Assembly (NCBI GenBank): GCA_018830565.1 | Contig: JAHJRX010000045.1 | Span: 10,626-74,625, forward strand | Reading direction: 5' to 3' | Length of the DNA: 64,000 nucleotides | Source: a bacterium | GTDB lineage: Bacteria; UBA9089; JAHJRX01 | Part shown: positions 1 through 64,000 of the stretch, piece after piece | Layout: each line of letters opens with the position of its first letter | How positions within the stretch are numbered: position 1 is the first letter of the stretch | Notes under the pieces: generated by a model | Database searches by the model: none | The model's input: the letters and a program-made list of their open reading frames with translations, nothing else | What the model was told of the DNA's origin: nothing | Position numbers and translations under genes: made by a program

Positions 1-1
1 G

Positions 2-577
2 ACAGCAGAGCAAGCCCAAAAAGAAGGATTAAAGAATGTTTTGGTTACTAACGGGTATATTAACAGAAAACCCCTTTTAAGACTTCTACCTTATCTCGAT
101 GCTTTAAGTATTGATTTAAAGGCCTTTAAGGATTCTTTTTATAAGAAGTATTGTGGTGGCAGCTTAACCCCTGTCTTAAAGACTATAGAAACTTCTAAAA
201 GATCTGCTCTTGTTGAACTTACTACCTTGATAATTCCAGGATTAAATGATAGCCAGGAAGAAATAAAAGCTTTGGTTCAGTGGGTCTCTTCCCAAGTAGG
301 AAGAGACACTCCTCTTCATTTTTCTAAATATTATCCTCAATACAAAATGGATATTCCCCCTACATCTGTCGAGACTTTAAAAAAGGCTCGAAGTATAGCT
401 TTAGAGAAGTTAGACTATGTCTATATTGGCAACATTATGGATATTGAATCTAATACAACTTATTGTCCTGCTTGTAAAAAAGTAATTATTAAGAGATCGG
501 GGTATAGGATCTTAGAAAAAAAGATTAGCCATAGAAGGTGTACCTATTGTGGATTTGAGATAAATGTGGTGGAATAA
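2..577 (+). CDS. radical SAM family enzyme, C-terminal portion (PFL-activase-like / AmmeMemoRadiSam-type); 5' end lies outside the window
   Basis: Frame is open to the window edge; C-terminal Cys pairs (CPACKK, CTYCGF) resemble the tail of this rSAM subfamily; the following ApbE gene is overlapped/coupled. Confidence 0.4.
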   Translation, partial: TAEQAQKEGLKNVLVTNGYINRKPLLRLLPYLDALSIDLKAFKDSFYKKYCGGSLTPVLKTIETSKRSALVELTTLIIPGLNDSQEEIKALVQWVSSQVGRDTPLHFSKYYPQYKMDIPPTSVETLKKARSIALEKLDYVYIGNIMDIESNTTYCPACKKVIIKRSGYRILEKKISHRRCTYCGFEINVVE

Positions 578-1544
578 AAGATTAATCTTATCTTTAATGT
601 TCTCTCTTTTTTGTCTTAGCAATTGTGGAGAGAAATTATTTTCTAAAAAGTTTCTCTCTATCGGTACGGTAGTCGAGATTAAGGTGGTAGAAAAAGATAA
701 AGAAAAGGCTTGGAAAGCCATAGCTGCCGCTTGTAAAGAGATAAAACGACTTTCTGCCTTAATGAACAATTACGACGAAAAGAGCGAGATTTCTTTAATT
801 AATCAAAATAAAGGTCAAGGAATAAAAGTTTCAGAAGAAATTTTAGAAGTAGTCTCCCAAGCGATAGAATTTAGCAAATTAACCCACGGTGCTTTTGATA
901 TCACTATTTCTCCTGTTTTTAAATGTTGGAGCTTTAACAAAGAAAATCCCAAACTTCCTTTGATGGAGAAAATCTTAGAAGCCAAGAAGAAAGTAGGATC
1001 TCAAAATATCAAGATAGATCTTAAAAAAAAGGAGATCATTTTAGAAAAAGGAACAAGTTTAGATTTAGGAGGAATTGCTAAAGGTTATATTGTCAAGAAA
1101 GCTTGTGATAAATTAAGAGAGATGGGCATAACCAAAGGCTTAATAAATGCCGGAGGAAATATTCAAGTTATTGGAAGCAACATTAGAATGCCCTGGAAAG
1201 TAGGTATTCAAGATCCAAGAAACAAGAATAAGATTAAGAAAATAATAAAGATAACCGATAAAGGAGTAGCTACTTCTGGGGACTATGAGAAGTACTTTAT
1301 CTTAAATGGTCAGCGATATCACCATATCTTAGATCCTGAGACAGGATATCCAGCTAAGGAATGTATAAGCGTAACCATCATTGCTAAAGATGCTTTTTTA
1401 GCCGATATTTTATCCACCGGGATATTTGTTTTAGGCCCGGACAAAGGTTTAGCCTTAGTAAAAAAATTAAATGACATAGAATGTTACCTCATTACTTCTA
1501 AAAAAGAGTATGCTTCCTTTAGATTTAATGATTACTTGAGATAA
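564..1544 (+). CDS. apbE: FAD:protein FMN transferase (ApbE family), lipoprotein-type signal peptide
   Basis: ApbE-family motifs DLGGIAKGY, NAGGNI, ATSGDYEKYF and HHILDPETGYP; N-terminal signal with Cys; start may instead be the ATG at 597. Confidence 0.75.
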   Translation: MWWNKRLILSLMFSLFCLSNCGEKLFSKKFLSIGTVVEIKVVEKDKEKAWKAIAAACKEIKRLSALMNNYDEKSEISLINQNKGQGIKVSEEILEVVSQAIEFSKLTHGAFDITISPVFKCWSFNKENPKLPLMEKILEAKKKVGSQNIKIDLKKKEIILEKGTSLDLGGIAKGYIVKKACDKLREMGITKGLINAGGNIQVIGSNIRMPWKVGIQDPRNKNKIKKIIKITDKGVATSGDYEKYFILNGQRYHHILDPETGYPAKECISVTIIAKDAFLADILSTGIFVLGPDKGLALVKKLNDIECYLITSKKEYASFRFNDYLR

Positions 1545-1567
1545 AAATACAACTTTGGACCAGCAAA

Positions 1568-1915
1568 ATGTTAATAAAAAAAATTTTAATGATTATCTTG
1601 TTATCCTTGATCATTAATAATTGTGATTCTATTAGAGATAACTTAGTCTTTAGTGTCATTAAAATGAAAAGTCCTGCTCAAAAAGCAAAAGAAAACTATC
1701 TTAAGAAAGCTAATGATTGTATAAGATATAAAGAATATCAAAAGGCCGAACATTACCTAAAAAAAACTTTAGAAATTAACCCTCAAGACCCTACGATTTA
1801 TCAAAGGTTAGGAATGTTATATGAGCTAACGGGAAATGACGAAAAATCGATCTTATACTATTTAAAAGCTATTAAACTTGATCCTGGATTAAAAAAGTGG
1901 GAAGAAAGCCAATAA
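1568..1915 (+). CDS. small TPR-repeat lipoprotein
   Basis: Signal peptide with NC lipobox-like site; TPR-like helices (AEHYLKKTLEINPQDP, YYLKAIKLDP). Confidence 0.5.
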   Translation: MLIKKILMIILLSLIINNCDSIRDNLVFSVIKMKSPAQKAKENYLKKANDCIRYKEYQKAEHYLKKTLEINPQDPTIYQRLGMLYELTGNDEKSILYYLKAIKLDPGLKKWEESQ

Positions 1916-1930
1916 AGAAGAAAAAATAAA

Positions 1931-3034
1931 ATGCCTAAGAAGATATTTTGCATAGGATTATTCTTGTTATTTATTTCTAGTTGTCTGGCTTTGCCTAAAA
2001 GAGAAAGCTTACCAGTAACAAAAGAGACTAAGGAAGAAAAAAAGGATGATTTAAAGGAAGTAATTGCCAAAGAAGAAAAAATCAAGGAAGTAGAGTTACC
2101 ACCTTTAACCTTTAAAGACGAATCTACTGAAAAAGAGGCAAAAGAGAAAGTAAAAGAAGAAACTCCTACGGCTAAGGAAGAGACAAAAACCATCGTAGAA
2201 AAATTGCCAGAAGTTAAAAAAGAAGAAAAGATTGAGGAGAAAAAAGAAGAAAAGCCAATTCCAGAAGAGTTAAAAAAGGAGAAGATAGAAAAAAAGCCTC
2301 TCCAAGAGAAAGGTCTTCTCAAAAAAGAAGAAAAAATTTTACCTCAAAAAGCTCAAAAAGAACCTTCTTCCGAAGCACTAAAAATGATTGGAAGCGTCCC
2401 TGAAACTATTATTCCTCCGGAACAGTTAGATCGTTATAAATTTGCTAAAGATTTATATAAAAGAAATTTATATCCAGCTGCGGCTAAAGAAATGCAGAAA
2501 TTCCTTACTGATTTCCCCCAGACAAAGATAAGAGATGCCATCTCTTTCTTTATCGGTGAATGTTACTTTGCTAATAAAGAATATGATGCTGCCATCACAG
2601 AATTTAACAAGATCATTAAAAATTTTTCTGAAAGCGAATTTTTAGATAAGTGTCAACTAATGGTGGCTGAAACTTATAAAGAAAAAAAGGATATCGATAA
2701 CTCTTTATTGGAATACTTGCGATTAATTAACTTATATTCCAAGAGTCCGTACTGTCTTGAGGCTCAATTAGAAGTGGGTAATGCCTATCGAGAAAAGAAA
2801 GATTATAAGCAAGCCTTAGTTGAGTATGATAAGGTACTGGAGAAAGACCGTAAAAGCAAAGAATCTTCTACGGCCTTATACTACATAGCTGAGATTTATG
2901 ATTATGCGTATGAAGCAAGGGATTATATCAAAGCTTTATCAGCTTATAAGAAGATTGTTGAGCATTATCCTAAGAGTGAATGGACCGAAAAAGCTAAGAA
3001 GAGAATAAAATACTTAGAAGAGAATTATTTTTAA
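1931..3034 (+). CDS. lipoprotein with a K/E-rich low-complexity linker and a C-terminal TPR domain (YbgF/CpoB-like)
   Basis: Signal peptide plus Cys; long KEEK repeats; C-terminal TPR-type pattern. Confidence 0.5.
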   Translation: MPKKIFCIGLFLLFISSCLALPKRESLPVTKETKEEKKDDLKEVIAKEEKIKEVELPPLTFKDESTEKEAKEKVKEETPTAKEETKTIVEKLPEVKKEEKIEEKKEEKPIPEELKKEKIEKKPLQEKGLLKKEEKILPQKAQKEPSSEALKMIGSVPETIIPPEQLDRYKFAKDLYKRNLYPAAAKEMQKFLTDFPQTKIRDAISFFIGECYFANKEYDAAITEFNKIIKNFSESEFLDKCQLMVAETYKEKKDIDNSLLEYLRLINLYSKSPYCLEAQLEVGNAYREKKDYKQALVEYDKVLEKDRKSKESSTALYYIAEIYDYAYEARDYIKALSAYKKIVEHYPKSEWTEKAKKRIKYLEENYF

Positions 3035-3046
3035 AGAGAAGTATTT

Positions 3047-4330
3047 TTAATTAAATTTATACATAACTAAACCCGTCAGAAGCTTAGGATAGAAATAGGT
3101 AGATTTTTGCGGCATCAGTCCTCCTAAATTACTAATCTTCTCTACTTCTGCTATCTTAGTGGGGGTTAAAAAAAGACCTAATTGATATCTTCCTTCCTTA
3201 ATTAATTTTACTGCTTCTTCCATACTTCGAGTATAACCTATCTTATGTTCAACTTCTTCTTCTTTGATGTGTAAAATATTTTGGATAAAGATATGTTGCA
3301 ACACGGAAACAGCTAAATGATTTAAAGCCCAAGGTTGATCTTGGGGAGATAATTTATCAATTAGTTGGGGGTCTTTTAAGGTCAGTAAGTAAAATTTATC
3401 TTCTCCAAATAGACCAAAAATATAATTACTATTCTCCTTTTCCCTTAATCTTTGAGATAAAGCCAGAAGAGAAAAACAATCTTCTAAATGGAAGTATTCT
3501 TTGATCTTATCTTTTAAGGAATTAAGTTCTAAATTGCTTGAAATTAAGCGGTGGGTGGGTAAGATGGTCAATCCTTCATTTAAGATATTAGTAAAGTACA
3601 TCATAATAAAGTTTTCTGGACTATCGGGAGAGATTTGGTTAATTAATTGTCTTTGGTAGTTTAAAGCCGTTTGATAACGGTGATGGCCATCAGCAATAAA
3701 GATCTTTTTATCTTTCATTGCCTTTTGGATATTTTCCATTGTCTCTTGATCGCTTATTTTCCATACTTTATGCCTGATGCAATCTTCAAAGATTAAGTCG
3801 ATGAAAGGTGGTTTTTTTTCGATAAAATCGTTAATTATTTTTGGTATTTCTTGATGATAGTCTTGGTATAAAGAAAAGACCGGACTAAGGTGAGCCCGGC
3901 AATGGGATAGTAAATTAAGGCGATCTTCTATCGGCTTATGATGAGTTTTTTCATGAGGTAGTATTCTTTGAGAAGAGAAATCTTCTAATCTTAGCAAACC
4001 TATAAATCCAGCCAGTATCTTGGGAATATTATCAATATTATAAATTTTTTGGTAAGCATAAAAAGAAGGTCTTTGATCTAAAGTCAGGTATCCTTCTTCA
4101 AGCCAGTTATTAAGGTAATTAGAGGCTCGGGTGTACTTATTATACTCTGGGGTATCGTTAGGCAAATCTAAACCTTTGTCTAGATGGGCAATATTACAGG
4201 GATGTGATTTAATATATCTTTCTTGGTCTTGTTTAGAAATAACATCATAAGGAGGAGCCATAACTTGAGAAAAATTAGAAATCTTTTCCGAATTATATAA
4301 AATTCCCTTAAATGGTTTTACCTCGATCAT
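3047..4330 (-). CDS. DUF1015 family protein
   Basis: N-terminus MIEVKPFKGILYN...VMAPPYDVIS is the hallmark start of DUF1015 proteins. Confidence 0.6.
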   Translation of the reverse strand: MIEVKPFKGILYNSEKISNFSQVMAPPYDVISKQDQERYIKSHPCNIAHLDKGLDLPNDTPEYNKYTRASNYLNNWLEEGYLTLDQRPSFYAYQKIYNIDNIPKILAGFIGLLRLEDFSSQRILPHEKTHHKPIEDRLNLLSHCRAHLSPVFSLYQDYHQEIPKIINDFIEKKPPFIDLIFEDCIRHKVWKISDQETMENIQKAMKDKKIFIADGHHRYQTALNYQRQLINQISPDSPENFIMMYFTNILNEGLTILPTHRLISSNLELNSLKDKIKEYFHLEDCFSLLALSQRLREKENSNYIFGLFGEDKFYLLTLKDPQLIDKLSPQDQPWALNHLAVSVLQHIFIQNILHIKEEEVEHKIGYTRSMEEAVKLIKEGRYQLGLFLTPTKIAEVEKISNLGGLMPQKSTYFYPKLLTGLVMYKFN

Positions 4331-4676
4331 AACAACGAACTCCTTCAGTTTTTTATTATTTAGCTTATTTTTTTGAGTATTTTTGAATATAAATTTTGAG
4401 TAATTTTAAGTATAAGTAAGATATAATAAGTAGCCATTTATGTCAAATATTAATTTATATCTTCTATTTGTTCAACTGAACGCTTACTTAATAAGGAGAT
4501 AAACAATGATTAAAGGATTTTTCGAAAAACTACATAGGATAAACTATTTAAGGGGCTGATATGACTTTATTAAATCTTTGATTACCTTTAAAGTTTCAAA
4601 ATTAGAAGAGATAGTTAAATCTTTATTTCTGCCCCAAAAGTCAGAGATTGTGAATTAAAGAAGGTAAACCACAAGC

Positions 4677-5840
4677 TTATTCTTTAAATTTATTAAAATA
4701 AAATAGATCTAACAAAACACAAAAGTCACTTCCTTCTTTATCTTTTAAATTAAATTGATAAGCACCTTTATAATTGCCATAACCTACCGCTAAGCCAATG
4801 TTCCAATGTTTAGCTAAAATATACCTCAAACCAAGTAGTAAACCATCATTTAATTCTGTGGTAAATTTAAGATTCTTAGTTAAGTTATAATCTACTCCTC
4901 CAAATAACCAATAAGGAACTACTTTAAGCCCAAGATGAATATTAAAAGTATCAATATTTTGAGTAAATACCCCATACAAGAGAGGAGCAAAAGACCGGCT
5001 GGGACCCAGAGCATAATTTGCAAAAAGACCTATTCCCACAGCTGGCGTCCAACCTAAGATATTTTGTCTGGGAATTTGCCATTTAAGGCCAGGAATGATT
5101 AATTCTATATTATTTCCCATACCTATTTCTGCATGAGGAAATCCAAGTCGATAATCGTTTTCATCTAAAACAAAGGCAGTCGGGATAGAAAACAACCAAG
5201 AAGGCTTTGAGGCAATCGGAATAATTTCTTCTTGATAAGCTTTCTCTCTTTCTCTTAGAGAAGATTTCTTAGGAGATTTTTCTTGATAAGACTTTTCTGG
5301 AGATGGCTTAGGAAGAGGTTTTTTTCCTGGAACTTCTTTTAATTCCTTTTCTGGGTCGTAATATTCTCGGTAACGGATATCTTCTTTTACTGGTTTTTGG
5401 TCAAATTCTACTTCTTCTTCCCCATAATCTTTTAAGAAATTCCTTTGGTAGTCTTCTTCAGAAGGATAATCTTTTTCGGGCTTGTACTCTTTAAATTCAT
5501 ATTCTTCTTTTTTTTTGCTTTTAGGTTCTACGCCCTTTTCTTCTGAAGGAGTCTCTTTTTTCGATGGTTTCTCTTTGATGAGATCATAGTATTCAGTTTC
5601 CCAATCTTGAGGGTATTCTTCCTCAGGTGATTCAGTTTTAAATGGCTTTTTTGGACTTTCTAAATCAAGATCCTCATCTTCATAGAGTTGAAATCCTCTT
5701 TCTCTTAAATCTTTGGTATCGAACGATGGATCATTTAATTCATATTCTTCAAGATCTTGAGCCAGTACAAATAAAGGAGTATAAATAATAAAGAGAAAGA
5801 TGGTTATAGAAATCATTTTTTTTAACATAATTTCTCCCAA
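4677..5840 (-). CDS. hypothetical secreted/outer-membrane protein with an acidic K/E/Y-rich disordered region and a beta-rich C-terminal half
   Basis: Signal peptide; low-complexity charged region; C-terminal alternating hydrophobic pattern suggests a barrel-like fold; no recognisable family. Confidence 0.35.
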   Translation of the reverse strand: MGEIMLKKMISITIFLFIIYTPLFVLAQDLEEYELNDPSFDTKDLRERGFQLYEDEDLDLESPKKPFKTESPEEEYPQDWETEYYDLIKEKPSKKETPSEEKGVEPKSKKKEEYEFKEYKPEKDYPSEEDYQRNFLKDYGEEEVEFDQKPVKEDIRYREYYDPEKELKEVPGKKPLPKPSPEKSYQEKSPKKSSLREREKAYQEEIIPIASKPSWLFSIPTAFVLDENDYRLGFPHAEIGMGNNIELIIPGLKWQIPRQNILGWTPAVGIGLFANYALGPSRSFAPLLYGVFTQNIDTFNIHLGLKVVPYWLFGGVDYNLTKNLKFTTELNDGLLLGLRYILAKHWNIGLAVGYGNYKGAYQFNLKDKEGSDFCVLLDLFYFNKFKE

Positions 5841-6010
5841 AAAATTTATTTTTAAAGACTAGAAAAATTATATCAGAAATAAAATTTTATGCCAACAAAA
5901 ATAACAAAAATGCGTGATTGCCTCTTCAAGGCTTGGTTCTTTTAATCTCTTTTGAGCAGTTAGCCAAACAATTATTAATCTATTTGAGGCAATGAGTTAA
6001 TCATTATAAA

Positions 6011-6105
6011 CCGGACATAGGAAATAATACCGAGCAATAAAAGATAAACTCATTGGCACTTAAATTAATTTGCTCTAAGTCAAATTTTCATTAATAGGTG
6101 CTATA
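6011..6105 (+). repeat. intergenic repeat element, copy A (family of at least 5 copies)
   Basis: About 95 bp nearly identical to 8026-8100 and 32704-32798; core hairpin AATTTG-CTCTAAGT-CAAATT. Confidence 0.8.
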
Positions 6106-6140
6106 ATTTGAATTAGTAAGTTATCTCATTCCCAAGAATC

Positions 6141-7937
6141 TTAAGTAATCTTATCTTTCAATATCGATAACATTTTCTTTAATCGATGAAGATAGGTATG
6201 TTCTTCCAAGACCTTTTTATGAAAAGCTTCAGCAATCTTCCTTCTTTCTTCTGGGTGGTAAAGAAAATAAATTATCTTTTCTCTTAACTCATTATTATTT
6301 TTATAAAAGATAACTTCTGTATCTTTGGAGAATAAATTAACTAAGTCTTCTCGATAATCGCTTAACATAAACCCACCACAACCACCTATATCAAATACTC
6401 GCATATTAATAGCTGTCCGAAGTTGAGAAACCGTAATATTTAAGTTTATCTCAGAGGCATTGTATAGTCTTGGTAATTCACTTCTATTGTGGATATAGCC
6501 ACCATACTTTACACCTTCTTGTTTAACTTCTAACCATCCTTTATCTCCATAAACTTTTACTCCGAGGTCAGCAATAGCTCTGATTGTATTTTTACGGTAT
6601 TTTCGCATGCTTATGCAATCAATAATTTCTAAATGATTAGAAACTCTTTCTTTTAAATATTCCTTATACTCAAGAGAAATATCCTTAATTACTCCTTCTT
6701 GCTCTTGAATATCTATTAATAGATCTAAGATAGATAGAGTAGGGTCTTGGCTTAATGTCTTTATTAACTTATCTACTACTTTTTTTGAAAACATTTCGTT
6801 AAAAAGGGCTCTGTGTTTTTTGTACATTTTAGTAGCATAAGGGTCAGCCAGCATTCCGGCAAAACTTATTCCACCTGCATATCTTTCTTTGTCTTCTTTA
6901 CTTAATTCCATCCTTTTAAAAATCTTTGGGTTAGTGGCCAAAGGAAGGTAGTAAACATGCTCATATCCCATATCGTTAAGTTCTTTAATATATGTTTTAT
7001 CCCACATAAATATAAAGAAAAGTGGATCTGGCTTAAAGATAGTAGAGATCGAAACAGGAGCATCTGCAAACCAGGAAACATAAGGGATTTTAAATCTTTT
7101 TATTACTTCTAAGATAAACTTTAAACCAACACAAGTAACGGTAAAAATAAAATTAGGCTTTATTTCCTCTATGGCTTTTTCTGCAATTAAAGCGATGTTT
7201 TTCTCATTTAAGAGATTTTTTTCTCTATCGAGGACAAACTTGTTTAAATCAATCACATATACTTCTTGATCTAATTCTGATAAAGCAGCTAAAGAATCTT
7301 CTAAAATATATCTTGTTCCACTTAAACGAAAGTCCATAAAAGAGATGATCTTTAATCTTTTTTTAAGAGTCGTTATTTGGTGGTAAGCTGATTCTAAAAT
7401 CATCTTTTCTAATTTGAGGTAATAATCAGGAAAGGCTCTTTGGCAACCTTCGGTAGAAATTACTTTCGTATTTCCTATGCTTCCTATCAAGTTAAAAGAT
7501 TCTTCAATTTCAAGGCCGGCCAAAAGTCTTACTTTTGTCGAAGTAAGAAGATCTTTGTAATCGAAGAGATAAAGGGAATGGTAGAATAATTCTACCTCTT
7601 TCTCGATGACCACTATTTCTTGAAAAGGCTTGACTCTTTTCATTAATTCAAAGAGTACATAGCCAAAACCTAACCCTAATAAGATAATCTTTTGACAAGT
7701 TTCAAATTCTATCCTGGAGAATGTTTTTTCTGCTTCCCGAGATGGATTAATAGGACTATGTATCCAGATAAGTGCTTCTTTTTCATCAGGGTATTGACCA
7801 GTAATTTGAAGATTCTTGGCTGGTTTTATAATAGCCAGGGGAGTAGCTTTATTAAGCTTTTCTATCTTTTGGAATAAAACCGGTTCCTTTTCTTTAAGGA
7901 GAATGAGGTTTTTTTCTAAGTATTGAGAAGCTTCCAT
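6141..7937 (-). CDS. glycosyltransferase: Maf-like N-terminal Rossmann-type region plus CgeB/DUF3880-type (GT1-like) C-terminal domain
   Basis: N-terminal IILLGLGFGY resembles the Maf N-terminal motif; C-terminal VFDIGGCGGFMLSDYREDL...EEHTY matches the CgeB-family GT domain; bracketed by repeat copies A and B. Confidence 0.5.
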   Translation of the reverse strand: MEASQYLEKNLILLKEKEPVLFQKIEKLNKATPLAIIKPAKNLQITGQYPDEKEALIWIHSPINPSREAEKTFSRIEFETCQKIILLGLGFGYVLFELMKRVKPFQEIVVIEKEVELFYHSLYLFDYKDLLTSTKVRLLAGLEIEESFNLIGSIGNTKVISTEGCQRAFPDYYLKLEKMILESAYHQITTLKKRLKIISFMDFRLSGTRYILEDSLAALSELDQEVYVIDLNKFVLDREKNLLNEKNIALIAEKAIEEIKPNFIFTVTCVGLKFILEVIKRFKIPYVSWFADAPVSISTIFKPDPLFFIFMWDKTYIKELNDMGYEHVYYLPLATNPKIFKRMELSKEDKERYAGGISFAGMLADPYATKMYKKHRALFNEMFSKKVVDKLIKTLSQDPTLSILDLLIDIQEQEGVIKDISLEYKEYLKERVSNHLEIIDCISMRKYRKNTIRAIADLGVKVYGDKGWLEVKQEGVKYGGYIHNRSELPRLYNASEINLNITVSQLRTAINMRVFDIGGCGGFMLSDYREDLVNLFSKDTEVIFYKNNNELREKIIYFLYHPEERRKIAEAFHKKVLEEHTYLHRLKKMLSILKDKIT

Positions 7938-8025
7938 CTTAAGACCTGAAGTCTAATGATATAATAATAGTATAATTAAATAATATTATAATTAAAGATA
8001 CTATAGTAATTATTAACAAAAATTA

Positions 8026-8100
8026 GACATAGGAAATAATGCCGAGCAATAAAAGATAAACTCATTGGCACTTAAATTAATTGGCTCTAAGTTAAATTTT
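8026..8100 (+). repeat. intergenic repeat element, copy B
   Basis: Near-identical to copy A over about 75 bp; lies in the divergent promoter region between the 6141-7937 (-) and 8260 (+) genes. Confidence 0.8.
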
Positions 8101-8259
8101 AACTAATGAGTATTATATCACAAAAATTTTATAAATAAGTAGAATTGCTGTGCAATTTTCATATTTAGCTTGACAAATTCTAAAAAAACTTGCTTATTTA
8201 AAAATAATTTAGTATACTTTATAAAAGTAAAAGTTTTTGAAAGGAAACTTTAAGCTACC

Positions 8260-9660
8260 ATGAAAAACATAAAAAAGATAATATTAATAGAACCTAAATC
8301 TCCTGACCGTCATATCTTTGGACAAGCTTGTATGCCTCGCTTAGGACTTCCTATTTTAGGTACGATCTTAAAAGAAAAAGGGCATGAAGTGAGAATTTAT
8401 TGTCAGGATATCAAGAAGATAAATTATAGCGATGTTTTCTCAGCAGACTTAGTAGGAATTTCTACTACTACCTCTACTGCTCCTGAAGGCTACTTAATTG
8501 CTGATAAGATAAAAGCACATCATAGTAAAATTCCTGTTGTTATAGGAGGTGCTCATGCTACCTTTCTTCCAGAAGAAGCTCTAAGTCATTGTGACTATGT
8601 GATTAGAGGAGAAGGAGAGTATGTCTTTCCAGAACTTATCGAAGCCTTGGAAAACCATTGCACGGTAAGAAATATTAAAGGTTTATCTTACACAGAAGGA
8701 ACAGTCCCCGTCCATAATCCAGGTTATCCTAAACCTGTTTCCTTGGACCATCTTCCCATTCCTGATTTTTCTTTAGTTCTAGAAAGAGAAAAGATGACCG
8801 TTACTCCTATTTCTACTTCTCGTGGCTGTCCTTTCCATTGTAGTTTTTGTTCAGTAACTCCAATGTTTGGAAAAAAGTATCGCTTTCGAAACACTGATTT
8901 AGTTATAGAAGAGATAAAAAGAGATAAAAAAAAGAGGATCTTTTTTTACGATGATAACTTTACGGCAAACAAAACACGGAGCAAAGTACTTTTAGAAAAG
9001 ATGTTAGAAAATAATTTACGTCCTGAGTGGATGGCTCAAGCACGAGTTGATGTTGCAAAAGATAAAGATTTGTTAAAACTTATGCAAAAGACCAATTGTT
9101 TTATAGTCCAAATTGGGTTTGAGTCCATTAATCCCCTCACTTTAAAATCATATAATAAAGGGCAAACAGTAGAAGAAATAGAAGAAAGCATTATGATTTT
9201 ACACCAATACAAGATTAAAATACATGGTATGTTCATGTTTGGCTCAGATGATGACGAGATAGAGACTCTTAAACAAACAGTTAAATTTGCTAAAAGACTT
9301 AAGCTTGATACAATTCAATTTTTAACTTTAGTTCCTTTTTGTGGAACTAAAGTTTATTCTGATTTAGATGCCGCCGGGAGGATCTTTACTAAAAATTGGG
9401 TACTCTATGATGGTCATCATGTGGTATTTGAACCAAAAAAAATGAGTCCTTTTGAACTTCAAATAGAAACTTTTAAAGCCATGAAAAAATTCTATTCTTT
9501 ATGGCGTTGTTTAAAATCATTTTGGAAGGGTAAGTCCTTTACTGCTATGGCCAGATATTGGGGAAATAGAACCTTAAAGAAATGGGGAAAGGACCATAAG
9601 CCGCTCTTTGACCAGCTAAAACTCTTTAGCCGCAAGCTTAAGATTAATCGAAAAGTTTAA
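8260..9660 (+). CDS. B12-binding domain-containing radical SAM protein (class B rSAM)
   Basis: N-terminal cobalamin-binding Rossmann-like region; CxxxCxxC motif TSRGCPFHCSFCSV. Confidence 0.7.
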   Translation: MKNIKKIILIEPKSPDRHIFGQACMPRLGLPILGTILKEKGHEVRIYCQDIKKINYSDVFSADLVGISTTTSTAPEGYLIADKIKAHHSKIPVVIGGAHATFLPEEALSHCDYVIRGEGEYVFPELIEALENHCTVRNIKGLSYTEGTVPVHNPGYPKPVSLDHLPIPDFSLVLEREKMTVTPISTSRGCPFHCSFCSVTPMFGKKYRFRNTDLVIEEIKRDKKKRIFFYDDNFTANKTRSKVLLEKMLENNLRPEWMAQARVDVAKDKDLLKLMQKTNCFIVQIGFESINPLTLKSYNKGQTVEEIEESIMILHQYKIKIHGMFMFGSDDDEIETLKQTVKFAKRLKLDTIQFLTLVPFCGTKVYSDLDAAGRIFTKNWVLYDGHHVVFEPKKMSPFELQIETFKAMKKFYSLWRCLKSFWKGKSFTAMARYWGNRTLKKWGKDHKPLFDQLKLFSRKLKINRKV

Positions 9661-9668
9661 CTTTGAGG

Positions 9669-9742
9669 TGGGGAGTCGTCTAGGGGTAGGACACAAGACT
9701 CTGGATCTTGCTGCGAGGGTTCGAATCCTTCCTCCCCAGCCA
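9669..9742 (+). tRNA. tRNA-Gln (anticodon CTG)
   Basis: Hand-folded cloverleaf: acceptor TGGGGAG/CTCCCCA, 3-bp D stem typical of tRNA-Gln, anticodon stem CAAGA/TCTTG with loop CTCTGGA, T-loop TTCGAAT, CCA encoded. Confidence 0.8.
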
Positions 9743-9747
9743 AAAAA

Positions 9748-9823
9748 GGCGCTATCGTCTAGAGGCCTAGGACAGGTGGTTCTCAGCCATCAGACCGGGG
9801 TTCGAATCCCCGTAGCGCTACCA
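9748..9823 (+). tRNA. tRNA-Glu (anticodon CTC)
   Basis: Acceptor GGCGCTA/TAGCGCT (G1-U72 wobble), D arm TCGTCTAGAGGCCTAGGAC as in bacterial tRNA-Glu, anticodon loop TTCTCAG, T arm CGGGG-TTCGAAT-CCCCG, CCA encoded. Confidence 0.8.
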
Positions 9824-9828
9824 ATAAA

Positions 9829-10335
9829 CTACTTCTCTTTTAATTTCTTCATTATCTTTTCTACTTTATTTTTTTGGGATAAAGTGTAATCTAAAGATCT
9901 TTGAACAGTTTCCCTATATTCTTTAGGTGAATTTCGAAGTAGGTAAGTTAAATCAACGATACTCTTGAACAAACATTTTTCTAATAGAGATAATATCTCT
10001 TTCCTTTCTCCTTTAGCCTCTATTTTATTATTGTAAATATTTATACTTAAAGCTAAGCAATTCTGATAAGCTTTTACTAATTCTCCAAGATAAGCATAGT
10101 TATAATCTCCAGACATATTTACTGCTTCTTGTAACCTCTTATAAGCTATATTAATGAAAAACCTGACCTTTTCTGTATTTAAAGATAAATTAGTAGCTTG
10201 AATTATTTCATTAGTAAATTTTTCAATGTACTCAGGCTGATCAGGAGTAAAATTAATCAAAGAAGCTTTTCCTTTTAAAGGCATAAAAAAGAAGAATAAA
10301 AAAAATAGGTATAAAATCAAATCTAAAATTCTCAT
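9829..10335 (-). CDS. hypothetical secreted helical protein
   Basis: Signal peptide; no recognisable family. Confidence 0.35.
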   Translation of the reverse strand: MRILDLILYLFFLFFFFMPLKGKASLINFTPDQPEYIEKFTNEIIQATNLSLNTEKVRFFINIAYKRLQEAVNMSGDYNYAYLGELVKAYQNCLALSINIYNNKIEAKGERKEILSLLEKCLFKSIVDLTYLLRNSPKEYRETVQRSLDYTLSQKNKVEKIMKKLKEK

Positions 10336-10759
10336 CTCTCCACTAAGTCCTTTCTAAAATACCAAAATAATAATTACCACTATATATACTAAATATACTA
10401 AAAAACTGTCTCTTCCAAGGAAATTTAATCACCTGTTTAAAAGTCTATCTTTTTAATCTCACAAGTTCAATAAGCAAAAACGGGAGTAAGGGGGAGTTTT
10501 GGCCGAATATCTTATAGGATAGCCTTATTAAACGTTATTAATACAAGATGAGGAATCATTAAATCATTAATTTTTCTTTACATTTTATCATTTTAATTTT
10601 ATACTACTTATTAATAGTAATTCTAATTATGAAAATTTCTTTTTATTCTATCTGAATTTACTAATAAGAGGTGGGTTTAGATAACTAAGTTAAAGACTGT
10701 AGACTTAGCTAACCGCTGAGTGCTTACTATAATCTAACTACTATAACTTAAGGATAAAG

Positions 10760-11614
10760 ATGGCTGAAGAGAATAAGATTATCAAGATTGTACTTATTGT
10801 TTTAACTACCTTAATGTTGGGAGAAGCTTTATATCTTTTAGCACTGCTAAAAGGAGAGTCTTTTCAGAAGAAAAATATTGCTATCATTGACATCAAGGGT
10901 CCCATTTTAGATTCAGAAGAAGTTTTAGAGCAAATAAATGAATATAAGGATAACCCTACCATTGCTTCTATTGTTTTGCGGATCGACAGCCCTGGTGGTT
11001 ATACCGGAGCAACCCAAGAAATATATCAAGAAATTAAGGAAGCTCGTGAGGAAGGTAAGATTTTTGTAACCTCCTTTGCCAATATTGGTGCTTCAGGTGC
11101 TTATTATATCGCTGCGGCCACTAACTATATTTTAGCTAACCCTGGAACTTTAACTGGTAGCATTGGAGTAATAATGGAAGTTCATAATTTTAGAGAGCTA
11201 CTAAATAAGCTTGGCTTAAAAGCAGAAATAATTAAGAGTGGTAAGTATAAAGATATAGGTTCTCCTTTGAGAGATATGACTTCCCATGAAAAAGAGTTAA
11301 TTCAACAGCTGACTGATGATGTTCATTGTCAATTTATAGAAGCAGTTTCAAAAGGAAGAAAGATCAAAAAAGAGAAACTTATTAATATTGCTGACGGTCG
11401 CATCCTTACAGGACTTCAAGCTTATAAAGCAGGACTTGTTGACCAATTAGGAAATTTAAATGAAGCTATTAAAGTAGCGGCAAGGTTAGCTAATATTGAA
11501 AAAAAACCCACTATCATCAGAAAAAAAGCCAAGTTTTCTCAAGCTTTTGAAGAGTTATTTAATAAGCTTTTCTTAGATAAGATTACCTCTTTTAAATATA
11601 GAGCAAGGTATTAG
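10760..11614 (+). CDS. sppA: signal peptide peptidase SppA (36K type)
   Basis: ClpP/crotonase-fold S49 motifs (RIDSPGG, FANIGASGAYYIA); N-terminal TM anchor. Confidence 0.7.
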   Translation: MAEENKIIKIVLIVLTTLMLGEALYLLALLKGESFQKKNIAIIDIKGPILDSEEVLEQINEYKDNPTIASIVLRIDSPGGYTGATQEIYQEIKEAREEGKIFVTSFANIGASGAYYIAAATNYILANPGTLTGSIGVIMEVHNFRELLNKLGLKAEIIKSGKYKDIGSPLRDMTSHEKELIQQLTDDVHCQFIEAVSKGRKIKKEKLINIADGRILTGLQAYKAGLVDQLGNLNEAIKVAARLANIEKKPTIIRKKAKFSQAFEELFNKLFLDKITSFKYRARY

Positions 11615-11618
11615 CGAG

Positions 11619-12050
11619 ATGGAAGATTACCAAGACATAGATAATTTGAGAAAGATAGAAAAAGCAAGATATCAAGTCAAACAAGAAATGTTCTTATCTC
11701 ATAAAAGTTCCTTGTTAGCTGTCTTATTTTCTATGCTTATTCCAGGTGGAGGCCAAATATATGCTCATGCCTTTATCAAAGGATTCTTGTGGCTTTCCTT
11801 CTTTTTAGTCCTTACTTCCTTAAACTTTGGTATTAAGAAGATAATCTTACCCATTGCTTCCCCTCTAAACATATTTATTTCATTAATTAATATCTTTTTA
11901 TGGCTTTTTATTCTTTATGATGCTCATAGGAGTGTAAAATTATATAATCTAGGTAAGGCTTCTTTTTTAACTCGTCAAATGATCATCTTCTTAATTATCT
12001 TTGAAATTATTATTCTCCTAATATTAAGCATGATTGGTAGATTAGTATAA
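11619..12050 (+). CDS. small integral membrane protein (TM2-like GGGQIY motif)
   Basis: Three or four predicted TM helices. Confidence 0.35.
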   Translation: MEDYQDIDNLRKIEKARYQVKQEMFLSHKSSLLAVLFSMLIPGGGQIYAHAFIKGFLWLSFFLVLTSLNFGIKKIILPIASPLNIFISLINIFLWLFILYDAHRSVKLYNLGKASFLTRQMIIFLIIFEIIILLILSMIGRLV

Positions 12051-12090
12051 AAAAGCTTAATAATAAATCCTTGCCCTAAGAGGTAAAAAG

Positions 12091-12330
12091 ATGCCACTTT
12101 ATGAATATGCTTGTCAAGATTGTAAAAATAAATTCGAGATGTTAGTTTTTGGAAAACCAAAGACCCAATTAAGGTGTCCTAAGTGCAACTCAAGTGAAGT
12201 AGAAAAATTATTTTCTTTATTTGGTATTAATAAAGGTTCTCTTGATTCTAATTCTACTTCAAGTTCTACTTCAAACTATTCCTCTTCATGTCATAGCTGT
12301 AGTACGCATCACTGTGGTAGTTGTAGTTAA
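12091..12330 (+). CDS. FmdB-family zinc-ribbon protein
   Basis: MPLYEYACQDCKNKFE...CPKC is the FmdB zinc-ribbon signature; Ser/Cys-rich tail. Confidence 0.65.
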   Translation: MPLYEYACQDCKNKFEMLVFGKPKTQLRCPKCNSSEVEKLFSLFGINKGSLDSNSTSSSTSNYSSSCHSCSTHHCGSCS

Positions 12331-12395
12331 GGCAGTTATTAACCAAAAAACTTAAATCAAATAAATAAATTTGATTTAAATAAAGGAAAAAGGAA

Positions 12396-12836
12396 ATGAC
12401 TATGAATTATTATGAAGTTATCCCTATTTTAATTAGCACAGTAGCTATAATTTGTGCCTCAATCTTAGTAGTCATAAGCTATCTAAGGACTAAAAAATTC
12501 AAGAAAACAAGAGAAGAAGATGGGAAGACCATTCTTTCTTTAATAAAAGAAAAAGATGGTATTAAAGATAGTATTATAGATAAATTAGATTCACTTAAAA
12601 AAGAAGAAGTGACCCAACAAACTTTGCTTTTAGAGATGGTTGAAAAGTATTATAAAAAGAGCGATGAAGAAAAAAAAGAAGACTTAATGAACTGGCTTAA
12701 TTATAAAGCCTCTACCTGGCAAAAACAAATTGAGAGTCAAGTTTTAAGTAGAATGGATAAACTTCAATCTGAGATTACAGAATTAAGTAAAAGGTTGTTT
12801 AAAATAGAAATAAGACTAGAAAAAGAAAAAAAATGA
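12396..12836 (+). CDS. membrane-anchored coiled-coil protein
   Basis: Single N-terminal TM helix followed by a charged coiled-coil; ATGA overlap with the next gene. Confidence 0.35.
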   Translation: MTMNYYEVIPILISTVAIICASILVVISYLRTKKFKKTREEDGKTILSLIKEKDGIKDSIIDKLDSLKKEEVTQQTLLLEMVEKYYKKSDEEKKEDLMNWLNYKASTWQKQIESQVLSRMDKLQSEITELSKRLFKIEIRLEKEKK

Positions 12837-14782
12837 GAAAGCAGATTTTTTTTTTAATCTTGCTCTTGATGTTAATCTTCCTCTTTCAAGTTCCCTCCCT
12901 TTTAGCTACAGGTGCAATAGGTTATCTCCAAAAAGCTAATGAGTATTTAAAAGAGAAAAAATACTCCTTAGCTATTAATAAATATAAGACTGCTCTAAAG
13001 ATAAATCCTTATTACAAAGAAGCTTACTATCAATTAGCTTTAGCTTATTTTGGAAAGAATAATTTAACAAAAGCAGAGGAAAATTTTAAAGAAGCTATTA
13101 AATTAGATCAATACTACTTTGACGCTCATAATGATTTAGGTCTTTTGTATGAAGAGCAAGGAAAATTAGAAGAAGCTTTAAAGAAATATGACCAAGCTAA
13201 AGAGATCGCTCCAGGTAATCCTAAGGTGTACTACAACTTAGGAAGTTTATATCATAAAAAAAATGATCTAAAGAAAGCAATCGTAAATTACATAAAAGTA
13301 TTAAAGATAGATCCACAACATGCCTTGTCTTACTTAAATTTAGGATCTCTCTTCTTAATTGAAGGAAAATACTACGATCCTGATAAAGCTATGGCTTACT
13401 ACCAAAAGGCCCTTCTTTGCGACCCCGCTAATTCCTTAATAAACATTAATATTGCTTCTATTTATTACAAGCAAGGTTTAATTGATAAGGCTATTAAAGA
13501 GTATCAAAAAGCTATAGAAAAATCCCCTCAAGATGTTTATTCTCTCGCTGCTTTAGCTGCTATTTACATGGAAAAGCAAAATTATAATTTAGCTTTATTT
13601 CTTTATAAAAAGATTGCAGAAATAGAACCAGAAAATTTTATTTCTTGGTATAATTTAGGTTTTATTTATGAAGTAGAAAAAAAGTATCCTCAAGCTTTGG
13701 ATTACTATAAAATAGCTTTACAAGTTAATCCTTATGATGAATTAGCCCTTTATCACTTAGAAAATATCATTTTAAAGAACGAAGATATTTCCTCTCCTTT
13801 GCGAAGTGAGTATGCCCAAAGACATCTTAATTTAGGACAATATTACTTAAAAAAACAACAAGTAGCCTTAGCTAAGTATGAGTTTAAGAGATCTATAAAA
13901 CTTTATCCTCAAAATCCTGTCAATAGATTTGCTTACTGTAAGCTTTTGAAATACAAAGGTTGTTTCCCAGAAGCCATAGAAGAGATAAAGAAAGTTATTG
14001 AATTAGATCCTAATAATATTAAAGCTAAAGATAACTTAGAAAAACTTTTTTATTTAAGATCTCGACTTCTTTCAGAAAAAGAAAAGATAGATTTACTTCT
14101 TACTCCTTCATCAGGAACCACTATTTTAATCATTAGTTTTAAACCTAAAAAGATTTTCCATCAGGATATTGACCATTATTTAACTTATTTAGCTACTACC
14201 CTTTTGAAGGAATTTCCTCAAATAGAGATTCTCGATAGAGATAAATTAAATGAGTTCTTAAAAAACCAGAAATTTAAAGAAGTTAAGGATATTGAAGATA
14301 TTTCAAAAGTAGGGCAAGCCTTAAAAGCTCAAGTAGTCTTATGGGGTGAAGCAACTGAAGAAATAGATGAAATAAAGGTAAGCATTAACTTGGTAGATGT
14401 TGAAAATTTAACCAGTATCTCAAGAATAGACCTAACTAACAAGGGAAATAATAGACTTTTGGAAATGGCTAATCAAATTCAAGGATATATTTTAAAGAAT
14501 ACGCCTCTTTCGGGTAATATCATTAAGGTTAAGTTAGCTAAAAATCAAGTAATCATTAATTTAGGTAATCGCCATAAAGTAAAAGAAAATGATGTCTTTG
14601 AAGTATGGGAAGAAGGAGGAAAATATTTAGATCCTAGCACTGGAAGAACTAAAAGATTTAAAGAAAGAATTATTGGTAAAATAAAAGTAGCCAAAGCAGA
14701 AAATAATATTTCCTTAGCTACTTCTATTACCTTTGAACTCATTGACAAGCTGAAGACTAATAAAGTTACTTTAATTAGATAA
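12833..14782 (+). CDS. TPR-repeat protein (at least 9 TPRs) with a C-terminal non-TPR domain
   Basis: Repeated AxxYxxLGxxYxxxGxxxEAxxxYxKAL patterns. Confidence 0.55.
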   Translation: MRKQIFFLILLLMLIFLFQVPSLLATGAIGYLQKANEYLKEKKYSLAINKYKTALKINPYYKEAYYQLALAYFGKNNLTKAEENFKEAIKLDQYYFDAHNDLGLLYEEQGKLEEALKKYDQAKEIAPGNPKVYYNLGSLYHKKNDLKKAIVNYIKVLKIDPQHALSYLNLGSLFLIEGKYYDPDKAMAYYQKALLCDPANSLININIASIYYKQGLIDKAIKEYQKAIEKSPQDVYSLAALAAIYMEKQNYNLALFLYKKIAEIEPENFISWYNLGFIYEVEKKYPQALDYYKIALQVNPYDELALYHLENIILKNEDISSPLRSEYAQRHLNLGQYYLKKQQVALAKYEFKRSIKLYPQNPVNRFAYCKLLKYKGCFPEAIEEIKKVIELDPNNIKAKDNLEKLFYLRSRLLSEKEKIDLLLTPSSGTTILIISFKPKKIFHQDIDHYLTYLATTLLKEFPQIEILDRDKLNEFLKNQKFKEVKDIEDISKVGQALKAQVVLWGEATEEIDEIKVSINLVDVENLTSISRIDLTNKGNNRLLEMANQIQGYILKNTPLSGNIIKVKLAKNQVIINLGNRHKVKENDVFEVWEEGGKYLDPSTGRTKRFKERIIGKIKVAKAENNISLATSITFELIDKLKTNKVTLIR

Positions 14783-14937
14783 GTAAATAAGCTATTTTTT
14801 TAAAACCTCAACTAATCTTCCTTCCTTTTACTCTTCTTGTTGATCTTACCTTTAATAAATCCACCTATTCAAGTATTTTAAAACTTATGTCGATATAAAT
14901 GTTGGAGATAATAAAAAATAGCAAAAGGAGTCATAGT

Positions 14938-15048
14938 ATGGATAATAAAAATGATATTTTATGGGCTTATGTTTTTGAACTCTATAATGTAACTTCTTAT
15001 GAAGAATTAAAAAAAGAACTTAAAAAAAGATATGCCATAATTCTATAA
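14938..15048 (+). CDS. candidate small protein (36 aa)
   Basis: ATG with AAGGAG 7 nt upstream, in a convergent intergenic gap; absent from the ORF track (presumably because of its length). Confidence 0.25.
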   Translation: MDNKNDILWAYVFELYNVTSYEELKKELKKRYAIIL

Positions 15049-15147
15049 AATTGTCATTATATTATATACTCTCATATCAACGGAGTACCATCTTTCCTTC
15101 CTGGAATAAGGTACTCCTTTCTATTTATTGTTAGTTATTATTAGTTG

Positions 15148-18100
15148 CTATTTAATTAGAGCTATCTTATCTATCTTTCTTCCTTTCTCTGTTTTAACTA
15201 CATAAATATATATCCCGCTAGCTACTAAATATCCATGTTCATTCTTGCCATCCCAAATAGCTCTGGTAAAAGATAATTCCTCTGGACTATCTAGTGTTCT
15301 AATTAACTCCCCACTGATGGTATATAATTTTATGGTCATTGCTTCTTGGGGTAAGTTGATAAAAGTAACTTGCTTATCTTTCAAAGGATGAAAAGGATTA
15401 GGGAAGACACTAATTAGTGAAAGGTCGTTTGTTTTAACATTTTCTAAAATAATATAATAAGTATGAACTTGATTAGGATAAGCTTTGATCTCTCTTCTCC
15501 TTGGATCTAAATCTTGCTTTCCTCTGATAAGATGAAAGGTCTGGTCTCTTTCTTCTAAATAAAATATCTTTAGATCTGATAATTTAGTCTCAGGAATACA
15601 ATTTTTTATTTCCTTTTGATAAGGTAATGTTAAGTTAAGAGACATAGAATCAGGATCATACTTGACCTCATTTAAGTTAAATAAGCAAGCGGTGTCATGG
15701 AGCATACTTTTATAACTAAGATCTTGAAAATTTTTTATTTTTTCAATAACTTCATCTAAGATTTTATCTTCACTCTCAACCTTTATTCCCTCTATTCTTT
15801 TTATTTCTTGAGAAGTCTTTTTATTCACCATTACCATCAAAGGAATATTCTTGGTAGTAAAGGTCCATTCATAACCTTTAGCTAAAGTTACACCTTCTTG
15901 ACTCTTAATATTTTTTTTAATTACTACTCGATACTTATTAGCATAGGCTAAATTAACTATTGGTTTGATCAACGCTTCTTTACTCTTCTCCAAATAGGCT
16001 ACAGTTACTTCTAAGGGCGTTTCTTTGTTTTCTATTTCTCCATATAAAATAAAGTTTTGCTTATTAACACCCTCTTGATCTAAATTAAAGTTAAACTTTA
16101 CACCTATGTCGCAATTTAGCGAAACATCTTCTTCTTCTTGATCGGGGTAAAACATAAGAGGCATTATCCCCTCTTTAGTCTCAAAGACCCAACTTCTGCT
16201 TAGGTAAATATCTCCATCTTTTATAACTACCGAAGCTCGATAATTAGTAGCACCGGTAAGTTTTTCCTCGGGAATAAATATTACCTTCTTTTCTTGGTTG
16301 TTAGACAAAGTTCTCCCTTTAAGGTATTGATGATCTCTTTGTAAAGTAAAGATAACTTTGCTTTGAGAGCTAATCTCTTCATTTAAAAAAACTTCTAAGT
16401 GGTCTTCAAGGTCTATTTTTTCTCTTTCTTGGGGTGTTATTTGGGAAATTTTAAGAAGTTTAGTGGTAAACTTCCAGACTTCATCTTTTTCTATGCCTAT
16501 CTCTTTGCTTAAAAAGACTTCATAATTTTTTCCGAGCTTTAAAGTACCGGGAGAAGGAGTAAAAGTAATTCTTTGAAGCTCTTTTTCAATAATCCCAGAT
16601 AGAAGGCTCTGGTTATCTATGGATCTTACAAAAAATCTCTCTTGATTAACATCTTGGGTAATATTTTTATCAAACTCTATCACTACCTTACTACCTAAAG
16701 AAAGATTATCTTCATCTGGCTTAGGAGAGCGATAACTAATTTTAGGACAATTATTATTACTTTCTTTGGTAGTAAAGGTCCAAGTATATTCCCACCCGAT
16801 TGATTTTCCATAAATATTCTTTATATCTTTATTTAATGTTACTTTAAAAGTGGTTTTATAAGTTAATAATTTCGAAGGAATAAAACTTAATTTCTTTTTA
16901 CTGGAATCATATTCTACTTTTCCTTCTATATCCCCCCCAGGAAGAGGCCAGGCAGGCCAGGCATAAAGAATAATACTTTGGTTATTAATAGTCGAGCTAT
17001 CTAGATCAGTATTAAAAATTACATAAATTTCAGTAGTAGGGTCGATCTTATCTCCCTCGGGATATCTTTTTTCTACTATTAAGTCTTTCGTAACCAAAGG
17101 CGTAGATGAAGTAGTAAAACTAAAAGATGTCCAATTAACATCTTTATCTATAAGAGTCAAATAATAAAGAGTATTTGTCTCTAAGTTATTGGGAGAGATT
17201 ATCTTGACCTTATTTTGAGAGGTATCAAAAGAGCATTTCCAGCCACGGTCTTCTAAAACTGGATAATTAGTTTGTTTATTTTTCCACCCCTTAAGAGAAA
17301 AGGAAGCAATGATATTTTTAGCTTCTGTTTTTTCTATCCTCAAGACAGGGTCCTCCGCTGCCCCCCAAAGAACTTCTTCTTTAAGATAAAGTTCCAGAGG
17401 AGCAGTAGGGGAAATTCCATCTTTTCCTGATAATTCACAAACTATCTTAGGATAACTCATAGTTTGGAAGCGATGTTCTTTGTTTAATGAGTTTCCTTGA
17501 AGGTCTTTAACTTTTGAAGATAAGATTACTTGATAATCTCTCTTATAAAATAAGCTCTTTTCTGGAAAAAGATTGACCAATCTCTTTTCTTGGTAATAAT
17601 TAAAGACCGTCGGTAGTTCTTCTTGATCTAATAATAACTTAATATTCTCAGAACTTAAGCTTAGCTCATCTATGGCGACATTATTAAATTTTACTTGGAT
17701 AAAATCAAGAGGGTGGGTTTTATTTAACGAGGAAGGAAAGATCTCGACTTGGTTAGACAAAGGTTCTTCCTCGCTTAGTAATTTAAAACTATAACTATAT
17801 TCTTCTAATTTATTTCCCGCTAAACTTTCTAGATCTTTAATTTCTACCTGATAATTAGTTTCATAAGAAAGAGATGTTGAAGCAGTAAAGGTAATGGCCT
17901 TTTGTTTAAGCTCAAAACTTCCAGAAACTTCTGAAGAGTTGTCCTTGTTTATCAGCTTAAAAGAACTAATCTTTCTTATTCCTACATTAAACACTACCCC
18001 TGTCTTCCCTTTGGCATCATTTATAGGAAAAACTCTTACGACTTTAATAGGCGTAACTTCACCTTTAATTTCAAAAAGAGTAACACTATTTGGGTTAAGG

Positions 18101-19533
18101 TAAAAGCTGATATTATAACTATTATGGTTAAACTCTACATCTTCATCTTGGTAAATAAGAGGTCCTTTAAAGATCTTAAGCTCTTGTTCTTGATTTAATA
18201 AACCTGGAGATGAAGTGTCAGTTTCGTAGTATCTTCCATTGCTATTTTCCTTGTCTATCAAATAACGAGTTACAGTAACCTTGTCAAAATTTAGATTTTC
18301 TAAACTTAAATTTATTAACTCTTTCTCTTTGCCTCGATGCCAAATAATAATCTTTATATTTTCTCCATTTTTACTTTTAGTGGCTATTCCTCCAGTTATA
18401 TCTTGTTCCAAAGATCCTGCTAAATTTATCTTATCTGATTCTAACATCTTATATAATTTAAAAACATTAAAGACTGGCTTGGTATATTCTGGATTAGGAT
18501 AAAACATTCCCAAGCTCCAGACAGAAGCGCTATAATTTTCTCTTATTTGAGAAAAACAAGCCAAGGAAACACCATTTTCTATCATGGTTGAGATTGCTGC
18601 GGCAGCATAAGAAGCTCCGAGGGGAGACCTATTAACCATTCTCCCAGATGAAGTTCCTGAGACGGAAGCATTCCATTCGCTAATTATTAATTCCTTTTCA
18701 CTTCCCACTATCTCTTTGATCTTTATTATTTCCTCCCTAAGTTTTTTTAAATTGAATTTTTCTCCAGAAAGATTGCCATAATGATGCCAAGAAACAAAAT
18801 CTACTCTTAAATTTTCTTCTAAGAGTTTCTTGATAATATGAGTAGTGCAACCAGCTAAACCAAAACCTCCAATCTTGACCTTAAAACTACCTTCCTTTTC
18901 TGTTTCTTCTATCCCTTGCAAAGAGTATCGATATAATTTTAGTAAATTATCTAAGCTTTCTCCTGGCTGGGCTTTTCCTTTCCAGAAGTTATAAGATTTA
19001 TTTTCTGGTTCATTCCATACTTCCCAATACTTAATCTGATAACCTTTTTCTTTATTATATCTCTGGACGGTCATCTTGACTAATTTCTGCCAGTCTTCAT
19101 AAGACTTAGGAGGAGAGCTAATTCCTGCCCCTTGGTCACTTTGAAGAACTAAAGGCATATAACTTAAGCACATTAAAGGCTGAGCCCCTATATCGATAAT
19201 ACTTTTTACATATTGATCCAATCTTTCCCAGTTACATTTTACTTCATAATTTTGATAATAGACATCTACATATTTGTCATAAAGATGATCAATTCTAATA
19301 AATTTAGTGCCTAATTCATCTTTTAATCTATTTAAGACCGGTTCTAAAAATTCTGGGTCTGGGGATTCAAAGCCTTGATTTAATCCTTGATTCAAATGAT
19401 AAAATTCTTGGCTTGTTCCTTGGGCATCCACAGACAAAGAAGTGTAACTATAAAGGGGGCTGCTTAAAGAGATCAGCCCTATTAACCAAATAAAGATATT
19501 TACTAGCTGATACTTCTTAGCTTGGTTCTTCAT
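15148..19533 (-). CDS. giant secreted multidomain protein: N-terminal clan GH-A glycoside hydrolase (GH39/GH5-like), multiple Ig-like (SbsA/Big-type) domains, C-terminal T9SS-type sorting (Por_Secre_tail/FlgD-Ig-like) domain
   Basis: Signal peptide; YWEVWNEPE catalytic-acid motif; repeated beta-sandwich modules; C-terminus FPNPF...IKLYTISGELI...WDGKNEHG...SGIYIYVV matches the T9SS CTD consensus. Confidence 0.6.
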   Translation of the reverse strand: MKNQAKKYQLVNIFIWLIGLISLSSPLYSYTSLSVDAQGTSQEFYHLNQGLNQGFESPDPEFLEPVLNRLKDELGTKFIRIDHLYDKYVDVYYQNYEVKCNWERLDQYVKSIIDIGAQPLMCLSYMPLVLQSDQGAGISSPPKSYEDWQKLVKMTVQRYNKEKGYQIKYWEVWNEPENKSYNFWKGKAQPGESLDNLLKLYRYSLQGIEETEKEGSFKVKIGGFGLAGCTTHIIKKLLEENLRVDFVSWHHYGNLSGEKFNLKKLREEIIKIKEIVGSEKELIISEWNASVSGTSSGRMVNRSPLGASYAAAAISTMIENGVSLACFSQIRENYSASVWSLGMFYPNPEYTKPVFNVFKLYKMLESDKINLAGSLEQDITGGIATKSKNGENIKIIIWHRGKEKELINLSLENLNFDKVTVTRYLIDKENSNGRYYETDTSSPGLLNQEQELKIFKGPLIYQDEDVEFNHNSYNISFYLNPNSVTLFEIKGEVTPIKVVRVFPINDAKGKTGVVFNVGIRKISSFKLINKDNSSEVSGSFELKQKAITFTASTSLSYETNYQVEIKDLESLAGNKLEEYSYSFKLLSEEEPLSNQVEIFPSSLNKTHPLDFIQVKFNNVAIDELSLSSENIKLLLDQEELPTVFNYYQEKRLVNLFPEKSLFYKRDYQVILSSKVKDLQGNSLNKEHRFQTMSYPKIVCELSGKDGISPTAPLELYLKEEVLWGAAEDPVLRIEKTEAKNIIASFSLKGWKNKQTNYPVLEDRGWKCSFDTSQNKVKIISPNNLETNTLYYLTLIDKDVNWTSFSFTTSSTPLVTKDLIVEKRYPEGDKIDPTTEIYVIFNTDLDSSTINNQSIILYAWPAWPLPGGDIEGKVEYDSSKKKLSFIPSKLLTYKTTFKVTLNKDIKNIYGKSIGWEYTWTFTTKESNNNCPKISYRSPKPDEDNLSLGSKVVIEFDKNITQDVNQERFFVRSIDNQSLLSGIIEKELQRITFTPSPGTLKLGKNYEVFLSKEIGIEKDEVWKFTTKLLKISQITPQEREKIDLEDHLEVFLNEEISSQSKVIFTLQRDHQYLKGRTLSNNQEKKVIFIPEEKLTGATNYRASVVIKDGDIYLSRSWVFETKEGIMPLMFYPDQEEEDVSLNCDIGVKFNFNLDQEGVNKQNFILYGEIENKETPLEVTVAYLEKSKEALIKPIVNLAYANKYRVVIKKNIKSQEGVTLAKGYEWTFTTKNIPLMVMVNKKTSQEIKRIEGIKVESEDKILDEVIEKIKNFQDLSYKSMLHDTACLFNLNEVKYDPDSMSLNLTLPYQKEIKNCIPETKLSDLKIFYLEERDQTFHLIRGKQDLDPRRREIKAYPNQVHTYYIILENVKTNDLSLISVFPNPFHPLKDKQVTFINLPQEAMTIKLYTISGELIRTLDSPEELSFTRAIWDGKNEHGYLVASGIYIYVVKTEKGRKIDKIALIK

Positions 19534-20474
19534 TTATCTCTTGATTCTTTCTTTAAATAATCTAAAAGGTTAGCCATATCATCGGGCATTTCAGCGTAAA
19601 ATTCTATCTCTTTCTTGGTTCTTGGATGGAGTAGTTTTAGATATTTAGCATGAAGAGCTTGTCTATTAATAAAAGGCAATGGACAAGAGAACCTGTCTTT
19701 TGGTCCATAAACTTTGTCTTTGACCAGGGGATGCTTAATATAGCTTAAGTGAACTCTAATTTGATGAGTTCGACCGGTCTTTAATTCTACTTCTAAAAAA
19801 GAAAATTGAAATTTAGGGAGGAAAAAACGGTCTAATACTTTAAAAGTAGTTTCAGCCTCTTTATAGTTTCTACCCATGACAGACATCTTTAAGCCTTCTT
19901 GAGGATGCCTTCCAATAGGCAGATCTATTCTTCCTAATTCTTCTTTCACCTTTCCATAAACAATAGCCTGATACTTTTTTTGTAGCCTTCTTTCTTGAAT
20001 TTGGTGAAAAAGGGAGAGATAACTTGAGTCATTTTTAGCTACCACTAATAGTCCAGAGGTATCCTTATCGAGCCGATGAACGATGCCAGGTCGCAGTGGC
20101 GCTCCGAGGTTAGATAATTTTTGGCTATGAAAAAGGAGAGCATTAACTAAGGTCTTGTTTAAGATATTAGGGGTAGGGTGCGTAATCATTCCAGCTTCTT
20201 TATTAACAACGATAATATCTTGATCTTCAAAGACTATATTTAAAGGAAGATCTTCCGCTTCTATACTTAAGCTCTTTCTTTCTGGAATCTCAATAAAAAT
20301 ATGATCTTTTTCTTTGACTTGATAACTTGATTTTACGGGGAGATCATTTACTTTTACATAACCATCTTTAATCATTCCTTGCAGAGAAGAACGAGAGATG
20401 GAAGAAGGAAGATAAGGAAGGAAAAAAATATCTAGTCTTTGATTAGCTTCTTCTGGAAGGACAATTAAATTCAT
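19530..20474 (-). CDS. rluD: RluA-family 23S rRNA pseudouridine synthase (RluD-like)
   Basis: S4 domain plus catalytic HRLDKDTSGLLV motif. Confidence 0.75.
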   Translation of the reverse strand: MNLIVLPEEANQRLDIFFLPYLPSSISRSSLQGMIKDGYVKVNDLPVKSSYQVKEKDHIFIEIPERKSLSIEAEDLPLNIVFEDQDIIVVNKEAGMITHPTPNILNKTLVNALLFHSQKLSNLGAPLRPGIVHRLDKDTSGLLVVAKNDSSYLSLFHQIQERRLQKKYQAIVYGKVKEELGRIDLPIGRHPQEGLKMSVMGRNYKEAETTFKVLDRFFLPKFQFSFLEVELKTGRTHQIRVHLSYIKHPLVKDKVYGPKDRFSCPLPFINRQALHAKYLKLLHPRTKKEIEFYAEMPDDMANLLDYLKKESRDK

Positions 20475-20812
20475 TTAACATTACATGGCCTTACTTTTTC
20501 ATCTCTTGAAGAGTCTTTCTTAAGATCTATAAAAGCAATTAAGCTAGAGAAAGTTACTGCCCCAACTAAGACTAAAGGGCGGTCTTTTTCTTTCACGGAA
20601 AAGACCTTTCCTTGGCTAGCGATACTCTCTATCCCACTAATTAATAAATAACTAAAGATCAGGGTAAAAGGCAAAGAAGCATTAAATAATATTTCAAATC
20701 GCCGAATCTTAGATTCTTTCACTTCTTCTTTTTCTTGAGCCCATACTTGGTTAGAAAAGATTAAGATTAAGATAAGAGTAACTATCGTTAAGTTCTTTTT
20801 TAACTTGACCAT
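20471..20812 (-). CDS. hypothetical small membrane protein
   Basis: Signal/TM segments; overlaps the neighbouring gene ends. Confidence 0.3.
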   Translation of the reverse strand: MVKLKKNLTIVTLILILIFSNQVWAQEKEEVKESKIRRFEILFNASLPFTLIFSYLLISGIESIASQGKVFSVKEKDRPLVLVGAVTFSSLIAFIDLKKDSSRDEKVRPCNVK

Positions 20813-20816
20813 TTTT

Positions 20817-21587
20817 CTAAATTAAAGTCTTAGATCTATTTTTAAGCATCAACCAGAAAAAGAGGCTGCAAATGAAGAGTAATATTCCAAGACTTTGGGC
20901 CATAGTGAGAGAAAAAATAAAAGCCAGGTTATCTCCTCTAAAAAACTCTAAAATAAATCTTACTGTAGAATATGAGATAAAATACCAAATAAATACTTCA
21001 CCTTCAAATAGTTTATGCTTCAGCTTCCAATTTAAAAAAATAAAGACAACTAAGAGAGCCAAGAATGAATATAATTGAGTAGGATGTAAGACTTTATGGC
21101 CGTAATGACTACAAGCTAAGCTATCCACAGGAAATCTTACTCCCCAAGGCAGGGAAGTAGGCTTTCCATAGCAACACCCAGCCATAAAACAGCCTATTCT
21201 GGTCATACTTTCGCCCAAAGCAAGACAAGGAGCTAATAAATCTGTAATTTTTCCCAAAGGTAGTCTTCTTTTCTTAATAAAGATGACACTGGCTAAGCTG
21301 CCTAAAAGTAAACCTCCATAGAATATTAAACCTCCTTTGTTAAGTAAAATAATCTCTAAAGGCTCATTTAAGTAATATTGATAATTATCTAAGACATACA
21401 AAAGCCTTGCTCCAATGATACCGGCAATTAGGCCAGACAAGCTTAAGTCTATCAAGTCCTTAACTTTTATCCCCTCATCGACTGCTTTTCTTTTTAGATA
21501 AAATAAGGATATGAGAAAAGCAATTGATAGGAATAATCCGTAAGAATAAATTTTTATAAAACCAACAGAAAGTAAGACTGGATGCAT
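20817..21587 (-). CDS. lgt: prolipoprotein diacylglyceryl transferase
   Basis: Multi-TM; Lgt signature region (YGxPT-like GKPTSLPWGVRFP). Confidence 0.7.
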   Translation of the reverse strand: MHPVLLSVGFIKIYSYGLFLSIAFLISLFYLKRKAVDEGIKVKDLIDLSLSGLIAGIIGARLLYVLDNYQYYLNEPLEIILLNKGGLIFYGGLLLGSLASVIFIKKRRLPLGKITDLLAPCLALGESMTRIGCFMAGCCYGKPTSLPWGVRFPVDSLACSHYGHKVLHPTQLYSFLALLVVFIFLNWKLKHKLFEGEVFIWYFISYSTVRFILEFFRGDNLAFIFSLTMAQSLGILLFICSLFFWLMLKNRSKTLI

Positions 21588-21625
21588 TTTCTCCTCTGTT
21601 CTTAATTAAAAATCTCTAAAAACTT

Positions 21626-22150
21626 TTATTTTTCTGAAAAAAGATGGTTGCCTTTTTCTTTCTCTTCTTTATAAAGAAAAAAGCAAAGAAGGAACATCCC
21701 TAAGCAAATGGCCATATCAGCCAGATTAAAGACCGGCCACCTGATACTTTTCCAACCTAAATCTAAGAAATCTATCACTCCTTTAAATAAAAAACGATCG
21801 ATAATATTACCTGTTGTTCCGCCGATAATTAATCCAAAGATAACATCTATAAAGATTTGACCGACTCTTTTTTTTATCTTTTGATAAATAAAGACGATCA
21901 TTCCTGCTAAGGCAAGATTTAAATAGATAAGGATATCTTTAAGACTTGTTAATAAGCTAAAAGCAATTCCTTGATTTTGGATATGACAAATAGATAAGAC
22001 ATCTTTAATCAGCCATATTCCTTCACCTAATTGAAAGGCACATCTGATCAGATACTTACTTGTTTGATCCAAAAATAAGACTACCAAGAAGACTGAGTAA
22101 AAAGCCAAAGATCTTTTATCTTTTAAAGTTACCTCCAAAGTAAAGCTCAT
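21626..22150 (-). CDS. lspA: lipoprotein signal peptidase II
   Basis: FNLADMAICLG motif; four TM helices; conserved ileS-lspA neighbourhood. Confidence 0.75.
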   Translation of the reverse strand: MSFTLEVTLKDKRSLAFYSVFLVVLFLDQTSKYLIRCAFQLGEGIWLIKDVLSICHIQNQGIAFSLLTSLKDILIYLNLALAGMIVFIYQKIKKRVGQIFIDVIFGLIIGGTTGNIIDRFLFKGVIDFLDLGWKSIRWPVFNLADMAICLGMFLLCFFLYKEEKEKGNHLFSEK

Positions 22151-22530
22151 CTCCTCCTATCTTTTGGGCTATTCTTTTCTTTACATTTTAAACAAAATTT
22201 AGCATAAGGAATAGCTTCTAACCGATTAAGTGGAATTTCTTGGCTACAATCTTCACATATTCCATAAGAACCATCTTCCATCTTATGAAGAACCTCGTTA
22301 ACTTCTGCTAATAGATGAGAGACTGAACTTAATAGTTGAATATTTTTTTCTTGCTCAGAGCTATCAGCAGCAATTTCAGCGATATGCTGAGAATACCCGG
22401 AGAGGTTCCCAGAAACATTTCGCAAGGAATTACGTAAATTTTCTTTTTCCATGCTTTGAACCTCTTTGACATACTCAGCTCTTAATTTCAAGAGTTTTTC
22501 CTTAAAGATTTCACGCTGTCTTTCTTCCAT
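22147..22530 (-). CDS. DksA/TraR-family C4 zinc-finger regulator
   Basis: C-terminal CEDC...CLKC zinc finger preceded by a coiled-coil. Confidence 0.65.
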   Translation of the reverse strand: MEERQREIFKEKLLKLRAEYVKEVQSMEKENLRNSLRNVSGNLSGYSQHIAEIAADSSEQEKNIQLLSSVSHLLAEVNEVLHKMEDGSYGICEDCSQEIPLNRLEAIPYAKFCLKCKEKNSPKDRRR

Positions 22531-22565
22531 CTTCCTCTCCTTTCTTTGGTAAATTTAAGATAAAC

Positions 22566-25328
22566 TTAACTTTTTACTACCTTAACACACCTTTGACAAA
22601 GATCTGGTAATTCTAAGCTCTTTCCCACTGATTCTTGATAATTCCAACATCGTTGGCATTTCTTTTCCTTTACCTTTTCTACTTTTATCTTTATCTTTTC
22701 TTCCAAAGAATCTTTTAACTCTACCTTGGAGACAATAAATAAGCTCTTTAATTCTTCTTGGTATTTTTCTAACAATTTCTTATTGGTCAAAGATAAATTA
22801 ATGGTTACTCTTGTTTCTAAGGAGTTTCCTATCACTCCTTTTTTTCTAATCTCTTCTATCTCTTTTAAGACTTCATCTCTCAATAAAAGTAGTTCTTCGT
22901 ATTCTTTTTCTAATTCCTCATCTATGAACTCTTCTTTTGCTTTAGGCCAAGAAGCCAAGTGAACACTTTCTTTCTTTTTTTTACCATTAGGTAAATAACT
23001 CCATATTTCTTCGGCAGTAAAGCTTATGACTGGAGCTACTAATTTAACCAAAACTATTAACACCTTATAAATACAGGTTTGGGCAGATCTCCTATCTAAT
23101 GAATCTTTAGGGTAAGTATAAAGTCGATCTTTGATAATGTCTAAATAAAGAGAACTTAAAGTAACAACACAAAAATTATTCAACAAATGGTAGAAGTTAT
23201 AAAACTCAAACTCTTCAAAAGAAGAAGTAGTCTTATTAATCAAGACTTGAAGCTTGGAAAGAAGCCAACGATCTATGCTTAGTAATTCTTGATAAGGCAA
23301 GCTATCTTTATCAGGATCAAAATCATAAATATTTCCTAAAATAAACCGACCGGTATTTCTAATTTTTCGATAAGCTTCAGCCATTCTTTCTATAATTTCT
23401 TTTCCTATGTTTACATCATTTCGATAATCAATAGAACATACCCAAAGCCTTAAAATATCAGCTCCATATTTAGAAATAATTTCCAGGGGAGAGATCACAT
23501 TCCCCATCGATTTGCTCATGGCTTTGCCTGAAGAATCAAGCATAAAACCATGAGTAAGGACCGTCTTATAAGGAGGCTTTCCATGGATGCTCATAGCTAC
23601 TAACATAGATGATTGAAACCAACCTCGATGTTGGTCGCTTCCTTCTAAGTACAAATCAGCTGGCCAATAAAGCTCTTTTCTTTGACGTAAAACAGCTTCA
23701 TGGCTTACTCCTGACTCAAACCAAACATCTATAATATCACTTTCTTGGCTAAGCTTATTTCCTCCGCATTGAGGACATCTTTCTTGGCTTGACAGAAAAT
23801 AACTAGCTTCTTTTTTAAACCAAGCCTCTATTCCTTCTTCTTGGATAACATCTCTGACTTTATAGATTATTTCAGGTAGTAAAAGATAACCTCCACATTC
23901 TTGACAATGAAATGCCGGAATGGGCACTCCCCAAGATCTTTGACGAGAAATACACCACTCATCTCGATTAGCTACCATTCCATAAAATCTGTTCTTACCC
24001 CAGTCAGGAATCCAATTTACTTCTTCTATGGCTTGCAAAGTTCTTTCTTTTAAATTATTTACCTCCATACTGATAAACCATTGCTTAGTAGCTCTAGAGA
24101 TTACAGGATTCTTACATCGCCAACAATGGGGATAAGAATGAGTAATTTCGCCACGCCATAAAAGATAAGCTAAGTCTTTTAACTTTTTACAAACCTTTTC
24201 ATTAGCCTTAAATACTTCCAATCCCTCAAATTCTAAAGCTTCCTTAGTAAATTTACCTTTTTCATCTACCGGACAGATAATAGGCAGTTTGTAATTAATT
24301 CCTGTTTCGTAATCTTCCAATCCATGACCAGGAGCAATATGAACACAACCGCTACCTTCTTCTAAAGAAACATAGTCAGCTAAGACTAAGGTTGATTTTC
24401 TTTCTATGAAAGGATGGTCACAAGATAAATTTTCTAACTCTCTTCCTTTGTTTTTTTGGAGAATCTGATAGTCGTTTATCTTCAAAATGCTGATCATTTT
24501 GGAGAGCATATTTTCTGCAAAAAGGTAAGCTTCTTCTTTTTCATCTCTCTTTACCAAGACGGTAATATAATTAGCCTCGGGGTGAAGAGCAATAGCTACA
24601 TTAGCAATCAATGTCCAGGGAGTGGTAGTCCAAATAACTACATAGAGAAGCGAGTTAATGTCCTTAAATATTTCACCTTTTTCTTTCAGAAGAAACTTTA
24701 CAAAGAGAGAAGGAGAATTTCGTTCCTTATACTCTACCTCCGCTTCTGCTAAAGCTGTTTGGCAGTCAGAGCACCAGTAGACAGGCTTGAGTCCCTTGTA
24801 AACATGTCCTCTTTCCACGATCTTGCCAAATACATCTATCACCGTAGCACAATAATCATGATCGAGGGTTAAATACGGATTATTCCAATCTCCTAAAACT
24901 CCTAACCTTTTAAACTGTTCTTTTTGAATCTCTATATATTTTTCAGCATACTCTTGGCATTCCAGTCTTATTCTTTCTGAAGTTAAGCCTTCTTCATTAG
25001 CCAATCGTTGCGCAACTTTATACTCAATGGGGAGGCCATGGCAATCCCATCCAGGAATGTATGGTGCATCGTGGCCAGTCATCGACTTGTATTTGACAAT
25101 AATATCTTTTAGGATCTTATTTAAAGCATGTCCCATATGAATATCTCCATTAGCATAAGGAGGGCCATCATGAAGAACATACCTTGGTTTATCTTTAGAA
25201 TTTTCCCGTAATTTTTGGTAAAGCCTTATCTCTTCCCAAAACTTTTCTATTTCTAGTTCTTTAAGGGGAAGATTAGCTTTCATTTTAAAGTCTGTTTTAG
25301 GTAAATTTAATGTTTCTTGGTAATTCAT
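22566..25328 (-). CDS. ileS: isoleucine--tRNA ligase
   Basis: HMGH (HIGH-class) and KMSKS motifs; C-terminal zinc-binding Cys pairs; 920 aa. Confidence 0.9.
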   Translation of the reverse strand: MNYQETLNLPKTDFKMKANLPLKELEIEKFWEEIRLYQKLRENSKDKPRYVLHDGPPYANGDIHMGHALNKILKDIIVKYKSMTGHDAPYIPGWDCHGLPIEYKVAQRLANEEGLTSERIRLECQEYAEKYIEIQKEQFKRLGVLGDWNNPYLTLDHDYCATVIDVFGKIVERGHVYKGLKPVYWCSDCQTALAEAEVEYKERNSPSLFVKFLLKEKGEIFKDINSLLYVVIWTTTPWTLIANVAIALHPEANYITVLVKRDEKEEAYLFAENMLSKMISILKINDYQILQKNKGRELENLSCDHPFIERKSTLVLADYVSLEEGSGCVHIAPGHGLEDYETGINYKLPIICPVDEKGKFTKEALEFEGLEVFKANEKVCKKLKDLAYLLWRGEITHSYPHCWRCKNPVISRATKQWFISMEVNNLKERTLQAIEEVNWIPDWGKNRFYGMVANRDEWCISRQRSWGVPIPAFHCQECGGYLLLPEIIYKVRDVIQEEGIEAWFKKEASYFLSSQERCPQCGGNKLSQESDIIDVWFESGVSHEAVLRQRKELYWPADLYLEGSDQHRGWFQSSMLVAMSIHGKPPYKTVLTHGFMLDSSGKAMSKSMGNVISPLEIISKYGADILRLWVCSIDYRNDVNIGKEIIERMAEAYRKIRNTGRFILGNIYDFDPDKDSLPYQELLSIDRWLLSKLQVLINKTTSSFEEFEFYNFYHLLNNFCVVTLSSLYLDIIKDRLYTYPKDSLDRRSAQTCIYKVLIVLVKLVAPVISFTAEEIWSYLPNGKKKKESVHLASWPKAKEEFIDEELEKEYEELLLLRDEVLKEIEEIRKKGVIGNSLETRVTINLSLTNKKLLEKYQEELKSLFIVSKVELKDSLEEKIKIKVEKVKEKKCQRCWNYQESVGKSLELPDLCQRCVKVVKS

Positions 25329-25378
25329 CTAGTTTTTTGGTGATTTTGGATAGATTTTATATAATTTATCAATTAATC

Positions 25379-25672
25379 TTATAAATTAATCTTATAATTT
25401 GGTAATCTTAAAAATTTCTCCACGATACTCAGCTTTTCTTCTGTCAAATTACTAATTTCTATTATCTTTTTAGAAAAATGTTGACCCTTAATAATTTTAA
25501 AAGAAGACTTGGAGATCCCAAGTTGTTTAGATAAATAATCAATCAAAGTTTTATTAGCCCTTCCTTCAATAGCTGGAGAAACTATCTTAATCTTTAAATA
25601 ATTATCAAGATAGTCTAAAATCTTATTTTCTGAAGCATTAGGCTGTATCTTAATCTTAATTTGTAACTTCAA
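25379..25672 (-). CDS. DUF167 (YggU) family protein
   Basis: VSPAIEGRANKTLIDYLSKQLGISKSSFKIIKGQ is the DUF167 core. Confidence 0.6.
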   Translation of the reverse strand: MKLQIKIKIQPNASENKILDYLDNYLKIKIVSPAIEGRANKTLIDYLSKQLGISKSSFKIIKGQHFSKKIIEISNLTEEKLSIVEKFLRLPNYKINL

Positions 25673-25674
25673 AC

Positions 25675-25974
25675 TTAAATCTTATTACTAATACTAATTA
25701 AGGTTCCCACAATGAAATTTTTTAAAAATTCTAAAAGAAAAAAGGCAATAATGGGCGAAAAATCAATCATTCCAAACTGCAAAGGAACCAATCTTTTAAT
25801 TAGATTTAAGATAGGGTCAGTAAGTTTATAGATAATTTGAACAACTTGATGAAAAGGATCTGGTGCTATCCAGGAACTAATAATTCTAGCTACCAATAAA
25901 AAATAGAAAAGGTTAAAGGCTATATTTAAAATTATCGCTAAGTTTCTAAAAAGATTAGCTAAGTTAAACATCAT
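25675..25974 (-). CDS. YggT-family membrane protein
   Basis: Two-TM YggT pattern; conserved yggS-proC-yggT cluster. Confidence 0.6.
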   Translation of the reverse strand: MMFNLANLFRNLAIILNIAFNLFYFLLVARIISSWIAPDPFHQVVQIIYKLTDPILNLIKRLVPLQFGMIDFSPIIAFFLLEFLKNFIVGTLISISNKI

Positions 25975-26181
25975 GATTTTTATTTTTAAAAAAAGTCAAA
26001 TAAGATAGCTCTTTGATAGTGCTACGGAACTATCTTCCGTAAAACTTCGCCCTTATGATGCTCAGGAACGTTCGGACTTGCTCGCATTTTTTTGTGCTGC
26101 CGTTCCCACGAAAGGAAAATTAGTTTTCCCCTTTGTTGCAATCCTTACAACAAGAATTTTTTCAAATTCTTAGACAATAAA

Positions 26182-26994
26182 TTAATTTTCCGCTGATAAC
26201 TCGGAAGCCCTTTGGGCGGCTTTCTTGACAGCTTTAATAATAGCAGAACGAAATCCTGACTCCTCTAAAGTGTTCAAAGCCGCAATCGTTGTTCCTCCAG
26301 GAGAAGTTACTTTCTCTTTAAGAAGCACTGGATGTTCACCGGTCTTTAAGATAGTCAAGACTGCTCCTTTTATAGTTTCAGTAACAAGTTTAAGAGATAT
26401 TTCTCGAGATATCCCTAATTCTACGCCTGCATCTACTAAAGCTTCAATAAAAGTAAAGACATAGGCAGGGCCACTTCCAGATAAAGCCGTAATCGCATTC
26501 ATTAAGCTTTCTTCTGCTTTGACTACTTCTCCTACCGTCTTAAAGATCGTGAAAGCTGCTTTTTCTTCTTCCTCCTGAACATATTTACCTAAGGAAATAG
26601 CTGAAATACCTTTTCTAATTAAGACCGGCATATTAGGCATCGCCCTAATGACGCTAACCTTCTTATTAAATCGATCTTCAATATCAGTAGTATTAATTCC
26701 AGCCACCACAGAAATTATACTCTGGGTAGTATTAACCTCATTCTTTATTTCATCTATCACTTGATTTAATACCACCGGCTTTACAGAAAGGATAATAACA
26801 TCAGTCTCCCTAATCGCTTCCTTGTTATTACTAAAAACATTTACTTTGTATTTATCAACAAGATAATCTAATCTTTCTTTCTTGACATCGCTTACTGAAA
26901 TCTCCTCTGGAGAGAGAAGCTTTGCTTCAATGACACCTCTGGCAATAGCTTCAGCTATATTTCCTCCCCCTAAAAATGATACTTTTAAATTCAT
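26182..26994 (-). CDS. proC: pyrroline-5-carboxylate reductase
   Basis: N-terminal GGGNIAEAIARG Rossmann motif; C-terminal P5CR dimerisation domain (TSPGGTT). Confidence 0.8.
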   Translation of the reverse strand: MNLKVSFLGGGNIAEAIARGVIEAKLLSPEEISVSDVKKERLDYLVDKYKVNVFSNNKEAIRETDVIILSVKPVVLNQVIDEIKNEVNTTQSIISVVAGINTTDIEDRFNKKVSVIRAMPNMPVLIRKGISAISLGKYVQEEEEKAAFTIFKTVGEVVKAEESLMNAITALSGSGPAYVFTFIEALVDAGVELGISREISLKLVTETIKGAVLTILKTGEHPVLLKEKVTSPGGTTIAALNTLEESGFRSAIIKAVKKAAQRASELSAEN

Positions 26995-27054
26995 TTTGCC
27001 AATAACCCTTTACTTTTAATAAAAGCTACGTCTATGAATTTTTTAAGTTCCTAT

Positions 27055-27723
27055 TCAATTAAATATTGCATTTCCAACGCGAATCATATTAGCTCCTTCT
27101 TGTAGAGCAATTTCATAATCATTGCTCATGCCCATAGAAAGATACTTTAACTTTAGGCCTTTGATGTTTAGTTTAGAGATTTTAGTTTGTAAATTTCTTA
27201 ATCTTTTAAAACAATCTCTTAATCTATCTTCTTCAGAAACAAAAGGAGCAATTGTCATTAACCCTTTAATTGAAAGATTAAACATGGAGGCTAATCTTTC
27301 AATTAAGTTTAAAACTTCTTCTTCAAAAAAACCATACTTATTTTTTTCTTTAGAAGTATTTACTTGAAGCAAGATGTCTTGAACTTTATTAATCTTTTCC
27401 GCTTCCTTATTTATTTCATAAGCTAAAGAGTAACTATCTACAGATTGGATTAAATCAAACAATCTCACGACTGTTTTTACTTTATTAGTTTGAAGATGTC
27501 CTATCAGATGATACTTAACCTTATCTTTTTGAAGAAATGAAAATTTTCTCTCTGCTTCTTGAACCTTGCTTTCTCCTATATTTTTTATGTTTTGTTTAAT
27601 AACCTCTTCTACTTTATCTACTTCTACCAGCTTAGTAACTACAACAATAACTACTCTTCTATTTGGACAAATATGGACAATCCTCTTTTTTAGATAACTT
27701 AAATTCCTTTTAATACTCTCCAT
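27055..27723 (-). CDS. YggS-family pyridoxal-phosphate homeostasis protein
   Basis: Alanine-racemase-N-fold motifs (HLIGHLQTNKVK, SMGMSNDYEIA); start chosen at the ATG encoding MESIKRN (the track ORF begins at an upstream TTG at 27768). Confidence 0.65.
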   Translation of the reverse strand: MESIKRNLSYLKKRIVHICPNRRVVIVVVTKLVEVDKVEEVIKQNIKNIGESKVQEAERKFSFLQKDKVKYHLIGHLQTNKVKTVVRLFDLIQSVDSYSLAYEINKEAEKINKVQDILLQVNTSKEKNKYGFFEEEVLNLIERLASMFNLSIKGLMTIAPFVSEEDRLRDCFKRLRNLQTKISKLNIKGLKLKYLSMGMSNDYEIALQEGANMIRVGNAIFN

Positions 27724-27820
27724 TTTATTCTTGTTAAACATACCTATTTTTAAGATAATTTGCAACAAAAAAGTTAGTTTTTGGGTGATCGGTTAGTTAT
27801 CAGGGGATTTAACTAAAGGC

Positions 27821-27848
27821 TTGACAAAAAAACAATTTAAAGTATGAT
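27821..27848 (+). promoter_or_regulatory. sigma70-type promoter for thiC (TTGACA-16 nt-TATGAT)
   Basis: Consensus -35 and near-consensus -10 about 30 nt upstream of an AGGAGAG RBS and the thiC ATG. Confidence 0.5.
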
Positions 27849-27879
27849 AGTCTCTATTATTTAATAAGGAGAGAAATAA

Positions 27880-29178
27880 ATGCAGACCCAGTCAGAAAGA
27901 GCTAAAAATGGAGAAGTTACTAAGGAGATGAAGGATGTAGCGGAAAGAGAAGGTGTTTCTTGGGAATACATAAGAGACATGATAGCCAAAGGCAAAGTGG
28001 TTATTCCAGCTAATGTCAATCGGGAGTGTAATCCGGTAGGCATTGGCAAAGGATTAAAGACTAAGGTTAATGCCAGTATAGGCACCTCCCCTGATATTAT
28101 AAACTTAGAAATGGAGATAGATAAAGCAAAGATTGCGGAAAAATATCAAGCTGATACTTTGATGGAACTTTCCACAGGAGGAGATTTAGACTTAATAAGA
28201 AGAACTATCTTAAAAGCAATCTCTTTGCCAGTAGGAAATGTTCCTCTTTATCAAGCCGCTATAGAGACTATTCAAGAATTTGGTTCGGTGGTTAAGATGA
28301 AACCAGATTTTTTATTTGAAGTAATAGAAAAACAAGCCCGTGATGGCATTGGTTTCATGGCTATTCATTGTGGTATTAATTTAATCACCTTAGAACGTCT
28401 GAAGAAGCAAAATTATCGTTATGGTGGGTTAGTGAGTCGAGGAGGAGCTTTTATGACAGCTTGGATGCTTCATAACAAAGAAGAGAATCCCTTATATGCT
28501 CAATTTGGTCGCTTATTAGAGATTTTGAAAAGATACGACACGGTTCTTAGCTTGGGTAATGGCATGCGTGCTGGGGCTATTCATGATTCTTCCGATAGAG
28601 CTCAAGTGCAAGAATTAATCCTTAATTGCGAGTTAGCTGATGAAGCTAAAAAAGCAGGAGTTCAAGTAATCGTGGAAGGACCAGGTCATATTCCCATTGA
28701 TGAAATAGAAACCAATGTGATTATTCAGAAAAGAATGAGTGGAGAGGCTCCTTTTTATATGTTAGGTCCCTTAACCACCGATGTTGCCCCTGGTTATGAT
28801 CATATTTCTGCGGCGGTAGGCGCGGCTCTTTCTTCAGCCTATGGAGCTGATTTCATTTGTTATGTAACACCGCCAGAACATGTTGCTCTTCCCTTTCCTG
28901 AAGATGTCAAAGAGGGAGTAATTACTGCTAAAATTGCTACCCATATCGGTGATATGATTAAGCTTAATAAAAGAGAAGATGACTTAAAGATGGCTTATGC
29001 CCGTCGTAATTTAGATTGGAAAGAACAGTTCAAGTTAGCCATTAACCCAGAAAAAGCTGAAAAGTTAAGAGAAGAAAGAGCCCCCAAGGATAAGAGTACT
29101 TGTACGATGTGCGGAGAATATTGTGCCATCAAGATTGTCAATGAAACTTTTGCTTCTAAGATACCAGAGTGTAAATAA
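27880..29178 (+). CDS. thiC: phosphomethylpyrimidine synthase (short ThiC form)
   Basis: ThiC core plus C-terminal [11 protein letters not shown] iron-sulfur motif. Confidence 0.8.
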
Positions 29179-29536
29179 TGCCTTAGTAGGAAAATTTCAT
29201 TTGAATGCCACCAAAATTAAGCAATTTTTCTTTCCTGTAAAATCAAAAAGTTATTGCCTTCAGAAAAAAGTTCATTCTTCTGGGCTTCTTTTGTCTAAAA
29301 CTCCCCGTATTCATCCCAATCATTGCTTTTTGCTACTGAACGTAACTTCAGAATTAATTCAGCCCCACTAATTCCCCAGCAGGCCATTGATATTCCCATT
29401 CTATTCTTAACAATATGCCTACATGTTGACTTAACAACACCAGAACCTATCGGATGACCTCGGACTAAATATAGCCCTTATACCAAATTGCAATCAAATG
29501 TATAATAACAATTCGGTATAAATATGAAAAAACGGT

Positions 29537-29607
29537 TAAATCCGAATATCGAAATCCGAAATACGAAACAAATCCGAATACCAAAATTCAAAATCCAAAA
29601 CAATAAG
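29537..29607. repeat. degenerate tandem (AAATCCGAA-TA-CG)n array, about 14-bp period, 5 units
   Basis: Direct inspection; about 200 bp upstream of pseB. Confidence 0.6.
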
Positions 29608-29803
29608 ATATTTGAGATATTTAGTAGCTTGCAACATTTTATTTCTGATTGCAACTTGGTATGACAACATTCTGCAAATCTTTTCATGACAGTTTTTTTC
29701 ATAATTTCATCATTAGAATTGCTGACAAATAATATTATTGACATCAGGAAATATTTAATTTATACAAAAAGAGGAAATAAACTTTAAAAAAGTAGGTACA
29801 AAT

Positions 29804-30787
29804 ATGATCTTGAAAAATAAGACTCTATTAATTACAGGAGGAACAGGTTCTTTTGGAAGAAAATTTACAGAAATAGTTCTAAAAGAATATCATCCTAAGA
29901 AACTTATTATATTTAGCCGAGATGAATTAAAACAGTTTGAGATGAGCCAGATCTTCAGTGAAAAGGAATATAAAAATATCAGATATTTCATTGGTGATGT
30001 AAGAGATAAAGAAAGATTATATCGGGCCTTGGCAGGGGTTGATATTGTAATTCATACAGCGGCATTAAAACAAGTTCCAGCGGGAGAATACAATCCCTTC
30101 GAAGCAGTTAAAACAAACATTTTAGGTGCAGAAAATATTATCAATGTAGCCATAGATCAAGGAGTAGGAAAGGTGCTTGCTCTAAGTACTGACAAAGCTG
30201 TGAACCCAATTAATCTTTATGGAGCTACTAAACTATGTTCTGATAAACTCTTTATTGCCGGCAACTCTTATATAGGCCAAAAGGATATCAATTTTAGTGT
30301 GGTTAGATATGGAAATGTAGTCGGTAGCCGGGGAAGTGTTATTCCTCTTTTTCAAAAACTTTCTTCCACCGGCAAACTTCCCATTACTGATAAAAGAATG
30401 ACTCGTTTTTGGATTACCTTAGACCAAGGAGTAAGATTTGTCTTGAAATGTTTAGCTAAAATGATAGGTGGAGAGATATTTGTTCCAAAGCTGCCGAGCA
30501 TGAATATTATGGACTTAGCTAAAGTAATTGCCCCAAAATGCAAATATGAATTTGTAGGAATTAGACCTGGAGAAAAGATCCATGAAGTCTTAATTTCAAA
30601 AGATGAAGCTCTGCACACCTTAGAATATGAGGATTGTTTTATTATTTACTCAGCCTTTCCTTGGCGAACAATACAAAAACATAGAATAGCTGGTGGTAAG
30701 CCTCTACCACCAGGGTTTTCCTATAGGAGTGATAAAAATAACTGGTGTTTAACCCCAGAAGAACTAAGAAAGATATTAGGTGAGTAA
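29804..30787 (+). CDS. pseB: UDP-N-acetylglucosamine 4,6-dehydratase (inverting), PseB/FlaA1 type
   Basis: LLITGGTGSFG, IIFSRDELKQFEMSQIF, RYFIGDVRDKERL and YGATKL...D align closely with Campylobacter/Helicobacter PseB. Confidence 0.85.
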   Translation: MILKNKTLLITGGTGSFGRKFTEIVLKEYHPKKLIIFSRDELKQFEMSQIFSEKEYKNIRYFIGDVRDKERLYRALAGVDIVIHTAALKQVPAGEYNPFEAVKTNILGAENIINVAIDQGVGKVLALSTDKAVNPINLYGATKLCSDKLFIAGNSYIGQKDINFSVVRYGNVVGSRGSVIPLFQKLSSTGKLPITDKRMTRFWITLDQGVRFVLKCLAKMIGGEIFVPKLPSMNIMDLAKVIAPKCKYEFVGIRPGEKIHEVLISKDEALHTLEYEDCFIIYSAFPWRTIQKHRIAGGKPLPPGFSYRSDKNNWCLTPEELRKILGE

Positions 30788-30793
30788 TTAGAA

Positions 30794-31648
30794 ATGAAGA
30801 TTGGGGCTATTATTCAAGCAAGAACTTCTTCAAGCAGGCTACCAAGAAAAGTTTTAAAAGAATTGCCGTATGGAAGTGGAATAACCGTTTTACAGCAGGT
30901 TATTAGGAGACTTAATAAATCAAAAAAAGTAAATGAAATTATTGTGGCTACCACCACCGACCCAGAAGACAAAAAAATTGTAAAAATAGCCGAATCTGAA
31001 AATGTAAAATGGTTTAGAGGCAGTAAAGAAGATGTTTTAGGTAGATATTACTCAGCAGCAAATGAAAATAATTTAGATCTTGTTATAAGAGTAACAAGTG
31101 ATTGCCCATGTATCGACTCTGAATTAGTTGATTTAGCGATAAAAGAACATTTAAAGACTGAATCGGATTATACATCAAATGACTCAAGAACCTTCCCTCG
31201 TGGCTTAGGTACCGAGGTGATAAACTTCAAGACTTTAGAAAAGGCTTTTAAAGATACCCAACATGACTATGAAAGAGAACATGTTACCCCATATATTTAC
31301 AAAACAAGACCTGACTTGTTCAAAATAACTTTAGTCAAAACGCCAGAAAAACTAAATTGTCCCGAGATTAGAATTACTCTTGATACGGAAGAAGATTATG
31401 TCTTGCTCTGTATAATTTTTGATTACCTTTATTATGAAAATATGTTTTTCAAAGCCAGGGATATAATCCAAATTTTCCAGAGGAAACCTTGGTTAGAACT
31501 CATCAATAAAAAAATTGCGCAAAAGAAAATATATGATACCTTGAATGAAGAAATGAAAGAGGTCATAAGAATATGTGAACTGCAAGATTTAAAAAGAGCC
31601 AAGGAGTTTCTGGAATCTCAAAATATTGCAAAATTCACGAAAGTCTAG
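30794..31648 (+). CDS. pseF: nonulosonic-acid cytidylyltransferase (PseF/NeuA family)
   Basis: N-terminal IGAIIQARTSSSRLPRKVLKEL CMP-sugar synthetase motif; position in the pse cluster. Confidence 0.7.
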   Translation: MKIGAIIQARTSSSRLPRKVLKELPYGSGITVLQQVIRRLNKSKKVNEIIVATTTDPEDKKIVKIAESENVKWFRGSKEDVLGRYYSAANENNLDLVIRVTSDCPCIDSELVDLAIKEHLKTESDYTSNDSRTFPRGLGTEVINFKTLEKAFKDTQHDYEREHVTPYIYKTRPDLFKITLVKTPEKLNCPEIRITLDTEEDYVLLCIIFDYLYYENMFFKARDIIQIFQRKPWLELINKKIAQKKIYDTLNEEMKEVIRICELQDLKRAKEFLESQNIAKFTKV

Positions 31649-31659
31649 CTAGAATAAAG

Positions 31660-32697
31660 ATGAATAAAATAATCTTTCGAACTGATGGAGGGGGGAATGT
31701 TGGGTTAGGACATCTTAGTCGGTGCCTAAGCCTAGCTGAAAGCTTAAAGGAAAAAGGTATCAAGTGTGTATTTGCCACCAAGGATATTGATTCAAAGATA
31801 GGAGGAATGATTGTTAGTAATGGTCACTTAATAGAAAAATTACCCTCAGAAATAAGCTTAGAAGAAGATTTAAACTTAACTATTAATTTGATTAAAAACA
31901 TCCGCCCTGATTTGGTAATTACTGATTCTTATGAGATTGATCAGTCTTATCTTGAACAATTAAAAAAATTAAATATTATTTTGATGAGTATCGATGATTT
32001 GGCAAAGTTGCATTTCTGTTCTGATATAGTGCTTAATCAAAACATTGGTGCCCAAAATAGTGATTATTCGATAGAAAAATATACCAAGCTATTGTTAGGA
32101 CCAGAATATGCCCTTTTAAGGAAGAAGGCTAGGGATAAACAGGGACTTAAGGAGATAAAAGAAATAGCTAAGAATATCTTGATCACCCTTGGTGGAACCG
32201 ATCCAGATAATCAAACCCTAAAAATAGTTAAGGCACTTAAGGATATCAAGAATAATATTGTGGTTACTGTGATTATGGGGCCTCATTATCAATACGAAGA
32301 ACTTCTTAGAAAAGAGATTGGAGTAAGTAACCAATTTTTCCTTGTGAGTGACCCTCAAGATATCTTTGACTTAATGGAAAAGGCAGATATGGCCGTCAGT
32401 GCCGGTGGGAGTACCTGCTATGAATTGGCCTATCTTGGGGTACCGAATATCATTATGGTCATGGCAGATAACCAGAAAAAGATTGCCGAGGAATTAGATA
32501 GCTACGGCACCTCTATAAACTTGAATTGGTTTGAAGATGTTACTGAAGAATATATCAAAAAGGCAGGAGAAAATTTGATTAAAGATAGAAATAAACGAGA
32601 AAAGATGAGCACGAAAGGCAGAGAGTTAGTTGATGGAAGAGGCGTAGAGAGGGTAGTAGAGGAGATTACAAAGCAAATCAATAGAGTTAGTTATTAA
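31660..32697 (+). CDS. pseG: UDP-2,4-diacetamido-2,4,6-trideoxy-beta-L-altropyranose hydrolase (PseG, GT28/MurG-like fold)
   Basis: N-terminal FRTDGGGNVGLGHLSRCLSLAESL matches the PseG signature. Confidence 0.75.
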   Translation: MNKIIFRTDGGGNVGLGHLSRCLSLAESLKEKGIKCVFATKDIDSKIGGMIVSNGHLIEKLPSEISLEEDLNLTINLIKNIRPDLVITDSYEIDQSYLEQLKKLNIILMSIDDLAKLHFCSDIVLNQNIGAQNSDYSIEKYTKLLLGPEYALLRKKARDKQGLKEIKEIAKNILITLGGTDPDNQTLKIVKALKDIKNNIVVTVIMGPHYQYEELLRKEIGVSNQFFLVSDPQDIFDLMEKADMAVSAGGSTCYELAYLGVPNIIMVMADNQKKIAEELDSYGTSINLNWFEDVTEEYIKKAGENLIKDRNKREKMSTKGRELVDGRGVERVVEEITKQINRVSY

Positions 32698-32703
32698 CGA
32701 AAA

Positions 32704-32798
32704 CCGGACATAGGAAATAATACCGAATAACAAAAGATAAACTTGTTTGGAGTTAAATTAATTTGCTCTAGGTCAAATTTTCATTAATAAGTGCTATA
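32704..32798 (+). repeat. intergenic repeat element, copy C (between pseG and pseI)
   Basis: About 90% identical to copies A and B; hairpin stem retained, loop base changed. Confidence 0.8.
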
Positions 32799-32819
32799 GA
32801 GAGTCAATAGAGAAGAGCG

Positions 32820-33872
32820 ATGAAGAAGGTAAAGATAGGTAATAAATTGGTTGGCGAAGGAGAACCCTGCTTTATCATTGCCGAGGCAGGAAGTAATCAC
32901 AATCGGGATTTCAAGCAGGCATTAAAGCTGATTGATATTGCGGCTGAGGCAGGAGCAAGTGCTGTTAAGTTTCAAACTTATTCTGCTGAAAAAATTTACT
33001 CTAAAAAAACCCCAAAGATGAGCTACTTAAAGAAAGAGAGATTAGCTAAAGAAGAAGAGTCTGTCTGGGATTTGATCAAACGAATTGAGATACCAAGAGA
33101 GTGGCATAAGGACTTGGCTGACTATTGCGCTGAAAAGGGAGTTATTTTCCTATCGACACCTTTCGATCTTCAGGCTGTAGACGAACTTGAAGAAGTAGGA
33201 ATGTTGGCTCATAAGATTGCCTCTTTTGAGATCACTCATCTGCCTCTCTTGGAGCATGTGGCCAAAACTAGCAAGCCGATTATTCTTTCAACTGGTATGG
33301 CTGACCTTTCAGATATTGAAACAGCTTTAGAAGTTATTTATAAACAAGGTAATGAAAATGTTATTTTACTCCATTGCGCCATAAGCTATCCTCCTAAGTA
33401 TGAAGATTTGAACTTACGGGCAATGGAGACAATGAGGCAGGCATTTCAACTGCCAGTGGGATTTTCTGACCATACCTTAGGAATTGTATCTGATATTGCG
33501 GCTGTAGCATTAGGTGCCTGTGCGATAGAGAAACATTTTACCTTAGATAGAAAACTACCAGGACCTGATCATTTCTTTGCCCTGGAGCCAGATGAACTAA
33601 AGGTAATGGTTCAGGCCATAAGAGATACTGAAAAGGCATTGGGTTCTCCAATCAAAAGGTGCACTCAAGCAGAAAAGGAGCTGTATCGTTTAGGGAGAAG
33701 GAGTTTAGTGGCAGCCTGTAATATTCCTAAGAAAACAGTGATTACCCGAGAAATGATCGAGGTCAAGAGACCAGGTTATGGTATTCCTACAAAGATGCTT
33801 AATTTAGTTATTGGCAGATCAGCTAGAGTTGACATCGAAGAAGATGATATCCTGTTCTGGGAGATGATATAA
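32820..33872 (+). CDS. pseI: pseudaminic acid synthase (NeuB family)
   Basis: FIIAEAGSNHNRDF...AVKFQTY NeuB/PseI core; C-terminal SAF domain. Confidence 0.8.
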   Translation: MKKVKIGNKLVGEGEPCFIIAEAGSNHNRDFKQALKLIDIAAEAGASAVKFQTYSAEKIYSKKTPKMSYLKKERLAKEEESVWDLIKRIEIPREWHKDLADYCAEKGVIFLSTPFDLQAVDELEEVGMLAHKIASFEITHLPLLEHVAKTSKPIILSTGMADLSDIETALEVIYKQGNENVILLHCAISYPPKYEDLNLRAMETMRQAFQLPVGFSDHTLGIVSDIAAVALGACAIEKHFTLDRKLPGPDHFFALEPDELKVMVQAIRDTEKALGSPIKRCTQAEKELYRLGRRSLVAACNIPKKTVITREMIEVKRPGYGIPTKMLNLVIGRSARVDIEEDDILFWEMI

Positions 33873-33873
33873 A

Positions 33874-34215
33874 GTGGATTTAATTCTGAGAGAGGCAAAA
33901 TTAGAAGACTGTGATGACCTCTACCACTGGAAAAATGATCCGGTGAGCAGGGAACAATCCTTTAATAGGGAAGAAGTTTCGTATGAAGAACACTGTGGTT
34001 GGCTTAAGGAAGCCCTAAAGGATTCCAATAGGCTATTTTATATTGGGATTGATGATAAAAATGAGAAATGCGGAGTGGCCCGGTTTGATATTAAAGATGA
34101 GTTTTTTGCTGAAGTTCATATAAATATTGCTCCAGAAAAGAGGAGAAAAGGGATTGGCAGTCAATTAATTTCAAAATCTTGTCCTTTTAACCCCAGACGG
34201 AGGAAGGCAAGATGA
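33874..34215 (+). CDS. pseH: PseH-like GNAT N-acetyltransferase, unusually short (113 aa; C-terminal part of the GNAT fold missing)
   Basis: WKNDP...EEH...RLFYIGI...RRKGIGSQLI follows the PseH pattern but the ORF stops about 40 aa early; its stop overlaps the next start (ATGA). Confidence 0.5.
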   Translation: MDLILREAKLEDCDDLYHWKNDPVSREQSFNREEVSYEEHCGWLKEALKDSNRLFYIGIDDKNEKCGVARFDIKDEFFAEVHINIAPEKRRKGIGSQLISKSCPFNPRRRKAR

Positions 34216-34970
34216 AAATCCTCTATCTGGGCAACAATCGAATAGGGCTGAATGTTCTAAAGTGGCTGAAGACAAGGGAGGAAAATATAGTTGGACTGGT
34301 AATTCATCCTCCAGAAAAGGCAAAGTTTGCCAAAGAGATGCAAAAGATTTCAGGACTGATGAAAGAAATGATATTTCTAGGAAATGGGATTAGTCAATCT
34401 GACTGTCTTAATAAGATTAAGAGTTTAAGCCCGGATATAGGCATAAGTGTTAATTTTGGGTATACAATAAAGAAAGAGTTTCTGGATATCTTTCCTCAGG
34501 GTTGCATAAACCTTCATACATCCTATTTGCCTTACAACCGAGGAGCTCATCCTAATATCTGGAGTATAATTGAAGAAACTCCAGCCGGTGTGACTTTGCA
34601 TTATATTGATGAAGGAATAGATACCGGTGACATAATTGCCCAAAAGGAGATTAAGGTTGAATTTAATGATACTGGCGAGACTCTTTACCATAAATTGGAA
34701 GATGCCTCTTTAAAACTGTTTCAGGGAACATGGGAGGATATAAAGAATAGCACTAATAGAAGAATAAAGCCGGTTGGTAAGGGAACCTATCATCGGACAA
34801 AGGATATAGAAAAAATTGATTGTATAGATTTGAACAGTAGCTACAAAGCTAAAGACTTATTAAATATCTTGAGGGCAAGAACCTTTTCGCCCTATAAAGG
34901 TGCTTATTGCGAAGCTGAAGGGAAGAAGATCTATTTGCAATTAGAATTGGGGAAGGAAAAGGAAGAATAA
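34212..34970 (+). CDS. Fmt-like formyltransferase (sugar N-formyltransferase candidate)
   Basis: Formyl_trans_N motif HTSYLPYNRGAHPNIW...TGVTLHYIDEGIDTGDIIAQ. Confidence 0.7.
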   Translation: MKILYLGNNRIGLNVLKWLKTREENIVGLVIHPPEKAKFAKEMQKISGLMKEMIFLGNGISQSDCLNKIKSLSPDIGISVNFGYTIKKEFLDIFPQGCINLHTSYLPYNRGAHPNIWSIIEETPAGVTLHYIDEGIDTGDIIAQKEIKVEFNDTGETLYHKLEDASLKLFQGTWEDIKNSTNRRIKPVGKGTYHRTKDIEKIDCIDLNSSYKAKDLLNILRARTFSPYKGAYCEAEGKKIYLQLELGKEKEE

Positions 34971-35177
34971 TGGAAAAGGAAGTTGAATTTGGGAGAAACA
35001 TTCAAGGCTCTTGATTCTTAACAAACGTTCAGGTATCAGTTTTCAGATAGCAGTTTTATTAGGGATAAGTCCGTTAAGGCAAGAGAAAGGAGTGCTTGGC
35101 ACACCACTGCCTGATTTGTTAGCCTTAGCTGACGGCTACGTTTATGATTTTTAAGATACATATTCAAATTATTTACC

Positions 35178-36935
35178 TTGAGAGTTAGGTCATTGTTATT
35201 TCAAAAAAATGTACAAATATTAAAAAAAATTGAACCTTATTTAGTGGCAAAACTAAAAAAAGTAAAACCAAATAAAGAAGGGCCACTTCCCTATCTTAGC
35301 CAAAAACTTGATTTAGTCATAGATGATGATCTTAAATTTCATGATGTCATTGTCATCTTAGGATTTGGCTTAGGTGACCATATTAGAAAAGTAATTAGCT
35401 CCAGTTCTAAATCAAGCTTAATATTAATTATAGACCATGATCTTAGTACCTTTAAAGCTTTATTAGAAAGCATTGATCTATCGGATATTTTTTCTCACCA
35501 ACAAGTTAGCCTTAGTTTTGATGAAGACTTATTATTAGCTACCCGAGGTAGAATAGAACAATACTTTGGCGAGGTGATGTTAGCCGAAACTTTTAAGATT
35601 ATTAAAAATCCCATTTCTATGAATCTTGCTCCTGACTTTTATGAAAAAGTCTTAAATCAACTTAATGAAATTCAATATATTGCTTACTTAAACTTAGGAT
35701 CAATTTTACGCTCCAACTACATTTCAGAAATAAATACAATTAAGAATCTTCCAGCAATTGTATGCCACCCTGGAGTTGGCGAACTTAGCAATAAATTCAG
35801 GAATGTTCCAGCCATTATCGTTTCTTCTGGCCCCTCCTTAAGTAAAAACGTTTCTTTTATAAGACATGCTAAAAATAAAGCTATAATAATATGCGTAGAC
35901 ACAGCTTTAAAAGTATTACAGAGACACCAGATTGAACCAGATTTTGTAACAAGCATAGAGTTTAATCTTAAAAATTACTTATGTTTCAAAAAAATAAAAC
36001 TAAGAAATACTTACTTAATAGCCAGTGAAGAAGTTGCCCCCAAGACTATAAACAAATTTAAAGAAAAAGTTTTCTTTATCCATTCTTCTAATCCTATAAC
36101 TAAATGGTTTTCAAAGGTAATTAATCTTAAAGAAAGTATATCTTTAGGGGGTAACGTAGGAGCAACATCTTTTAGTTTGGCTATTAATTTAGGGGCTAAT
36201 CCTATTATCTTTGTTGGCCAAGATTTATCTTATTCTCAGGGAAAATATTATGCTGATGAGATAGGTAGTTCTTTTATTGAAGCAAAAAAAGATGATGCCA
36301 AGAAAAGAAAGACTGTCTGGTTAGAAAGTATCTACGGAGAAAAGGTAGCCAGCGATAGCGGTATGTTGGTTTATTTAAGATGGTTTGAAAGAGAGATTGC
36401 CTGTCATCAAGATCGAATATTTATTAATGCTACTGAAGGTGGAGCCAAGGTAAAAGGAACTGAACCTATGGTTCTTCAAGCTGTAATTGATGCTTATTGC
36501 CAAAATAATTTAAATATAACCGACATCATTAATGAAACCTTTAAAAAACCTAATCAAGATATAGAAAAAGTTATTTTGTCTATCAAGACTTTGGTAGAAG
36601 AGTATCAAACTATTTTAATTTATAGCTCTCAAGGAAAAGAGCTCATAAAAAGACACAAGTCTAATAAAAGTAAAGATAAAAGTAAAGATATTAGTAGAAA
36701 TCACCAAGTGCATCTTAGCTTATCAATGATAGTTAAGGATATCATCTCTCTGCCTAATTTTATGGAAGCTAATAAATTATCAATAGAATCTCTTCTTCAT
36801 AGGTTAAAAAAAGGTAGGAAGAGTGAAGTATTAAATAACTATTTATTATTCTTTAAAGAAATAACTAAATTCTCGCGTCAGTTGTTGATCTCTTTTGAAA
36901 AAATATTACCCAAATTAGAATCTTTAATAAATTAA
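35178..36935 (+). CDS. motility-accessory-factor (Maf, DUF115/MptE-like) glycosyltransferase family protein, paralog 1
   Basis: DVIVILGFGLGDHI Rossmann-like motif, VSSGPSL, FVGQDLSY; N-terminus aligns with paralog 2; the start codon is non-ATG (TTG at 35178 or 35193), so the 5' end is uncertain. Confidence 0.65.
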   Translation: MRVRSLLFQKNVQILKKIEPYLVAKLKKVKPNKEGPLPYLSQKLDLVIDDDLKFHDVIVILGFGLGDHIRKVISSSSKSSLILIIDHDLSTFKALLESIDLSDIFSHQQVSLSFDEDLLLATRGRIEQYFGEVMLAETFKIIKNPISMNLAPDFYEKVLNQLNEIQYIAYLNLGSILRSNYISEINTIKNLPAIVCHPGVGELSNKFRNVPAIIVSSGPSLSKNVSFIRHAKNKAIIICVDTALKVLQRHQIEPDFVTSIEFNLKNYLCFKKIKLRNTYLIASEEVAPKTINKFKEKVFFIHSSNPITKWFSKVINLKESISLGGNVGATSFSLAINLGANPIIFVGQDLSYSQGKYYADEIGSSFIEAKKDDAKKRKTVWLESIYGEKVASDSGMLVYLRWFEREIACHQDRIFINATEGGAKVKGTEPMVLQAVIDAYCQNNLNITDIINETFKKPNQDIEKVILSIKTLVEEYQTILIYSSQGKELIKRHKSNKSKDKSKDISRNHQVHLSLSMIVKDIISLPNFMEANKLSIESLLHRLKKGRKSEVLNNYLLFFKEITKFSRQLLISFEKILPKLESLIN

Positions 36936-37039
36936 ACCACCTTCGACAGCAGCTTTAGTCATTTCTCACTTTGCTCGAAATGACAATTTTAAAAGCACTT
37001 TCAAATTCATAGACAATAAATTAAAAGGTAACATCTTTT

Positions 37040-38821
37040 ATGGATAGACCTATTATCGATAAACCTAATAATTATGCTAAAAATCTTAACCTTTTAAGAG
37101 AAAAAAGATTTGATCTTTTAGAAAAGTTAAAAGATGTCCAACCAAACTATGAATTGGCTCTTTCTTTAGCTTGCGAAGGATCTATTACTTTTGATAAGGA
37201 TCTTTCTCATAGTAATATTGTAGTTGTTTTTGGATTTGGAACAGGAGATCATATTAAAGCTTTATTAAGTCAAGTTCCTAAAAAAACCTTTATCATTATT
37301 GCTGATCCTGATTTAAGTATCTTTAAGGCAGCTCTTTATCTCAAGGATCTTTCTTCTATTTTAGCAGACGAGCGCCTTATATTATCTATTGGAGAAGCTC
37401 CAGAAGTAATTAAGCAAAAAATTAGAGAGCATTTGATAATATTTACTGTCGTAGATCTTGAAACAATTGAAAATGAAAATTTTACAAAGTATAACTTAGA
37501 CTACTTTAAAAAAGTTAAAGAAATATTAAAAGAGATTAGCACTGAAGCTTATGTTAATATTGCTACTTTAGCTCATTTTACCAAGATTTGGCCTCGTAAT
37601 TTTTTAAAAAATATTGTTCATTTTCTTAAAAATCCAGGCATTAATACCCTTTTTAATAAATTTTCTCAAGTTCCAGCGGTCATTGTTTCTACCGGACCTT
37701 CTTTAAATAAAAATGTCAAATTATTAAAAGAAGCCAAAAAGTATTTTATCCTCATTTCTGTCGACACCGCTTTACCTATCTTAATGAAGAACAAGATTGA
37801 ACCACACTTTGTCTATAGCCTTGAGGCAAATCCTAAAAATATTGACTGTTTTAAGGGTTGGTTATTTAAAAATCTTTGTCTTTTACCAAGTTCTTTTACT
37901 TATCCTCCCACCATTAATAATTTCAAAGGACCTATCTTTATAGAGAACGGAGGTTATCCTTTTGCTCAATGGATAGAACACTTTATTGATCCTAAGGGAT
38001 TTTTAAGTAGGCTAGGTTCTGTGGCCACCAATTGTTTTAGTTTGGCTCAAGCTATGGGGTGTAATCCCATTATCTTTACCGGTCAAGATCTTTCTTTTCC
38101 AGATAATGTCTTTTACGCCAAAGGCGCGCCAGAGAGGTTAGCAAAAGAATCAGATCAGCATATTACTAAGACAGAGATTACTTTTGTGGAAGATAATTTT
38201 GGACAGATGATAAAAACAAGTATCAATATGAAGCAATGGAAATTATGGTTTGAAGAAGAAATTAAAGAAACTCCTGATCTTACTTATATTAATGCTACTG
38301 AAGGTGGGGCTAAAATCGAAGGGACAAAATTCTTAAGATTAAGAGAGGTAATAGATCAATATGGCCAAAAGAAGATTAATATCTTTAAGGTGATTAATAA
38401 GATTCAAAAAAACCATAAAGTTCCTTCCCTTAAGAAATTAATTGAGGAGTTTAAAAATATCATTGAAGAATACCAAATCGCTTCTCAATTAAGCATCCAA
38501 GGTAAGAGCATTTGTGAAAATTTTATCAATCAAATTAAAGATAATGAAGGTAATGTCTCTCCAAAAATAACTCAACTATTAAATAGAGCTAAACTTCTTT
38601 ATCAAGAAATAGCTTCTTTAAATAGGTTTATGTTTTTTTCAAATTGGGATCTTCAACGAATGATGTTTGAAATAGAAAAAGACTTTAAAGAAAAGTCACT
38701 TAAAGTTACTGCTCTATCTTATCAGTATTTTTTCCAAGAAATAGATAATATTACTCACTTGATGCTTAGATACTTATACCCAGCAGAAAAAAAGATTAAG
38801 AAGCTTAAACCTGTTAGCTAA
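37040..38821 (+). CDS. Maf (DUF115) glycosyltransferase family protein, paralog 2
   Basis: NIVVVFGFGTGDHI, VSTGPSL, FTGQDLSF; about 30% identical to paralog 1 along its full length. Confidence 0.7.
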   Translation: MDRPIIDKPNNYAKNLNLLREKRFDLLEKLKDVQPNYELALSLACEGSITFDKDLSHSNIVVVFGFGTGDHIKALLSQVPKKTFIIIADPDLSIFKAALYLKDLSSILADERLILSIGEAPEVIKQKIREHLIIFTVVDLETIENENFTKYNLDYFKKVKEILKEISTEAYVNIATLAHFTKIWPRNFLKNIVHFLKNPGINTLFNKFSQVPAVIVSTGPSLNKNVKLLKEAKKYFILISVDTALPILMKNKIEPHFVYSLEANPKNIDCFKGWLFKNLCLLPSSFTYPPTINNFKGPIFIENGGYPFAQWIEHFIDPKGFLSRLGSVATNCFSLAQAMGCNPIIFTGQDLSFPDNVFYAKGAPERLAKESDQHITKTEITFVEDNFGQMIKTSINMKQWKLWFEEEIKETPDLTYINATEGGAKIEGTKFLRLREVIDQYGQKKINIFKVINKIQKNHKVPSLKKLIEEFKNIIEEYQIASQLSIQGKSICENFINQIKDNEGNVSPKITQLLNRAKLLYQEIASLNRFMFFSNWDLQRMMFEIEKDFKEKSLKVTALSYQYFFQEIDNITHLMLRYLYPAEKKIKKLKPVS

Positions 38822-38869
38822 CGATACGTTCGTATTATGGCAAATTTTTAGCCAGGCAGATGGAATTAG

Positions 38870-39988
38870 ATGACTTCCATCCAACACTGGCTCGCGAGAT
38901 ATCGGATAGGAAATTATAGAGAAAAAATGCAAATGGACCAACTAAATAAACTTTCTAAAGGAGAATTATTAACCCTTCTTTCTAAAAAAAAGATTAGTTA
39001 TTACCAATTAAGCTCTTCGGAAAGAGAATCTATTCTGGTAGTACCGGCCTTTGGGGGTCGCCTTTTGGGAGCCTTTTTTGATTCTCAAAACCTTCTCTGG
39101 GTAAATAAGGTCTCTTTCGAGGGCTGGAATAAAGGAGGACACCGTACTTGGTATGCCCCAGAATGGACACAAAAGAGCATCTACATCTTAAATGGCTTAG
39201 AATCTTGGCAAGTGCCTTCTCAAATGGACCCTGGAAACTATCAGGTTACTGAATATTGGCCAGATAGATTAATAGCTATGAAGAATGACTTTAATGTAGA
39301 GACCTATGACCATACTCATTACCATCTCTCTTTTACCCGTAAAATTACTCTTGAGACCCAAGAAGAATACGAAGACTCTTTTCTTATTTTAAAAAACATC
39401 CCCAATTTAAGATATATTTCTCTCTTATTTGAACATTGCCTGACCAATAAAACAATGGTCACCATCTTTGAAAAAATTGGTCTCTGGAGTATTCTGGCGG
39501 TTATTCCACCAGGAGATGTAATTGTTCCCTTAGCAGAGACAACAGGTCAAATCTATTATGATTACTATGAACCTCTATCTATGGAAAGAATGAAGATAAG
39601 CAAGGATTGTCTTTCTGTATTTGTTGATGGTGAGAAAAGATACAAAGTAGGCTTTCCCCCAGACAAGACGAGGGGCAAGATAGGATATGTACCAAGGATA
39701 GAAGAGAAATATTCTTATCTTATCTTAAAATCCTTTCCAAATCTTATTAACGGTAAGTACGTAGATAAACCAAAAGATGACCTACGTTCAAGTGGTGATG
39801 TAATTCAGGTTTATAATCACTTTGAAGGGAAAGAGCTTGCTTTTGCCGAACTCGAAAGCCACGCTCCGGCAAAAGTTCTTCTCCCTGGAGAAGAACAATG
39901 CTCTTCAATTAAGCTGCTCTTTTTATTTGGTCCAAAACAGAGCCTAGATCAAGCGGTGGCTAAATTATTTGGTGAAGTTATAATCTAA
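38870..39988 (+). CDS. hypothetical protein (372 aa), no recognisable family
   Basis: Long ORF with a higher local GC than its neighbours; immediately downstream of the Maf genes. Confidence 0.4.
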   Translation: MTSIQHWLARYRIGNYREKMQMDQLNKLSKGELLTLLSKKKISYYQLSSSERESILVVPAFGGRLLGAFFDSQNLLWVNKVSFEGWNKGGHRTWYAPEWTQKSIYILNGLESWQVPSQMDPGNYQVTEYWPDRLIAMKNDFNVETYDHTHYHLSFTRKITLETQEEYEDSFLILKNIPNLRYISLLFEHCLTNKTMVTIFEKIGLWSILAVIPPGDVIVPLAETTGQIYYDYYEPLSMERMKISKDCLSVFVDGEKRYKVGFPPDKTRGKIGYVPRIEEKYSYLILKSFPNLINGKYVDKPKDDLRSSGDVIQVYNHFEGKELAFAELESHAPAKVLLPGEEQCSSIKLLFLFGPKQSLDQAVAKLFGEVII

Positions 39989-39999
39989 CGAGGCAGAGA

Positions 40000-40320
40000 G
40001 TGAAGGATAAAAAAATAGTTTATGATTACTCTATTTGTTCTGGGTGTTTAGCTTGTATGGTTAATTGTTCCCAGTTTCAAGAAAGCCATGCTTCTTTAGT
40101 TAGTGCCCGAATAAAGATAGAGCTTGAACCTTTCAGGGGGCAATATTTAGCTTATTTTTGTCAGCAATGCCATATTACCCACTTAGAGGAAATAGAGGTT
40201 CAATATCTGGCCGTTTCAAGAAGAAGAGGACAACAACTTAAAGACCCAAATCTAATTGACAGATGGGTCCAGGATGGCTCTAAGGATTATATATCTTCAT
40301 TAACCGATTGGGCAGGATAA
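40000..40320 (+). CDS. small ferredoxin-like protein with one complete 4Fe-4S motif (CSGCLACMVNC) and a degenerate second motif (CQQCH)
   Basis: CxxCxxCxxxC motif; ORF is 12 nt downstream of the previous gene. Confidence 0.4.
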   Translation: MKDKKIVYDYSICSGCLACMVNCSQFQESHASLVSARIKIELEPFRGQYLAYFCQQCHITHLEEIEVQYLAVSRRRGQQLKDPNLIDRWVQDGSKDYISSLTDWAG

Positions 40321-40532
40321 TTTTAAAATCATTAAAATTTTGGCATAAATATTGCTAAAGATTTTTTAAGATTAACCGATATATAAGGTAGAACGATAAG
40401 TTAAAAGAAAAGTAATGATGAATCCTCCCTAAAATCATTACTTGAAAAAACATATCGATCGGAAATTAAAGTTCTCATTTAAGGCGGTTTTTTTAAAGTA
40501 ATTCTCATATCAAACAATTTCTCATATCAAAA

Positions 40533-40579
40533 GCTAAGTAAGTAGAGCTACCTATTTACTTAGCTATTTTTTTGGTTCT
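40533..40579 (+). terminator. rho-independent terminator closing the pse/maf transcription unit
   Basis: About 12-bp imperfect stem GCTAAGTAAGTAG/CTATTTACTTAGC followed by TATTTTTTT. Confidence 0.5.
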
Positions 40580-40997
40580 TTCTTATCGGATTCAAATATC
40601 CGCAATGTTGATGAATTTTTAGTTTAAAGTAATGAATGTCTTTATATCTATAAGCCATTCGTTTAAGCTGTTATCTTATTATTAAACCCCTCCGAGATAG
40701 CCGAGCTAATCTTCTTGTTAAACCAATTTAAGATATACTGAGTTCAAGATATACTGAGCTTTTTCTGCCATGATTTTCCTGCCATGCTATATATATATAA
40801 TATAAAAAATATAAGGTGTGATTAAAAAGGCTGGATTAGAATCAAATTTGTAAAATCTTATAATATTCTTATAATATAATGAGAATTGCTGCCAGTAGGA
40901 ATTTTCCTATTGACAAAATAAATTAGGTAATATAAACTAAAAAGACTTGATAAAAAGAGGGGGCTTTACTCTTTAATTCTTATGGGATGTTTTATTT

Positions 40998-41453
40998 ATG
41001 CAATCTATCATAGATAAGGTTAGAGAAGTAATTATTCCTCACCAAGAAGAGTTAAACATAAACTTATTCGATATTAAATGTGTTAGGTTAAAAAAAAGCT
41101 GGTTAATAAGAATATTTATTGACAGTGAGAATGGCGTAACGGTAGATAAATGTGAGGAGATTAGCCATTTTATAGGAAGTCGGCTGGATAATTTTATGGA
41201 GGGAAAATATCGGTTAGAGGTTTCTTCTCCTGGAATTGAAAGACCCTTGCGAAATAAGGAAGATTATCAAAGATATAAAGGTCATTTAGCCGAGATAAAA
41301 ATAAGCAGCCAAGACTTAAAAAAGAGCTATCTAGGTTATATAAAAGATTTAAAGGATGATATTTTGACTTTACAAGTTAAAGATACCTCAGAATTAATAC
41401 AAATTCCTTGTCAAGAAATAATCAAGGCTAAACTAAGGCTTGAATTAAAATAA
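40998..41453 (+). CDS. rimP: ribosome maturation factor RimP
   Basis: Position before nusA; RimP N- and C-domain pattern. Confidence 0.75.
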   Translation: MQSIIDKVREVIIPHQEELNINLFDIKCVRLKKSWLIRIFIDSENGVTVDKCEEISHFIGSRLDNFMEGKYRLEVSSPGIERPLRNKEDYQRYKGHLAEIKISSQDLKKSYLGYIKDLKDDILTLQVKDTSELIQIPCQEIIKAKLRLELK

Positions 41454-41475
41454 TTAGAAATTTTAAGGAAAATTT

Positions 41476-42771
41476 ATGAAGATAGAACTCTACAATATTT
41501 TATCTCAAATTGAAAGTGAAAAAGGTATAAAGAAGCAATCTTTAGTAGGAACCATTGAAGATGCTTTAATGTCAGCTTATAAAAAAGACTATGGCGTTAA
41601 TGCTAATGTTAAGGTTAGTGTAAATATCAGCACAGAAGAGATAAAGATTCTTATTAAGAAAAAGGTAGTAGAAGAAGTAAAGAGTTCTTCTTTAGAGATA
41701 AGCATAGAAGAAGCCAAAAGAATAAATTCTCAGATAAAAATAGGAGAAGAAATAGAGATTGAAAATGAAATCAAAGATTTTGGTCGTATTGCTGCTCAAA
41801 CAGCTAAGCAAGTTATTACTCAAAGAATTCGAGAGGCAGAAAAAGAGATTATTTACACAAAATTTAGAGAAAAGATTGGAGATGTAATTACTGGTTCTGT
41901 TCAAACTATAGCCAAAGGAAATATCTATGTAAATTTAGGTAACATAGAAGGTATTTTATCTTCAAAAGAACAAATTCCTACAGAAGAATATGGAATAGGA
42001 GATAGAATTAAGAGTTATATTTCCGATGTCAAAATGGGTTTCAAGGGAACGTATGTTACCTTATCTCGAACTCATCCAAATTTAATTAAAAAATTATTCG
42101 AATTAGAGATTCCAGAAATTTATGAAAAAATAGTAGAAATAAAGTCGATAGCGAGGGATCCCGGTTTTCGTTCTAAGATTGCTGTAGTTTCTAATGATAG
42201 CTCTATTGACCCCGTAGGTACTTGTGTTGGGGTAAGAGGAACTCGGATTAATACTATTATTCAGGAACTTAATGAAGAAAAGATTGATGTAATTCTTTAT
42301 AATTCCGATCCAGTTGTTTTTATCAAAAATGCTTTAGGTCCAGTCAAAGTCACTAGTGTTACTATTAACAAAGAAGAGAAGCAAGCAAAGGTTATTATCC
42401 CCAATAACCAGCTTTCTTTGGCTATTGGAAAAAATGGACGAAATGTTAAGCTTGCCGCTAAATTAACTGGCTGGCGTATTGACATTCAAGGGGAAGAAAA
42501 ATTGAAAGAAGAATTGAAAGAAGAAACAACAAAAAAATTAGAAGCGATGACTGCTGGGACTAAAATAGAAAAAGTAGAAGAAACAGTAGAAGAAATTCCT
42601 CTTGATCTTCCAGGAGTAAGTAAGGTTATTGTTCAAAGATTAATAGAAGTTGGGTATAAAGATGGAGAAAGCATTTTAAAAGCTTCGGTAGAGGAATTAA
42701 CTAAGCTAAAAGGCGTAGGAAAGAATATTGCTGAAGTAATAAAAGTCTCTGCAAAGAGTATTAGTAAGTAG
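41476..42771 (+). CDS. nusA: transcription termination/antitermination factor NusA
   Basis: S1 and KH domains plus C-terminal HhH repeats; conserved operon. Confidence 0.9.
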   Translation: MKIELYNILSQIESEKGIKKQSLVGTIEDALMSAYKKDYGVNANVKVSVNISTEEIKILIKKKVVEEVKSSSLEISIEEAKRINSQIKIGEEIEIENEIKDFGRIAAQTAKQVITQRIREAEKEIIYTKFREKIGDVITGSVQTIAKGNIYVNLGNIEGILSSKEQIPTEEYGIGDRIKSYISDVKMGFKGTYVTLSRTHPNLIKKLFELEIPEIYEKIVEIKSIARDPGFRSKIAVVSNDSSIDPVGTCVGVRGTRINTIIQELNEEKIDVILYNSDPVVFIKNALGPVKVTSVTINKEEKQAKVIIPNNQLSLAIGKNGRNVKLAAKLTGWRIDIQGEEKLKEELKEETTKKLEAMTAGTKIEKVEETVEEIPLDLPGVSKVIVQRLIEVGYKDGESILKASVEELTKLKGVGKNIAEVIKVSAKSISK

Positions 42772-42783
42772 GTAAAGAGAGTA

Positions 42784-44799
42784 ATGCGTATTCATGAGTT
42801 AGCCAAAATATTAAATGTTTCTAGTAAAGAGCTTATCAAAGAGTTAACTTCTTTTGGTATTAAAGCTGCTTCTCATGTAAGCTCTATTGATAATGACACC
42901 ACGACGAAAATTATTAATCTTCATAAAAAGCTTGTTCCAGAGAAAAAAACTCCCTTACCTCTTAAAGAGGAAGAAGAACCTCTTATTAAAGAAGAACCTC
43001 TTATTAAAGAAATAAAAGAAGAAATAAAAGAAATAGAAAAGATTTCAAAAAAGCTTCATATCTTAAAGATTCCTGAATCTCTTACTATTGGAGAATTATC
43101 TGGCCATCTTCAAAAACCAGTTAATGAAGTTATTAAGATTTTAATCCAAAATGGAAAAGTATGCACTATAAATAATTATTACGATCAAGACATTTTAGAT
43201 ACTTTAGCCTTACACTATGACCTTGAATTTAAAATTATTACCGAAGAAGAGATCCTACTAAAGGAAGAAGTGGAAGATGAAGGCCAACTTGTTCCTCGAC
43301 CTCCTATTATTACCATTATGGGGCATGTAGATCATGGTAAAACATTGCTTTTAGATGCTATTCGAGCTTCTAGCGTCGCTTCTAAAGAAGCAGGAGGAAT
43401 TACTCAACACATTGGAGCTTATAAGGTTAAATTAGATAAGGGAGAAGTTGTATTTTTAGATACACCTGGGCATGAAGCTTTTACAGCAATGAGAGCTCGA
43501 GGTGCCTCAGTGACAGATATTGTAGTCTTAGTTGTAGCTGCTGATGATGGAGTAATGCCTCAAACGGTAGAAGCAATCAACCATGCTAAAGCAGCTAATG
43601 TTTCTATTGTGGTAGCTATTAATAAGATAGATTTACCTAATGCTAACTTAAATAAGGTAAAACAACAACTAGCCGAATATGATTTAGTTCCAGAAGAATG
43701 GGGAGGAAAGACTATTTTTGTAGAAGTTTCAGCTAAAAAGCAGCTAGGCTTAAAGAACATCTTGGAAATGTTGCTTTTAGAAGCAGAAATATTAGAGCTA
43801 AAAGCTAATCCTAATCAAAAAGCTAAAGGCACAGTAATTGAGGCTCATTTAAATAAATCTAAAGGACCAGTAGCTACTTTTTTAGTTCAAAAAGGAAGTT
43901 TGAAGATTGGAGATTTCTTTGTCGTAGGCCAATATTATGGAAGAGTAAGAGGAATGTTTAGTGATGCTGGAGCATGGATTAAGAAGGCCCTTCCTTCCAC
44001 TCCGGTGGAAGTTTTAGGACTTTCTGGTCTTCCTTTGGCGGGTGATTATTTTTTTGTTACAGAAAATGAGCGAGAAGCTCGACAAATGAGCTTAAAAAGG
44101 CAAGAAGCTTTAAAAAAGAAGAAAGAAGTAAGTTCAAAGAAAATAACCTTGGAGAACTTATTTGATCAAATTAAGCAAGGAAAAATTAAAGAACTTAATA
44201 TTGTCTTAAAAGCTGATGTTCAAGGTTCCGTAGAAGCAATTAGAGATTCCTTAACTAAATTAGAGACTGAAAAAGTAAAGATTAAGATTATTCATCAAGG
44301 AACTGGTGGAATTAATGAGTCAGATGTTTTATTAGCCCAAACCTCCCATGCGATCATTATAGGATTTAATGTTCGCCCTAATGCTAATGCAGCTAAAATA
44401 GCTTCTCATCAAGATATTAATATTAGAACTTATAGAATTATTTATGAGGTAATTTCTGATATCAAGAAAGCTTTAGAGGGACTATTAGAGCCAGAATATA
44501 AAGAAAATACCCTTGGTATAGCAGAAGCTAGAGATCTTTTTAAAACCCCTAAAATAGGAGTAATTGTTGGTTGTTATGTGCGAGAAGGAAAAGTTACTCG
44601 GAGTGCAAGTTTGCGAGTAGTAAGAGAAGGAATAGTAGTCTACGAAGGAAAGATTGCTTCTCTTCGTCGATTTAAAGATGATGCCTCGGAAGTAGCAGCT
44701 GGATTTGAATGTGGTCTTAAAATTGAAAATTTTGATGATGTAAAGATAGGTGATATTTTAGAAGTATATGTCTTAGAAAGGATACCAGCTAAACTTTAA
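42784..44799 (+). CDS. infB: translation initiation factor IF-2
   Basis: G-domain motifs [13 protein letters not shown] and NKID; IF-2 C-terminal domains. Confidence 0.9.
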
Positions 44800-44975
44800 A
44801 ATTTAATTTAAAAATCATTAACATTAAAGATAAAAAGCTAAGATAAAAAGTTAAGATAAAATTTTATTTCTGATTCTTACCTCTATTCTTACCTCTATTC
44901 ATTAATTTTCCCCTAATAACTATGGTTACAAGTACTTGGATCGCTAAACTTCATCTCCCATCAAAAGAGTAGTTA

Positions 44976-45338
44976 ATGACTATGAGCCATAATCTTCAAA
45001 GACATTTAAGAGTAGCAGAACTTATCAAAGAAGAGATTAGCACTTTAATTGTTACTAAAAAGATAAAGGATCCTCGAATTGGCTTTGCTACAGTCACCAA
45101 GGTAAAACTTTCTAAAGACTTAAAAAATTGCGATGTCTTTATAAGTATTTATGGAAATGAAGAAGAGATAAAAAGGACTTTAGAAGGACTATCTCAAGCT
45201 AAGGGATTTATTAAGGGTCAAATAGCTAAAAATCTTAACCTCAGATGTATTCCTTTCATCAACTTTAAACATGATTTATCTATAGAATACAGTGATCATA
45301 TTCTAAAGATTATCGAGGGGCTGAATATTCCTAAATGA
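44976..45338 (+). CDS. rbfA: ribosome-binding factor A
   Basis: KH-like RbfA fold motif; conserved position after infB. Confidence 0.8.
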   Translation: MTMSHNLQRHLRVAELIKEEISTLIVTKKIKDPRIGFATVTKVKLSKDLKNCDVFISIYGNEEEIKRTLEGLSQAKGFIKGQIAKNLNLRCIPFINFKHDLSIEYSDHILKIIEGLNIPK

Positions 45339-45571
45339 ATACTTCCGAAAGAGAGATAGATGGAGTACTAATAGATTGATGGTCTAAATATTCCTAAAGG
45401 AGTATATTCCTAAATGAATACTTCCAAAAGAGAGATAGATGGAGTACTAATAGATTGATGGTCTAAATATTCCTAAAGGAGTATATTCATAAATGAATAC
45501 TTCCAAAAGAGAGATAGATGGAGTACTAATAGATTGATGGTCTAAATATTCCTAAAGGAGTATATTCCTAA
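45335..45571 (+). repeat. 79-bp tandem repeat x3, duplicating the rbfA stop/truB start junction (each unit carries an RBS, an ATG and a 14-codon mini-ORF)
   Basis: Units start at 45335, 45414 and 45493, about 97% identical; the genuine truB start at 45572 repeats the first 37 nt of each unit. Confidence 0.85.
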
Positions 45572-46306
45572 ATGAATACTTCCGAAAGAGAGATAGATGG
45601 AGTACTAAATATTTATAAGTCTCAAAATTTGACCTCTCATGATGTTATCGTAAAATTAAGAAGACTCATCAAGATAAGAAAAATTGGACATACCGGAACT
45701 TTAGACCCTCAAGCTACTGGTGTCCTTTTAATTTGCCTCGGTCAAGCTACTAAACTTTCAAGTTGGTTATCTTCTAAAGGGAAAGAATATATTGCTGGAA
45801 TGAAGATAGGGGTTGTTACTGATACCCAGGATATTTGGGGAAGCATTCTTAGTAAAAAAGAACCAGTTAATTTAAAAGAAGAGCAAATAAAAGAAGCATT
45901 TTTACGTTTTACTGGAGAAATAACTCAGGTTCCTCCTATGTATTCTGCCGTTAAGTGGAAAGGAAAAAAGTTATATCAATTGGCCAGGAAGGGGTATATA
46001 GTAGAAAGAGTTCCGCGTAAAGTAATGATAAGCTCTTTAGAATTAATAAGCTATCAAGAAGATTCCTATCCAGAGGTAGTATTTAAAGTAAGTTGCTCTA
46101 CTGGAACTTATATTAGGACTTTATGTGAAGATATAGGTAACTATTTAGGATATGGAGGATGTTTGTCTTCTCTTGTCAGAACTAGGATTGATTCATTTCT
46201 TCTTGAAGACACCCTCACTTTAGAAAAACTTACTAAAATCATAGAAAATGACCTTCTTTTTAATTACTTAATACCCATAGAAAAAGTGTTAAATGGCTTC
46301 TCATGA
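45572..46306 (+). CDS. truB: tRNA pseudouridine(55) synthase
   Basis: GHTGTLDPQATGVLLI catalytic motif. Confidence 0.85.
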   Translation: MNTSEREIDGVLNIYKSQNLTSHDVIVKLRRLIKIRKIGHTGTLDPQATGVLLICLGQATKLSSWLSSKGKEYIAGMKIGVVTDTQDIWGSILSKKEPVNLKEEQIKEAFLRFTGEITQVPPMYSAVKWKGKKLYQLARKGYIVERVPRKVMISSLELISYQEDSYPEVVFKVSCSTGTYIRTLCEDIGNYLGYGGCLSSLVRTRIDSFLLEDTLTLEKLTKIIENDLLFNYLIPIEKVLNGFS

Positions 46307-47265
46307 GCTTCATAAAAGATATCTTTAATTTTAATTCTAAACTACTTAAAAAGCGTGGATCTATAGTAACTATAGGGGTTTTTGATGGAGTTCATCGAGG
46401 ACATCAAGAAATTATTAAAAGAGTAGCTGCTGAAGGAAATTTTAAAGGTCTAATAAGTCTAGTGATAACTTTTTATCCTCATCCTCTTCAAGTAATCTCT
46501 AAAAATTCTCCTTTATTAATTTATAACTTAGAAAAAAGAATCAAGCTTATAAAAAAATTAGGCATAAAAAAGGTCTTAGTTATTAACTTTAATCCAGTAA
46601 TAGCTACTTTATCTCCAGAAGACTTTGTCAGTCAAATTTTAATTGATAAGCTTAATATGAAGAAGATATGGGTAGGAACAGATCATACTTTTGGAATTAA
46701 GAAGGGGGGGGATTTTAGTTTACTAAAAGAGATAAGTCAAAAATATAGCTTTGAAGTAGAAAGCATTTCTCCTTTGAAGATTGATAAAGAGGTGGTTTGT
46801 AGTAGTGTCATTAGAAAATCTATAAGCGAAGGAGAAATCAAAAAAGCTAATAAGCTCTTAAATCACATCTATCGAATTACTGGAAAAGTAGCAGCAGGTA
46901 GTAAAAGAGGAGCAAAGATGGGTTATCCTACCGCTAATCTTTTATTAGAAAAAGAGTTTGTCATACCTTCTCAAGGAGAATATGCTACTTTTGTAAAATA
47001 TAAGAATAAATATTATCAAAGTTTTACTAATATAGGTATTCGTCCTACTTTTAAAGAACAAAACTTAATCTTAGAAACTCACTTATTTAACTTTTCTAAA
47101 GATATTTACCAAGAGACTATCACGGTGTATTTTATAGAAAAGATCCGTCCAGAGTTTTGTTTTCCTAATGGCCAAGAGTTAATTAAACAAATAGAGAAAG
47201 ACAAGATTTTAGTAAGTGAGATTTTAAATAGAGATGATTACCTATCTTTAATGAAAAAAATTTAA
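46303..47265 (+). CDS. ribF: bifunctional riboflavin kinase / FMN adenylyltransferase
   Basis: GVFDGVHRGHQ FAD-synthetase motif; C-terminal riboflavin kinase domain. Confidence 0.85.
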   Translation: MSFIKDIFNFNSKLLKKRGSIVTIGVFDGVHRGHQEIIKRVAAEGNFKGLISLVITFYPHPLQVISKNSPLLIYNLEKRIKLIKKLGIKKVLVINFNPVIATLSPEDFVSQILIDKLNMKKIWVGTDHTFGIKKGGDFSLLKEISQKYSFEVESISPLKIDKEVVCSSVIRKSISEGEIKKANKLLNHIYRITGKVAAGSKRGAKMGYPTANLLLEKEFVIPSQGEYATFVKYKNKYYQSFTNIGIRPTFKEQNLILETHLFNFSKDIYQETITVYFIEKIRPEFCFPNGQELIKQIEKDKILVSEILNRDDYLSLMKKI

Positions 47266-47444
47266 TCTTTTAGTCTTATCTTGCAAGCACTCAAGTATCA
47301 GCTTACTTATATTTGATTTTAGCTAAAGAAAAGAAAGAATAAGGTTTTTATTTACAAGTACACTTATTTGTGTTAAAATAACTTAAATTTAAAAGGTTTT
47401 TAGTTTTATGAGTTATGAGCTTTTTATAAAAAAAAGGAGGAATT

Positions 47445-47714
47445 ATGGTCTTAGCTTTAGAAGATAAGAAAAACATTATTGAAAAATTTAAGCAACATGA
47501 AAGCGACACTGGTTCACCAGAAGTTCAAATTGCTATACTTAGTGCTCGCATTAGTTATTTAACGGAACATTTTAAAGTTTATCCTAAAGACCATCATTCT
47601 CGAAGAGGATTACTTAAGCTTGTTTCTCAAAGGAGAAGTCTTTTGGATTATTTAAAGAAGAAAGATAGTAATCGTTATCTTGTTCTTATCAAGAAACTAA
47701 ATATACGAAAGTAA
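47445..47714 (+). CDS. rpsO: 30S ribosomal protein S15
   Basis: 89 aa; GSPEVQIA and HHSRRGLL motifs; precedes pnp. Confidence 0.9.
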
Positions 47715-47822
47715 AAGAAAGATAGGAATCGTTATTCTTTATCAAGAAACTAAATATACGAAAGTAAAAGAAAGATAGGAATCGTTATTCTTTATCAAGA
47801 AACTAAATATACGAAAACAAAA
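47659..47822 (+). repeat. tandem repeat of about 53 bp x3, derived from the rpsO 3' end, in the rpsO-pnp intergenic region
   Basis: Native rpsO tail (58 bp) followed by two near-identical 53-bp copies starting at 47717 and 47770. Confidence 0.8.
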
Positions 47823-47835
47823 GAAAGGATTTTAC

Positions 47836-49917
47836 ATGTTTAGCACACAACAAGAAATTGCAGGTAGAGTTTTATCTATAGAGACAGGGAATTTGGCTAA
47901 CCAAGCCAATGGCGCAGTGGTAATAAGATATGGAGATACTGTCATTATGGTGGCAGCAGTAGCCTCTAAAGAGGCAAAAAAAGATCTAGACTTTTTTCCC
48001 TTAATTTGCGAACACAAAGAAAGAACATATGCTGCTGGAAAATTCCCAGGTGGTTTTATAAAGAGAGAAGGACGCTCTACAGAGAAGGAAATATTAACTT
48101 CTCGGTTGATCGATCGTCCTTTACGGCCTCTTTTTAATAAGGATTTTCGAAATGAGGTAGCGATTACCTCGACTGTGTTTTCCTATGACGGGGAAAATAG
48201 TTCTGATATTATCTCGATAATTGGTGCTTCAGCAGCCTTAATTATTTCAGATATTCCATTTGACAAACCTATTGGCGTGGTTCGTATTGGAAGGATAAAT
48301 GATAAATTTATTGTTAACCCAACCCTTAAGGAACAAAAAGAAAGTTCTTTAGATTTAGTTATTGCCGGAACTAACTCTTCTATAATGATGATTGAATGTG
48401 GAGCTTCTGAGGTTTCAGAAAGATTAATTTTAGAAGCTCTTGAATTTAGTCAGGAACATATAAGAAGGATAATAAAACTACAAGAAGATTTATATCAACA
48501 ATACCATAAAGAAAAATTGATTTTTGAAAATTTTACTGTGAATAAACAATTAAAGAATTTAGTCAGTGAATTTATAGAGCCAAAGGTGAGAAATATAAAT
48601 TTTGGACTGACTAAGCAAGAATGGCAAAAACAAATGGAGAGTGTTGAAAAAGAGACGATAGAAAGATTTAAAGATCAATTTCCAGGAAAAGAGGGTGAAA
48701 TTAAAGCAGTTATAGAAGAAAATGAGAAAGTGGTGATTCGGGAACGAATTATTAAAGAAGAGAAAAGGCCTGATGGTCGAGATCCTAAAGCTATTCGTTC
48801 TATTACTTGCCAGGTAGGTATCTTACCTCGAACTCATGGTTCTGGATTATTTACTCGAGGTCAAACTCAAGCTTTAGTAGTTACTACTTTAGGAACAGAA
48901 GAAGATGAACAAATCGTTGATAGCCTTGAAGGCAAAAATAGAAAGAAATTTATGTTACACTATAATTTTCCCTCTTATAGCATAGGCGAAACTAAGCCTG
49001 ATCGTGGTCCTGGAAGACGAGAAATAGGTCATGGAGCTTTAGCCGAAAGAGCTCTTTCTCCTCTTATTCCTAATGGAGAGGTCTTTCCTTATACTATTAG
49101 AGTAGTTTCAGATATTTTAGAATCTAATGGTTCTACCTCTATGGCCAGTGTCTGCGGAGGTACTTTATCCTTGATGGATGCGGGAGTTCCTATCCAAAGG
49201 CCTTGCTCTGGAATTGCCATGGGACTTATTGCCAGCCAAGAAAAGATTATTATTTTGAGCGACATTACCGGGTTAGAAGACCAGATTGGTGATATGGATT
49301 TTAAAGTAGCCGGGACAAGCGAAGGAATTACTGCTTTACAATTAGACGTTAAGGTAGAAGGCTTAAGTGTAGAAATGCTTAAGGGAGCTTTACACCAAGC
49401 TTATGAAGGACGACTCTTTATTTTAGGGGAGATGAATAAAAGCATTCAAAAGTCTGCCGAGAAAATTTCTATTTATGCTCCTCGGATTATTAAGATAGGA
49501 ATAAATCCTGATAAAATTAGAGATGTCATTGGTCCTGGAGGAAAAATTATTCGAAATATTATTGAGCTTACTGGAGCTAAGATTGATATTAAAGATAAAG
49601 GAGAAGTTTCTATTTCTTCTTGCGATGAAGAAAAAGCTAATCAAGCTTTAGAAATGATTAATTGTTTAATAGCTGAAGTAGAGGTAGGAAAAATTTATCA
49701 AGGAAAAGTAATCAGGATAACAAATTTTGGAGCTTTTGTAGAGGTGTTACCAGGAAAAGAAGGATTGGTTCACATTTCTCAATTAGCTAACTACCATGTT
49801 AGAAAAGTAGAGGATATTTTAAAAGAAGGCGATAAAGTCTTAGTAAAAGTAATGGAGATTGATGAACAAGGTCGAATTAATTTAAGTCGTAAAGCTGCTT
49901 TAACGGACAAAGGTTAG
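47836..49917 (+). CDS. pnp: polyribonucleotide nucleotidyltransferase (PNPase)
   Basis: Two RNase PH domains, KH and S1 domains. Confidence 0.9.
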   Translation: MFSTQQEIAGRVLSIETGNLANQANGAVVIRYGDTVIMVAAVASKEAKKDLDFFPLICEHKERTYAAGKFPGGFIKREGRSTEKEILTSRLIDRPLRPLFNKDFRNEVAITSTVFSYDGENSSDIISIIGASAALIISDIPFDKPIGVVRIGRINDKFIVNPTLKEQKESSLDLVIAGTNSSIMMIECGASEVSERLILEALEFSQEHIRRIIKLQEDLYQQYHKEKLIFENFTVNKQLKNLVSEFIEPKVRNINFGLTKQEWQKQMESVEKETIERFKDQFPGKEGEIKAVIEENEKVVIRERIIKEEKRPDGRDPKAIRSITCQVGILPRTHGSGLFTRGQTQALVVTTLGTEEDEQIVDSLEGKNRKKFMLHYNFPSYSIGETKPDRGPGRREIGHGALAERALSPLIPNGEVFPYTIRVVSDILESNGSTSMASVCGGTLSLMDAGVPIQRPCSGIAMGLIASQEKIIILSDITGLEDQIGDMDFKVAGTSEGITALQLDVKVEGLSVEMLKGALHQAYEGRLFILGEMNKSIQKSAEKISIYAPRIIKIGINPDKIRDVIGPGGKIIRNIIELTGAKIDIKDKGEVSISSCDEEKANQALEMINCLIAEVEVGKIYQGKVIRITNFGAFVEVLPGKEGLVHISQLANYHVRKVEDILKEGDKVLVKVMEIDEQGRINLSRKAALTDKG

Positions 49918-51177
49918 ATGTTTCACAAAGAAGTCTTAAAAAATGGTTTAAGGATAATTAGCGAAGAAATACCCCATGTGGATTCCATTTCCATTGGTTT
50001 ATGGGTAAATGTAGGTTCATGCCATGAGAGTTCCCAAGAAAATGGTATTTCTCACTTTATTGAGCATATGATGTTTAAAGGAACTGATCAAAGATCTGCT
50101 CGAGAGATAGCCGCTACTATGGATAGAGTAGGAGGAACTTTAGGTGCTTTTACTAGCCGAGAGTGTACTTGTTACTATATTAAGGTTGTTTCTAAATATT
50201 TTTCCTTAGCCATGGATCTTTTATCTGATATGTTCTTTAATTCTCTCTTTGAAAAGAAAGAGATTGGGAGAGAAAAGCACGTCGTTATTGAAGAAATTAA
50301 GATGTATGAAGATACTCCTGATGAGTTAATCCATGATTTATTTGTTCAGACTATTTGGGCTGGACATAGCTTAGGACAACCTATTACTGGAACAAGGGAA
50401 GTAGTGAATGTTTTAACCAAAGAGATGATCTCGGAATTTAAAAATAAGATGTACCAACCTGAAAAAATAGTTATTTCTGTAGCTGGAAACATTAATCATC
50501 AAAGAGTATTTGATGAAACAAGAGAATTATTCGAAAAACTAAAAGGTCTTCCTAATTCCTTAAAAGAAGAGCCACCTAAGGTAAGCTCTTGTCTTTATAG
50601 CCAAAAGAAAGACTACGAGCAAATGCACCTTTGTCTTGGCACCATTGGGCTTCCTTATACTCATGAGGATAGATATGCTCTTTATTTATTAAATAGTATC
50701 TTAGGAGGAGGAATGAGTTCTCGTCTCTTTTACGAGATTAGAGAGAAGAAAGGATTAGCTTATGCCGTTTATTCTTACCAAACCTCCTATGCCTCTTCTG
50801 GAATATTCACTACTTATTTAGGCATTAGTCCTAAAAATTATCATAAAACCGTAAAGATTGTCTTAAATGAATTTTCTAAGATTAAGAACAAGAAGATTAA
50901 GGATTTGGAATTAAATAAAGCTAAAGAAAATCATAAAGGGAGCTTAATCCTTTCTATGGAAGACACTTTTAATCACATGGCTAGAATTGCTAAACAAGAG
51001 CTTTACTTTAATAAACTCTTTACCATAGAGGAAACTATCAAAAAAATCGATCTTGTCAAAATAGAAGATATTCAAAGAGTTGCTTCTTCTATCTTCCAAG
51101 AAAAATACCTATCTATCGCTACTATTGGTCCATTGTCTGAACAAGAATGTAAGGTTGAAATCTCTCTTTCTAATTAA
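49918..51177 (+). CDS. M16-family zinc peptidase (insulinase-like)
   Basis: HxxEH inverted zinc motif HFIEHMMFKGT. Confidence 0.75.
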   Translation: MFHKEVLKNGLRIISEEIPHVDSISIGLWVNVGSCHESSQENGISHFIEHMMFKGTDQRSAREIAATMDRVGGTLGAFTSRECTCYYIKVVSKYFSLAMDLLSDMFFNSLFEKKEIGREKHVVIEEIKMYEDTPDELIHDLFVQTIWAGHSLGQPITGTREVVNVLTKEMISEFKNKMYQPEKIVISVAGNINHQRVFDETRELFEKLKGLPNSLKEEPPKVSSCLYSQKKDYEQMHLCLGTIGLPYTHEDRYALYLLNSILGGGMSSRLFYEIREKKGLAYAVYSYQTSYASSGIFTTYLGISPKNYHKTVKIVLNEFSKIKNKKIKDLELNKAKENHKGSLILSMEDTFNHMARIAKQELYFNKLFTIEETIKKIDLVKIEDIQRVASSIFQEKYLSIATIGPLSEQECKVEISLSN

Positions 51178-51319
51178 TAATCTAATAATCTACATTTTTA
51201 AGGTGAAATACCTTAAAGAAACCCAAGGAATAATGAAATGTTATGGCCAGTCCTAGTTGAAGTAATTCTCAAAAGAAATTTCTTTGCTTTGCTCAAAATG
51301 ACATTTTAGGAGTATTCAA

Positions 51320-53023
51320 ATGAATCCGCACTTAAAAAATAAGTATAATCAAAAAAAGTCTGCTGATGAATATAAAATATATGTTATTCCCTTAGGGGGA
51401 TGTGGTGAAATTGGCAAAAATATGACGATCATCGAAAGCAAAGATGATCTTATTGTGATTGATGCAGGGCTGATGTTTCCAAAAGAGGAAATGTTAGGTA
51501 TTGATTTAATTATTCCTGACATCAGTTACTTAGTAAAGAATAGTTCTAAGATTCGAGCTATTATCTTAACTCATGGACATGAAGATCATATTGGGGCTCT
51601 TCCTTATATTATTTCTCAGATAAATGTTCCTATTTATGGAACCAGATTAACTTTAGGTTTATTAGAAAGTAAATTAGCTGAATTTGAGATCAAAAATTTA
51701 CCTTCATTAATCTGCATTAAACCCAGAGATAAGATAACTTTAGGTTCTTTTCAAGTAAAATTTTTTAGGGTAAGTCATAGCATTGCAGATGGAGTAGGTT
51801 TGGTTATTCTTACCAAGATAGGAAGTATTCTTCATACCGGAGACTTTAAGATCGATCAAACTCCTCTCGATGGAGAATTAATTGATTTTCATACGATTGC
51901 CGAGCATAGCACTCAAGGAATATTGCTGCTTTTATCAGATAGCACTAATGTGGAGAGGCCAGGATATTCACATTCTGAAAAAGAAGTGGGAGGACACCTC
52001 CATAATGCCTTTATAGAAGCTAAAAAAAGAATTATTGTAACCACCTTTGCTTCTAATATTCACCGCCTTAAACAAGTAATTGAATGTGCCATTAATCATC
52101 ATCGGAAGGTAGCTATAATTGGAATGAGTATGTGCAATACCATTGATATGGCTATTAAGTATGGCTATCTTCTTTCTGACCATCAAAAAGCTTTAATTCC
52201 TTTTGAAGATATTAAAAAACAAGCTTCTTCTCATATTGTAGTTCTTACTACCGGAAGTCAAGGAGAACCGTTGGCAGCATTATCACGAATGGCTACCAAT
52301 TCTCATAAACAATTAAAGATTGAAAAAGGAGACACGGTTATCTTTTCAGCCCGAGCTATTCCAGGTCGCGAAAGCAGCATTGCTTCGACAATAAATAATT
52401 TATTTAAATTAGGAGCAGAAGTGATTTATGAAAAAGTTTCAGAAGTTCATGTTTCTGGTCACGCCAGTAGTGAAGAGTTGAAGCTGATGTTAAACTTAGC
52501 TAATCCTAAATTTTTTGTGCCTATTCATGGCGAATATCGTCATCTCATTCATCATGCTAAATTAGCTCATAAAGTAGGAATTCCAGAAAAGAACACCTTT
52601 ATTTTAGAAAATGGAAAGAAATTAGAGCTCACTAAAGATAAAGCTCGGATTATTGGAAGTGTTAATTCAGGCATGGTCTTAGTAGACGGAAAAGGGGTAG
52701 GAGATATAGGTAATGTTGTTTTACGAGACCGTCAACATTTAGCTTCTGATGGGATGGTGGTGGTTTTGATTATCGTTCATAAGCAAAGTAGAAAGTTATT
52801 TTCTCCAATAGAGATTATTTCTCGAGGTTTTGTTTATGCCAAAGAATCAGAAAGCTTACTTTCTAAAGCTAAACAAAAAGCAGAAAAAGTTTTAGAAGAA
52901 TGCCTTTCTCAAAATAGTGATTGGCCCGTTATCAAGAATACTGTTTCTGGAGTTTTAAAGAAGTTTTTTTATGAAGAGATGGAAAGAAGGCCAATGATCC
53001 TTCCTTTAATTGTAGAAATATAA
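51320..53023 (+). CDS. rnj: ribonuclease J
   Basis: MBL-fold HGHEDHIG motif plus beta-CASP and C-terminal domains; 567 aa. Confidence 0.8.
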   Translation: MNPHLKNKYNQKKSADEYKIYVIPLGGCGEIGKNMTIIESKDDLIVIDAGLMFPKEEMLGIDLIIPDISYLVKNSSKIRAIILTHGHEDHIGALPYIISQINVPIYGTRLTLGLLESKLAEFEIKNLPSLICIKPRDKITLGSFQVKFFRVSHSIADGVGLVILTKIGSILHTGDFKIDQTPLDGELIDFHTIAEHSTQGILLLLSDSTNVERPGYSHSEKEVGGHLHNAFIEAKKRIIVTTFASNIHRLKQVIECAINHHRKVAIIGMSMCNTIDMAIKYGYLLSDHQKALIPFEDIKKQASSHIVVLTTGSQGEPLAALSRMATNSHKQLKIEKGDTVIFSARAIPGRESSIASTINNLFKLGAEVIYEKVSEVHVSGHASSEELKLMLNLANPKFFVPIHGEYRHLIHHAKLAHKVGIPEKNTFILENGKKLELTKDKARIIGSVNSGMVLVDGKGVGDIGNVVLRDRQHLASDGMVVVLIIVHKQSRKLFSPIEIISRGFVYAKESESLLSKAKQKAEKVLEECLSQNSDWPVIKNTVSGVLKKFFYEEMERRPMILPLIVEI

Positions 53024-53060
53024 AATTTCTACCTTATAGCACTATATTCTCAAACAACAT

Positions 53061-53120
53061 GGAATCCCCCTTAATCCCCCTTTGATAAAGGGGGAAAGTA
53101 GCAAAGCTGCAGGGGGATTT
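53061..53120. repeat. nested G5/C5 inverted repeats (AATCCCCC x2 ... GGGGG x2) forming alternative GC-rich hairpins
   Basis: Direct inspection; a GC island in the AT-rich spacer between rnj and uppP, with no U-tract. Confidence 0.5.
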
Positions 53121-53313
53121 AAATCGCTTACTTGTTTATTTATTCCTTATCTGATTGGAGTGATAAGTATCTTGTTTTTGGCACGGGACTAGAATCTGTT
53201 TTGTAAAATCTCATAATGAGAATTGCTGTTAATAACTACTATATTGTTGCTTTAAATTAACAACATTCATTAGTTCCATAAAACTTTATTTATTATAGAG
53301 AAATATTTAAGTT

Positions 53314-54114
53314 ATGGAGATAATAAAAGCATTAATTTTAGGCTTAGTTCAAGGTCTGACTGAATTTTTACCTGTCAGTAGCTCGGGACATTTAGTCATC
53401 ATGCAACATTACTTAAATTTTCCTCTTCCTCCGCTATTCTTTGATATTATCCTCCACCTAGGTACTTTAATTTCCGTAGTTTATGTATTTAAAGATGACC
53501 TCTTGGCGATGCTAAAGAGTACTATGAGATATTTTAGAAAGAAAGACTTCATTAATAATGAAATTTGGTTTTTATTGATGATCATCTTAGGAACTATACC
53601 TACCGGAATAATAGGACTTCTTTTTAAGCCTTATTTTGAACGTTTATTTACTTCGGTATTATCAGTAGGTTTTGCTTTAGTGGCTACCGCAGTTATCTTA
53701 TTTTTAGCTGAAATTTTAAATAAACCAGGAAAGAAAGAAAAGATCAACGTGGTCAATGCTCTCTCAATAGGAATAATGCAAGGAGTAGCCATTATTCCAG
53801 GGATATCACGGTCAGGTATTACTATTTCTACCGGGATAATGCAAAATATAAATAGAGAAATAGCCACTAAATACTCATTCTTACTCTCTATACCGGCTAT
53901 TTTAGGAGCAGTAACCTTAGATCTTAGTAGTGCTAATAATATGGAGATCATGTCTAATCATTGGCATCTTTACCTTGGAGGGGGCTTGGTGGCTACTGTT
54001 TCAGGAATATTGGCGATTAAGGTTTTATTATGGATGTTAAGAAGATATAAGCTTTATATTTTTAGTGTTTATTGTTTAATGATAGGGTGGTGGGTTATTT
54101 GGGAAAGTATATAG
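53314..54114 (+). CDS. uppP: undecaprenyl-diphosphatase
   Basis: BacA/UppP motifs (VSSSGHL, GISRSG); 8 TM helices. Confidence 0.8.
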   Translation: MEIIKALILGLVQGLTEFLPVSSSGHLVIMQHYLNFPLPPLFFDIILHLGTLISVVYVFKDDLLAMLKSTMRYFRKKDFINNEIWFLLMIILGTIPTGIIGLLFKPYFERLFTSVLSVGFALVATAVILFLAEILNKPGKKEKINVVNALSIGIMQGVAIIPGISRSGITISTGIMQNINREIATKYSFLLSIPAILGAVTLDLSSANNMEIMSNHWHLYLGGGLVATVSGILAIKVLLWMLRRYKLYIFSVYCLMIGWWVIWESI

Positions 54115-54125
54115 AGAAAAGTTTT

Positions 54126-56354
54126 ATGAAAAATTCCAATGACCAAAATAAAAAATCATCTATTGCTTCTGAAATATCAGGAATTATTTTTATTACTTTA
54201 GCTATCTTGTCTTTAGTTAGCTTACTTGGTTACCACGAAGGTGATCATAAATCTATTAATTGGTTTACCTCAAAACTTGATCAAACAGATCTTAAAAATT
54301 ATGCGGGTATTATAGGAGTTTACTTATCTTCTGGGCTATTTTTTCTCTTTGGCATAGGAGCATTTTTTATTCCTGCGATCTTAGGAATCTTAGGAATTAA
54401 CAAATTTAAAAAGATAAATCCCTGGCCAAAGAGTTATATTATTGGTTTTTTAATTCTTTCTCTATCAATGCCTACTTTTTTAGCTGCTCTTCATAGTTCT
54501 TCTGAAATTTCTGATAAAACTTTCCATCTTTATGGTTTAACAGGGAGTAATCTTTCTGTCATTTTAAAAAGATATTTTGGGGTAGCAGATTACTTATTTA
54601 TTATCTTTTTTATCTTATTGGGAATTATTTTAGCCTTCCGTTTTTCTCTGATTAACTTTTTTAATCTTTTAAAAAAATTTAATCTTTATTTAATTAATAA
54701 TTTAATTAGTAAAGTAAAAAAAAACAGATCCAGAAGGAGATTGGAAAAAAATATAGTCGAAAGCAATTTTAAGCCACTAATAGAAAAGGAAGATAAGAAG
54801 ATCCAAGTAAAACCTAAACCAATTGTAGAACCTATTCAAGAAAATGAAGAAGATTTAAAAGAGTCAAAGCCTTGCCCATCTTTTTTATACCAACTTCCCC
54901 CTCTTTCTTTACTTCAAGATGTTGAGTTCGTAGAGACAGAAGAGAGTAAAGAAGATATTCTTTCCTATGCTCATCAATTAGAAGATACTTTAGCTAATTT
55001 TAATATTGAAGCTAAGGTAGTTCAAGTAAGCAAGGGTCCTGTGGTAACGAGATACGAATTACAACCTTCTTCTGGAACAAAAGTTTCTAGTATTGTTAGC
55101 CTAAGTGATGATATTGCTTTAGCATTAGCGGCTCTTAGTGTGCGAATTGAAGCACCTATTCCCGGTAAACAAGCTATAGGCATAGAGATTCCTAATAAAA
55201 AGAGGAGGTTAGTTTCTTTAAAAGAAATACTTTCTTCTTCGGGATATAAAAATGAAGATTCTTTACTTTCTTTAGCCTTAGGAAAAGATATCTCAGGAGA
55301 AGTAGTGGTTGGCAATTTAGGGAAGATGCCTCATCTTTTAGTGGCTGGAACGACTGGCTCAGGTAAGAGTGTTTGTATTAATTCTGTTATTACCTCTCTT
55401 TTGTACAATGCCTCACCTTCTCAGTTGAAGCTTATCTTAATTGATCCTAAAAGAGTAGAACTTAGTGGCTTTAATGGCATACCTCATTTATTAGTTCCAG
55501 TGGTTACCGATCCTAAGCGAACTTCTCAAGTTCTTTCTTGGTTAGTCACGGAAATGGAAGAAAGGTATGAATTATTAGCATATCATGGAGTTAGAGATAT
55601 AGAATCTTTCAATCAAGATCCTCCAAAACAAATACCAGAAGGCTTAAAGGTCTGCCTTGATTCTTTGGCTGGCGATCAGAAGCTTCCTTGCATTGTAACG
55701 GTGATTGATGAATTAGCTGATCTAATGATGGCTTCTGCAAAATCAGCAAAAGACTGCGAAGAATCAATTACCCGGATTGCTCAGATGGCTCGAGCGGTAG
55801 GAATTCATTTAGTTATTGCTACTCAAAGGCCTACAGTCAATGTCATCACCGGTTTAATAAAAGCTAATTTTCCTTCGAGAATTGCTTTTCAAGTCTCTTC
55901 TAAGATTGATTCTCGAACTATTTTAGATATGAACGGTGCTGAAAAATTATTAGGTCAAGGTGATATGTTATTCTTACCTGGAGGAATACCTAAGCCTATT
56001 CGGATTCAATGTGCCTATCTCTCTAGCCAAGAGTTAGAAGCGGTAGTAAATTTTATTAAAAAACAACCATTCCTTAACTCCCAGCAGGTAAAGATGGAAT
56101 ATGAAATATTTGAGAAAAAAGATAGTAGTAATTTAGATAATCAAGAGGTAGATGACGAACTTTACGAAAAAGCAGTTAACTTGACCATGGAGAGTGATCA
56201 AATTTCTACTTCTATGCTTCAAAGGTATCTTCGGATTGGATATAATCGAGCTGCTCGCTTAGTAGATATGATGGAAGCAGAAGGAATTATTGGGTCAACT
56301 AATGGAAGTAAACCTCGAGAGGTTTTAATTAAAAATCCTTTAGAGAGGGTTTAA
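54126..56354 (+). CDS. ftsK: DNA translocase FtsK
   Basis: N-terminal TM helices, Walker A GTTGSGKS, gamma-domain winged helix at the C-terminus; start set at the ATG at 54126 (the track ORF begins at 54072, overlapping uppP). Confidence 0.8.
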   Translation: MKNSNDQNKKSSIASEISGIIFITLAILSLVSLLGYHEGDHKSINWFTSKLDQTDLKNYAGIIGVYLSSGLFFLFGIGAFFIPAILGILGINKFKKINPWPKSYIIGFLILSLSMPTFLAALHSSSEISDKTFHLYGLTGSNLSVILKRYFGVADYLFIIFFILLGIILAFRFSLINFFNLLKKFNLYLINNLISKVKKNRSRRRLEKNIVESNFKPLIEKEDKKIQVKPKPIVEPIQENEEDLKESKPCPSFLYQLPPLSLLQDVEFVETEESKEDILSYAHQLEDTLANFNIEAKVVQVSKGPVVTRYELQPSSGTKVSSIVSLSDDIALALAALSVRIEAPIPGKQAIGIEIPNKKRRLVSLKEILSSSGYKNEDSLLSLALGKDISGEVVVGNLGKMPHLLVAGTTGSGKSVCINSVITSLLYNASPSQLKLILIDPKRVELSGFNGIPHLLVPVVTDPKRTSQVLSWLVTEMEERYELLAYHGVRDIESFNQDPPKQIPEGLKVCLDSLAGDQKLPCIVTVIDELADLMMASAKSAKDCEESITRIAQMARAVGIHLVIATQRPTVNVITGLIKANFPSRIAFQVSSKIDSRTILDMNGAEKLLGQGDMLFLPGGIPKPIRIQCAYLSSQELEAVVNFIKKQPFLNSQQVKMEYEIFEKKDSSNLDNQEVDDELYEKAVNLTMESDQISTSMLQRYLRIGYNRAARLVDMMEAEGIIGSTNGSKPREVLIKNPLERV

Positions 56355-56357
56355 TTT

Positions 56358-56966
56358 ATGAGTGTAGCTAATATCTTAACTCTTACTAGAGTTTTACTTG
56401 TCCCACCATTCTTATACTTTATTTCCTGTAAGAGTTTCTTTTTTCAAAACGTGGCTTTATTTATCTTTATCTTAGCCGCCGTAACTGACATGTTAGATGG
56501 ATATTTTGCCAGGCGGAATAAGATTATTACTAACTGGGGAAAATTTATGGACCCCTTAGCTGATAAAATATTAATTTCTGCTGCTTTTATCTCATTCGTG
56601 AGTATTCCTTCTTTATATATTCCTGCTTGGATGGTGGTTTTAATTATTAGTAGAGAATTTATTATTACTGGCCTGCGATTAATTGCCAGCAATGAAGGAA
56701 CGGTAGTAGCTGCTTCTATGGAAGGCAAAGTAAAGACTACTTCTCAAATTATAACTATTATTGCCATTTTGCTTCTCCTTACCTTCAAAAGTTATCTTAA
56801 TCAAGATAATATTTATCAAAGTTTAAGTTACGAACCGAGACTTTTTATAGAGTATATTTTTCACTTACTTCCTTACTCTTTAGTTCTCGCCACTACCTTC
56901 TTTACTTTATATTCAGGAGTAAGTTATCTTATTGAGTATAAGGACTTAGTTTGTGATTTAAGATAG
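56358..56966 (+). CDS. pgsA: CDP-diacylglycerol--glycerol-3-phosphate 3-phosphatidyltransferase
   Basis: CDP-alcohol phosphatidyltransferase motif DGYFAR...G...DPLADK. Confidence 0.75.
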   Translation: MSVANILTLTRVLLVPPFLYFISCKSFFFQNVALFIFILAAVTDMLDGYFARRNKIITNWGKFMDPLADKILISAAFISFVSIPSLYIPAWMVVLIISREFIITGLRLIASNEGTVVAASMEGKVKTTSQIITIIAILLLLTFKSYLNQDNIYQSLSYEPRLFIEYIFHLLPYSLVLATTFFTLYSGVSYLIEYKDLVCDLR

Positions 56967-57068
56967 CCAGTCTTTTATTATCTATAAGGACTTATTTTGG
57001 GATTTAAGATAGCCAGTCTTTTATTATCTATAAGGACTTATTTTGGGATTTAAGATAGCCAGATCTTT
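56931..57068 (+). repeat. 46-bp tandem repeat x3 spanning the pgsA stop / pgpA start junction
   Basis: Units at 56931, 56977 and 57023; the third unit carries a 1-nt insertion and substitutions that create the pgpA reading frame. Confidence 0.8.
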
Positions 57069-57522
57069 TATTATCTACTTGGCTTCTTTGTCTTTTGTAG
57101 GATATTTTCCTTTTTTTCCTGGAACACTGGGAACTTTATTAGCTTTGTTGGCTTATCTATATTTATCTAAGGTTACCTTAAGTGTTTTTTGGTATGGTTT
57201 AATCTTAGTTTCATTAATATTGATCGGTGTTCTTATCTGTCATTTAGCGGAAAAATTTTTAAGCGAAAAGGACCCACCCCAAATAATCTTAGATGAATTT
57301 TTAGGATATCTAGTGGCTGTTTTCTTAATTCCCTTTGACCTAAGAAATATAGTTGCTTCTTTCCTTTTGTTTCGATTTTTAGACATAAGTAAACCTTTTT
57401 TTATAAAGAAACTTCAAAATATCTCAGGAGGAATAGGGATCTTAGCTGATGATTTAGCCGCTGGAATAATAACTAATTTAATTCTTCGCCTAAGTCAGTT
57501 ACTTGAGAAATTAATTAAATAA
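57043..57522 (+). CDS. pgpA: phosphatidylglycerophosphatase A
   Basis: PgpA-family motifs (FPGTLGTLLA, DEFLGY); TTG start inside the third repeat unit. Confidence 0.6.
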   Translation: MGFKIARSFIIYLASLSFVGYFPFFPGTLGTLLALLAYLYLSKVTLSVFWYGLILVSLILIGVLICHLAEKFLSEKDPPQIILDEFLGYLVAVFLIPFDLRNIVASFLLFRFLDISKPFFIKKLQNISGGIGILADDLAAGIITNLILRLSQLLEKLIK

Positions 57523-57559
57523 ACTTAATTTTCCGCAGCCGTAATAGGATAACTTATTA

Positions 57560-58144
57560 ATGAGCTTTAATCAATCAAGTTTAAACTTTATCAGAACTTT
57601 TATCGCTATTAATATTGAAGATAAGATAAAAGAGGAGATAAGTAAGATTATAAAAGCCTTAAAGAATGATCAAGATGAAATTAAGTGGATAGAAAAAGAA
57701 TCCTTTCATCTTACTCTTAAATTTTTAGGAAATGTAAGGATCTTCCAAGTGGAAGAAATTTATGAGAAACTTCAAATTATTGCTGGTAGTATTTTACCTT
57801 TTAAGATAAGCTTCTCTAATTTAGACATAATTCTAAATAAAAAGACACCTAAGATTATTTGGGTGGGCATAAAAGAAGGGAGTAAAGAACTAATGGAATT
57901 AACCGAAGAGATAGAAATTTCATTAGCCGACCTGGGTTTTCTTAAAGAAGAAAGAAGATATACTCCTCATCTGACCTTAGGAAGAATCAAAAGAATAAAT
58001 GAGAGAGAGAACTTCATAGAAAAGGCCAAGAAGATAGATCATTTAGAGGCTCATTCTTTTATAGCTAAGAAGATAGGAATTATAAAGAGCACTCTTACCC
58101 CAAAAGGAGCTGTTTATACCCAACTTAAGGAGGTGTTTTTGTAA
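57560..58144 (+). CDS. thpR: RNA 2',3'-cyclic phosphodiesterase (2H family, ThpR/LigT)
   Basis: Two H-x-T-x motifs (HLTLKFLG, HLTLGRIK). Confidence 0.75.
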   Translation: MSFNQSSLNFIRTFIAINIEDKIKEEISKIIKALKNDQDEIKWIEKESFHLTLKFLGNVRIFQVEEIYEKLQIIAGSILPFKISFSNLDIILNKKTPKIIWVGIKEGSKELMELTEEIEISLADLGFLKEERRYTPHLTLGRIKRINERENFIEKAKKIDHLEAHSFIAKKIGIIKSTLTPKGAVYTQLKEVFL

Positions 58145-58145
58145 C

Positions 58146-58188
58146 CGTTCAGCTGTCAGCAGTCAGGCTGAACGCTTCTGTATTTTTA
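58146..58188 (+). terminator. putative rho-independent terminator after thpR
   Basis: Stem CGTTCAG/CTGAACG followed by a T-rich tract. Confidence 0.4.
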
Positions 58189-58394
58189 AGATTTGTAACT
58201 ATTTACCCAAGTGAAGTGCCTTTTCTGTAACTCATTGAAATTCATTTCAAATTTAATTTGCAATGAAGTTTTTTTTAAAGAACACTTCAGTTGAATAGAG
58301 TGTTACTAAGATTTTAATATTGCTGTAACAAAGATTTTAATATTGCTTGACAAAATAATAGTCTATCTTTTAAAATAAAAAAAAAGGAGGATGA

Positions 58395-59453
58395 TTGGTG
58401 GTTTTAACGCAAGAAAGTAAAGAAAAAGCTTTAGATATGGCCATATCTCAAATTGAAAAACAATTTGGGAAAGGTTCAGTCATGCGATTAGGAGATGAAA
58501 GGATAATAAAAGATATCTCTGTAATTCCTACCGGATCTTTATCTTTAGACATTGCTATTGGTGTGGGAGGGATACCCCGAGGCAGGGTAATTGAAATTTA
58601 TGGCCAGGAATCTTCGGGAAAGACCACTTTAACTCTTCATATCATTGCTCAGGCCCAAAAACAAGGGGGCATAGCTGCTTTTATTGATGCAGAGCATGCC
58701 TTAGATCCAACCCATGCTAAAAAGATTGGAGTAGATATAGATAGTTTGTTAATCTCCCAACCTGATACCGGAGAGCAAGCTTTGGAAATTACGGAGACTT
58801 TAGTCAGAAGTGGAGCTATAGATGTGGTGGTCATTGATTCTGTAGCTGCTTTGACACCCAAAGCTGAAATTGAAGGTGAAATGGGAGATAGTCATATGGG
58901 CTTACAAGCTCGTTTAATGTCACAAGCTTTACGTAAATTAACGGCCGTAGTGAGCAAGTCCAATACCGCAGTTATCTTTATTAATCAAATTCGGATGAAG
59001 ATAGGGGTGATGTTTGGTAATCCAGAAACTACTACCGGTGGAAATGCTCTTAAATTTTACTCTTCTTTAAGATTAGACATGCGTACTATAGAATTAATTA
59101 AAGAAGGAGATGTGGTTATTGGTAACCGCGTAAAAGTAAAAGTAGCTAAAAATAAGATTGCTCCTCCTTTTAGGATTGCCGAGTTTGATATGATTTATAA
59201 GAGTGGTATTTCTTATGAAGGAAGTTTAATTGATTTAGCTTTAGAGAATAATTTTGTTCAAAGATCTGGTGCTTGGTTTTCTCTGGGGGACACCCGTTTA
59301 GGCCAAGGGCGAGAAAATGTCAAGAAATATCTCTTTGAGAATAAAGAAATCTGTAATCAATTAGAACAAGAGATTAAAAAGAAGTACCCATTTATTTATC
59401 TTTATTCTGAAAGTCAAGCTCTTAAGGAGTCTTCTAATCGCAAGGAAGATTAG
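58395..59453 (+). CDS. recA: recombinase RecA
   Basis: Walker [10 protein letters not shown]; RecA L1/L2 loops; 352 aa. Confidence 0.95.
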
Positions 59454-59514
59454 CTAAGCAAAAGGTAAGAATTTATCTTAGAATTCCTAAATAATTTTAG
59501 AAGTGTAAAAGGTT

Positions 59515-60507
59515 ATGCCCGGAGAAAAAATCTTAATTGTTGACGATGATCTAGAAATAGCTTTGGTCTTGAAAGCAATCTTTGAAAAAGAGAACTTTAG
59601 GCCTTATGCAGTTAATAATGGAAAGGAAGCTGTGGAATTAGCCAGGACATTATTTCCAGATCTAATTATTTTAGATATCCTTATGCCTAAGATTAGTGGT
59701 TATGAGGTATGTAAAAAACTACGGCATGATTTTCATACCAGTCATATTCCCATTATTGTTTTATCCGTTAAAGATCATACTCTTGACAAGATCAAAGGAT
59801 TAAAGATAGGAGCAGATGATTATGTCACTAAACCATTTAGTAGTGAAGAATTAGTAGCTCGGATTAAAGCGGTCTTACGTCGGACTCATTTAGAAAGGGA
59901 TTGTAACCCTTTAACTCAATTACCAGGAAATCTGGCGATTGAACATCAAATTAAGAATAGATTAAACTTAGGATTGCCCTTTGGTTTTATGTATGCAGAT
60001 TTAGATAATTTTAAACCTTTTAATGATTATCATGGATATAGTAGGGGAGATTTAGCCATTAAACTTTTAGCTAATATTATCTTAAGTTCGATAAAAAAGC
60101 ATGGAAATTTGGATGACTTTGTAGGTCATATCGGGGGAGATGATTTTATTATTATTACCCGAAAGATAGAGTCTATCGAGGATATTTGTAAGAATATTAT
60201 CGAGAATTTAAAAGTATCTTCCCTTGATCTCTTTGGCCAAAAAGATCGTCAGCAAGGCTATTTTGAAATACTTGATCGCCGAGGAAATGCTAAAAAGTTT
60301 CCTGCCCGTTTAGACATTACTATTGCTATTACCTCTAACCAATATGCAAGCTTTACTAACTCTTTACAGATTAGTGATACTTTAGCTGAAATAAAGAAGT
60401 ATGGCAAACAAGTAGAAGGAAGTGTTTTCATTATTGATCGCAGGGAAAAAAAGAAAATTACTAAACTTACAGATGTTATAGTACCGATTAATGAAAATTT
60501 GACTTAG
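59515..60507 (+). CDS. response regulator with REC domain plus GGDEF-type domain carrying a GGDDF motif (paralog 1)
   Basis: REC motifs DDD/D53-like/K; GGDEF-domain landmarks NPLTQLPGN, ADLDNFKPFNDYHGYSRGD, GHIGGDDF. Confidence 0.7.
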   Translation: MPGEKILIVDDDLEIALVLKAIFEKENFRPYAVNNGKEAVELARTLFPDLIILDILMPKISGYEVCKKLRHDFHTSHIPIIVLSVKDHTLDKIKGLKIGADDYVTKPFSSEELVARIKAVLRRTHLERDCNPLTQLPGNLAIEHQIKNRLNLGLPFGFMYADLDNFKPFNDYHGYSRGDLAIKLLANIILSSIKKHGNLDDFVGHIGGDDFIIITRKIESIEDICKNIIENLKVSSLDLFGQKDRQQGYFEILDRRGNAKKFPARLDITIAITSNQYASFTNSLQISDTLAEIKKYGKQVEGSVFIIDRREKKKITKLTDVIVPINENLT

Positions 60508-60545
60508 AGCAAATTAGTTTGACTCCAAACGAGTTTATCTTTTAT
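60486..60545 (-). repeat. intergenic repeat element, copy E (reverse orientation), overlapping the last 7 codons of paralog 1
   Basis: Reverse complement matches the core of copies A and C, including the AATTTG-CTCTAAGT-CAAATT hairpin. Confidence 0.75.
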
Positions 60546-60576
60546 TACTTAATATCATTATTCCAAAACAACTACT

Positions 60577-61536
60577 ATGCCATTTCAAAAGGATAATATG
60601 GCTGGCGAATTAATATTATTAGTAGATGATGAAGTAGATATGCTTAATCTTTTAAAAAGCTTCTTCATGGAAAATGGTTATTCCTGTATAGAAGCTCAAA
60701 GCGGTATTCAAGCTCTTGAAATTGCTCGAATGATTCATCCTGATTTGATTGTTTTAGATATTATGATGCCTCATATGGATGGCTTTGTTGTATGTCAAAA
60801 GCTAAAGAATGATTATGTGACCAGTCATATTCCTATTGTGCTTCTTACTGTAAAAAGAGAAACTTCTGATCGGGTAAAAGGCTTAGAATTAGGGGCTGAT
60901 GATTATATAGCTAAACCATTTGATCTTTCTGAGCTCTTGGCTCGAGTTAAAGCGGTCTTACGTCGGACTCATTTAGAAAGGGATTGTAACCCTTTAACTC
61001 AATTACCAGGAAATCTGGCTATTGAACATCAAATTAAGAATAGATTAAAGAATGATACTCCTTTTGCCTTTTTATATGCCGACATAGATGATTTTAAGTT
61101 TTTTAATGATTATTATGGATATAGTAGGGGTGATTACGCCATTAAGACTTTTTCTAATGTGATCTTGTCTTCGATAAGAAAGCACGGAAGTTCAGAGGAT
61201 TTTGTAGGTCATATCGGGGGAGATGATTTTATTGTTATTACTAAGTTAGAGGCAGCTATTGACATTTGTAAAGACATTATTGAAAATACTGCCTTTTCTA
61301 TACCTCAATTATTTGATGAAGAAGATCTAAAGAGAGGTTATTTTGAAACCTTGACCCGAAGAGGAAAGAAAAAAGTTGCTGCTAATCTTACCGTGACTAT
61401 TGCAGTAACTACTACTGAATACAGTCAGTTTGAAAATTCCATGGAAATAAGTAGCATCTTAGCAGCGCTAAAACGTTATGGGAAGAACAAAGGTGGCAAT
61501 CTTTATGTAGTAGATCGGCGAAAAAAAGTTAGATAG
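60577..61536 (+). CDS. REC-GGDEF(GGDDF) response regulator, paralog 2
   Basis: Same architecture as paralog 1; shares a 100-nt near-identical patch with paralog 1. Confidence 0.7.
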   Translation: MPFQKDNMAGELILLVDDEVDMLNLLKSFFMENGYSCIEAQSGIQALEIARMIHPDLIVLDIMMPHMDGFVVCQKLKNDYVTSHIPIVLLTVKRETSDRVKGLELGADDYIAKPFDLSELLARVKAVLRRTHLERDCNPLTQLPGNLAIEHQIKNRLKNDTPFAFLYADIDDFKFFNDYYGYSRGDYAIKTFSNVILSSIRKHGSSEDFVGHIGGDDFIVITKLEAAIDICKDIIENTAFSIPQLFDEEDLKRGYFETLTRRGKKKVAANLTVTIAVTTTEYSQFENSMEISSILAALKRYGKNKGGNLYVVDRRKKVR

Positions 61537-61570
61537 GGATAGATAGAGATTAGATAGGAGTGGAAAAGGT

Positions 61571-62506
61571 ATGGATAAAGAGACGATCTTAATTGTGGAT
61601 GATGATCTTGATTTAACTGAAATCCTAAAAACTGTTTTACAGAAAAAAGGTTATAAAACCCTTATTGCGGAAAATGGTTTTTTAGCCTTGGAATTAGCCT
61701 TTAATCATAACCCATCTTTAATCTTGTTAGATGTGATGATGCCTGAGTTAGATGGCTTTGGAGTATGTCAAAAACTAAGAGATAATTTTTATACCAGTCA
61801 TATTCCTATCATTATGTTAACTTGTCGGGAGGAGTTAGAGAGTAAAGTTAAAGGACTTACTTTAGGAGCAGATGATTATGTAACTAAGCCTTTTAATTTT
61901 TCAGAGCTTTTAGCTCGCATTAAAGCTGTCTTAAGACGAACCCATAGGGAACGAGGTTCTAATCCTTTAACAGCTTTACCAGGGGGCAACTTAATTGAAG
62001 AACAAATAAAGAAGAGATTAAGGGAAGGTAAATATTCAGCTTTCTTATATTTAGACTTAAATTACTTCAAGGCTTATAATGATTATTATGGATACAAGAG
62101 AGGTGATCAGGTTATTAAGCATCTGGCTGAAGTTTTGCTTACCGCAATTGAGAAAGATAAAGATAGGGATGATTTTGTTGGTCATATCGGGGGAGATGAT
62201 TTTATTATTATTACTACTCCTCAAAAATCAGAAGTATTAGCTAATCAAATTATTAAGAAGATAGAAGAGACTTCTCACCAGTTTTTTGAGGATCGGGATT
62301 TAAAGGCTAGGTCTATTGAGATTAAGACTCGATCAGGGGAGGTAAATAAGTATCCGGCCAAAATTACTGTTACCATCGGGGGTATTTCTAGTCAAGATCT
62401 GAATATAAAGAGCCATATTCAGGTAAGTGATTCCTTAGCAGAAATTAAGCGATATTTAAAGAAAAAAGAAGGAAGTAATTTTATGGTAGAGAGAAGAAAA
62501 ATTTAA
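61571..62506 (+). CDS. REC-GGDEF(GGDDF) response regulator, paralog 3
   Basis: Same architecture as paralogs 1 and 2; more divergent. Confidence 0.7.
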   Translation: MDKETILIVDDDLDLTEILKTVLQKKGYKTLIAENGFLALELAFNHNPSLILLDVMMPELDGFGVCQKLRDNFYTSHIPIIMLTCREELESKVKGLTLGADDYVTKPFNFSELLARIKAVLRRTHRERGSNPLTALPGGNLIEEQIKKRLREGKYSAFLYLDLNYFKAYNDYYGYKRGDQVIKHLAEVLLTAIEKDKDRDDFVGHIGGDDFIIITTPQKSEVLANQIIKKIEETSHQFFEDRDLKARSIEIKTRSGEVNKYPAKITVTIGGISSQDLNIKSHIQVSDSLAEIKRYLKKKEGSNFMVERRKI

Positions 62507-62541
62507 ATTGTCATGTTTAAGATTAAGGAGAATATAGCTAA

Positions 62542-63252
62542 ATGATTATTGCGCAGCAAAAACCAATTCAAGAAATAGAGGCGATGGTGGCTGGTTACCA
62601 GAAAATTTTAGTGGTTGGTTGTGGTACTTGTGTTACAGTTTGCATGGCTGGTGGAGAAAAGGAAGTAGGCATTATGGCTTCTTGTTTACGAATGTCCTTA
62701 AGATTGGCTGGGAAAACCCCAGAAATTATTGAGGAATGTATTCAACGGCAATGTGAGTGGGAATTTGTAGATGAGTTAAAGGATAAAGTAGCCAGGGTAG
62801 AAGCCATAATTTCTTCTGCTTGTGGAGTAGGAGTACAAGCACTGGTGGAACGATTTAGTAATAAGCCAATTTATCCAGCTCTTAATACCAGCTTCATGGG
62901 ACTTCCCCAAGAGCCTGGTTTTTGGTTAGAAACCTGTCGGGGTTGCGGAAATTGTGGCTTAGGTAAATTTGGCGGTATTTGTCCTATTGCTCGTTGCTCA
63001 AAGACATTACTTAATGGTCCTTGTGGTGGCAGCCAGAATGGTAAATGCGAGATAGATAAAGAGATGAATTGCGGCTGGCAGTTAATCTACCAACGACTAA
63101 AAGCATTAGGGCAGATTAATCAGATAGAGGAGATAGTTTTACCTAAAGATTGGTCCACAGATAGAGATAAAGGACAACGAAGGATAGTCAGAGAAGATGT
63201 CTATTCTAATAGTTATAACGAAAACCAGACATTAAGAAATAATACCAAGTAA
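62542..63252 (+). CDS. metV: MetV-like protein (methylenetetrahydrofolate reductase C-terminal-domain / zinc-ribbon iron-sulfur protein)
   Basis: Cys-rich motifs GCGTCVTVCMAGGE and CRGCGNCGLGKFGGICPIARCSK; immediately precedes metF. Confidence 0.6.
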   Translation: MIIAQQKPIQEIEAMVAGYQKILVVGCGTCVTVCMAGGEKEVGIMASCLRMSLRLAGKTPEIIEECIQRQCEWEFVDELKDKVARVEAIISSACGVGVQALVERFSNKPIYPALNTSFMGLPQEPGFWLETCRGCGNCGLGKFGGICPIARCSKTLLNGPCGGSQNGKCEIDKEMNCGWQLIYQRLKALGQINQIEEIVLPKDWSTDRDKGQRRIVREDVYSNSYNENQTLRNNTK

Positions 63253-63256
63253 TAAA

Positions 63257-63338
63257 AAATAAACTTCAAGGGCTACCTTGTTTGGAGTTAAAAATTAATT
63301 TGCTCTAGATCAAATTTTTTCATTAATAGGTGCTCTAT
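63257..63338 (+). repeat. intergenic repeat element, copy D, abutting the metF start codon
   Basis: Matches the 3' two-thirds of copies A to C; hairpin stem intact, loop base changed. Confidence 0.75.
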
Positions 63339-64000
63339 ATGAACAGACCGTTTAAGGAAGTTCTAAAATCAGGTGAGTTTGTAGTTACTTCAGAGATTGG
63401 GCCTCCCAAAGGAACTAATATTGAGAAGATGATGCATCACATAGAGATGCTAAAGGATAAAGTCCATGGAATGAATGTGACCGATAATCAATCGTCAGTG
63501 ATGAGGCTTTCTTCTTTGGCCACCTGCCATCTCATTAAAGACCACGGCGGTGAGCCCATTTTGCAAATGACTTGTCGTGATCGTAATCGGATGGCTTTAC
63601 AATCTGATTTGATTAGTTCTCATGTTTTAGGTGTTCATAATGTTCTTTGTCTGACTGGCGACCATATCAGTTTGGGTGATCATAAAGGAGCTAAACAAGT
63701 CTTTGATTTAGATTCAGTTCAATTGATTACTACAGTAAGGACATTGGAGCAAGGTAGAGATATTGGTGGAAACGCCCTTGATGGAACAGTAGAGTTTTGT
63801 CTGGGGGCTACGGTTACACCTGAAGCTGATCAGATGGAATCACAATTATTAAAGTTTCGCAAAAAAGTTAAAGCTGGGGCAGAGTTTTTCCAGACTCAAG
63901 CAGTTTATGATCTGAATAAACTAAGGATGTTCACGGAGTATGCCCATCAATTTAAGGTAAAGATCTTAGCCGGAATTTTAGTTCTTACCTCGGCAGGTAT
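63339..64000 (+). CDS. metF: methylenetetrahydrofolate reductase, N-terminal part (3' end outside the window)
   Basis: ATG at 63339 with an open frame to the window edge; TIM-barrel MTHFR pattern (EIGPPKG, LQMTCRDRN, CLTGDH); not in the ORF track because no stop lies inside the window. Confidence 0.7.
   Translation, partial: MNRPFKEVLKSGEFVVTSEIGPPKGTNIEKMMHHIEMLKDKVHGMNVTDNQSSVMRLSSLATCHLIKDHGGEPILQMTCRDRNRMALQSDLISSHVLGVHNVLCLTGDHISLGDHKGAKQVFDLDSVQLITTVRTLEQGRDIGGNALDGTVEFCLGATVTPEADQMESQLLKFRKKVKAGAEFFQTQAVYDLNKLRMFTEYAHQFKVKILAGILVLTSAG

What the first reader, a model, noticed from the sequence alone, without database searches (positions are those of the whole stretch)
6011..8100. Direct copies of a ~95-bp hairpin-containing repeat bracket the Maf/CgeB-like glycosyltransferase gene
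Copies A (6011-6105) and B (8026-8100) are over 90% identical, lie in the same orientation, and flank a single 1.8-kb glycosyltransferase gene. Recombination between them would excise or duplicate the gene, which is a plausible on/off or copy-number switch for a glycosylation function. Copy B also occupies the divergent promoter region shared with the B12-radical SAM gene.
Basis: seen in the sequence. Interest (0 to 1): 0.7.

Follow-up and report, generated by a model that had tools for sequence, protein, structure and literature searches.

The report
Small mobile-element repeats bracket a strain-variable gene
The two repeats are copies of a ~118-bp transposon-like element scattered through this uncultured bacterium's genome, and a sister strain lacks exactly the repeat-to-repeat segment that carries the glycosyltransferase gene, which is a familiar way for bacteria to gain or lose a gene rather than a proven on/off switch.

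Summary
Copies A (5990-6108) and B (8001-8120) are direct repeats, 90% identical over a 92-nt core, and they flank the CgeB/Maf-like glycosyltransferase gene (6141-7937, minus strand).

They belong to a dispersed family of ~118-bp elements with a ~21-bp terminal inverted repeat (MITE-like). The window holds five copies, and at least 13 other sites lie on other contigs beside unrelated genes. No RNA covariation was found and there is no Rfam match.

At least five junction-spanning assemblies of a sister strain (~98.7% identical) place the two flanking genes 420 bp apart with one element copy and no glycosyltransferase gene. The window has 2431 bp there. The difference, ~2.01 kb, equals the A-to-B spacing.

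This indicates homologous recombination between the copies. Whether the gene was lost or gained is unresolved. Each state is tied to its own strain background, so reversible switching is not supported. The radical SAM promoter-like block lies outside copy B.

The element's 5' end resembles the Neisseria Correia repeat (21 of 23 positions, one 2-nt gap) but fails the published strict criterion.

Verdict: a new member of a known kind, of modest interest.

The parts
5990..6108 (+). Copy A of the ~118-bp MITE-like element. Its 5' (outer) end is degenerate and its 3' (inner) end is consensus-like (AGGTGCTATA).
6141..7937 (-). Strain-specific CgeB/Maf-like glycosyltransferase gene (598 aa), NCBI MBU2599687.1. 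It is present only in the window haplotype.
   Evidence: Pfam; singleton 90% cluster; nearest homologues 31-36% identical; absent from the sister strain
8001..8120 (+). Copy B of the element. Its 5' (inner) end is consensus-like (TATAGTAATTATTAACAAAAA) and its 3' (outer) end is degenerate (GAGTATTATA).
6014..8025 (.). The ~2.01-kb repeat-to-repeat unit (one element copy plus the gene) that is present in the window and absent from the sister strain.
   Evidence: spacing of 2012; intergenic 2431 bp vs 420 bp; L001 alignment
6049..6061 (+). Internal block CTCATTGGCACTT, shared only by A and B (B: 8061-8073). Among the 14 full-length copies aligned, the others have different blocks here (GGAGTT, GCCCTC and so on). 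This indicates duplication or gene conversion between A and B.
4677..5828 (-). Left flanking gene (383 aa, no Pfam family). It lies directly next to the radical SAM gene in the Maf-less strain.
8260..9660 (+). Right flanking gene, a B12-binding radical SAM protein. Its promoter-like block at 8190-8218 lies outside copy B.
32684..32801 (+). Copy C. It fills the spacer between the PseG-like gene and NeuB, and the stop codon of the upstream gene lies inside it.
60473..60580 (-). Copy D (5'-truncated), between two response-regulator/GGDEF genes. The stop codon of the upstream gene (60505-60507) lies inside it.
63204..63339 (+). Copy E, with a 13-nt internal insertion, between the two MTHFR genes. 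It contains the upstream gene's stop codon (63250-63252). Its 3' end supplies the AGGTG Shine-Dalgarno sequence and abuts the ATG at 63339.

Best explanation
A and B are two copies of a dispersed, non-coding, ~118-bp miniature inverted-repeat element. Its ends are TATAGTAGTTATTAACGAAAA ... TTTTCATTAATAAGTGCTATA, and it sits in intergenic spacers throughout the genome of an uncultured, unclassified low-GC bacterium. Because the two copies are in direct orientation 2 kb apart, they act as homology for recombination. One crossover between them removes exactly one copy plus the CgeB/Maf-like glycosyltransferase gene. The reverse reaction with a circular or incoming DNA would add it.

The population holds both states as a strain-level presence/absence polymorphism. 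I consider deletion from an A-Maf-B ancestor somewhat more likely (about 55%) than gain (about 35%).

Shown: the repeat family, its inverted-repeat ends, its dispersal, and the two alleles with a single copy at the Maf-less junction. Inferred: RecA-type homologous recombination as the mechanism, the direction of the event, and transposition as the origin of the family.
For: Family and anatomy. The window has five copies. There are 16 matching stretches in three JGI metagenomes, giving at least 13 further sites. The ends are sharp, with a 19-pair inverted repeat that pairs in 83.5% of cells against 41-55% when the partner is slid.

Dispersal. The neighbours are UPF0182, a sigma54 regulator and histidine kinase, M23 peptidase and ThyX, a SIS-CBS protein, RnfG/RnfE, Memo, Wzy_C, CorA, HypA and HypE.

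Variant. L001 aligns to window 12039-8020 and then to 6095-4446. L019, L020/L021, L022, L023/L024 and L025 come from NCBI MAGs, ENA assemblies and JGI metagenomes. All have the 383-aa gene next to the radical SAM gene with the same single-copy junction in an otherwise identical spacer (420 bp; L020's gene call starts 12 bp later). GenBank protein numbers are consecutive in two of these MAGs.

Junction. The junction copy has A's degenerate 5' end and B's degenerate 3' end, and at sites 1-3 and 5-8 it always equals either A or B.

Substrate. A and B share a 41-nt exact run. recA is present at 58395-59453.

Strain background. The two strains form a mosaic of 100%-identical and 2-3%-divergent patches, which suggests ongoing homologous exchange.

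Precedent. Correia elements are recorded as recombination hotspots associated with gene loss by deletion, and porA was deleted by recombination between repeat clusters (PMC2649163).
Against: The junction copy's internal block (CTTGTTTGGAGTTAA) matches neither A nor B, which share CTCATTGGCACTT. At least one extra gene-conversion event is therefore needed.

Only two haplotypes exist, and the outgroups lack both the element and the left-hand synteny. The direction cannot be polarised.

The pattern of intact inner ends and degenerate outer ends is what integration of a circle carrying an intact copy into an old degenerate copy would produce. This favours gain.

No empty site, target duplication or parent transposase was found for the family. 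Copies C, D and E are fixed in both strains. 'MITE' therefore rests on anatomy, not on observed mobility.
Confidence: 0.8

Rival explanations
1. Gain, not loss. The ancestral locus had one old, degenerate element copy (as in the sister strain). A circular or transformed DNA carrying an intact element copy plus the glycosyltransferase gene then integrated by homologous recombination with it, which created A and B.
For: Both inner ends (A's 3' end, B's 5' end) are consensus-like, while both outer ends, which are the ones the single junction copy has, are degenerate. The Maf-less state is the common one, found on 11 contigs (six of which show the two flanking genes adjacent) against one MAG plus fragments. 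Neither outgroup has a gene between the radical SAM gene and its upstream neighbour. The Maf protein is an orphan, with nearest homologues at 31-36% identity.
Against: This is the mirror image of the deletion, so the mosaic of the copies cannot distinguish the two. The gene's GC content (31.9%, GC3 26.7%) is typical of the genome. Any donor must carry the same element family, which was not found in the GTDB representative genomes or in the outgroup. No donor locus or circle junction was seen.
Confidence: 0.35
2. A programmed, reversible on/off or copy-number switch for glycosylation, in which cells of one clone flip between states.
For: Direct repeats flank one surface-glycan gene and both states exist in nature. 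Such genes are often variable.
Against: Each state is linked to its own haplotype, ~1.3% apart. Every contig carrying the window-type flanking proteins is Maf-plus or uninformative, and every contig carrying the other type is Maf-minus. No recombinase gene lies next to the locus. Deletion by homologous recombination cannot be reversed without the excised circle. No tandem duplication was seen. The one odd contig (L122) is explained by a 38-nt repeat and the k=31 assembly.
Confidence: 0.05
3. A composite transposon. Two element copies mobilise the gene between them, with a transposase acting in trans on the outer ends (as in TIME-COMP or IMU structures).
For: Two copies in direct orientation bracket a single cargo gene. 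MITE-bounded composites are known (PMC13367494, listed).
Against: The allele without the gene keeps one element copy, whereas a composite insertion would leave an empty site. The outer ends, which a transposase would have to use, are the degenerate ones. No transposase with matching ends was found.
Confidence: 0.03
4. The element is mainly a functional RNA or regulatory module (a small RNA, terminator or leader), and its repetition reflects function rather than mobility.
For: Copies fill whole spacers inside operons. Copy E supplies the ribosome-binding site of the MTHFR gene. The core is highly conserved, and an invariant AATTTG/CAAATT hairpin is followed by a T run. Copies C, D and E are kept in both strains.
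Against: RNAalifold gives -0.78 kcal/mol with no compensatory pair. Covariation in the terminal stem equals that of shuffles, and changes break pairs. The hairpin never varies, so it is uninformative. Single-copy folds have z-scores from -0.3 to -3.0. There is no Rfam family at gathering score, and only a chance-level miRNA hit at E = 0.37. Copies occur in both orientations relative to their neighbouring genes.
Confidence: 0.1
5. Assembly artefact. The Maf-less contigs are mis-joins across a collapsed repeat.
For: A and B share a 41-nt exact run. Short-read assemblers break or jump at such repeats: L018 and L120 end inside the repeats, and L122 is probably a k=31 chimera.
Against: The same junction is found in JGI, ENA (k141) and NCBI assemblies from different samples. 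Its internal block is present in neither A nor B. The flanks carry the other haplotype's SNPs. The Maf protein has no variant anywhere in those samples (singleton cluster).
Confidence: 0.02

Closest known systems
Correia repeat-enclosed elements (CREE / nemis) of Neisseria
   Same: Both are small non-coding elements of similar size: about 118 bp here, 104-108 or 153-157 bp for CREE. Both have terminal inverted repeats of ~21-26 bp that start with TATAG. Both lie in intergenic spacers, often inside transcription units, with many dispersed copies. CREE are recorded as recombination hotspots linked to gene loss by deletion (PMC2649163). The family consensus 5' end, TATAGTAGTTATTAACGAAAACCGG, aligns from base 1 with Correia variant TATAGTGGATTAACAAAAACCGG at 21 of 23 aligned positions with one 2-nt gap. 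The score is 29, against a null maximum over 128 kb of shuffles with mean 23 and maximum 28.
   Different: It fails the published search criterion of at most 3 mismatches without gaps (0 hits). The 3' end is much less similar (score 12-14). The host is an unclassified deep-branching bacterium, not Neisseria. I could not compare the interior because no full Correia sequence was available. The TA target duplication, IHF site, promoter creation and RNase III processing are untested. The resemblance was noticed after the fact, so its significance is overstated by the raw score.
Deletion of surface-structure genes by recombination between dispersed repeats (for example porA deletion between REP clusters in N. 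meningitidis) and 'minimal mobile elements'
   Same: An accessory cell-surface gene sits between conserved genes and is present or absent among closely related, recombining strains. Short dispersed repeats lie at the breakpoints (references listed).
   Different: Here a single ~118-bp element pair with one remaining copy defines the breakpoints exactly. The organism is uncultured and its competence is unknown. The direction (loss or gain) is unresolved.
MITE-bounded composite transposons (TIME-COMP, integron mobilisation units)
   Same: Two copies of a miniature inverted-repeat element in the same orientation bracket a cargo gene (PMC13367494 and PMC4133298, listed).
   Different: The gene-less allele retains one copy, and the outer ends are degenerate. 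The gene therefore did not move as a transposon.
REP/REPIN elements mobilised by RAYT transposases
   Same: Short, abundant intergenic repeats with inverted symmetry.
   Different: This element has a ~75-nt asymmetric conserved core between 21-bp ends, whereas a REPIN is two short palindromes. Correia-type sequences did not yield REPINs in the REPIN study. No RAYT gene was looked for systematically.

Membership tests
Bacterial MITE (miniature inverted-repeat transposable element) | Small (under ~300 bp) and non-coding | tested here: met
   Copies are 108-136 bp. Their boundaries are sharp in a 15-copy alignment.
Bacterial MITE (miniature inverted-repeat transposable element) | Terminal inverted repeats | tested here: met
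   19 pairs, 83.5% of cells paired against 41-55% when slid by 1-3 columns. The consensus arms match at 18 of 21 positions (read directly).
Bacterial MITE (miniature inverted-repeat transposable element) | Many dispersed copies at unrelated loci | tested here: met
   5 copies in 64 kb, and at least 13 other sites beside unrelated genes. A genome-wide count is not available.
Bacterial MITE (miniature inverted-repeat transposable element) | Target-site duplication | tested here: inconclusive
   Many copies read TA|TAG...CTA|TA. The genome is 33% GC and no empty site was found for comparison.
Bacterial MITE (miniature inverted-repeat transposable element) | Insertion polymorphism or other sign of mobility | tested here: not met
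   Copies C, D and E are at the same sites in both strains. By contrast, a different small element (family 2) is polymorphic.
Bacterial MITE (miniature inverted-repeat transposable element) | Autonomous parent element with the same ends | tested here: not met
   The only IS seen has unrelated ends. The terminus pattern gives 0 hits in viral contigs. Whole genomes could not be searched further.
Correia repeat-enclosed element (CREE) | 26-28-nt Correia repeat at the ends, at most 3 mismatches to one of four variants (criterion in PMC9778887 and PMC5039591) | tested here: not met
   0 matches in the window at up to 3 mismatches. The gapped alignment gives 21/23 at the 5' end only.
Correia repeat-enclosed element (CREE) | TA target duplication | tested here: inconclusive
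   Terminal TA is frequent but not diagnostic.
Correia repeat-enclosed element (CREE) | Conserved core with CCGGTACGG and TCAGGACAA ends, and an IHF site in long forms | not tested
   No full-length Correia sequence was available to compare (one search found none).
Correia repeat-enclosed element (CREE) | Found only in Neisseria | tested here: not met
   RecA is at most 70% identical to any GTDB representative and the MAGs are labelled only 'bacterium'.
Programmed phase-variation switch by excision or inversion | Both states occur in the same genetic background | tested here: not met
   Maf-plus occurs only with window-type flanking proteins and Maf-minus only with the other type.
Programmed phase-variation switch by excision or inversion | A dedicated recombinase next to the switch | tested here: not met
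   The neighbours are a protein of unknown function, DUF1015, a radical SAM protein, tRNAs and DUF5667.
Composite transposon bounded by MITEs | The empty site lacks the element, and the composite is flanked by a target duplication | tested here: not met
   The Maf-less allele keeps one copy.
Structured non-coding RNA family | Conserved secondary structure with compensatory changes, or an Rfam match | tested here: not met
   RNAalifold gives -0.78 kcal/mol and 0 compensatory pairs. Covariation equals that of shuffles. Rfam finds only tRNAs at gathering score, and a chance hit at E = 0.37.

The most novel reading that the evidence does not exclude
The element is a true relative of the Neisseria Correia element, sharing the same still-unidentified transposase lineage, in a deep-branching uncultured bacterium. 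Pairs of such copies would then serve as portable homology arms, letting recombining strains reversibly gain and lose single surface-glycan genes.
Probability: 0.2. Interest if true: 0.55.

Novelty: new member of a known kind. Interest (0 to 1): 0.35.

Why it matters
This is a clean natural example, in an uncultured lineage, of a short dispersed repeat defining both breakpoints of a gene presence/absence polymorphism in a cell-surface glycosylation function. The two co-occurring strains also differ by a truncated PseH-like acetyltransferase, so surface-glycan diversification between strains appears to be under way.

If the similarity of the ends to Correia repeats reflects common descent, these elements are not confined to Neisseria. 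A second host might then help identify what mobilises them. The mechanism of repeat-mediated gene loss or gain is itself well known.

Tried and rejected
1. The GTDB representative genome scan for the element core gave 0 hits. The RecA scan gave nothing above 70% identity, so there is no taxonomic placement.
2. Sigma-54 promoter idea: TGGCAC occurs in A and B, but the spacing to TTGC is 5 nt too long and other copies lack it (read directly from the sequence).
3. The window's 432-aa ORF as a transposase: it is ThiC.
4. The IS in the sister strains as the parent of the element: its ends are unrelated.
5. Outgroups to polarise gain versus loss: the left-hand neighbour is not homologous and the element is absent.
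6. Maf paralogue in the window as a source of the gene: none at E < 1e-3.
7. L122 as a third structural variant: explained by a 38-nt exact repeat shared with the argB upstream region and the k=31 assembly.
8. Literature search for the sample and assembly accessions: 0 papers.
9. Full-length Correia sequence from a 1987 paper: not present in the stored text.
10. Viral contig scan for the terminus: 0 hits.
Full report
**Observation**

The repeat is real. The repeat finder reports 6014-6105 and 8026-8117 as a 92-nt direct repeat, 90% identical, spaced 2012 bp start to start. Equivalent matches never arose in shuffled sequence. Between the two copies lies a single ORF, 6141-7937 on the minus strand (598 aa). 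It matches Pfam Glyco_trans_1_2 (3.5e-34), Maf_flag10_N (1.4e-10) and DUF3880 (2e-10). BLASTN and a profile search find five copies in the window: A 5992-6108, B 8001-8120, C 32687-32801, D 60473-60580 (minus strand) and E 63204-63339.

**What the element is**

An alignment of 15 copies with flanks shows sharp boundaries and a consensus of about 118 nt. It starts TATAGTAGTTATTAACGAAAA and ends TTTTCATTAATAAGTGCTATA, and the two ends are inverted repeats of each other.

- The 19 terminal pairs are complementary in 83.5% of cells, against 41-55% when the partner is slid by 1-3 columns. Covariation is no higher than in shuffles, and changes break pairs instead of being compensated.
- RNAalifold finds essentially no consensus fold (-0.78 kcal/mol, no compensatory pair).
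- Rfam finds only two tRNAs in the window at gathering score, and one chance-level hit on the element.
- A 6-7-nt internal block is hypervariable among copies.

This is the anatomy of a miniature inverted-repeat transposable element, not of a selected RNA structure. Mobility itself was not shown. Copies C, D and E sit at the same sites in the sister strain. No empty site, unambiguous target duplication or parent transposase was found.

**Distribution**

A scan of the GTDB representative genomes with the element core found nothing. The metagenome scan found 16 stretches in three JGI metagenomes. After removing overlaps with the window and duplicate loci, at least 13 further sites remain, some of them truncated copies. 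Their neighbours are UPF0182, a sigma54 response regulator and a histidine kinase, an M23 peptidase and ThyX, a SIS-CBS protein, RnfG and RnfE, a Memo-like protein, Wzy_C, CorA, a methyltransferase, HypA and HypE.

Within the window:

- Copy C fills the PseG-like/NeuB spacer.
- Copy D lies between two response-regulator/GGDEF genes.
- Copy E lies between the two MTHFR genes. It contains the upstream gene's stop codon and supplies the downstream gene's Shine-Dalgarno sequence.

The family therefore has no specific tie to glycosylation genes. The density of five copies per 64 kb would extrapolate to a hundred or more copies per genome, but this was not measured. The contigs have 31-37% GC and come from the same metagenomes as the sister strain, although they were not proven to belong to the same genome.

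**The structural variant**

Contig Ga0180008_1004840 (L001) aligns at ~98-99% identity to window 12039-8020 and then directly to 6095-4446. It skips the glycosyltransferase gene and keeps one element copy.

The window's radical SAM protein has one near-identical variant (P0122), found on 11 contigs. In L019 (GCA_043814425.1), L020 (ERZ27247128), L021 (GCA_018818825.1), L022 (JGI 3300014656), L023 (GCA_018816215.1) and L024 (JGI 3300014613), the 383-aa gene lies directly beside the radical SAM gene. The spacer sequence is identical in all six (420 bp; in L020 the gene call starts 12 bp later, giving 432 bp), and L025 covers the same junction. In the window that spacer is 2431 bp. The difference equals the A-to-B spacing. 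GenBank protein numbers confirm the adjacency in two MAGs (MBU0899510/MBU0899511 and MBU1153458/MBU1153459), against three consecutive numbers in the window's MAG.

An assembly artefact is very unlikely for three reasons. The same junction recurs across assemblers and samples. Its internal block occurs in neither A nor B. Its flanks carry the other haplotype's SNPs.

**Mechanism and direction**

The junction copy (J) has A's degenerate 5' end and B's degenerate 3' end. At the other diagnostic sites it equals either A or B, except for the internal block. There J has the family-typical CTTGTTTGGAGTTAA, while A and B share CTCATTGGCACTT, a block not seen in any of the other full-length copies aligned. 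That shared block shows A and B have exchanged sequence, by conversion or by duplication.

One remaining copy at the junction is the signature of homologous recombination between direct repeats, or of its exact reverse. It is not the signature of transposition of a composite unit, which would leave no copy. A and B share a 41-nt exact run, and recA is present in the window.

Deletion and Campbell-type integration are mirror images, so the mosaic cannot give the direction.

- For gain: the inner ends are intact and the outer ends degenerate, the Maf-less state is the common one, and the gene is an orphan with nearest homologues at 31-36% identity.
- For loss: deletion is a one-step event, the gene's composition is native (GC 31.9%), and any donor would have to carry the same lineage-restricted element.
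- The outgroups, at 73-75% radical SAM identity, have neither the element nor the left-hand gene.

I put loss at about 55% and gain at about 35%.

**Is it a switch?**

The two states are tied to two haplotypes that differ by ~1.3%. The divergence is a mosaic of identical and 2-3%-divergent patches, suggestive of recombining strains. All contigs carrying the window-type flanking proteins are either Maf-plus or end inside the repeats.

One Logan contig (L122) is identical to window 677-5961 and then runs into argB. The normal argB upstream region carries a 38-nt exact repeat of window 5924-5961, next to a truncated element copy. A k=31 chimera therefore explains L122. Nothing supports reversible switching or copy-number change. 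Testing that needs reads.

**Promoter claim**

Copy B does lie in the divergent spacer. The radical SAM gene's promoter-like block (TTGCTT, 17-nt spacer, TATACT, 8190-8218), whose ACTTGCTT motif recurs in the outgroups without the element, lies outside it. The consensus scan finds no more promoter-like sites in 5800-8300 than in shuffles, and the best one (5895-5867, minus strand) serves the 383-aa gene.

**Comparison with known systems**

The closest known kind is the Correia repeat-enclosed element of Neisseria. It is 104-108 or 153-157 bp long, has 26-bp inverted repeats and a TA target, and is recorded as a recombination hotspot associated with gene loss by deletion (PMC2649163).

The literal Correia repeats are given in two papers. 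The family consensus 5' end aligns from its first base at 21 of 23 positions with one 2-nt gap. The score is 29, against a null maximum with mean 23 and highest value 28 over 128 kb of shuffles. The 3' end is far less similar, and the published criterion of at most 3 mismatches gives no hit. I noticed the resemblance after the fact. I therefore treat it as a lead: the element works like a Correia element, but it is not shown to be a member of that family.

Repeat-mediated loss of surface genes and 'minimal mobile elements' in Neisseria are the functional precedents. Composite MITE transposons are excluded by the single-copy junction.

**Verdict**

The locus is a new member of a known kind: a dispersed MITE-like repeat whose two direct copies bound a strain-level gene presence/absence polymorphism. 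Interest is modest, at 0.35.

Noticed in passing
window 12042-12050 (empty site) and 58192-58319; L001 513-633; L019 9800-9920: A second, unrelated small element of ~128 bp, with ends TTGTAAC...GTTACAA and flanked by AAAAAG on both sides. It is inserted after ORF 11619-12050 in the sister strain but absent there in the window. The window has a copy 84% identical at 58192-58319. This is a true insertion polymorphism, unlike family 1.
   Followed up: partly
window 58308-58347; L035 about 1885-3310: Sister-strain contigs L035-L037 carry a ~1.4-kb IS-like insertion between LigT and RecA. It encodes a 432-aa HTH_23/28/29 protein and has subterminal inverted repeats (AAATGAAAATGTCCTA / TAGGACATTTCTATTT). 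L038 has the empty site with one copy of the 17-mer AAGATTTTAATATTGCT. The window has no IS but has two copies of the 17-mer separated by GTAACA, which looks like a retained duplication or an excision footprint.
   Followed up: partly
window 5924-5961; L123 about 4840-4900; L122 junction: A 38-nt exact repeat (55 nt at 93%) lies just left of copy A and also upstream of argB in the sister strain, next to a truncated reverse copy of the family-1 element. It probably caused a chimeric Logan contig (SRR6514730_4822) that joins the 383-aa gene to argB.
   Followed up: yes
window 33874-34215 vs L032 4055-4723: The PseH-like GNAT acetyltransferase is 113 aa in the window but 222 aa in the sister strain. 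The sequences are identical up to ~34187, after which the window jumps to the formyltransferase start. The C-terminal half has been deleted. This is a second strain difference in glycosylation genes.
   Followed up: partly
window 32684-32697, 60473-60507, 63204-63252 and 63320-63341: Element copies overlap coding ends. The stop codons of the PseG-like, GGDEF and MTHFR C-terminal genes lie inside copies C, D and E. A 1-nt indel in copy C changes the PseG-like C-terminus (345 vs 350 aa between strains). Copy E supplies AGGTG and abuts the ATG of the MTHFR gene.
   Followed up: partly
alignment columns 82-96 of A3; window 6049-6061, 8061-8073, about 32742-32753: A 6-7-nt block inside the otherwise well-conserved element is hypervariable among copies (GGAGTT, GCCCTC, GCTCTC, GGGTAT, AAAGTT, GCCATC, GCACTT). 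No partner segment covaries with it. This is unexplained.
   Followed up: no
window 6099-6107: The 3' end of copy A plus its flank reads TGCTATAAT, an extended -10 motif. It faces into the 3' end of the glycosyltransferase gene (antisense). This resembles the way Correia ends create promoters. It is the only such site in the window and is untested.
   Followed up: no
window 9669-9823: tRNA-Gln(CTG) and tRNA-Glu(CTC) lie just downstream of the radical SAM gene. In the outgroup L029 this position holds a GT61-type glycosyltransferase gene instead, so the neighbourhood varies in glycosyltransferase content across relatives.
   Followed up: no
window 29180-29640: The long non-coding stretch after thiC holds short AATCCGAA-like tandem repeats (~29520-29600) and possibly a gene remnant on the minus strand.
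   Followed up: no

What the first reader, a model, noticed from the sequence alone, without database searches (positions are those of the whole stretch)
29804..38821. Pseudaminic-acid-type nonulosonate glycosylation island with an Fmt-like formyltransferase and two Maf transferases
pseB, pseF, pseG, pseI, a short pseH and a formyltransferase are directly followed by two Maf (DUF115) paralogs, and a third Maf/CgeB-like glycosyltransferase lies at 6141-7937. In Campylobacter and Helicobacter, Maf proteins transfer Pse/Leg derivatives onto flagellin. Here no flagellar gene is in view, pseC (the aminotransferase) is absent from the cluster, and a formyltransferase is coupled to a truncated PseH. 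This suggests an N-formylated Pse-type sugar (as in Pse5Ac7Fo-containing O-antigens) transferred to a protein target in a lineage where this has not been described. The giant Ig-rich secreted protein at 15148-19533 is a candidate substrate. The island sits between thiC and the rimP operon and ends with a terminator, consistent with horizontal acquisition.
Basis: partly seen in the sequence, partly recalled or inferred. Interest (0 to 1): 0.75.

Follow-up and report, generated by a model that had tools for sequence, protein, structure and literature searches.

The report
Flagellin sugar-coating gene cluster, formyl variant
This is an ordinary flagellin glycosylation gene cluster (a pseudaminic-acid-type sugar pathway with a known kind of formyltransferase and two Maf transferases) in an uncultured groundwater bacterium; the "missing" flagellin and aminotransferase genes lie just past the window's right-hand edge on the same contig.

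Summary
The genes are real. HMMs confirm PseB, PseG, a NeuB-family synthase, a cytidylyltransferase, a truncated GNAT, a sugar N-formyltransferase and two Maf (PF01973) paralogs at 29804-38821.

It rested on no flagellin, no pseC and therefore a non-flagellar target. The window is a slice of an ~89 kb contig. About 2.5 kb past its end lie a 249-aa flagellin gene, then a PseC-like and a second DegT aminotransferase. This layout is the same in six assemblies.

- **Maf relatives:** the nearest ones outside this lineage sit inside flagellar operons. Of 43 Maf loci with full flanks, 35 have a flagellin within 10 kb.
- **Formyltransferase:** its best solved relative is PseJ, the enzyme credited with the Pse5Ac7Fo pathway.
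- **"Short pseH":** it is a 149-bp deletion allele that varies between strains.
- **"Third Maf":** it is a CgeB-like glycosyltransferase carrying only the Maf N-terminal domain.
- **Terminator:** there is none after the second Maf gene.
- **Island status:** pseB-maf1-maf2 is conserved in a sister species, so the cluster as a whole is not a recent island.

Verdict: a new member of a known kind, of low interest. The lineage has no phylum name. Whether it has a full flagellar apparatus could not be checked.

The parts
29804..30787 (+). pseB: UDP-GlcNAc inverting 4,6-dehydratase, first step of the pathway
   Evidence: TIGR03589 PseB 500.4 bits (cut-off 407.75); Polysacc_synt_2 332 bits. Ortholog 66% identical in sister species L015.
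30794..31648 (+). CMP-nonulosonate synthetase candidate (SpsF-like CTP_transf_3 cytidylyltransferase, not the TIGR03584 PseF type)
   Evidence: PF02348 98.8 bits. TIGR03584 only 21 bits (cut-off 205.7). Best PDB match 6OEW cytidylyltransferase, 134 bits. An ORF whose best match among the cluster's proteins is this one lies in 17 of 80 Maf loci; in the loci listed it sits with PseB/PseC/PseG/NeuB homologs.
31660..32697 (+). pseG: UDP-sugar hydrolase
   Evidence: TIGR03590 PseG 248.6 bits (cut-off 153.55).
32820..33872 (+). Nonulosonate synthase (NeuB family, SpsE-like subgroup) acting as the PseI-equivalent
   Evidence: PF03102 333 bits + SAF. NeuB_NnaB 409.5 (cut-off 399.65), PseI 339.9 (cut-off 340.25). 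PDB: SpsE 1VLI 252 bits > PseI 8H2C 206 > NeuB ~175-180. In an NJ tree it groups with synthases from PseB/PseC/PseG contexts. L076 has a second NeuB next to NeuC.
33874..34215 (+). Truncated PseH-like GNAT (113 aa). Deletion allele, probably inactive
   Evidence: GNAT Pfam hits; PseH TIGR03585 30 bits (cut-off 93.1). Strains L002/L003 carry 149 bp more here, encoding the rest of the GNAT fold. The protein ends just after the acetyl-CoA motif RRKGIGSQL, and its stop overlaps the fmt start (ATGA).
34177..34187 (+). Remaining copy of the 11-bp direct repeat TCTTGTCCTTT at the 149-bp deletion junction
   Evidence: Alignment of window, L002, L003, L004 and L006. BLAST break-points fall at 34177/34187.
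34212..34970 (+). PseJ-like sugar N-formyltransferase, predicted to formylate the 4-amino group of UDP-4-amino-4,6-dideoxy-L-AltNAc (N7 of the final sugar)
   Evidence: Formyl_trans_N 90 bits + N_formyltrans_C 57 bits. Best PDB match is formyltransferase PseJ 6CI2/6CI4, 117 bits, 45% identity over 139 aa. Motif residues N100, H102 and D137/D140 are present. Homologs occur in PseG-Fmt-NeuB-Maf-flagellin loci L038 and L095.
35178..36935 (+). maf1: Maf-family nonulosonate transferase (start codon TTG at 35178 or 35193)
   Evidence: PF01973 150 bits. 36% identical to Maf2 from residue 8 onward. 59% identical to the first Maf of sister species L015. Carries all columns invariant in the 26-sequence Maf alignment.
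37040..38821 (+). maf2: second Maf-family nonulosonate transferase
   Evidence: PF01973 138.8 bits, Maf_flag10_N 27.6 bits. The Maf profile hits the solved Magnetospirillum Maf 5MU5 at E = 5e-21. Nearest homologs outside the lineage lie in flagellar operons.
38870..39988 (+). DUF6786 protein (likely start 38933), probably co-transcribed with maf2. Mutarotase-like fold. Membership of the system not shown
   Evidence: PF20583 106.7 bits. AF2 model pLDDT 95. Foldseek best hits are putative aldose 1-epimerase 3NRE (E = 5e-11) and hexose-6-P mutarotase 2CIR. None of 80 other Maf loci has a homolog.
6141..7937 (-). CgeB-like GT-B glycosyltransferase with a Maf N-terminal domain. Candidate accessory flagellin glycosyltransferase, not a Maf
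   Evidence: Glyco_trans_1_2 118 bits, Maf_flag10_N 41.5, DUF3880 41.2, no PF01973. Similar to Maf2 only over residues 84-197. Full-length homologs lie directly downstream of maf in L023, L024, L025 and L031, and inside the flagellin glycosylation loci L032 and L057.

Best explanation
The cluster is the sugar-supply and transferase part of a flagellin O-glycosylation system, split over one chromosomal region.

**Proposed pathway**
1. PseB converts UDP-GlcNAc to UDP-4-keto-6-deoxy-L-AltNAc.
2. A PseC-like aminotransferase, encoded ~29.5 kb downstream next to the flagellin gene, aminates C4.
3. In this strain the PseH-like acetyltransferase is truncated by a 149-bp deletion. The PseJ-like formyltransferase therefore N-formylates that amine with N10-formyl-tetrahydrofolate.
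4. PseG removes UDP.
5. The SpsE-like NeuB-family synthase condenses the hexose with PEP to give a Pse5Ac7Fo-type nonulosonic acid.
6. The SpsF-like cytidylyltransferase makes the CMP-sugar.
7. The two Maf paralogs transfer it in the cytoplasm to Ser/Thr residues in the short D1 loop of the 249-aa flagellin, before export. The two probably differ in acceptor site or donor preference.

**Shown:** gene identities by HMM; the co-linearity of the cluster, flagellin and pseC on one contig; the deletion allele; the flagellar context of the homologs.

**Inferred:** the stereochemistry and N7-formyl identity of the sugar; flagellin as the acceptor; the division of labour between the Mafs.
For: - **Gene identities:**
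- **Same contig:** L008/L100 come from the same ENA contig as L001. L008 matches window 52496-64000 at 99.97-99.98% identity.
- **Flagellin and aminotransferases:** on L008 a Flagellin_N + Flagellin_C gene lies 2.5 kb past the window end. A DegT gene follows whose best model is PseC (404 bits), then a second DegT. The arrangement is the same in six assemblies.
- **Flagellin conservation:** 78-82% identity in sister species, close to PNPase at 72-74%.
- **Maf family membership:** the Maf profile matches the solved Maf 5MU5 at E = 5e-21.
- **Context of relatives:** the closest Maf outside the lineage (36% identity) sits between fliO and other fli genes in a Nitrospirota MAG. The Thermincola homolog sits between flagellin/fliD and fliS. 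Of 43 Maf loci with full flanks, 35 have a flagellin within 10 kb. Loci L038 and L095 show PseG-Fmt-NeuB-Maf-flagellin.
- **Formyltransferase:** best solved relative is PseJ. A paper credits PseJ with completing the Pse5Ac7Fo pathway (PMC11040635).
- **Published precedent:** Maf enzymes glycosylate D0/D1-only flagellins in the D1 loop (PMC11339370). Paralogous Mafs with different serine specificity are documented in Shewanella (bioRxiv 10.1101/2023.12.03.569772).
Against: - The flagellin gene is ~27.7 kb from maf2 and is not in a flagellar operon.
- No basal-body, hook or export gene is visible in the ~85 kb of the ~89 kb contig that could be read. The only hints are sub-threshold FlgT_N (28.4 bits, cut-off 28.8) and LPP20/FlgP-like (21 bits) hits.
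- No sigma-28-type promoter was found upstream of the flagellin gene or pseB.
- The synthase scores better on the NeuB/LegI-type model than on PseI. Its closest solved relative, SpsE, belongs to a B. subtilis pathway reported to make legionaminic acid (PMC7439481). The sugar's stereochemistry is therefore not settled.
- PseC and PseI both fall just under their curated cut-offs.
Confidence: 0.8

Rival explanations
1. The Mafs glycosylate a non-flagellar surface or secreted protein, or cap a general O-glycan. The flagellin on the contig would be incidental.
For: - The cluster lies between thiC and rimP, not in a flagellar locus, 27.7 kb from an orphan flagellin gene.
- No flagellar machinery genes appear in the ~85 kb of the contig that was read.
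- A third, CgeB-like GT with a Maf N-domain is present.
Against: - No Maf acceptor other than flagellin turned up in the papers read here; one lists non-flagellin substrates only as future work (PMC11339370; bioRxiv 10.1101/2023.12.03.569772).
- Homologs are overwhelmingly next to flagellins or inside fli operons.
- The one pathway gene missing from the cluster, pseC, sits 1.1 kb from the flagellin gene.
- Nothing ties the GH39/Big_5 protein to the system.
Confidence: 0.07
2. Same system and same target, but the sugar is not pseudaminic acid. It would be a legionaminic-type or other 5,7-diamino nonulosonate, made by an sps-like route.
For: - The synthase passes NeuB_NnaB and not PseI.
- Its closest solved relative is B. 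subtilis SpsE.
- The cytidylyltransferase is of the kind named SpsF in B. subtilis, not PseF.
- The B. subtilis sps genes, which include a PseG-like SpsG, are reported to make Leg (PMC7439481).
Against: - PseB (inverting dehydratase) and PseG score far above their equivalog cut-offs, and PseC is the best model for the aminotransferase.
- No NeuC/LegG-type 2-epimerase and no LegB are present.
- The synthase clade co-occurs with PseB/PseC/PseG. In L076 it coexists with a separate NeuC-linked NeuB.
- The formyltransferase's best solved relative is PseJ, an enzyme of the Pse pathway.
Confidence: 0.12
3. The system is decaying or switched off in this strain. The GNAT is truncated, neighbouring genes are deleted, and motility may be being lost.
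For: - A 149-bp deletion truncates the GNAT.
- A 5.45-kb deletion relative to strain L004 leaves a remnant ORF at 40000-40320.
- The long GNAT allele itself carries a G6 tract that shifts it past a TAGTAG stop.
- The CgeB-like gene is absent at this position in strain L012.
Against: - All other pathway genes and both Mafs are intact ORFs. Maf2 has exactly this sequence on 13 contigs, the six shown coming from six different assemblies or samples.
- A formyltransferase can replace PseH functionally, as with PseJ (PMC11040635).
- The flagellin sequence is identical across strains and conserved in sister species.
Confidence: 0.05

Closest known systems
Flagellin glycosylation islands of Geobacillus, Clostridium and Thermincola (Bacillota)
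   Same: - Maf genes (often two or more paralogs) sit next to Pse or Leg biosynthesis genes.
- The flagellins are short, D0/D1 only.
- Homologs of this cluster's non-PseF cytidylyltransferase accompany the Pse genes in several Bacillota loci.
- In Geobacillus, PseH is missing from the islands and formyltransferase genes are present (PMC5109656).
   Different: - Here the cluster is not embedded in the flagellar locus.
- Flagellin and pseC are ~28-30 kb away, with housekeeping operons in between.
- The host is an unnamed, apparently diderm lineage (Lgt, LspA, BamD-like TPR protein).
PseJ formyltransferase (PDB 6CI2, 6CI4, 6CI5, 6EDK)
   Same: - Best solved relative: 45% identity across the catalytic core.
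- The INLH(T/I)SYLP.N.G and IDTG.II motifs are conserved.
- It lies in a Pse cluster, and PseJ is credited with the Pse5Ac7Fo pathway (PMC11040635).
   Different: The window enzyme has ~60 extra N-terminal residues. It also has a C-terminal N_formyltrans_C dimerisation domain like the dTDP-Qui4N formyltransferases (4NV1, VioF, Rv3404c), to which it is ~39% identical. Its activity is untested.
Campylobacter / Helicobacter / Aeromonas / Magnetospirillum Maf transferases (PseD/PseE, Maf1; 5MU5)
   Same: Central PF01973 domain, Maf N-terminal domain and a helical C-terminal region. Profile match to 5MU5 at E = 5e-21. Weak match to the NCBIfam PseD domain model.
   Different: Very divergent. A single-sequence search finds no PDB hit, and the PseD model scores 118-127 bits against a cut-off of 670.
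Shewanella oneidensis Maf-1 / Maf-2 two-paralog system
   Same: Two divergent Maf paralogs flank or adjoin one Pse pathway. In Shewanella they modify different serines (bioRxiv 10.1101/2023.12.03.569772).
   Different: Neither window Maf has the TPR tail of Maf-1 (822 aa) or the short form of Maf-2 (441 aa). The short spacers on either side of maf1 leave little room for an 89-aa GlfM-like gene beside the maf pair.
Bacillus subtilis sps genes (SpsE, SpsF, SpsG)
   Same: The synthase is closest to SpsE (1VLI, 252 bits). The cytidylyltransferase is of the kind named SpsF in B. subtilis, and a PseG-like hydrolase is present (PMC7439481).
   Different: The sps pathway starts with a non-inverting dehydratase (SpsM), makes Leg and decorates spores. 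Here a bona fide PseB, a formyltransferase and Mafs are present.
Caulobacter FlmG (TPR + GT-B flagellin pseudaminyl-transferase), as an analogue for the gene at 6141-7937
   Same: About 600 aa, with an N-terminal protein-recognition module followed by a GT-B-type domain, and association with flagellin glycosylation loci (PMC7591256).
   Different: The N-terminal module is a Maf N-domain, not TPR. No sequence comparison with FlmG could be made, and no function is known.

Membership tests
Maf (motility-associated factor) flagellin nonulosonate glycosyltransferases | Central MAF_flag10/DUF115 (PF01973) domain | tested here: met
   150.0 and 138.8 bits against a cut-off of 34.6 for the two proteins.
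Maf (motility-associated factor) flagellin nonulosonate glycosyltransferases | Homology to a structurally characterised Maf | tested here: met
   A profile of 26 homologs hits Magnetospirillum Maf 5MU5 at E = 5e-21. The single sequence finds nothing.
Maf (motility-associated factor) flagellin nonulosonate glycosyltransferases | Genomic association with nonulosonate biosynthesis and with flagellin | tested here: met
   Biosynthesis genes are adjacent. The flagellin gene is on the same contig, 27.7 kb downstream. That is looser than the within-10-kb linkage seen in 35 of 43 reference loci.
Maf (motility-associated factor) flagellin nonulosonate glycosyltransferases | Transfers a CMP-nonulosonate to flagellin Ser/Thr | not testable with these tools
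   Needs co-expression or mass spectrometry.
Maf (motility-associated factor) flagellin nonulosonate glycosyltransferases: the claimed third member at 6141-7937 | Central PF01973 domain | tested here: not met
   Only Maf_flag10_N (41.5 bits), DUF3880 and Glyco_trans_1_2. BLASTP similarity to Maf2 is limited to residues 84-197.
Pseudaminic acid pathway (PseB-C-H-G-I-F) | PseB equivalog | tested here: met
   TIGR03589, 500.4 bits against 407.75.
Pseudaminic acid pathway (PseB-C-H-G-I-F) | PseC equivalog | tested here: inconclusive
   Absent from the window. On the same contig (L008 15807-16967, minus strand) TIGR03588 is the best model, at 404.2 bits against a cut-off of 423.5.
Pseudaminic acid pathway (PseB-C-H-G-I-F) | PseH equivalog | tested here: not met
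   30.2 bits (window allele) and 37.6 bits (long allele) against a cut-off of 93.1. The window allele is truncated by a 149-bp deletion.
Pseudaminic acid pathway (PseB-C-H-G-I-F) | PseG equivalog | tested here: met
   TIGR03590, 248.6 bits against 153.55.
Pseudaminic acid pathway (PseB-C-H-G-I-F) | PseI equivalog | tested here: inconclusive
   339.9 bits against 340.25, while NeuB_NnaB scores 409.5 against 399.65. In a context-labelled NJ tree it falls with synthases from PseB/PseC/PseG clusters.
Pseudaminic acid pathway (PseB-C-H-G-I-F) | PseF equivalog | tested here: not met
   TIGR03584, 21 bits against 205.7. A different CTP_transf_3 enzyme fills the slot.
PseJ-type sugar N-formyltransferase | Formyl_trans_N core with the Asn-His-Asp catalytic motifs and closest similarity to PseJ | tested here: met
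   PF00551, 90 bits. PseJ is the top PDB hit (117 bits, 45% identity over 139 aa). N100, H102 and D137/D140 are present.
PseJ-type sugar N-formyltransferase | Formylates UDP-4-amino-4,6-dideoxy-L-AltNAc | not testable with these tools
   Needs an enzyme assay.
Horizontally acquired genomic island | Composition differs from the host genome | tested here: inconclusive
   GC3 is 0.33-0.36 for pseG, the synthase, GNAT, fmt and DUF6786, against 0.257 +/- 0.031 for 30 other genes. pseB, the cytidylyltransferase and both mafs are typical at 0.23-0.28.
Horizontally acquired genomic island | Mobility genes, tRNA target or flanking repeats | tested here: not met
   No integrase or transposase among the ORFs and no tRNA at the borders. 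The only feature is a 27-nt inverted repeat pair at 29480-29662 upstream of pseB.
Horizontally acquired genomic island | Absent from close relatives | tested here: not met
   The sister species carries orthologous pseB-maf1-maf2 (66%, 59% and 65% identity), contiguous, next to uvrA. Only the internal block from the cytidylyltransferase gene to fmt is missing between them there.

The most novel reading that the evidence does not exclude
The lineage may lack a conventional flagellar apparatus. None is visible in the ~85 kb of the contig that was read, and the flagellin is an orphan gene among housekeeping genes here and in a 55%-identical relative. In that case the conserved Maf pair and the Maf-N/CgeB-like glycosyltransferase would decorate a minimal flagellin used in some other way, or further non-flagellin proteins, with an N-formyl nonulosonate whose acyl group is switched between strains by the GNAT deletion.
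Probability: 0.07. Interest if true: 0.65.

Novelty: new member of a known kind. Interest (0 to 1): 0.2.

Why it matters
It matters little beyond cataloguing.

- It extends Maf/Pse flagellin glycosylation, including the PseJ-type N-formyl branch, to an unnamed deep-branching groundwater lineage with a minimal 249-aa flagellin.
- It shows strain-level variation within one population: a GNAT deletion, a G-tract frameshift, and presence or absence of neighbouring sugar genes. This could diversify the flagellar surface.
- Two side observations may be worth a specialist's glance. The first is the recurrent pairing of Maf genes with a Maf-N/CgeB-like GT-B protein. The second is a mutarotase-fold DUF6786 gene directly downstream of maf2.
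- The case also shows how a fixed window edge can create an apparent "missing partner".

Tried and rejected
1. An exact look-up of Maf1 from its TTG start found nothing. Maf2 worked.
2. Taxonomy could not be resolved. NCBI names every copy only "bacterium". PNPase relatives drop from 72-74% to ~58% identity, spread over Bacillota, Nitrospirota and candidate phyla.
The rest of the genome could therefore not be screened for flagellar machinery.
4. A sigma-28 consensus search gave one chance-level hit at 40356 and none near the flagellin gene or pseB.
5. Rfam at gathering threshold found only the two tRNAs and no riboswitch near thiC or the cluster.
6. Promoter and terminator scans were at shuffle level. 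The maf2-DUF6786 spacer does not fold.
7. The upstream 8 kb of the contig holds only housekeeping genes.
8. The short spacers on either side of maf1 (207 and 104 nt) leave little room for an 89-aa GlfM-type helper gene beside the maf pair.
9. The GH39/Big_5 giant protein was rejected as a substrate candidate. It is a glycoside hydrolase with a sorting-type C-terminus and has no link to the Mafs.
10. DUF6786 was considered as a conserved Maf partner and rejected, because none of 80 other Maf loci has a homolog.

Full report
**What is in the stated interval**

The ORF map and the Pfam and NCBIfam scans confirm a co-oriented run of genes on the + strand:

| Coordinates | Product | Key scores |
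|---|---|---|
| 29804-30787 | PseB | TIGR03589, 500 bits, cut-off 408 |
| 30794-31648 | CTP_transf_3 cytidylyltransferase | PF02348, 98.8 bits |
| 31660-32697 | PseG | TIGR03590, 249 bits, cut-off 154 |
| 32820-33872 | NeuB-family synthase with SAF domain | PF03102, 333 bits |
| 33874-34215 | 113-aa GNAT | PseH model, 30 bits |
| 34212-34970 | Formyltransferase | Formyl_trans_N + N_formyltrans_C |
| 35178-36935 | Maf1 | PF01973, 150 bits |
| 37040-38821 | Maf2 | PF01973, 139 bits |

The two Mafs are 36% identical to each other over their full length. A profile built from them and 24 homologs matches the solved Magnetospirillum Maf 5MU5 at E = 5e-21.

Three labels in the finding need correction:
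- The cytidylyltransferase is not the PseF equivalog (21 bits against a cut-off of 206). Its best solved relative is 6OEW.
- The synthase passes the NeuB_NnaB model and misses PseI by 0.35 bits. It is closest to B. subtilis SpsE among solved structures.
- The "third Maf" at 6141-7937 has no PF01973 domain. It is a CgeB-like GT-B protein that shares only the Maf N-terminal domain.

There is also no terminator at the end of maf2. A DUF6786 gene starts 48 nt later, and the spacer folds no better than shuffled sequence. The only terminator-like hairpin with a T-run downstream of the cluster is at 40532-40565.

**The decisive point: the window edge**

Within the window there is indeed no flagellar gene and no DegT aminotransferase. 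The window, however, is a slice of an ~89 kb contig.
- The exact Maf2 protein occurs on 13 contigs. These include an 88,874-bp ENA contig and several NCBI MAG contigs.
- A look-up of the last gene of the window returned the continuation of that ENA contig (L008). L008 matches window 52496-64000 at 99.97-99.98% identity, and L009 matches the last 1.8 kb at 100%.
- About 2.5 kb beyond the window end lies a 249-aa gene with Flagellin_N and Flagellin_C domains, at the position equivalent to ~66478-67227.
- On the opposite strand, 1.1 kb further on, lies a 386-aa DegT aminotransferase whose best NCBIfam model is PseC (404 bits, cut-off 423.5). A second DegT (264 bits on PseC) follows it.
- The arrangement flagellin, DUF116, NifU, DegT, DegT is the same in six assemblies.
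- NCBI already annotates the protein as flagellin on the 89,242-bp contig.

A standard flagellin gene elsewhere in the genome explains the cluster conventionally, and the pathway is not missing its aminotransferase.

**Is flagellin the likely acceptor?**

Context in other genomes says yes.
- The closest Maf outside this lineage (36% identity, a Nitrospirota MAG) lies in a flagellar operon, directly downstream of fliO and preceded by flgE, flbD, fliL, fliM and fliN.
- The Thermincola homolog lies between flagellin/fliD and fliS, together with a Leg pathway.
- In a scan of species-representative genomes, 48 of 80 Maf loci have a flagellin homolog within 10 kb. Among loci with full flanks the figure is 35 of 43.
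- Two loci show the same PseG-formyltransferase-NeuB-Maf order right next to a flagellin: L038 and a Syntrophales MAG, L095.
- The window organism's flagellin is a D0/D1-only type with a short loop (…TTQFNTKQVIPNATTTDLGIDKGS…). It is 78-82% identical in sister species, comparable to PNPase at 72-74%. This argues for a functional gene.
- Maf-dependent glycosylation of such short flagellins in the D1 loop is documented for Clostridium botulinum (PMC11339370).
- Two Maf paralogs with different serine preferences are documented in Shewanella (bioRxiv 10.1101/2023.12.03.569772).

**The sugar**

- PseB and PseG are clear equivalogs, PseC is the best model for the remote aminotransferase, and there is no NeuC/LegG-type epimerase or LegB.
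- The formyltransferase's best solved relative is PseJ (6CI2/6CI4; 117 bits; 45% identity over 139 aa). The INLH.SYLP.N.G and IDTG.II motifs are conserved, giving N100, H102 and D137/D140.
- PseJ is cited as the enzyme that completed the Pse5Ac7Fo pathway (PMC11040635).
- Unlike PseJ, the window enzyme keeps a C-terminal dimerisation domain like the dTDP-Qui4N formyltransferases (39% identity to 4NV1).
- The synthase is not a canonical PseI. In a neighbour-joining tree of Maf-linked NeuB homologs, labelled by gene context, it groups with synthases from PseB/PseC/PseG clusters (L030, L032, L063) and with PseG-NeuB-GNAT-Maf loci (L058, L074, L076). L076 also has a separate NeuB next to NeuC and a PglD-like acetyltransferase.
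- I therefore favour a Pse-type product at about 0.8. The SpsE similarity, and the report that the B. subtilis sps genes make legionaminic acid (PMC7439481), leave the stereochemistry open.

**The "short pseH"**

- Aligning strains shows a clean 149-bp deletion between two copies of TCTTGTCCTTT. The window, L001, L004 and L006 carry the deletion. L002 and L003 carry the long form.
- The truncated product ends just after the acetyl-CoA motif, and its stop overlaps the formyltransferase start.
- The long allele encodes the rest of the GNAT fold, but it runs past a TAGTAG double stop because of a G6 tract. With G5 it would end at 149 aa. Whether that extra G is biological or an assembly artefact is unknown.
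- Even the long form scores only 37.6 bits on PseH.
- The practical inference is that in the window strain the formyltransferase is the only N-acylating enzyme for the 4-amino group. That predicts a 7-N-formyl sugar.
- A formyltransferase taking the place of PseH in Maf/Pse flagellin islands was already noted for Geobacillus (PMC5109656).

**Island or not**

- No integrase, transposase or tRNA flanks the cluster.
- GC3 is raised by 2.5-3.4 sd only for pseG, the synthase, the GNAT, fmt and DUF6786. pseB, the cytidylyltransferase and both mafs are typical.
- A sister species has orthologous pseB (66%), maf1 (59%) and maf2 (65%) lying contiguously next to uvrA, without the intervening block.
- So the pseB-maf1-maf2 core is inherited within the lineage. 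At most the internal block has moved or been acquired.
- The downstream border varies between strains. L004 carries 5.45 kb more (a 4Fe-4S protein, an aldehyde:ferredoxin oxidoreductase and a 1132-aa UDPGP-domain protein). In the window this leaves only a remnant ORF at 40000-40320.

**Side findings**

- Full-length homologs of the Maf-N/CgeB-like protein lie directly downstream of maf in four Nitrospinota/Nitrospirae loci. They also lie inside the flagellin glycosylation loci of a Carboxydocellales MAG and a Thermincola MAG. Its layout recalls FlmG, which is TPR + GT-B and 596 aa (PMC7591256).
- DUF6786 gave a confident model (pLDDT 95) with a galactose-mutarotase-like fold. The best hits are putative aldose 1-epimerase 3NRE (E = 5e-11) and hexose-6-phosphate mutarotase 2CIR. 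No other Maf locus carries a homolog, so its membership of the system is unproven.

**Limits**

- The organism is an unnamed lineage.
- I could not screen the rest of the genome for flagellar machinery.
- In the ~85 kb of the contig that could be read, the only hints are sub-threshold FlgT_N and LPP20/FlgP-like hits near the flagellin gene.
- No sigma-28 promoter links the loci.
- A non-flagellar or additional target therefore remains possible but unlikely, at about 0.07.

**Verdict**

This is an ordinary flagellin glycosylation system of the Pse/Maf kind with the known PseJ-type formyl branch. It is a new member of a known kind. Interest: 0.2.

Noticed in passing
window 6141-7937 (-); loci L023, L024, L025, L031, L032, L057: A 598-aa protein combining a Maf N-terminal domain with a CgeB-like GT-B domain recurs directly downstream of maf genes in Nitrospinota/Nitrospirae MAGs. 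It also lies inside the flagellin glycosylation loci of two Bacillota MAGs. This may be an undescribed accessory class of flagellin glycosyltransferase, analogous in layout to FlmG. The gene is absent at this position in strain L012.
   Followed up: partly
window 38870-39988 (+), likely start 38933: The DUF6786 gene lies 48 nt after maf2. A high-confidence model (pLDDT 95) has a galactose-mutarotase / aldose-1-epimerase-like fold. The family is small (549 representatives at E <= 1e-3), and no other Maf locus examined carries a homolog.
   Followed up: partly
window 40000-40320 and 40172/40173 junction; L004 7589-13043: The 106-aa ORF is a deletion remnant. Strain L004 carries 5.45 kb more here: a 138-aa 4Fe-4S protein, an aldehyde:ferredoxin oxidoreductase and a 1132-aa protein with a UDPGP domain.
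   Followed up: partly
L002/L003 around 6686-6700 (long GNAT allele, absent from the window): A G6 homopolymer immediately precedes a TAGTAG double stop. With one G fewer the GNAT would end at 149 aa. As assembled, it reads on for 73 codons over the formyltransferase start. This could be slippage-type variation or an assembly error.
   Followed up: partly
window 29480-29662: A 27-nt inverted repeat pair (81% complementary) brackets two 32-bp AAATCCGAA-rich tandem repeats in the 626-bp spacer upstream of pseB. The arms occur nowhere else in the window. It could be an operator or a small inserted element.
   Followed up: partly
window 45325-45608, 47658-47827, 56937-57077: Intergenic tandem repeats of 79 bp (3.6 copies, 98% matches), 53 bp (3.1 copies) and 46 bp (3 copies) lie between housekeeping genes. 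BLAST of L002 and L003 against the window breaks and multi-maps at the 79-bp array, which suggests a different copy number; this was not counted.
   Followed up: no
L100 15431-16330 (-) and 19674-20750 (+), beyond the window end: Near the flagellin gene lie a 299-aa protein with a weak LPP20/FlgP-like hit (21 bits) and a 390-aa protein with a borderline FlgT_N hit (28.4 bits, cut-off 28.8), next to an SLH + TPR protein. These may be flagellar outer-ring components. Both are below threshold.
   Followed up: partly
window 59515-62506 (+): Three tandem paralogous response-regulator/GGDEF genes (330, 319 and 311 aa). The first two are ~79% identical at the DNA level over ~500 nt.
   Followed up: no
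window 15148-19533 (-): The 1461-aa protein is a GH39 glycoside hydrolase with five Big_5 domains and a FlgD_ig-like C-terminal domain of the kind used as a sorting tail. A PorV-like beta-barrel gene lies just upstream of the flagellin gene on L008.
   Followed up: no
L098 7192-7929: In a relative with a 55%-identical flagellin, the flagellin gene is again an orphan, between serS and secE-nusG. Dispersed flagellin genes therefore seem typical of this group.
   Followed up: no

What the first reader, a model, noticed from the sequence alone, without database searches (positions are those of the whole stretch)
32704..32798. Same repeat element inserted between pseG and pseI inside the pse operon
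Copy C occupies the only sizeable intergenic gap (122 bp) within the otherwise tightly packed pseB-pseF-pseG-pseI-pseH-fmt cluster and ends about 20 nt before the pseI start. It could act as an internal promoter, an RNA processing site, or a sRNA/regulator target shared with the distal glycosyltransferase gene, co-regulating dispersed glycosylation genes.
Basis: seen in the sequence. Interest (0 to 1): 0.6.

Follow-up and report, generated by a model that had tools for sequence, protein, structure and literature searches.

The report
Small mobile DNA repeat in sugar operon
The repeat between pseG and pseI is one copy of a roughly 116-bp non-coding "jumping" DNA element derived from an IS630-type insertion sequence; it is scattered between unrelated genes in this uncultured bacterium, so it is an ordinary selfish insertion and not a glycosylation-specific control element.

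Summary
The repeat is real, but it is a MITE (miniature inverted-repeat transposable element), not a dedicated regulatory motif.

- **Boundaries.** Copy C spans 32682-32798. Its left end reaches 16 nt into pseG and supplies pseG's last codons and stop codon.
- **Copy number.** The window holds five copies. Related groundwater-type metagenome contigs hold at least 64 further distinct copies.
- **Structure.** The consensus is 116 bp, 27% GC, with sharp edges (TATAG…CTATA). The terminal inverted repeats match at 26 of 31 positions. All six frames contain stops.
- **Parent element.** The same ends flank a 1087-bp IS630-family insertion sequence (HTH ORF plus DDE_3 transposase, TA on both sides) in an uncultured-bacterium MAG. 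A 291-bp deletion intermediate lies on a contig of the MITE-rich metagenome.
- **No directional or functional bias.** Copies lie in either orientation between co-directional genes (24 vs 21), next to genes of many unrelated functions.
- **No RNA or transcription signal.** There is no Rfam match, no covariation, no terminator, and no promoter signal above background.
- **Genome effects.** A 98%-identical strain has a single hybrid A/B copy and lacks the glycosyltransferase gene that lies between A and B here.
- **Resemblance.** The left inverted repeat resembles the Neisseria Correia repeat (21 of 23 positions, one 2-nt gap).

Correia-like effects on expression (promoter, RNase III hairpin) remain possible but have no support here. 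Verdict: new member of a known kind, low interest.

The parts
32682..32798 (+). MITE copy C (117 nt; 1-nt insertion relative to the sister-strain copy), about 90% identical to the family consensus
   Evidence: nhmmer E = 2e-32. Boundaries come from the 64-copy alignment and from sister strain L114.
32682..32713 (+). Left terminal inverted repeat of copy C (tip TAGAGTTAGTTATTAACG..., decayed from TATAGTAGTTATTAACG). Corresponds to the transposase-proximal end (IRL) of the parent IS. Contains the pseG stop codon.
   Evidence: Consensus inverted repeats match at 26 of 31 positions.
32768..32798 (+). Right terminal inverted repeat of copy C (...CTAGGTCAAATTTTCATTAATAAGTGCTATA). The first 21 nt from its tip (32778-32798) match the family consensus exactly.
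   Evidence: Terminal-repeat search with 0 mismatches over a 22-nt probe, and 21 nt against the consensus.
31660..32697 (+). pseG (UDP-2,4-diacetamido-2,4,6-trideoxy-beta-L-altropyranose hydrolase). Its last five codons (R-V-S-Y-stop) are MITE sequence.
   Evidence: Pfam Glyco_tran_28_C. Homologs are named as this hydrolase. Sister-strain protein P0001 ends ...NRVVINENRT, reading further into the same inverted repeat.
32820..33872 (+). pseI (NeuB family plus SAF). Its start codon and purine-rich leader (32799-32819) lie outside the MITE.
   Evidence: Pfam NeuB 1e-99; sequence.
32694..32721 (+). Only sigma-70-like match inside copy C (TTAACG-16-AATAAT, 9 of 12), reading toward pseI. Not above background.
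   Evidence: 8 sites found in the region against 5.7 +/- 2.3 in shuffles.
5990..6105 (+). MITE copy A (left inverted repeat degenerate), downstream of the Maf-like glycosyltransferase gene 6141-7937(-)
   Evidence: nhmmer E = 2e-29.
8002..8117 (+). MITE copy B, in the divergent region between 6141-7937(-) and the B12/radical-SAM gene 8260-9660(+)
   Evidence: nhmmer E = 8e-27.
60477..60579 (-). MITE copy E (103 nt, left arm partly deleted). Holds the stop of 59515-60507 and the ATG (60577) of the next GGDEF gene.
   Evidence: nhmmer E = 8e-20.
63205..63339 (+). MITE copy D (135 nt, internal insertions). The upstream ORF ends 48 nt inside it. Its last A is the A of the metF ATG.
   Evidence: nhmmer E = 2e-20.
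53041..53243 (-). 203-bp element with the same outermost termini but a different interior. In a 99.5%-identical strain the same site holds the ordinary 117-bp MITE.

Best explanation
Copy C is a non-autonomous transposable element (MITE) derived by internal deletion from an IS630-family insertion sequence.

How it moves (inferred). An IS630-type DDE transposase supplied in trans recognises the roughly 31-bp terminal inverted repeats and cuts and pastes the unit into a TA dinucleotide.

What happened here. The unit landed at what was probably a tightly packed or overlapping pseG/pseI junction, and it accounts for essentially the whole 122-nt gap. The insertion was tolerated for three reasons:
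- The left inverted repeat carries stop codons in all three frames, so pseG simply acquired a short new tail and stop.
- pseI kept its own leader and ATG.
- The element has no terminator.

Likely consequences (inferred). pseG and pseI are no longer translationally coupled, and the operon mRNA carries an AU-rich imperfect hairpin. Any promoter or RNA-processing effect is a by-product, not the reason the sequence is there.

Genome-level role. Copies serve as recombination breakpoints, for example the loss of the glycosyltransferase gene between copies A and B in a sister strain.

Shown: repeat family, boundaries, inverted repeats, lack of coding capacity, homology to the IS ends, the deletion intermediate, lack of orientation or functional bias, and strain polymorphisms. 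Inferred: TA duplication, trans-mobilisation, the ancestral junction, and the effects on expression.
For: Family and boundaries:
- Five window copies.
- 112 metagenome loci containing 64 distinct full-length copies, with a median 94% identity to the consensus.
- Conservation drops abruptly outside TATAG...CTATA, and flanking sequences are unrelated.
- Inverted repeats match at 26 of 31 positions; stops in all six frames; 27% GC.

Link to the parent IS:
- L118 positions 514-1600 form a 1087-bp unit with the same inverted repeats, TA on both sides, an HTH ORF and a DDE_3 ORF (PF13358, 1e-29).
- The MITE's right arm matches the IS right end over about 47 nt, and its left arm matches the IS left end over about 30 nt.
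- L086 positions 2484-2774, on a contig from the MITE-rich metagenome, is a 291-bp derivative that keeps 81 codons of the transposase C-terminus between MITE-like ends.

Lack of bias:
- Orientation is symmetric: 24 (gene end, gene start) against 21 (gene start, gene end).
- Neighbouring genes are functionally diverse.

The pse junction:
- pseG reads into the inverted repeat in both strains, with different tails.
- In relative L130, pseG and pseI overlap by 4 nt.

Strain differences at copies:
- L002 has one hybrid A/B copy and lacks 6096-8019.
- Different elements occupy the same site at 53041-53243.
Against: - No empty site was found for copy C or for any other copy, so the TA target duplication and the act of insertion are inferred. 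No duplication beyond the conserved ends was detectable.
- No full-length transposase gene with these ends was found in the host population. Only a truncated derivative was found, so current mobility is unproven.
- A 9-nt direct repeat TCAATAGAG occurs on both sides of copy C, at 32678-32686 and 32806-32814 (window coordinates). The simple TA model does not require it.
- Expression effects were not measurable here, so a secondarily acquired regulatory role cannot be excluded.
Confidence: 0.88

Rival explanations
1. Exapted internal promoter. The MITE carries or creates a sigma-70 promoter, as Correia elements do, and drives pseI-pseH-fmt independently of the upstream genes.
For: - A TTAACG-16-AATAAT match at 32694-32721 reads toward pseI. 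It lies in the arm homologous to the transposase-proximal end of the parent IS.
- The right end, TGCTATA plus flank, resembles an extended -10 element that the flank can complete.
- Correia elements are documented to form promoters at either end (PMC2649163; PMC10969869).
Against: - The match is 9 of 12, and such matches are no more frequent than in shuffles (8 against 5.7).
- At copy C the right-end hexamer would be TATAGA, with no T at position 6.
- There is no orientation bias toward downstream gene starts among full-length copies (31 starts against 30 ends at the right end).
- The whole element is uniformly conserved, so the hexamers show no extra constraint.
Confidence: 0.15
2. RNA processing or stability element. 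When co-transcribed, the paired inverted repeats form a long hairpin that RNase III cleaves or binds, setting different levels for the pseB-F-G and pseI-H-fmt segments.
For: - The consensus folds end to end at -27.3 kcal/mol, z = -5.5.
- Correia hairpins are RNase III substrates (PMC2649163; PMC10969869).
- The element lies inside an operon, so it is very likely transcribed.
Against: - Copy C itself folds weakly in the sense orientation (-18.6 kcal/mol, z = -1.4, 18 of 200 shuffles as good), because its left tip has decayed.
- Copies D and E do not fold better than shuffles.
- The pairing is a by-product of the inverted repeats. No compensatory changes were seen.
Confidence: 0.15
3. A shared sRNA or regulator-binding target that co-regulates dispersed glycosylation genes.
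For: Three of the five window copies are next to flagellar-glycosylation genes: A and B flank a Maf-like glycosyltransferase gene, and C lies in the pse cluster.
Against: - Copies D and E, and at least 60 copies elsewhere, adjoin unrelated genes.
- Both orientations occur.
- There is no Rfam family.
- A sister strain has lost the glycosyltransferase gene through the flanking copies.
Confidence: 0.03

Closest known systems
RUP (repeat unit of pneumococcus), the 107-bp MITE linked to IS630-Spn1
   Same: - Size of about 107-116 bp.
- Mainly intergenic and multicopy.
- Stop codons in all frames.
- TA at the termini.
- Inverted repeats match those of an IS630-family element, taken as evidence of trans-mobilisation (PMC2229807; here).
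   Different: - Different sequence and host lineage (an unclassified uncultured bacterium).
- The inverted repeats here are much longer (26 of 31 positions, against 9 contiguous bp listed for RUP in PMC2229807).
- The matching full-length IS was found in another organism. Only a deletion derivative was found in the host population.
Correia elements (CREE / NEMIS) of Neisseria
   Same: - Size of about 105-155 bp, and TA ends.
- Long inverted repeats beginning TATAGT. The left repeat aligns with the Correia repeat tatagtggattaacaaaaaccgg at 21 of 23 positions with one 2-nt gap (0 of 5000 shuffles score as well; sequences from PMC5039591).
- Frequently abut start codons, even donating the A of an ATG (copy D; compare PMC2649163).
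- Fold into inverted-repeat hairpins.
   Different: - The interior was not compared with the Correia core.
- No IHF site was tested.
- Promoter and RNase III functions are documented for Correia and untested here.
- The right inverted repeat shows no significant similarity to Correia repeats.
- The mobilising enzyme of Correia elements is stated to be undetermined (PMC2649163), whereas an IS630-family partner is identified here.
Nezha and other IS630-derived cyanobacterial MITEs
   Same: The MITE shares its inverted repeats with an IS that is found intact only in another organism (Nezha and ISNpu3; PMC3184786), the same situation as here with L118.
   Different: For Nezha, filled and empty orthologous sites were shown. 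No empty site was recovered here.

Membership tests
MITE (miniature inverted-repeat transposable element) | Short (under about 300 bp), multicopy, dispersed, with sharp common boundaries and unrelated flanks | tested here: met
   116-bp consensus; 5 window copies plus 64 distinct copies elsewhere; conservation collapses outside TATAG...CTATA.
MITE (miniature inverted-repeat transposable element) | Terminal inverted repeats | tested here: met
   26 of 31 positions complementary at the ends; some copies have perfect 15-nt tips.
MITE (miniature inverted-repeat transposable element) | No coding capacity | tested here: met
   2-4 stop codons in each of the six frames of the consensus.
MITE (miniature inverted-repeat transposable element) | Target-site duplication shown by filled versus empty sites | tested here: inconclusive
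   No duplication beyond the invariant terminal TA. No empty site was recovered; sister strains carry copies at all five sites. The TA duplication is inferred from the TA...TA ends and from the IS630 family.
MITE (miniature inverted-repeat transposable element) | Termini shared with an autonomous IS | tested here: met
   The L118 1087-bp IS has the same inverted repeats. The L086 291-bp deletion derivative bridges the IS and the MITE.
IS630 family (parent element L118:514-1600) | DDE transposase of the DDE_3 / Tc1-mariner-like type with an N-terminal HTH | tested here: met
   PF13358 DDE_3 at 1.1e-29; HTH_28, HTH_23 and HTH_29 in the upstream ORF.
IS630 family (parent element L118:514-1600) | Insertion into TA with TA duplication | tested here: inconclusive
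   TA flanks both ends of the single L118 copy and of the MITE consensus, but there is no empty site for comparison.
Correia element (CREE / NEMIS) | The 26-bp Correia inverted repeat | tested here: inconclusive
   The left inverted repeat is similar but not identical (21 of 23 positions plus a 2-nt gap; 0 of 5000 shuffles). The right inverted repeat is not similar. This suggests related termini, not membership.
Correia element (CREE / NEMIS) | Characteristic core with or without an IHF site; occurrence in Neisseria | not tested
   No full Correia sequence was available in the tools. The host is an unclassified uncultured bacterium.
Correia element (CREE / NEMIS) | Functional promoters and RNase III cleavage | not testable with these tools
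   Only sequence-level proxies were available.
Structured cis-regulatory RNA or sRNA (Rfam) | Match to a curated covariance model, or covariation-supported structure in one orientation | tested here: not met
   No hit at gathering score. Best E-value hit is 18.8 bits against a gathering score of 87. 0 compensatory pairs. Both orientations relative to genes.

The most novel reading that the evidence does not exclude
The inverted repeats of this MITE and of its IS630-family parent may be homologous to the Correia repeat of Neisseria, whose mobilising enzyme is described as undetermined (PMC2649163). If so, Correia elements descend from this subgroup of IS630-family elements. Transposases like the one in L118 would then be the long-missing type of enzyme able to bind and move them. 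Separately, individual copies (D and E, perhaps C) may have been exapted, since they supply stop codons, a Shine-Dalgarno-like AGGTG and even start codons to neighbouring genes.
Probability: 0.25. Interest if true: 0.5.

Novelty: new member of a known kind. Interest (0 to 1): 0.25.

Why it matters
- **Annotation.** The gap in the pse operon is a transposon scar. The last residues of PseG, the DUF5981 protein and a GGDEF protein are element-encoded. Gene callers may misplace starts that fall at element ends.
- **Genome dynamics.** The copies mark breakpoints of strain-level gene loss (the flagellar glycosyltransferase gene) and of element replacement in a natural population.
- **Transposon biology.** The family gives a clean series from IS to deletion derivative to MITE for IS630. 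Its inverted repeats look Correia-like, which offers a testable lead on what mobilises Correia elements.
- **Regulation.** It says nothing new about how pseudaminic-acid synthesis is regulated.

Tried and rejected
- **Rfam.** Searched at gathering score over the whole window (only two tRNAs) and at E <= 10 over 32600-32900 (only chance-level hits).
- **RNAalifold.** Run on the five copies on both strands; energies were negligible and there was no covariation.
- **Terminator.** None predicted in 31600-33900.
- **Longer target-site duplication.** Tested lengths of 1-7 nt beyond each of six assumed boundary shifts; none exceeded the shuffled-pair expectation.
- **9-nt TCAATAGAG repeat around copy C as a duplication.** Rejected as a family property because other copies lack anything similar. 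It remains unexplained locally.
- **Orientation bias as a sign of directional function.** None for full-length copies. Right-half remnants face gene starts 13 to 6, which is not significant.
- **Internal repeat pattern in 185,579 species genomes.** 0 hits.
- **Autonomous copy in the held metagenome loci.** Inverted-repeat pairs and tblastn found only the L086 remnant.
- **Protein search with the remnant.** Found only two short fragments.
- **Taxonomy through RecA and PseG homolog names.** Only unclassified 'bacterium' MAGs lie above about 72% identity.
- **Empty-site search in sister-strain contigs L002, L046, L114, L128, L133.** All sites are occupied.

Full report
**1. Observation**

The pse block is tightly packed. 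It consists of pseB-like 29804-30787, pseF-like 30794-31648, pseG 31660-32697, pseI 32820-33872, an acetyltransferase at 33874-34215 and a formyltransferase at 34212-34970. The junctions are 6, 11, 122, 1 and -4 nt.

The 122-nt gap contains a sequence that recurs four more times in the window:
- A, 5990-6105 (+)
- B, 8002-8117 (+)
- D, 63205-63339 (+)
- E, 60477-60579 (-)

A profile of the family hits exactly these five places (E = 2e-32 to 8e-20) and nothing else below E = 0.3.

The reported start of 32704 is too far right. The unit begins at 32682, so it includes the last codons and the TAA stop of pseG (32695-32697).

**2. What the unit is**

The window is nearly identical to the metagenome contig ENA ERZ27247117 k141_265102.

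An internal 23-nt pattern found nothing in 185,579 species-representative genomes. It found 112 stretches in JGI metagenomes, mostly samples Ga0180007, Ga0180008 and Ga0180009. Some of those contigs (L002, L046, L114, L128) are 98-99.6% identical to the window, so they are the same population.

nhmmer recovered about 90 hits, of which 64 are distinct full-length copies. Their alignment shows near-invariant sequence over 116 columns and an abrupt fall to background on both sides. The consensus is:

TATAGTAGTTATTAACGAAAACTAGACATAGGAAATAATACCGAGCAATAAAAGATAAACTTGTTTGCCCTCAAATTAATTTGCTCTATGTCAAATTTTCATTAATAAGTGCTATA

Its properties:
- The first and last 31 nt are inverted repeats, matching at 26 of 31 positions.
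- GC content is 27%.
- Every frame on both strands has 2-4 stops.
- Median identity of copies to the consensus is 94%. Copy C is 90%, and the other window copies are 75-86%.

These are the defining features of a MITE.

**3. Parent element**

A scan of the species genomes with the degenerate inverted-repeat tip gave 13 hits. Several carry short elements bounded by the same tips: L115 (150 bp, Planctomycetota MAG), L121 (284 bp) and L125 (199 bp, Nitrospirota MAG).

L118 (uncultured bacterium MAG, CAJVYN010000281.1) carries a 1087-bp unit at 514-1600:
- It is bounded by TATAGCACTTATTAACGAAAATTTGTCATAG... and its inverted partner.
- TA lies on each side.
- It encodes a 121-aa HTH protein and a 206-aa DDE_3 protein (PF13358, 1.1e-29).

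That is an IS630-family insertion sequence. The MITE's right arm matches the transposase-distal end of this IS for about 47 nt. Its left arm matches the transposase-proximal end for about 30 nt.

In a contig of the MITE-rich metagenome (L086, Ga0180009_10003026, positions 2484-2774), a 291-bp element has MITE-like ends enclosing the last 81 codons of such a transposase. That fragment is 68% identical to L118 orfB and includes the YSPDLNPIEELW motif. It is an internal-deletion intermediate.

A protein search with that fragment found only two short fragments. No intact partner was seen in the host population.

**4. Target and mobility**

No direct repeat beyond the conserved ends exceeds expectation. 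This fits the 2-bp TA duplication of IS630-type elements, with the TA hidden in TA|TAG...CTA|TA, but it is not proof. I found no empty site.

Evidence for recent dynamics is indirect:
- **L002.** This 98%-identical strain has one mosaic copy, with the left flank of A and the right flank of B. It lacks 6096-8019, which includes the Maf-N/GT1-like gene 6141-7937.
- **Site 53041-53243.** The window holds a 203-bp element with the same outermost tips. The 99.5%-identical L128 has the ordinary 117-bp MITE between identical flanks.
- **L062 and L094.** These share a right flank but not a left flank.

**5. Does it have a directional or gene-specific role?**

- Among 62 de-duplicated full-length copies, 24 lie gene-end to gene-start and 21 the reverse. 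Each end faces gene starts and gene ends about equally.
- Neighbouring genes span unrelated functions.
- About one copy in six overlaps the 3' end of the upstream ORF and supplies its stop. Copy C does this for pseG.
- In sister strain L114 the same copy lacks one T. There PseG reads eight codons into the inverted repeat (...NRVVINENRT, 350 aa) instead of ...NRVSY (345 aa).
- More distant PseG homologs end near ...VEEI(L/W)(K/S).
- In relative L130, pseG and pseI overlap by 4 nt. In L129 and L131, other small genes sit at that junction.

Removing the MITE plus one copy of a flanking 9-nt repeat would restore an ATGA overlap (...AATAGAGAAGAGCGATGA). Removing only the MITE at TA would give a longer PseG tail overlapping pseI. 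I cannot decide between these two reconstructions.

**6. Regulatory readings**

- **Rfam.** Nothing credible.
- **RNA structure.** The consensus folds as an inverted-repeat hairpin (-27.3 kcal/mol, z = -5.5). Copy C in the sense orientation gives only -18.6 kcal/mol (z = -1.4), and copies D and E are no better than shuffles. RNAalifold finds no compensatory pairs.
- **Terminator.** None predicted.
- **Promoter.** One promoter-like site, TTAACG-16-AATAAT at 32694-32721, reads toward pseI. Such 9-of-12 matches are as common in shuffles. The right end, TGCTATA plus flank, could act as an extended -10 in some copies, but at copy C the hexamer would be TATAGA.

Promoter and RNase III roles are documented for Correia elements (PMC2649163; PMC10969869). 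Here they remain analogies.

**7. Comparison with known elements**

The closest in kind are:
- RUP and IS630-Spn1 (PMC2229807).
- Nezha and ISNpu3 (PMC3184786).

The closest in terminal sequence is the Correia repeat. Using the four published variants (PMC5039591), the left inverted repeat (the CCGG variant present in copy C) aligns with tatagtggattaacaaaaaccgg at 21 of 23 positions with one 2-nt gap. None of 5000 shuffles scored as well. The right inverted repeat is not significantly similar.

The comparison was post hoc and covers about 25 nt, so I treat it as a lead. Snyder et al. state that the mobilising mechanism of Correia elements is undetermined.

**8. Verdict**

This is a previously undescribed MITE family of IS630 origin in an unclassified uncultured bacterium. 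RecA has at most 82% identity to any named MAG protein, and about 72% to many phyla. Copy C is a tolerated insertion at the pseG/pseI junction. It is ordinary in kind, and the glycosylation-specific interpretation is not supported.

Noticed in passing
window 53041-53243 (-); L128 160-276; L115 4599-4748; L058 13910-14252: A second, 203-bp element shares only the outermost tips with the MITE (TATAGTAGTTATTAAC ... ATAGTGCTATA). It carries an internal CCCCCTTTATCAAAGGGGGATTAAGGGGGATT hairpin that also occurs in a Planctomycetota MAG element. In a 99.5%-identical strain the same site, with identical flanks, holds the ordinary 117-bp MITE instead.
   Followed up: partly
window 5990-8117 versus L002 4574-4688: A 98%-identical strain has a single mosaic A/B MITE and lacks the 598-aa Maf-N/GT1-like glycosyltransferase gene (6141-7937) that lies between copies A and B in the window. 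The mosaic is not a simple single crossover of the window alleles.
   Followed up: yes
window 63205-63339 and 60477-60579: Copies D and E fill whole intergenic spaces. The upstream ORFs end inside them. The metF ATG uses the last A of copy D, with an SD-like AGGTG in the right inverted repeat. The ATG (60577) of a GGDEF response-regulator gene is the complement of copy E's mutated tip (CAT).
   Followed up: partly
L128 5315-6743 versus window 58326-58328: A sister strain carries a 1.43-kb IS-like insertion between ligT and recA. It encodes a 432-aa HTH protein and has subterminal AATAGGACATTTC repeats. The window lacks it but has the 17-nt AAGATTTTAATATTGCT twice in tandem at that spot.
   Followed up: no
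window 32678-32686 and 32806-32814: The 9-nt direct repeat TCAATAGAG lies on both sides of copy C. The left copy spans the flank/element boundary. It is not a family-wide duplication, and its origin is unexplained.
   Followed up: partly
window 59515-62506: Three tandem paralogous response-regulator/GGDEF genes, 67-81% identical at the DNA level over two 182-300-nt blocks, with MITE copy E between the first two.
   Followed up: no
window 45325-45629, 47686-47844, 56929-57066: Tandem repeat arrays with periods of 79, 53 and 46 nt. The 46-nt array differs in copy number between the window and ENA contig k141_265102.
   Followed up: no
L081 1660-1730, L039 11740-11770, L079 470-520, L112 1900-1960, L050 11169-11372: Some MITE copies carry short tandem duplications of the right tip or of internal segments. 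One locus has a partial copy abutting a full copy.
   Followed up: no
L129 3976-4314; L131 4079-4471: In two relatives with 67-68% identical PseG, other small genes occupy the pseG-pseI junction: a 112-aa unknown and a 130-aa PDDEXK_3 protein. In L130 the two genes overlap by 4 nt. This junction is a recurrent insertion point.
   Followed up: partly
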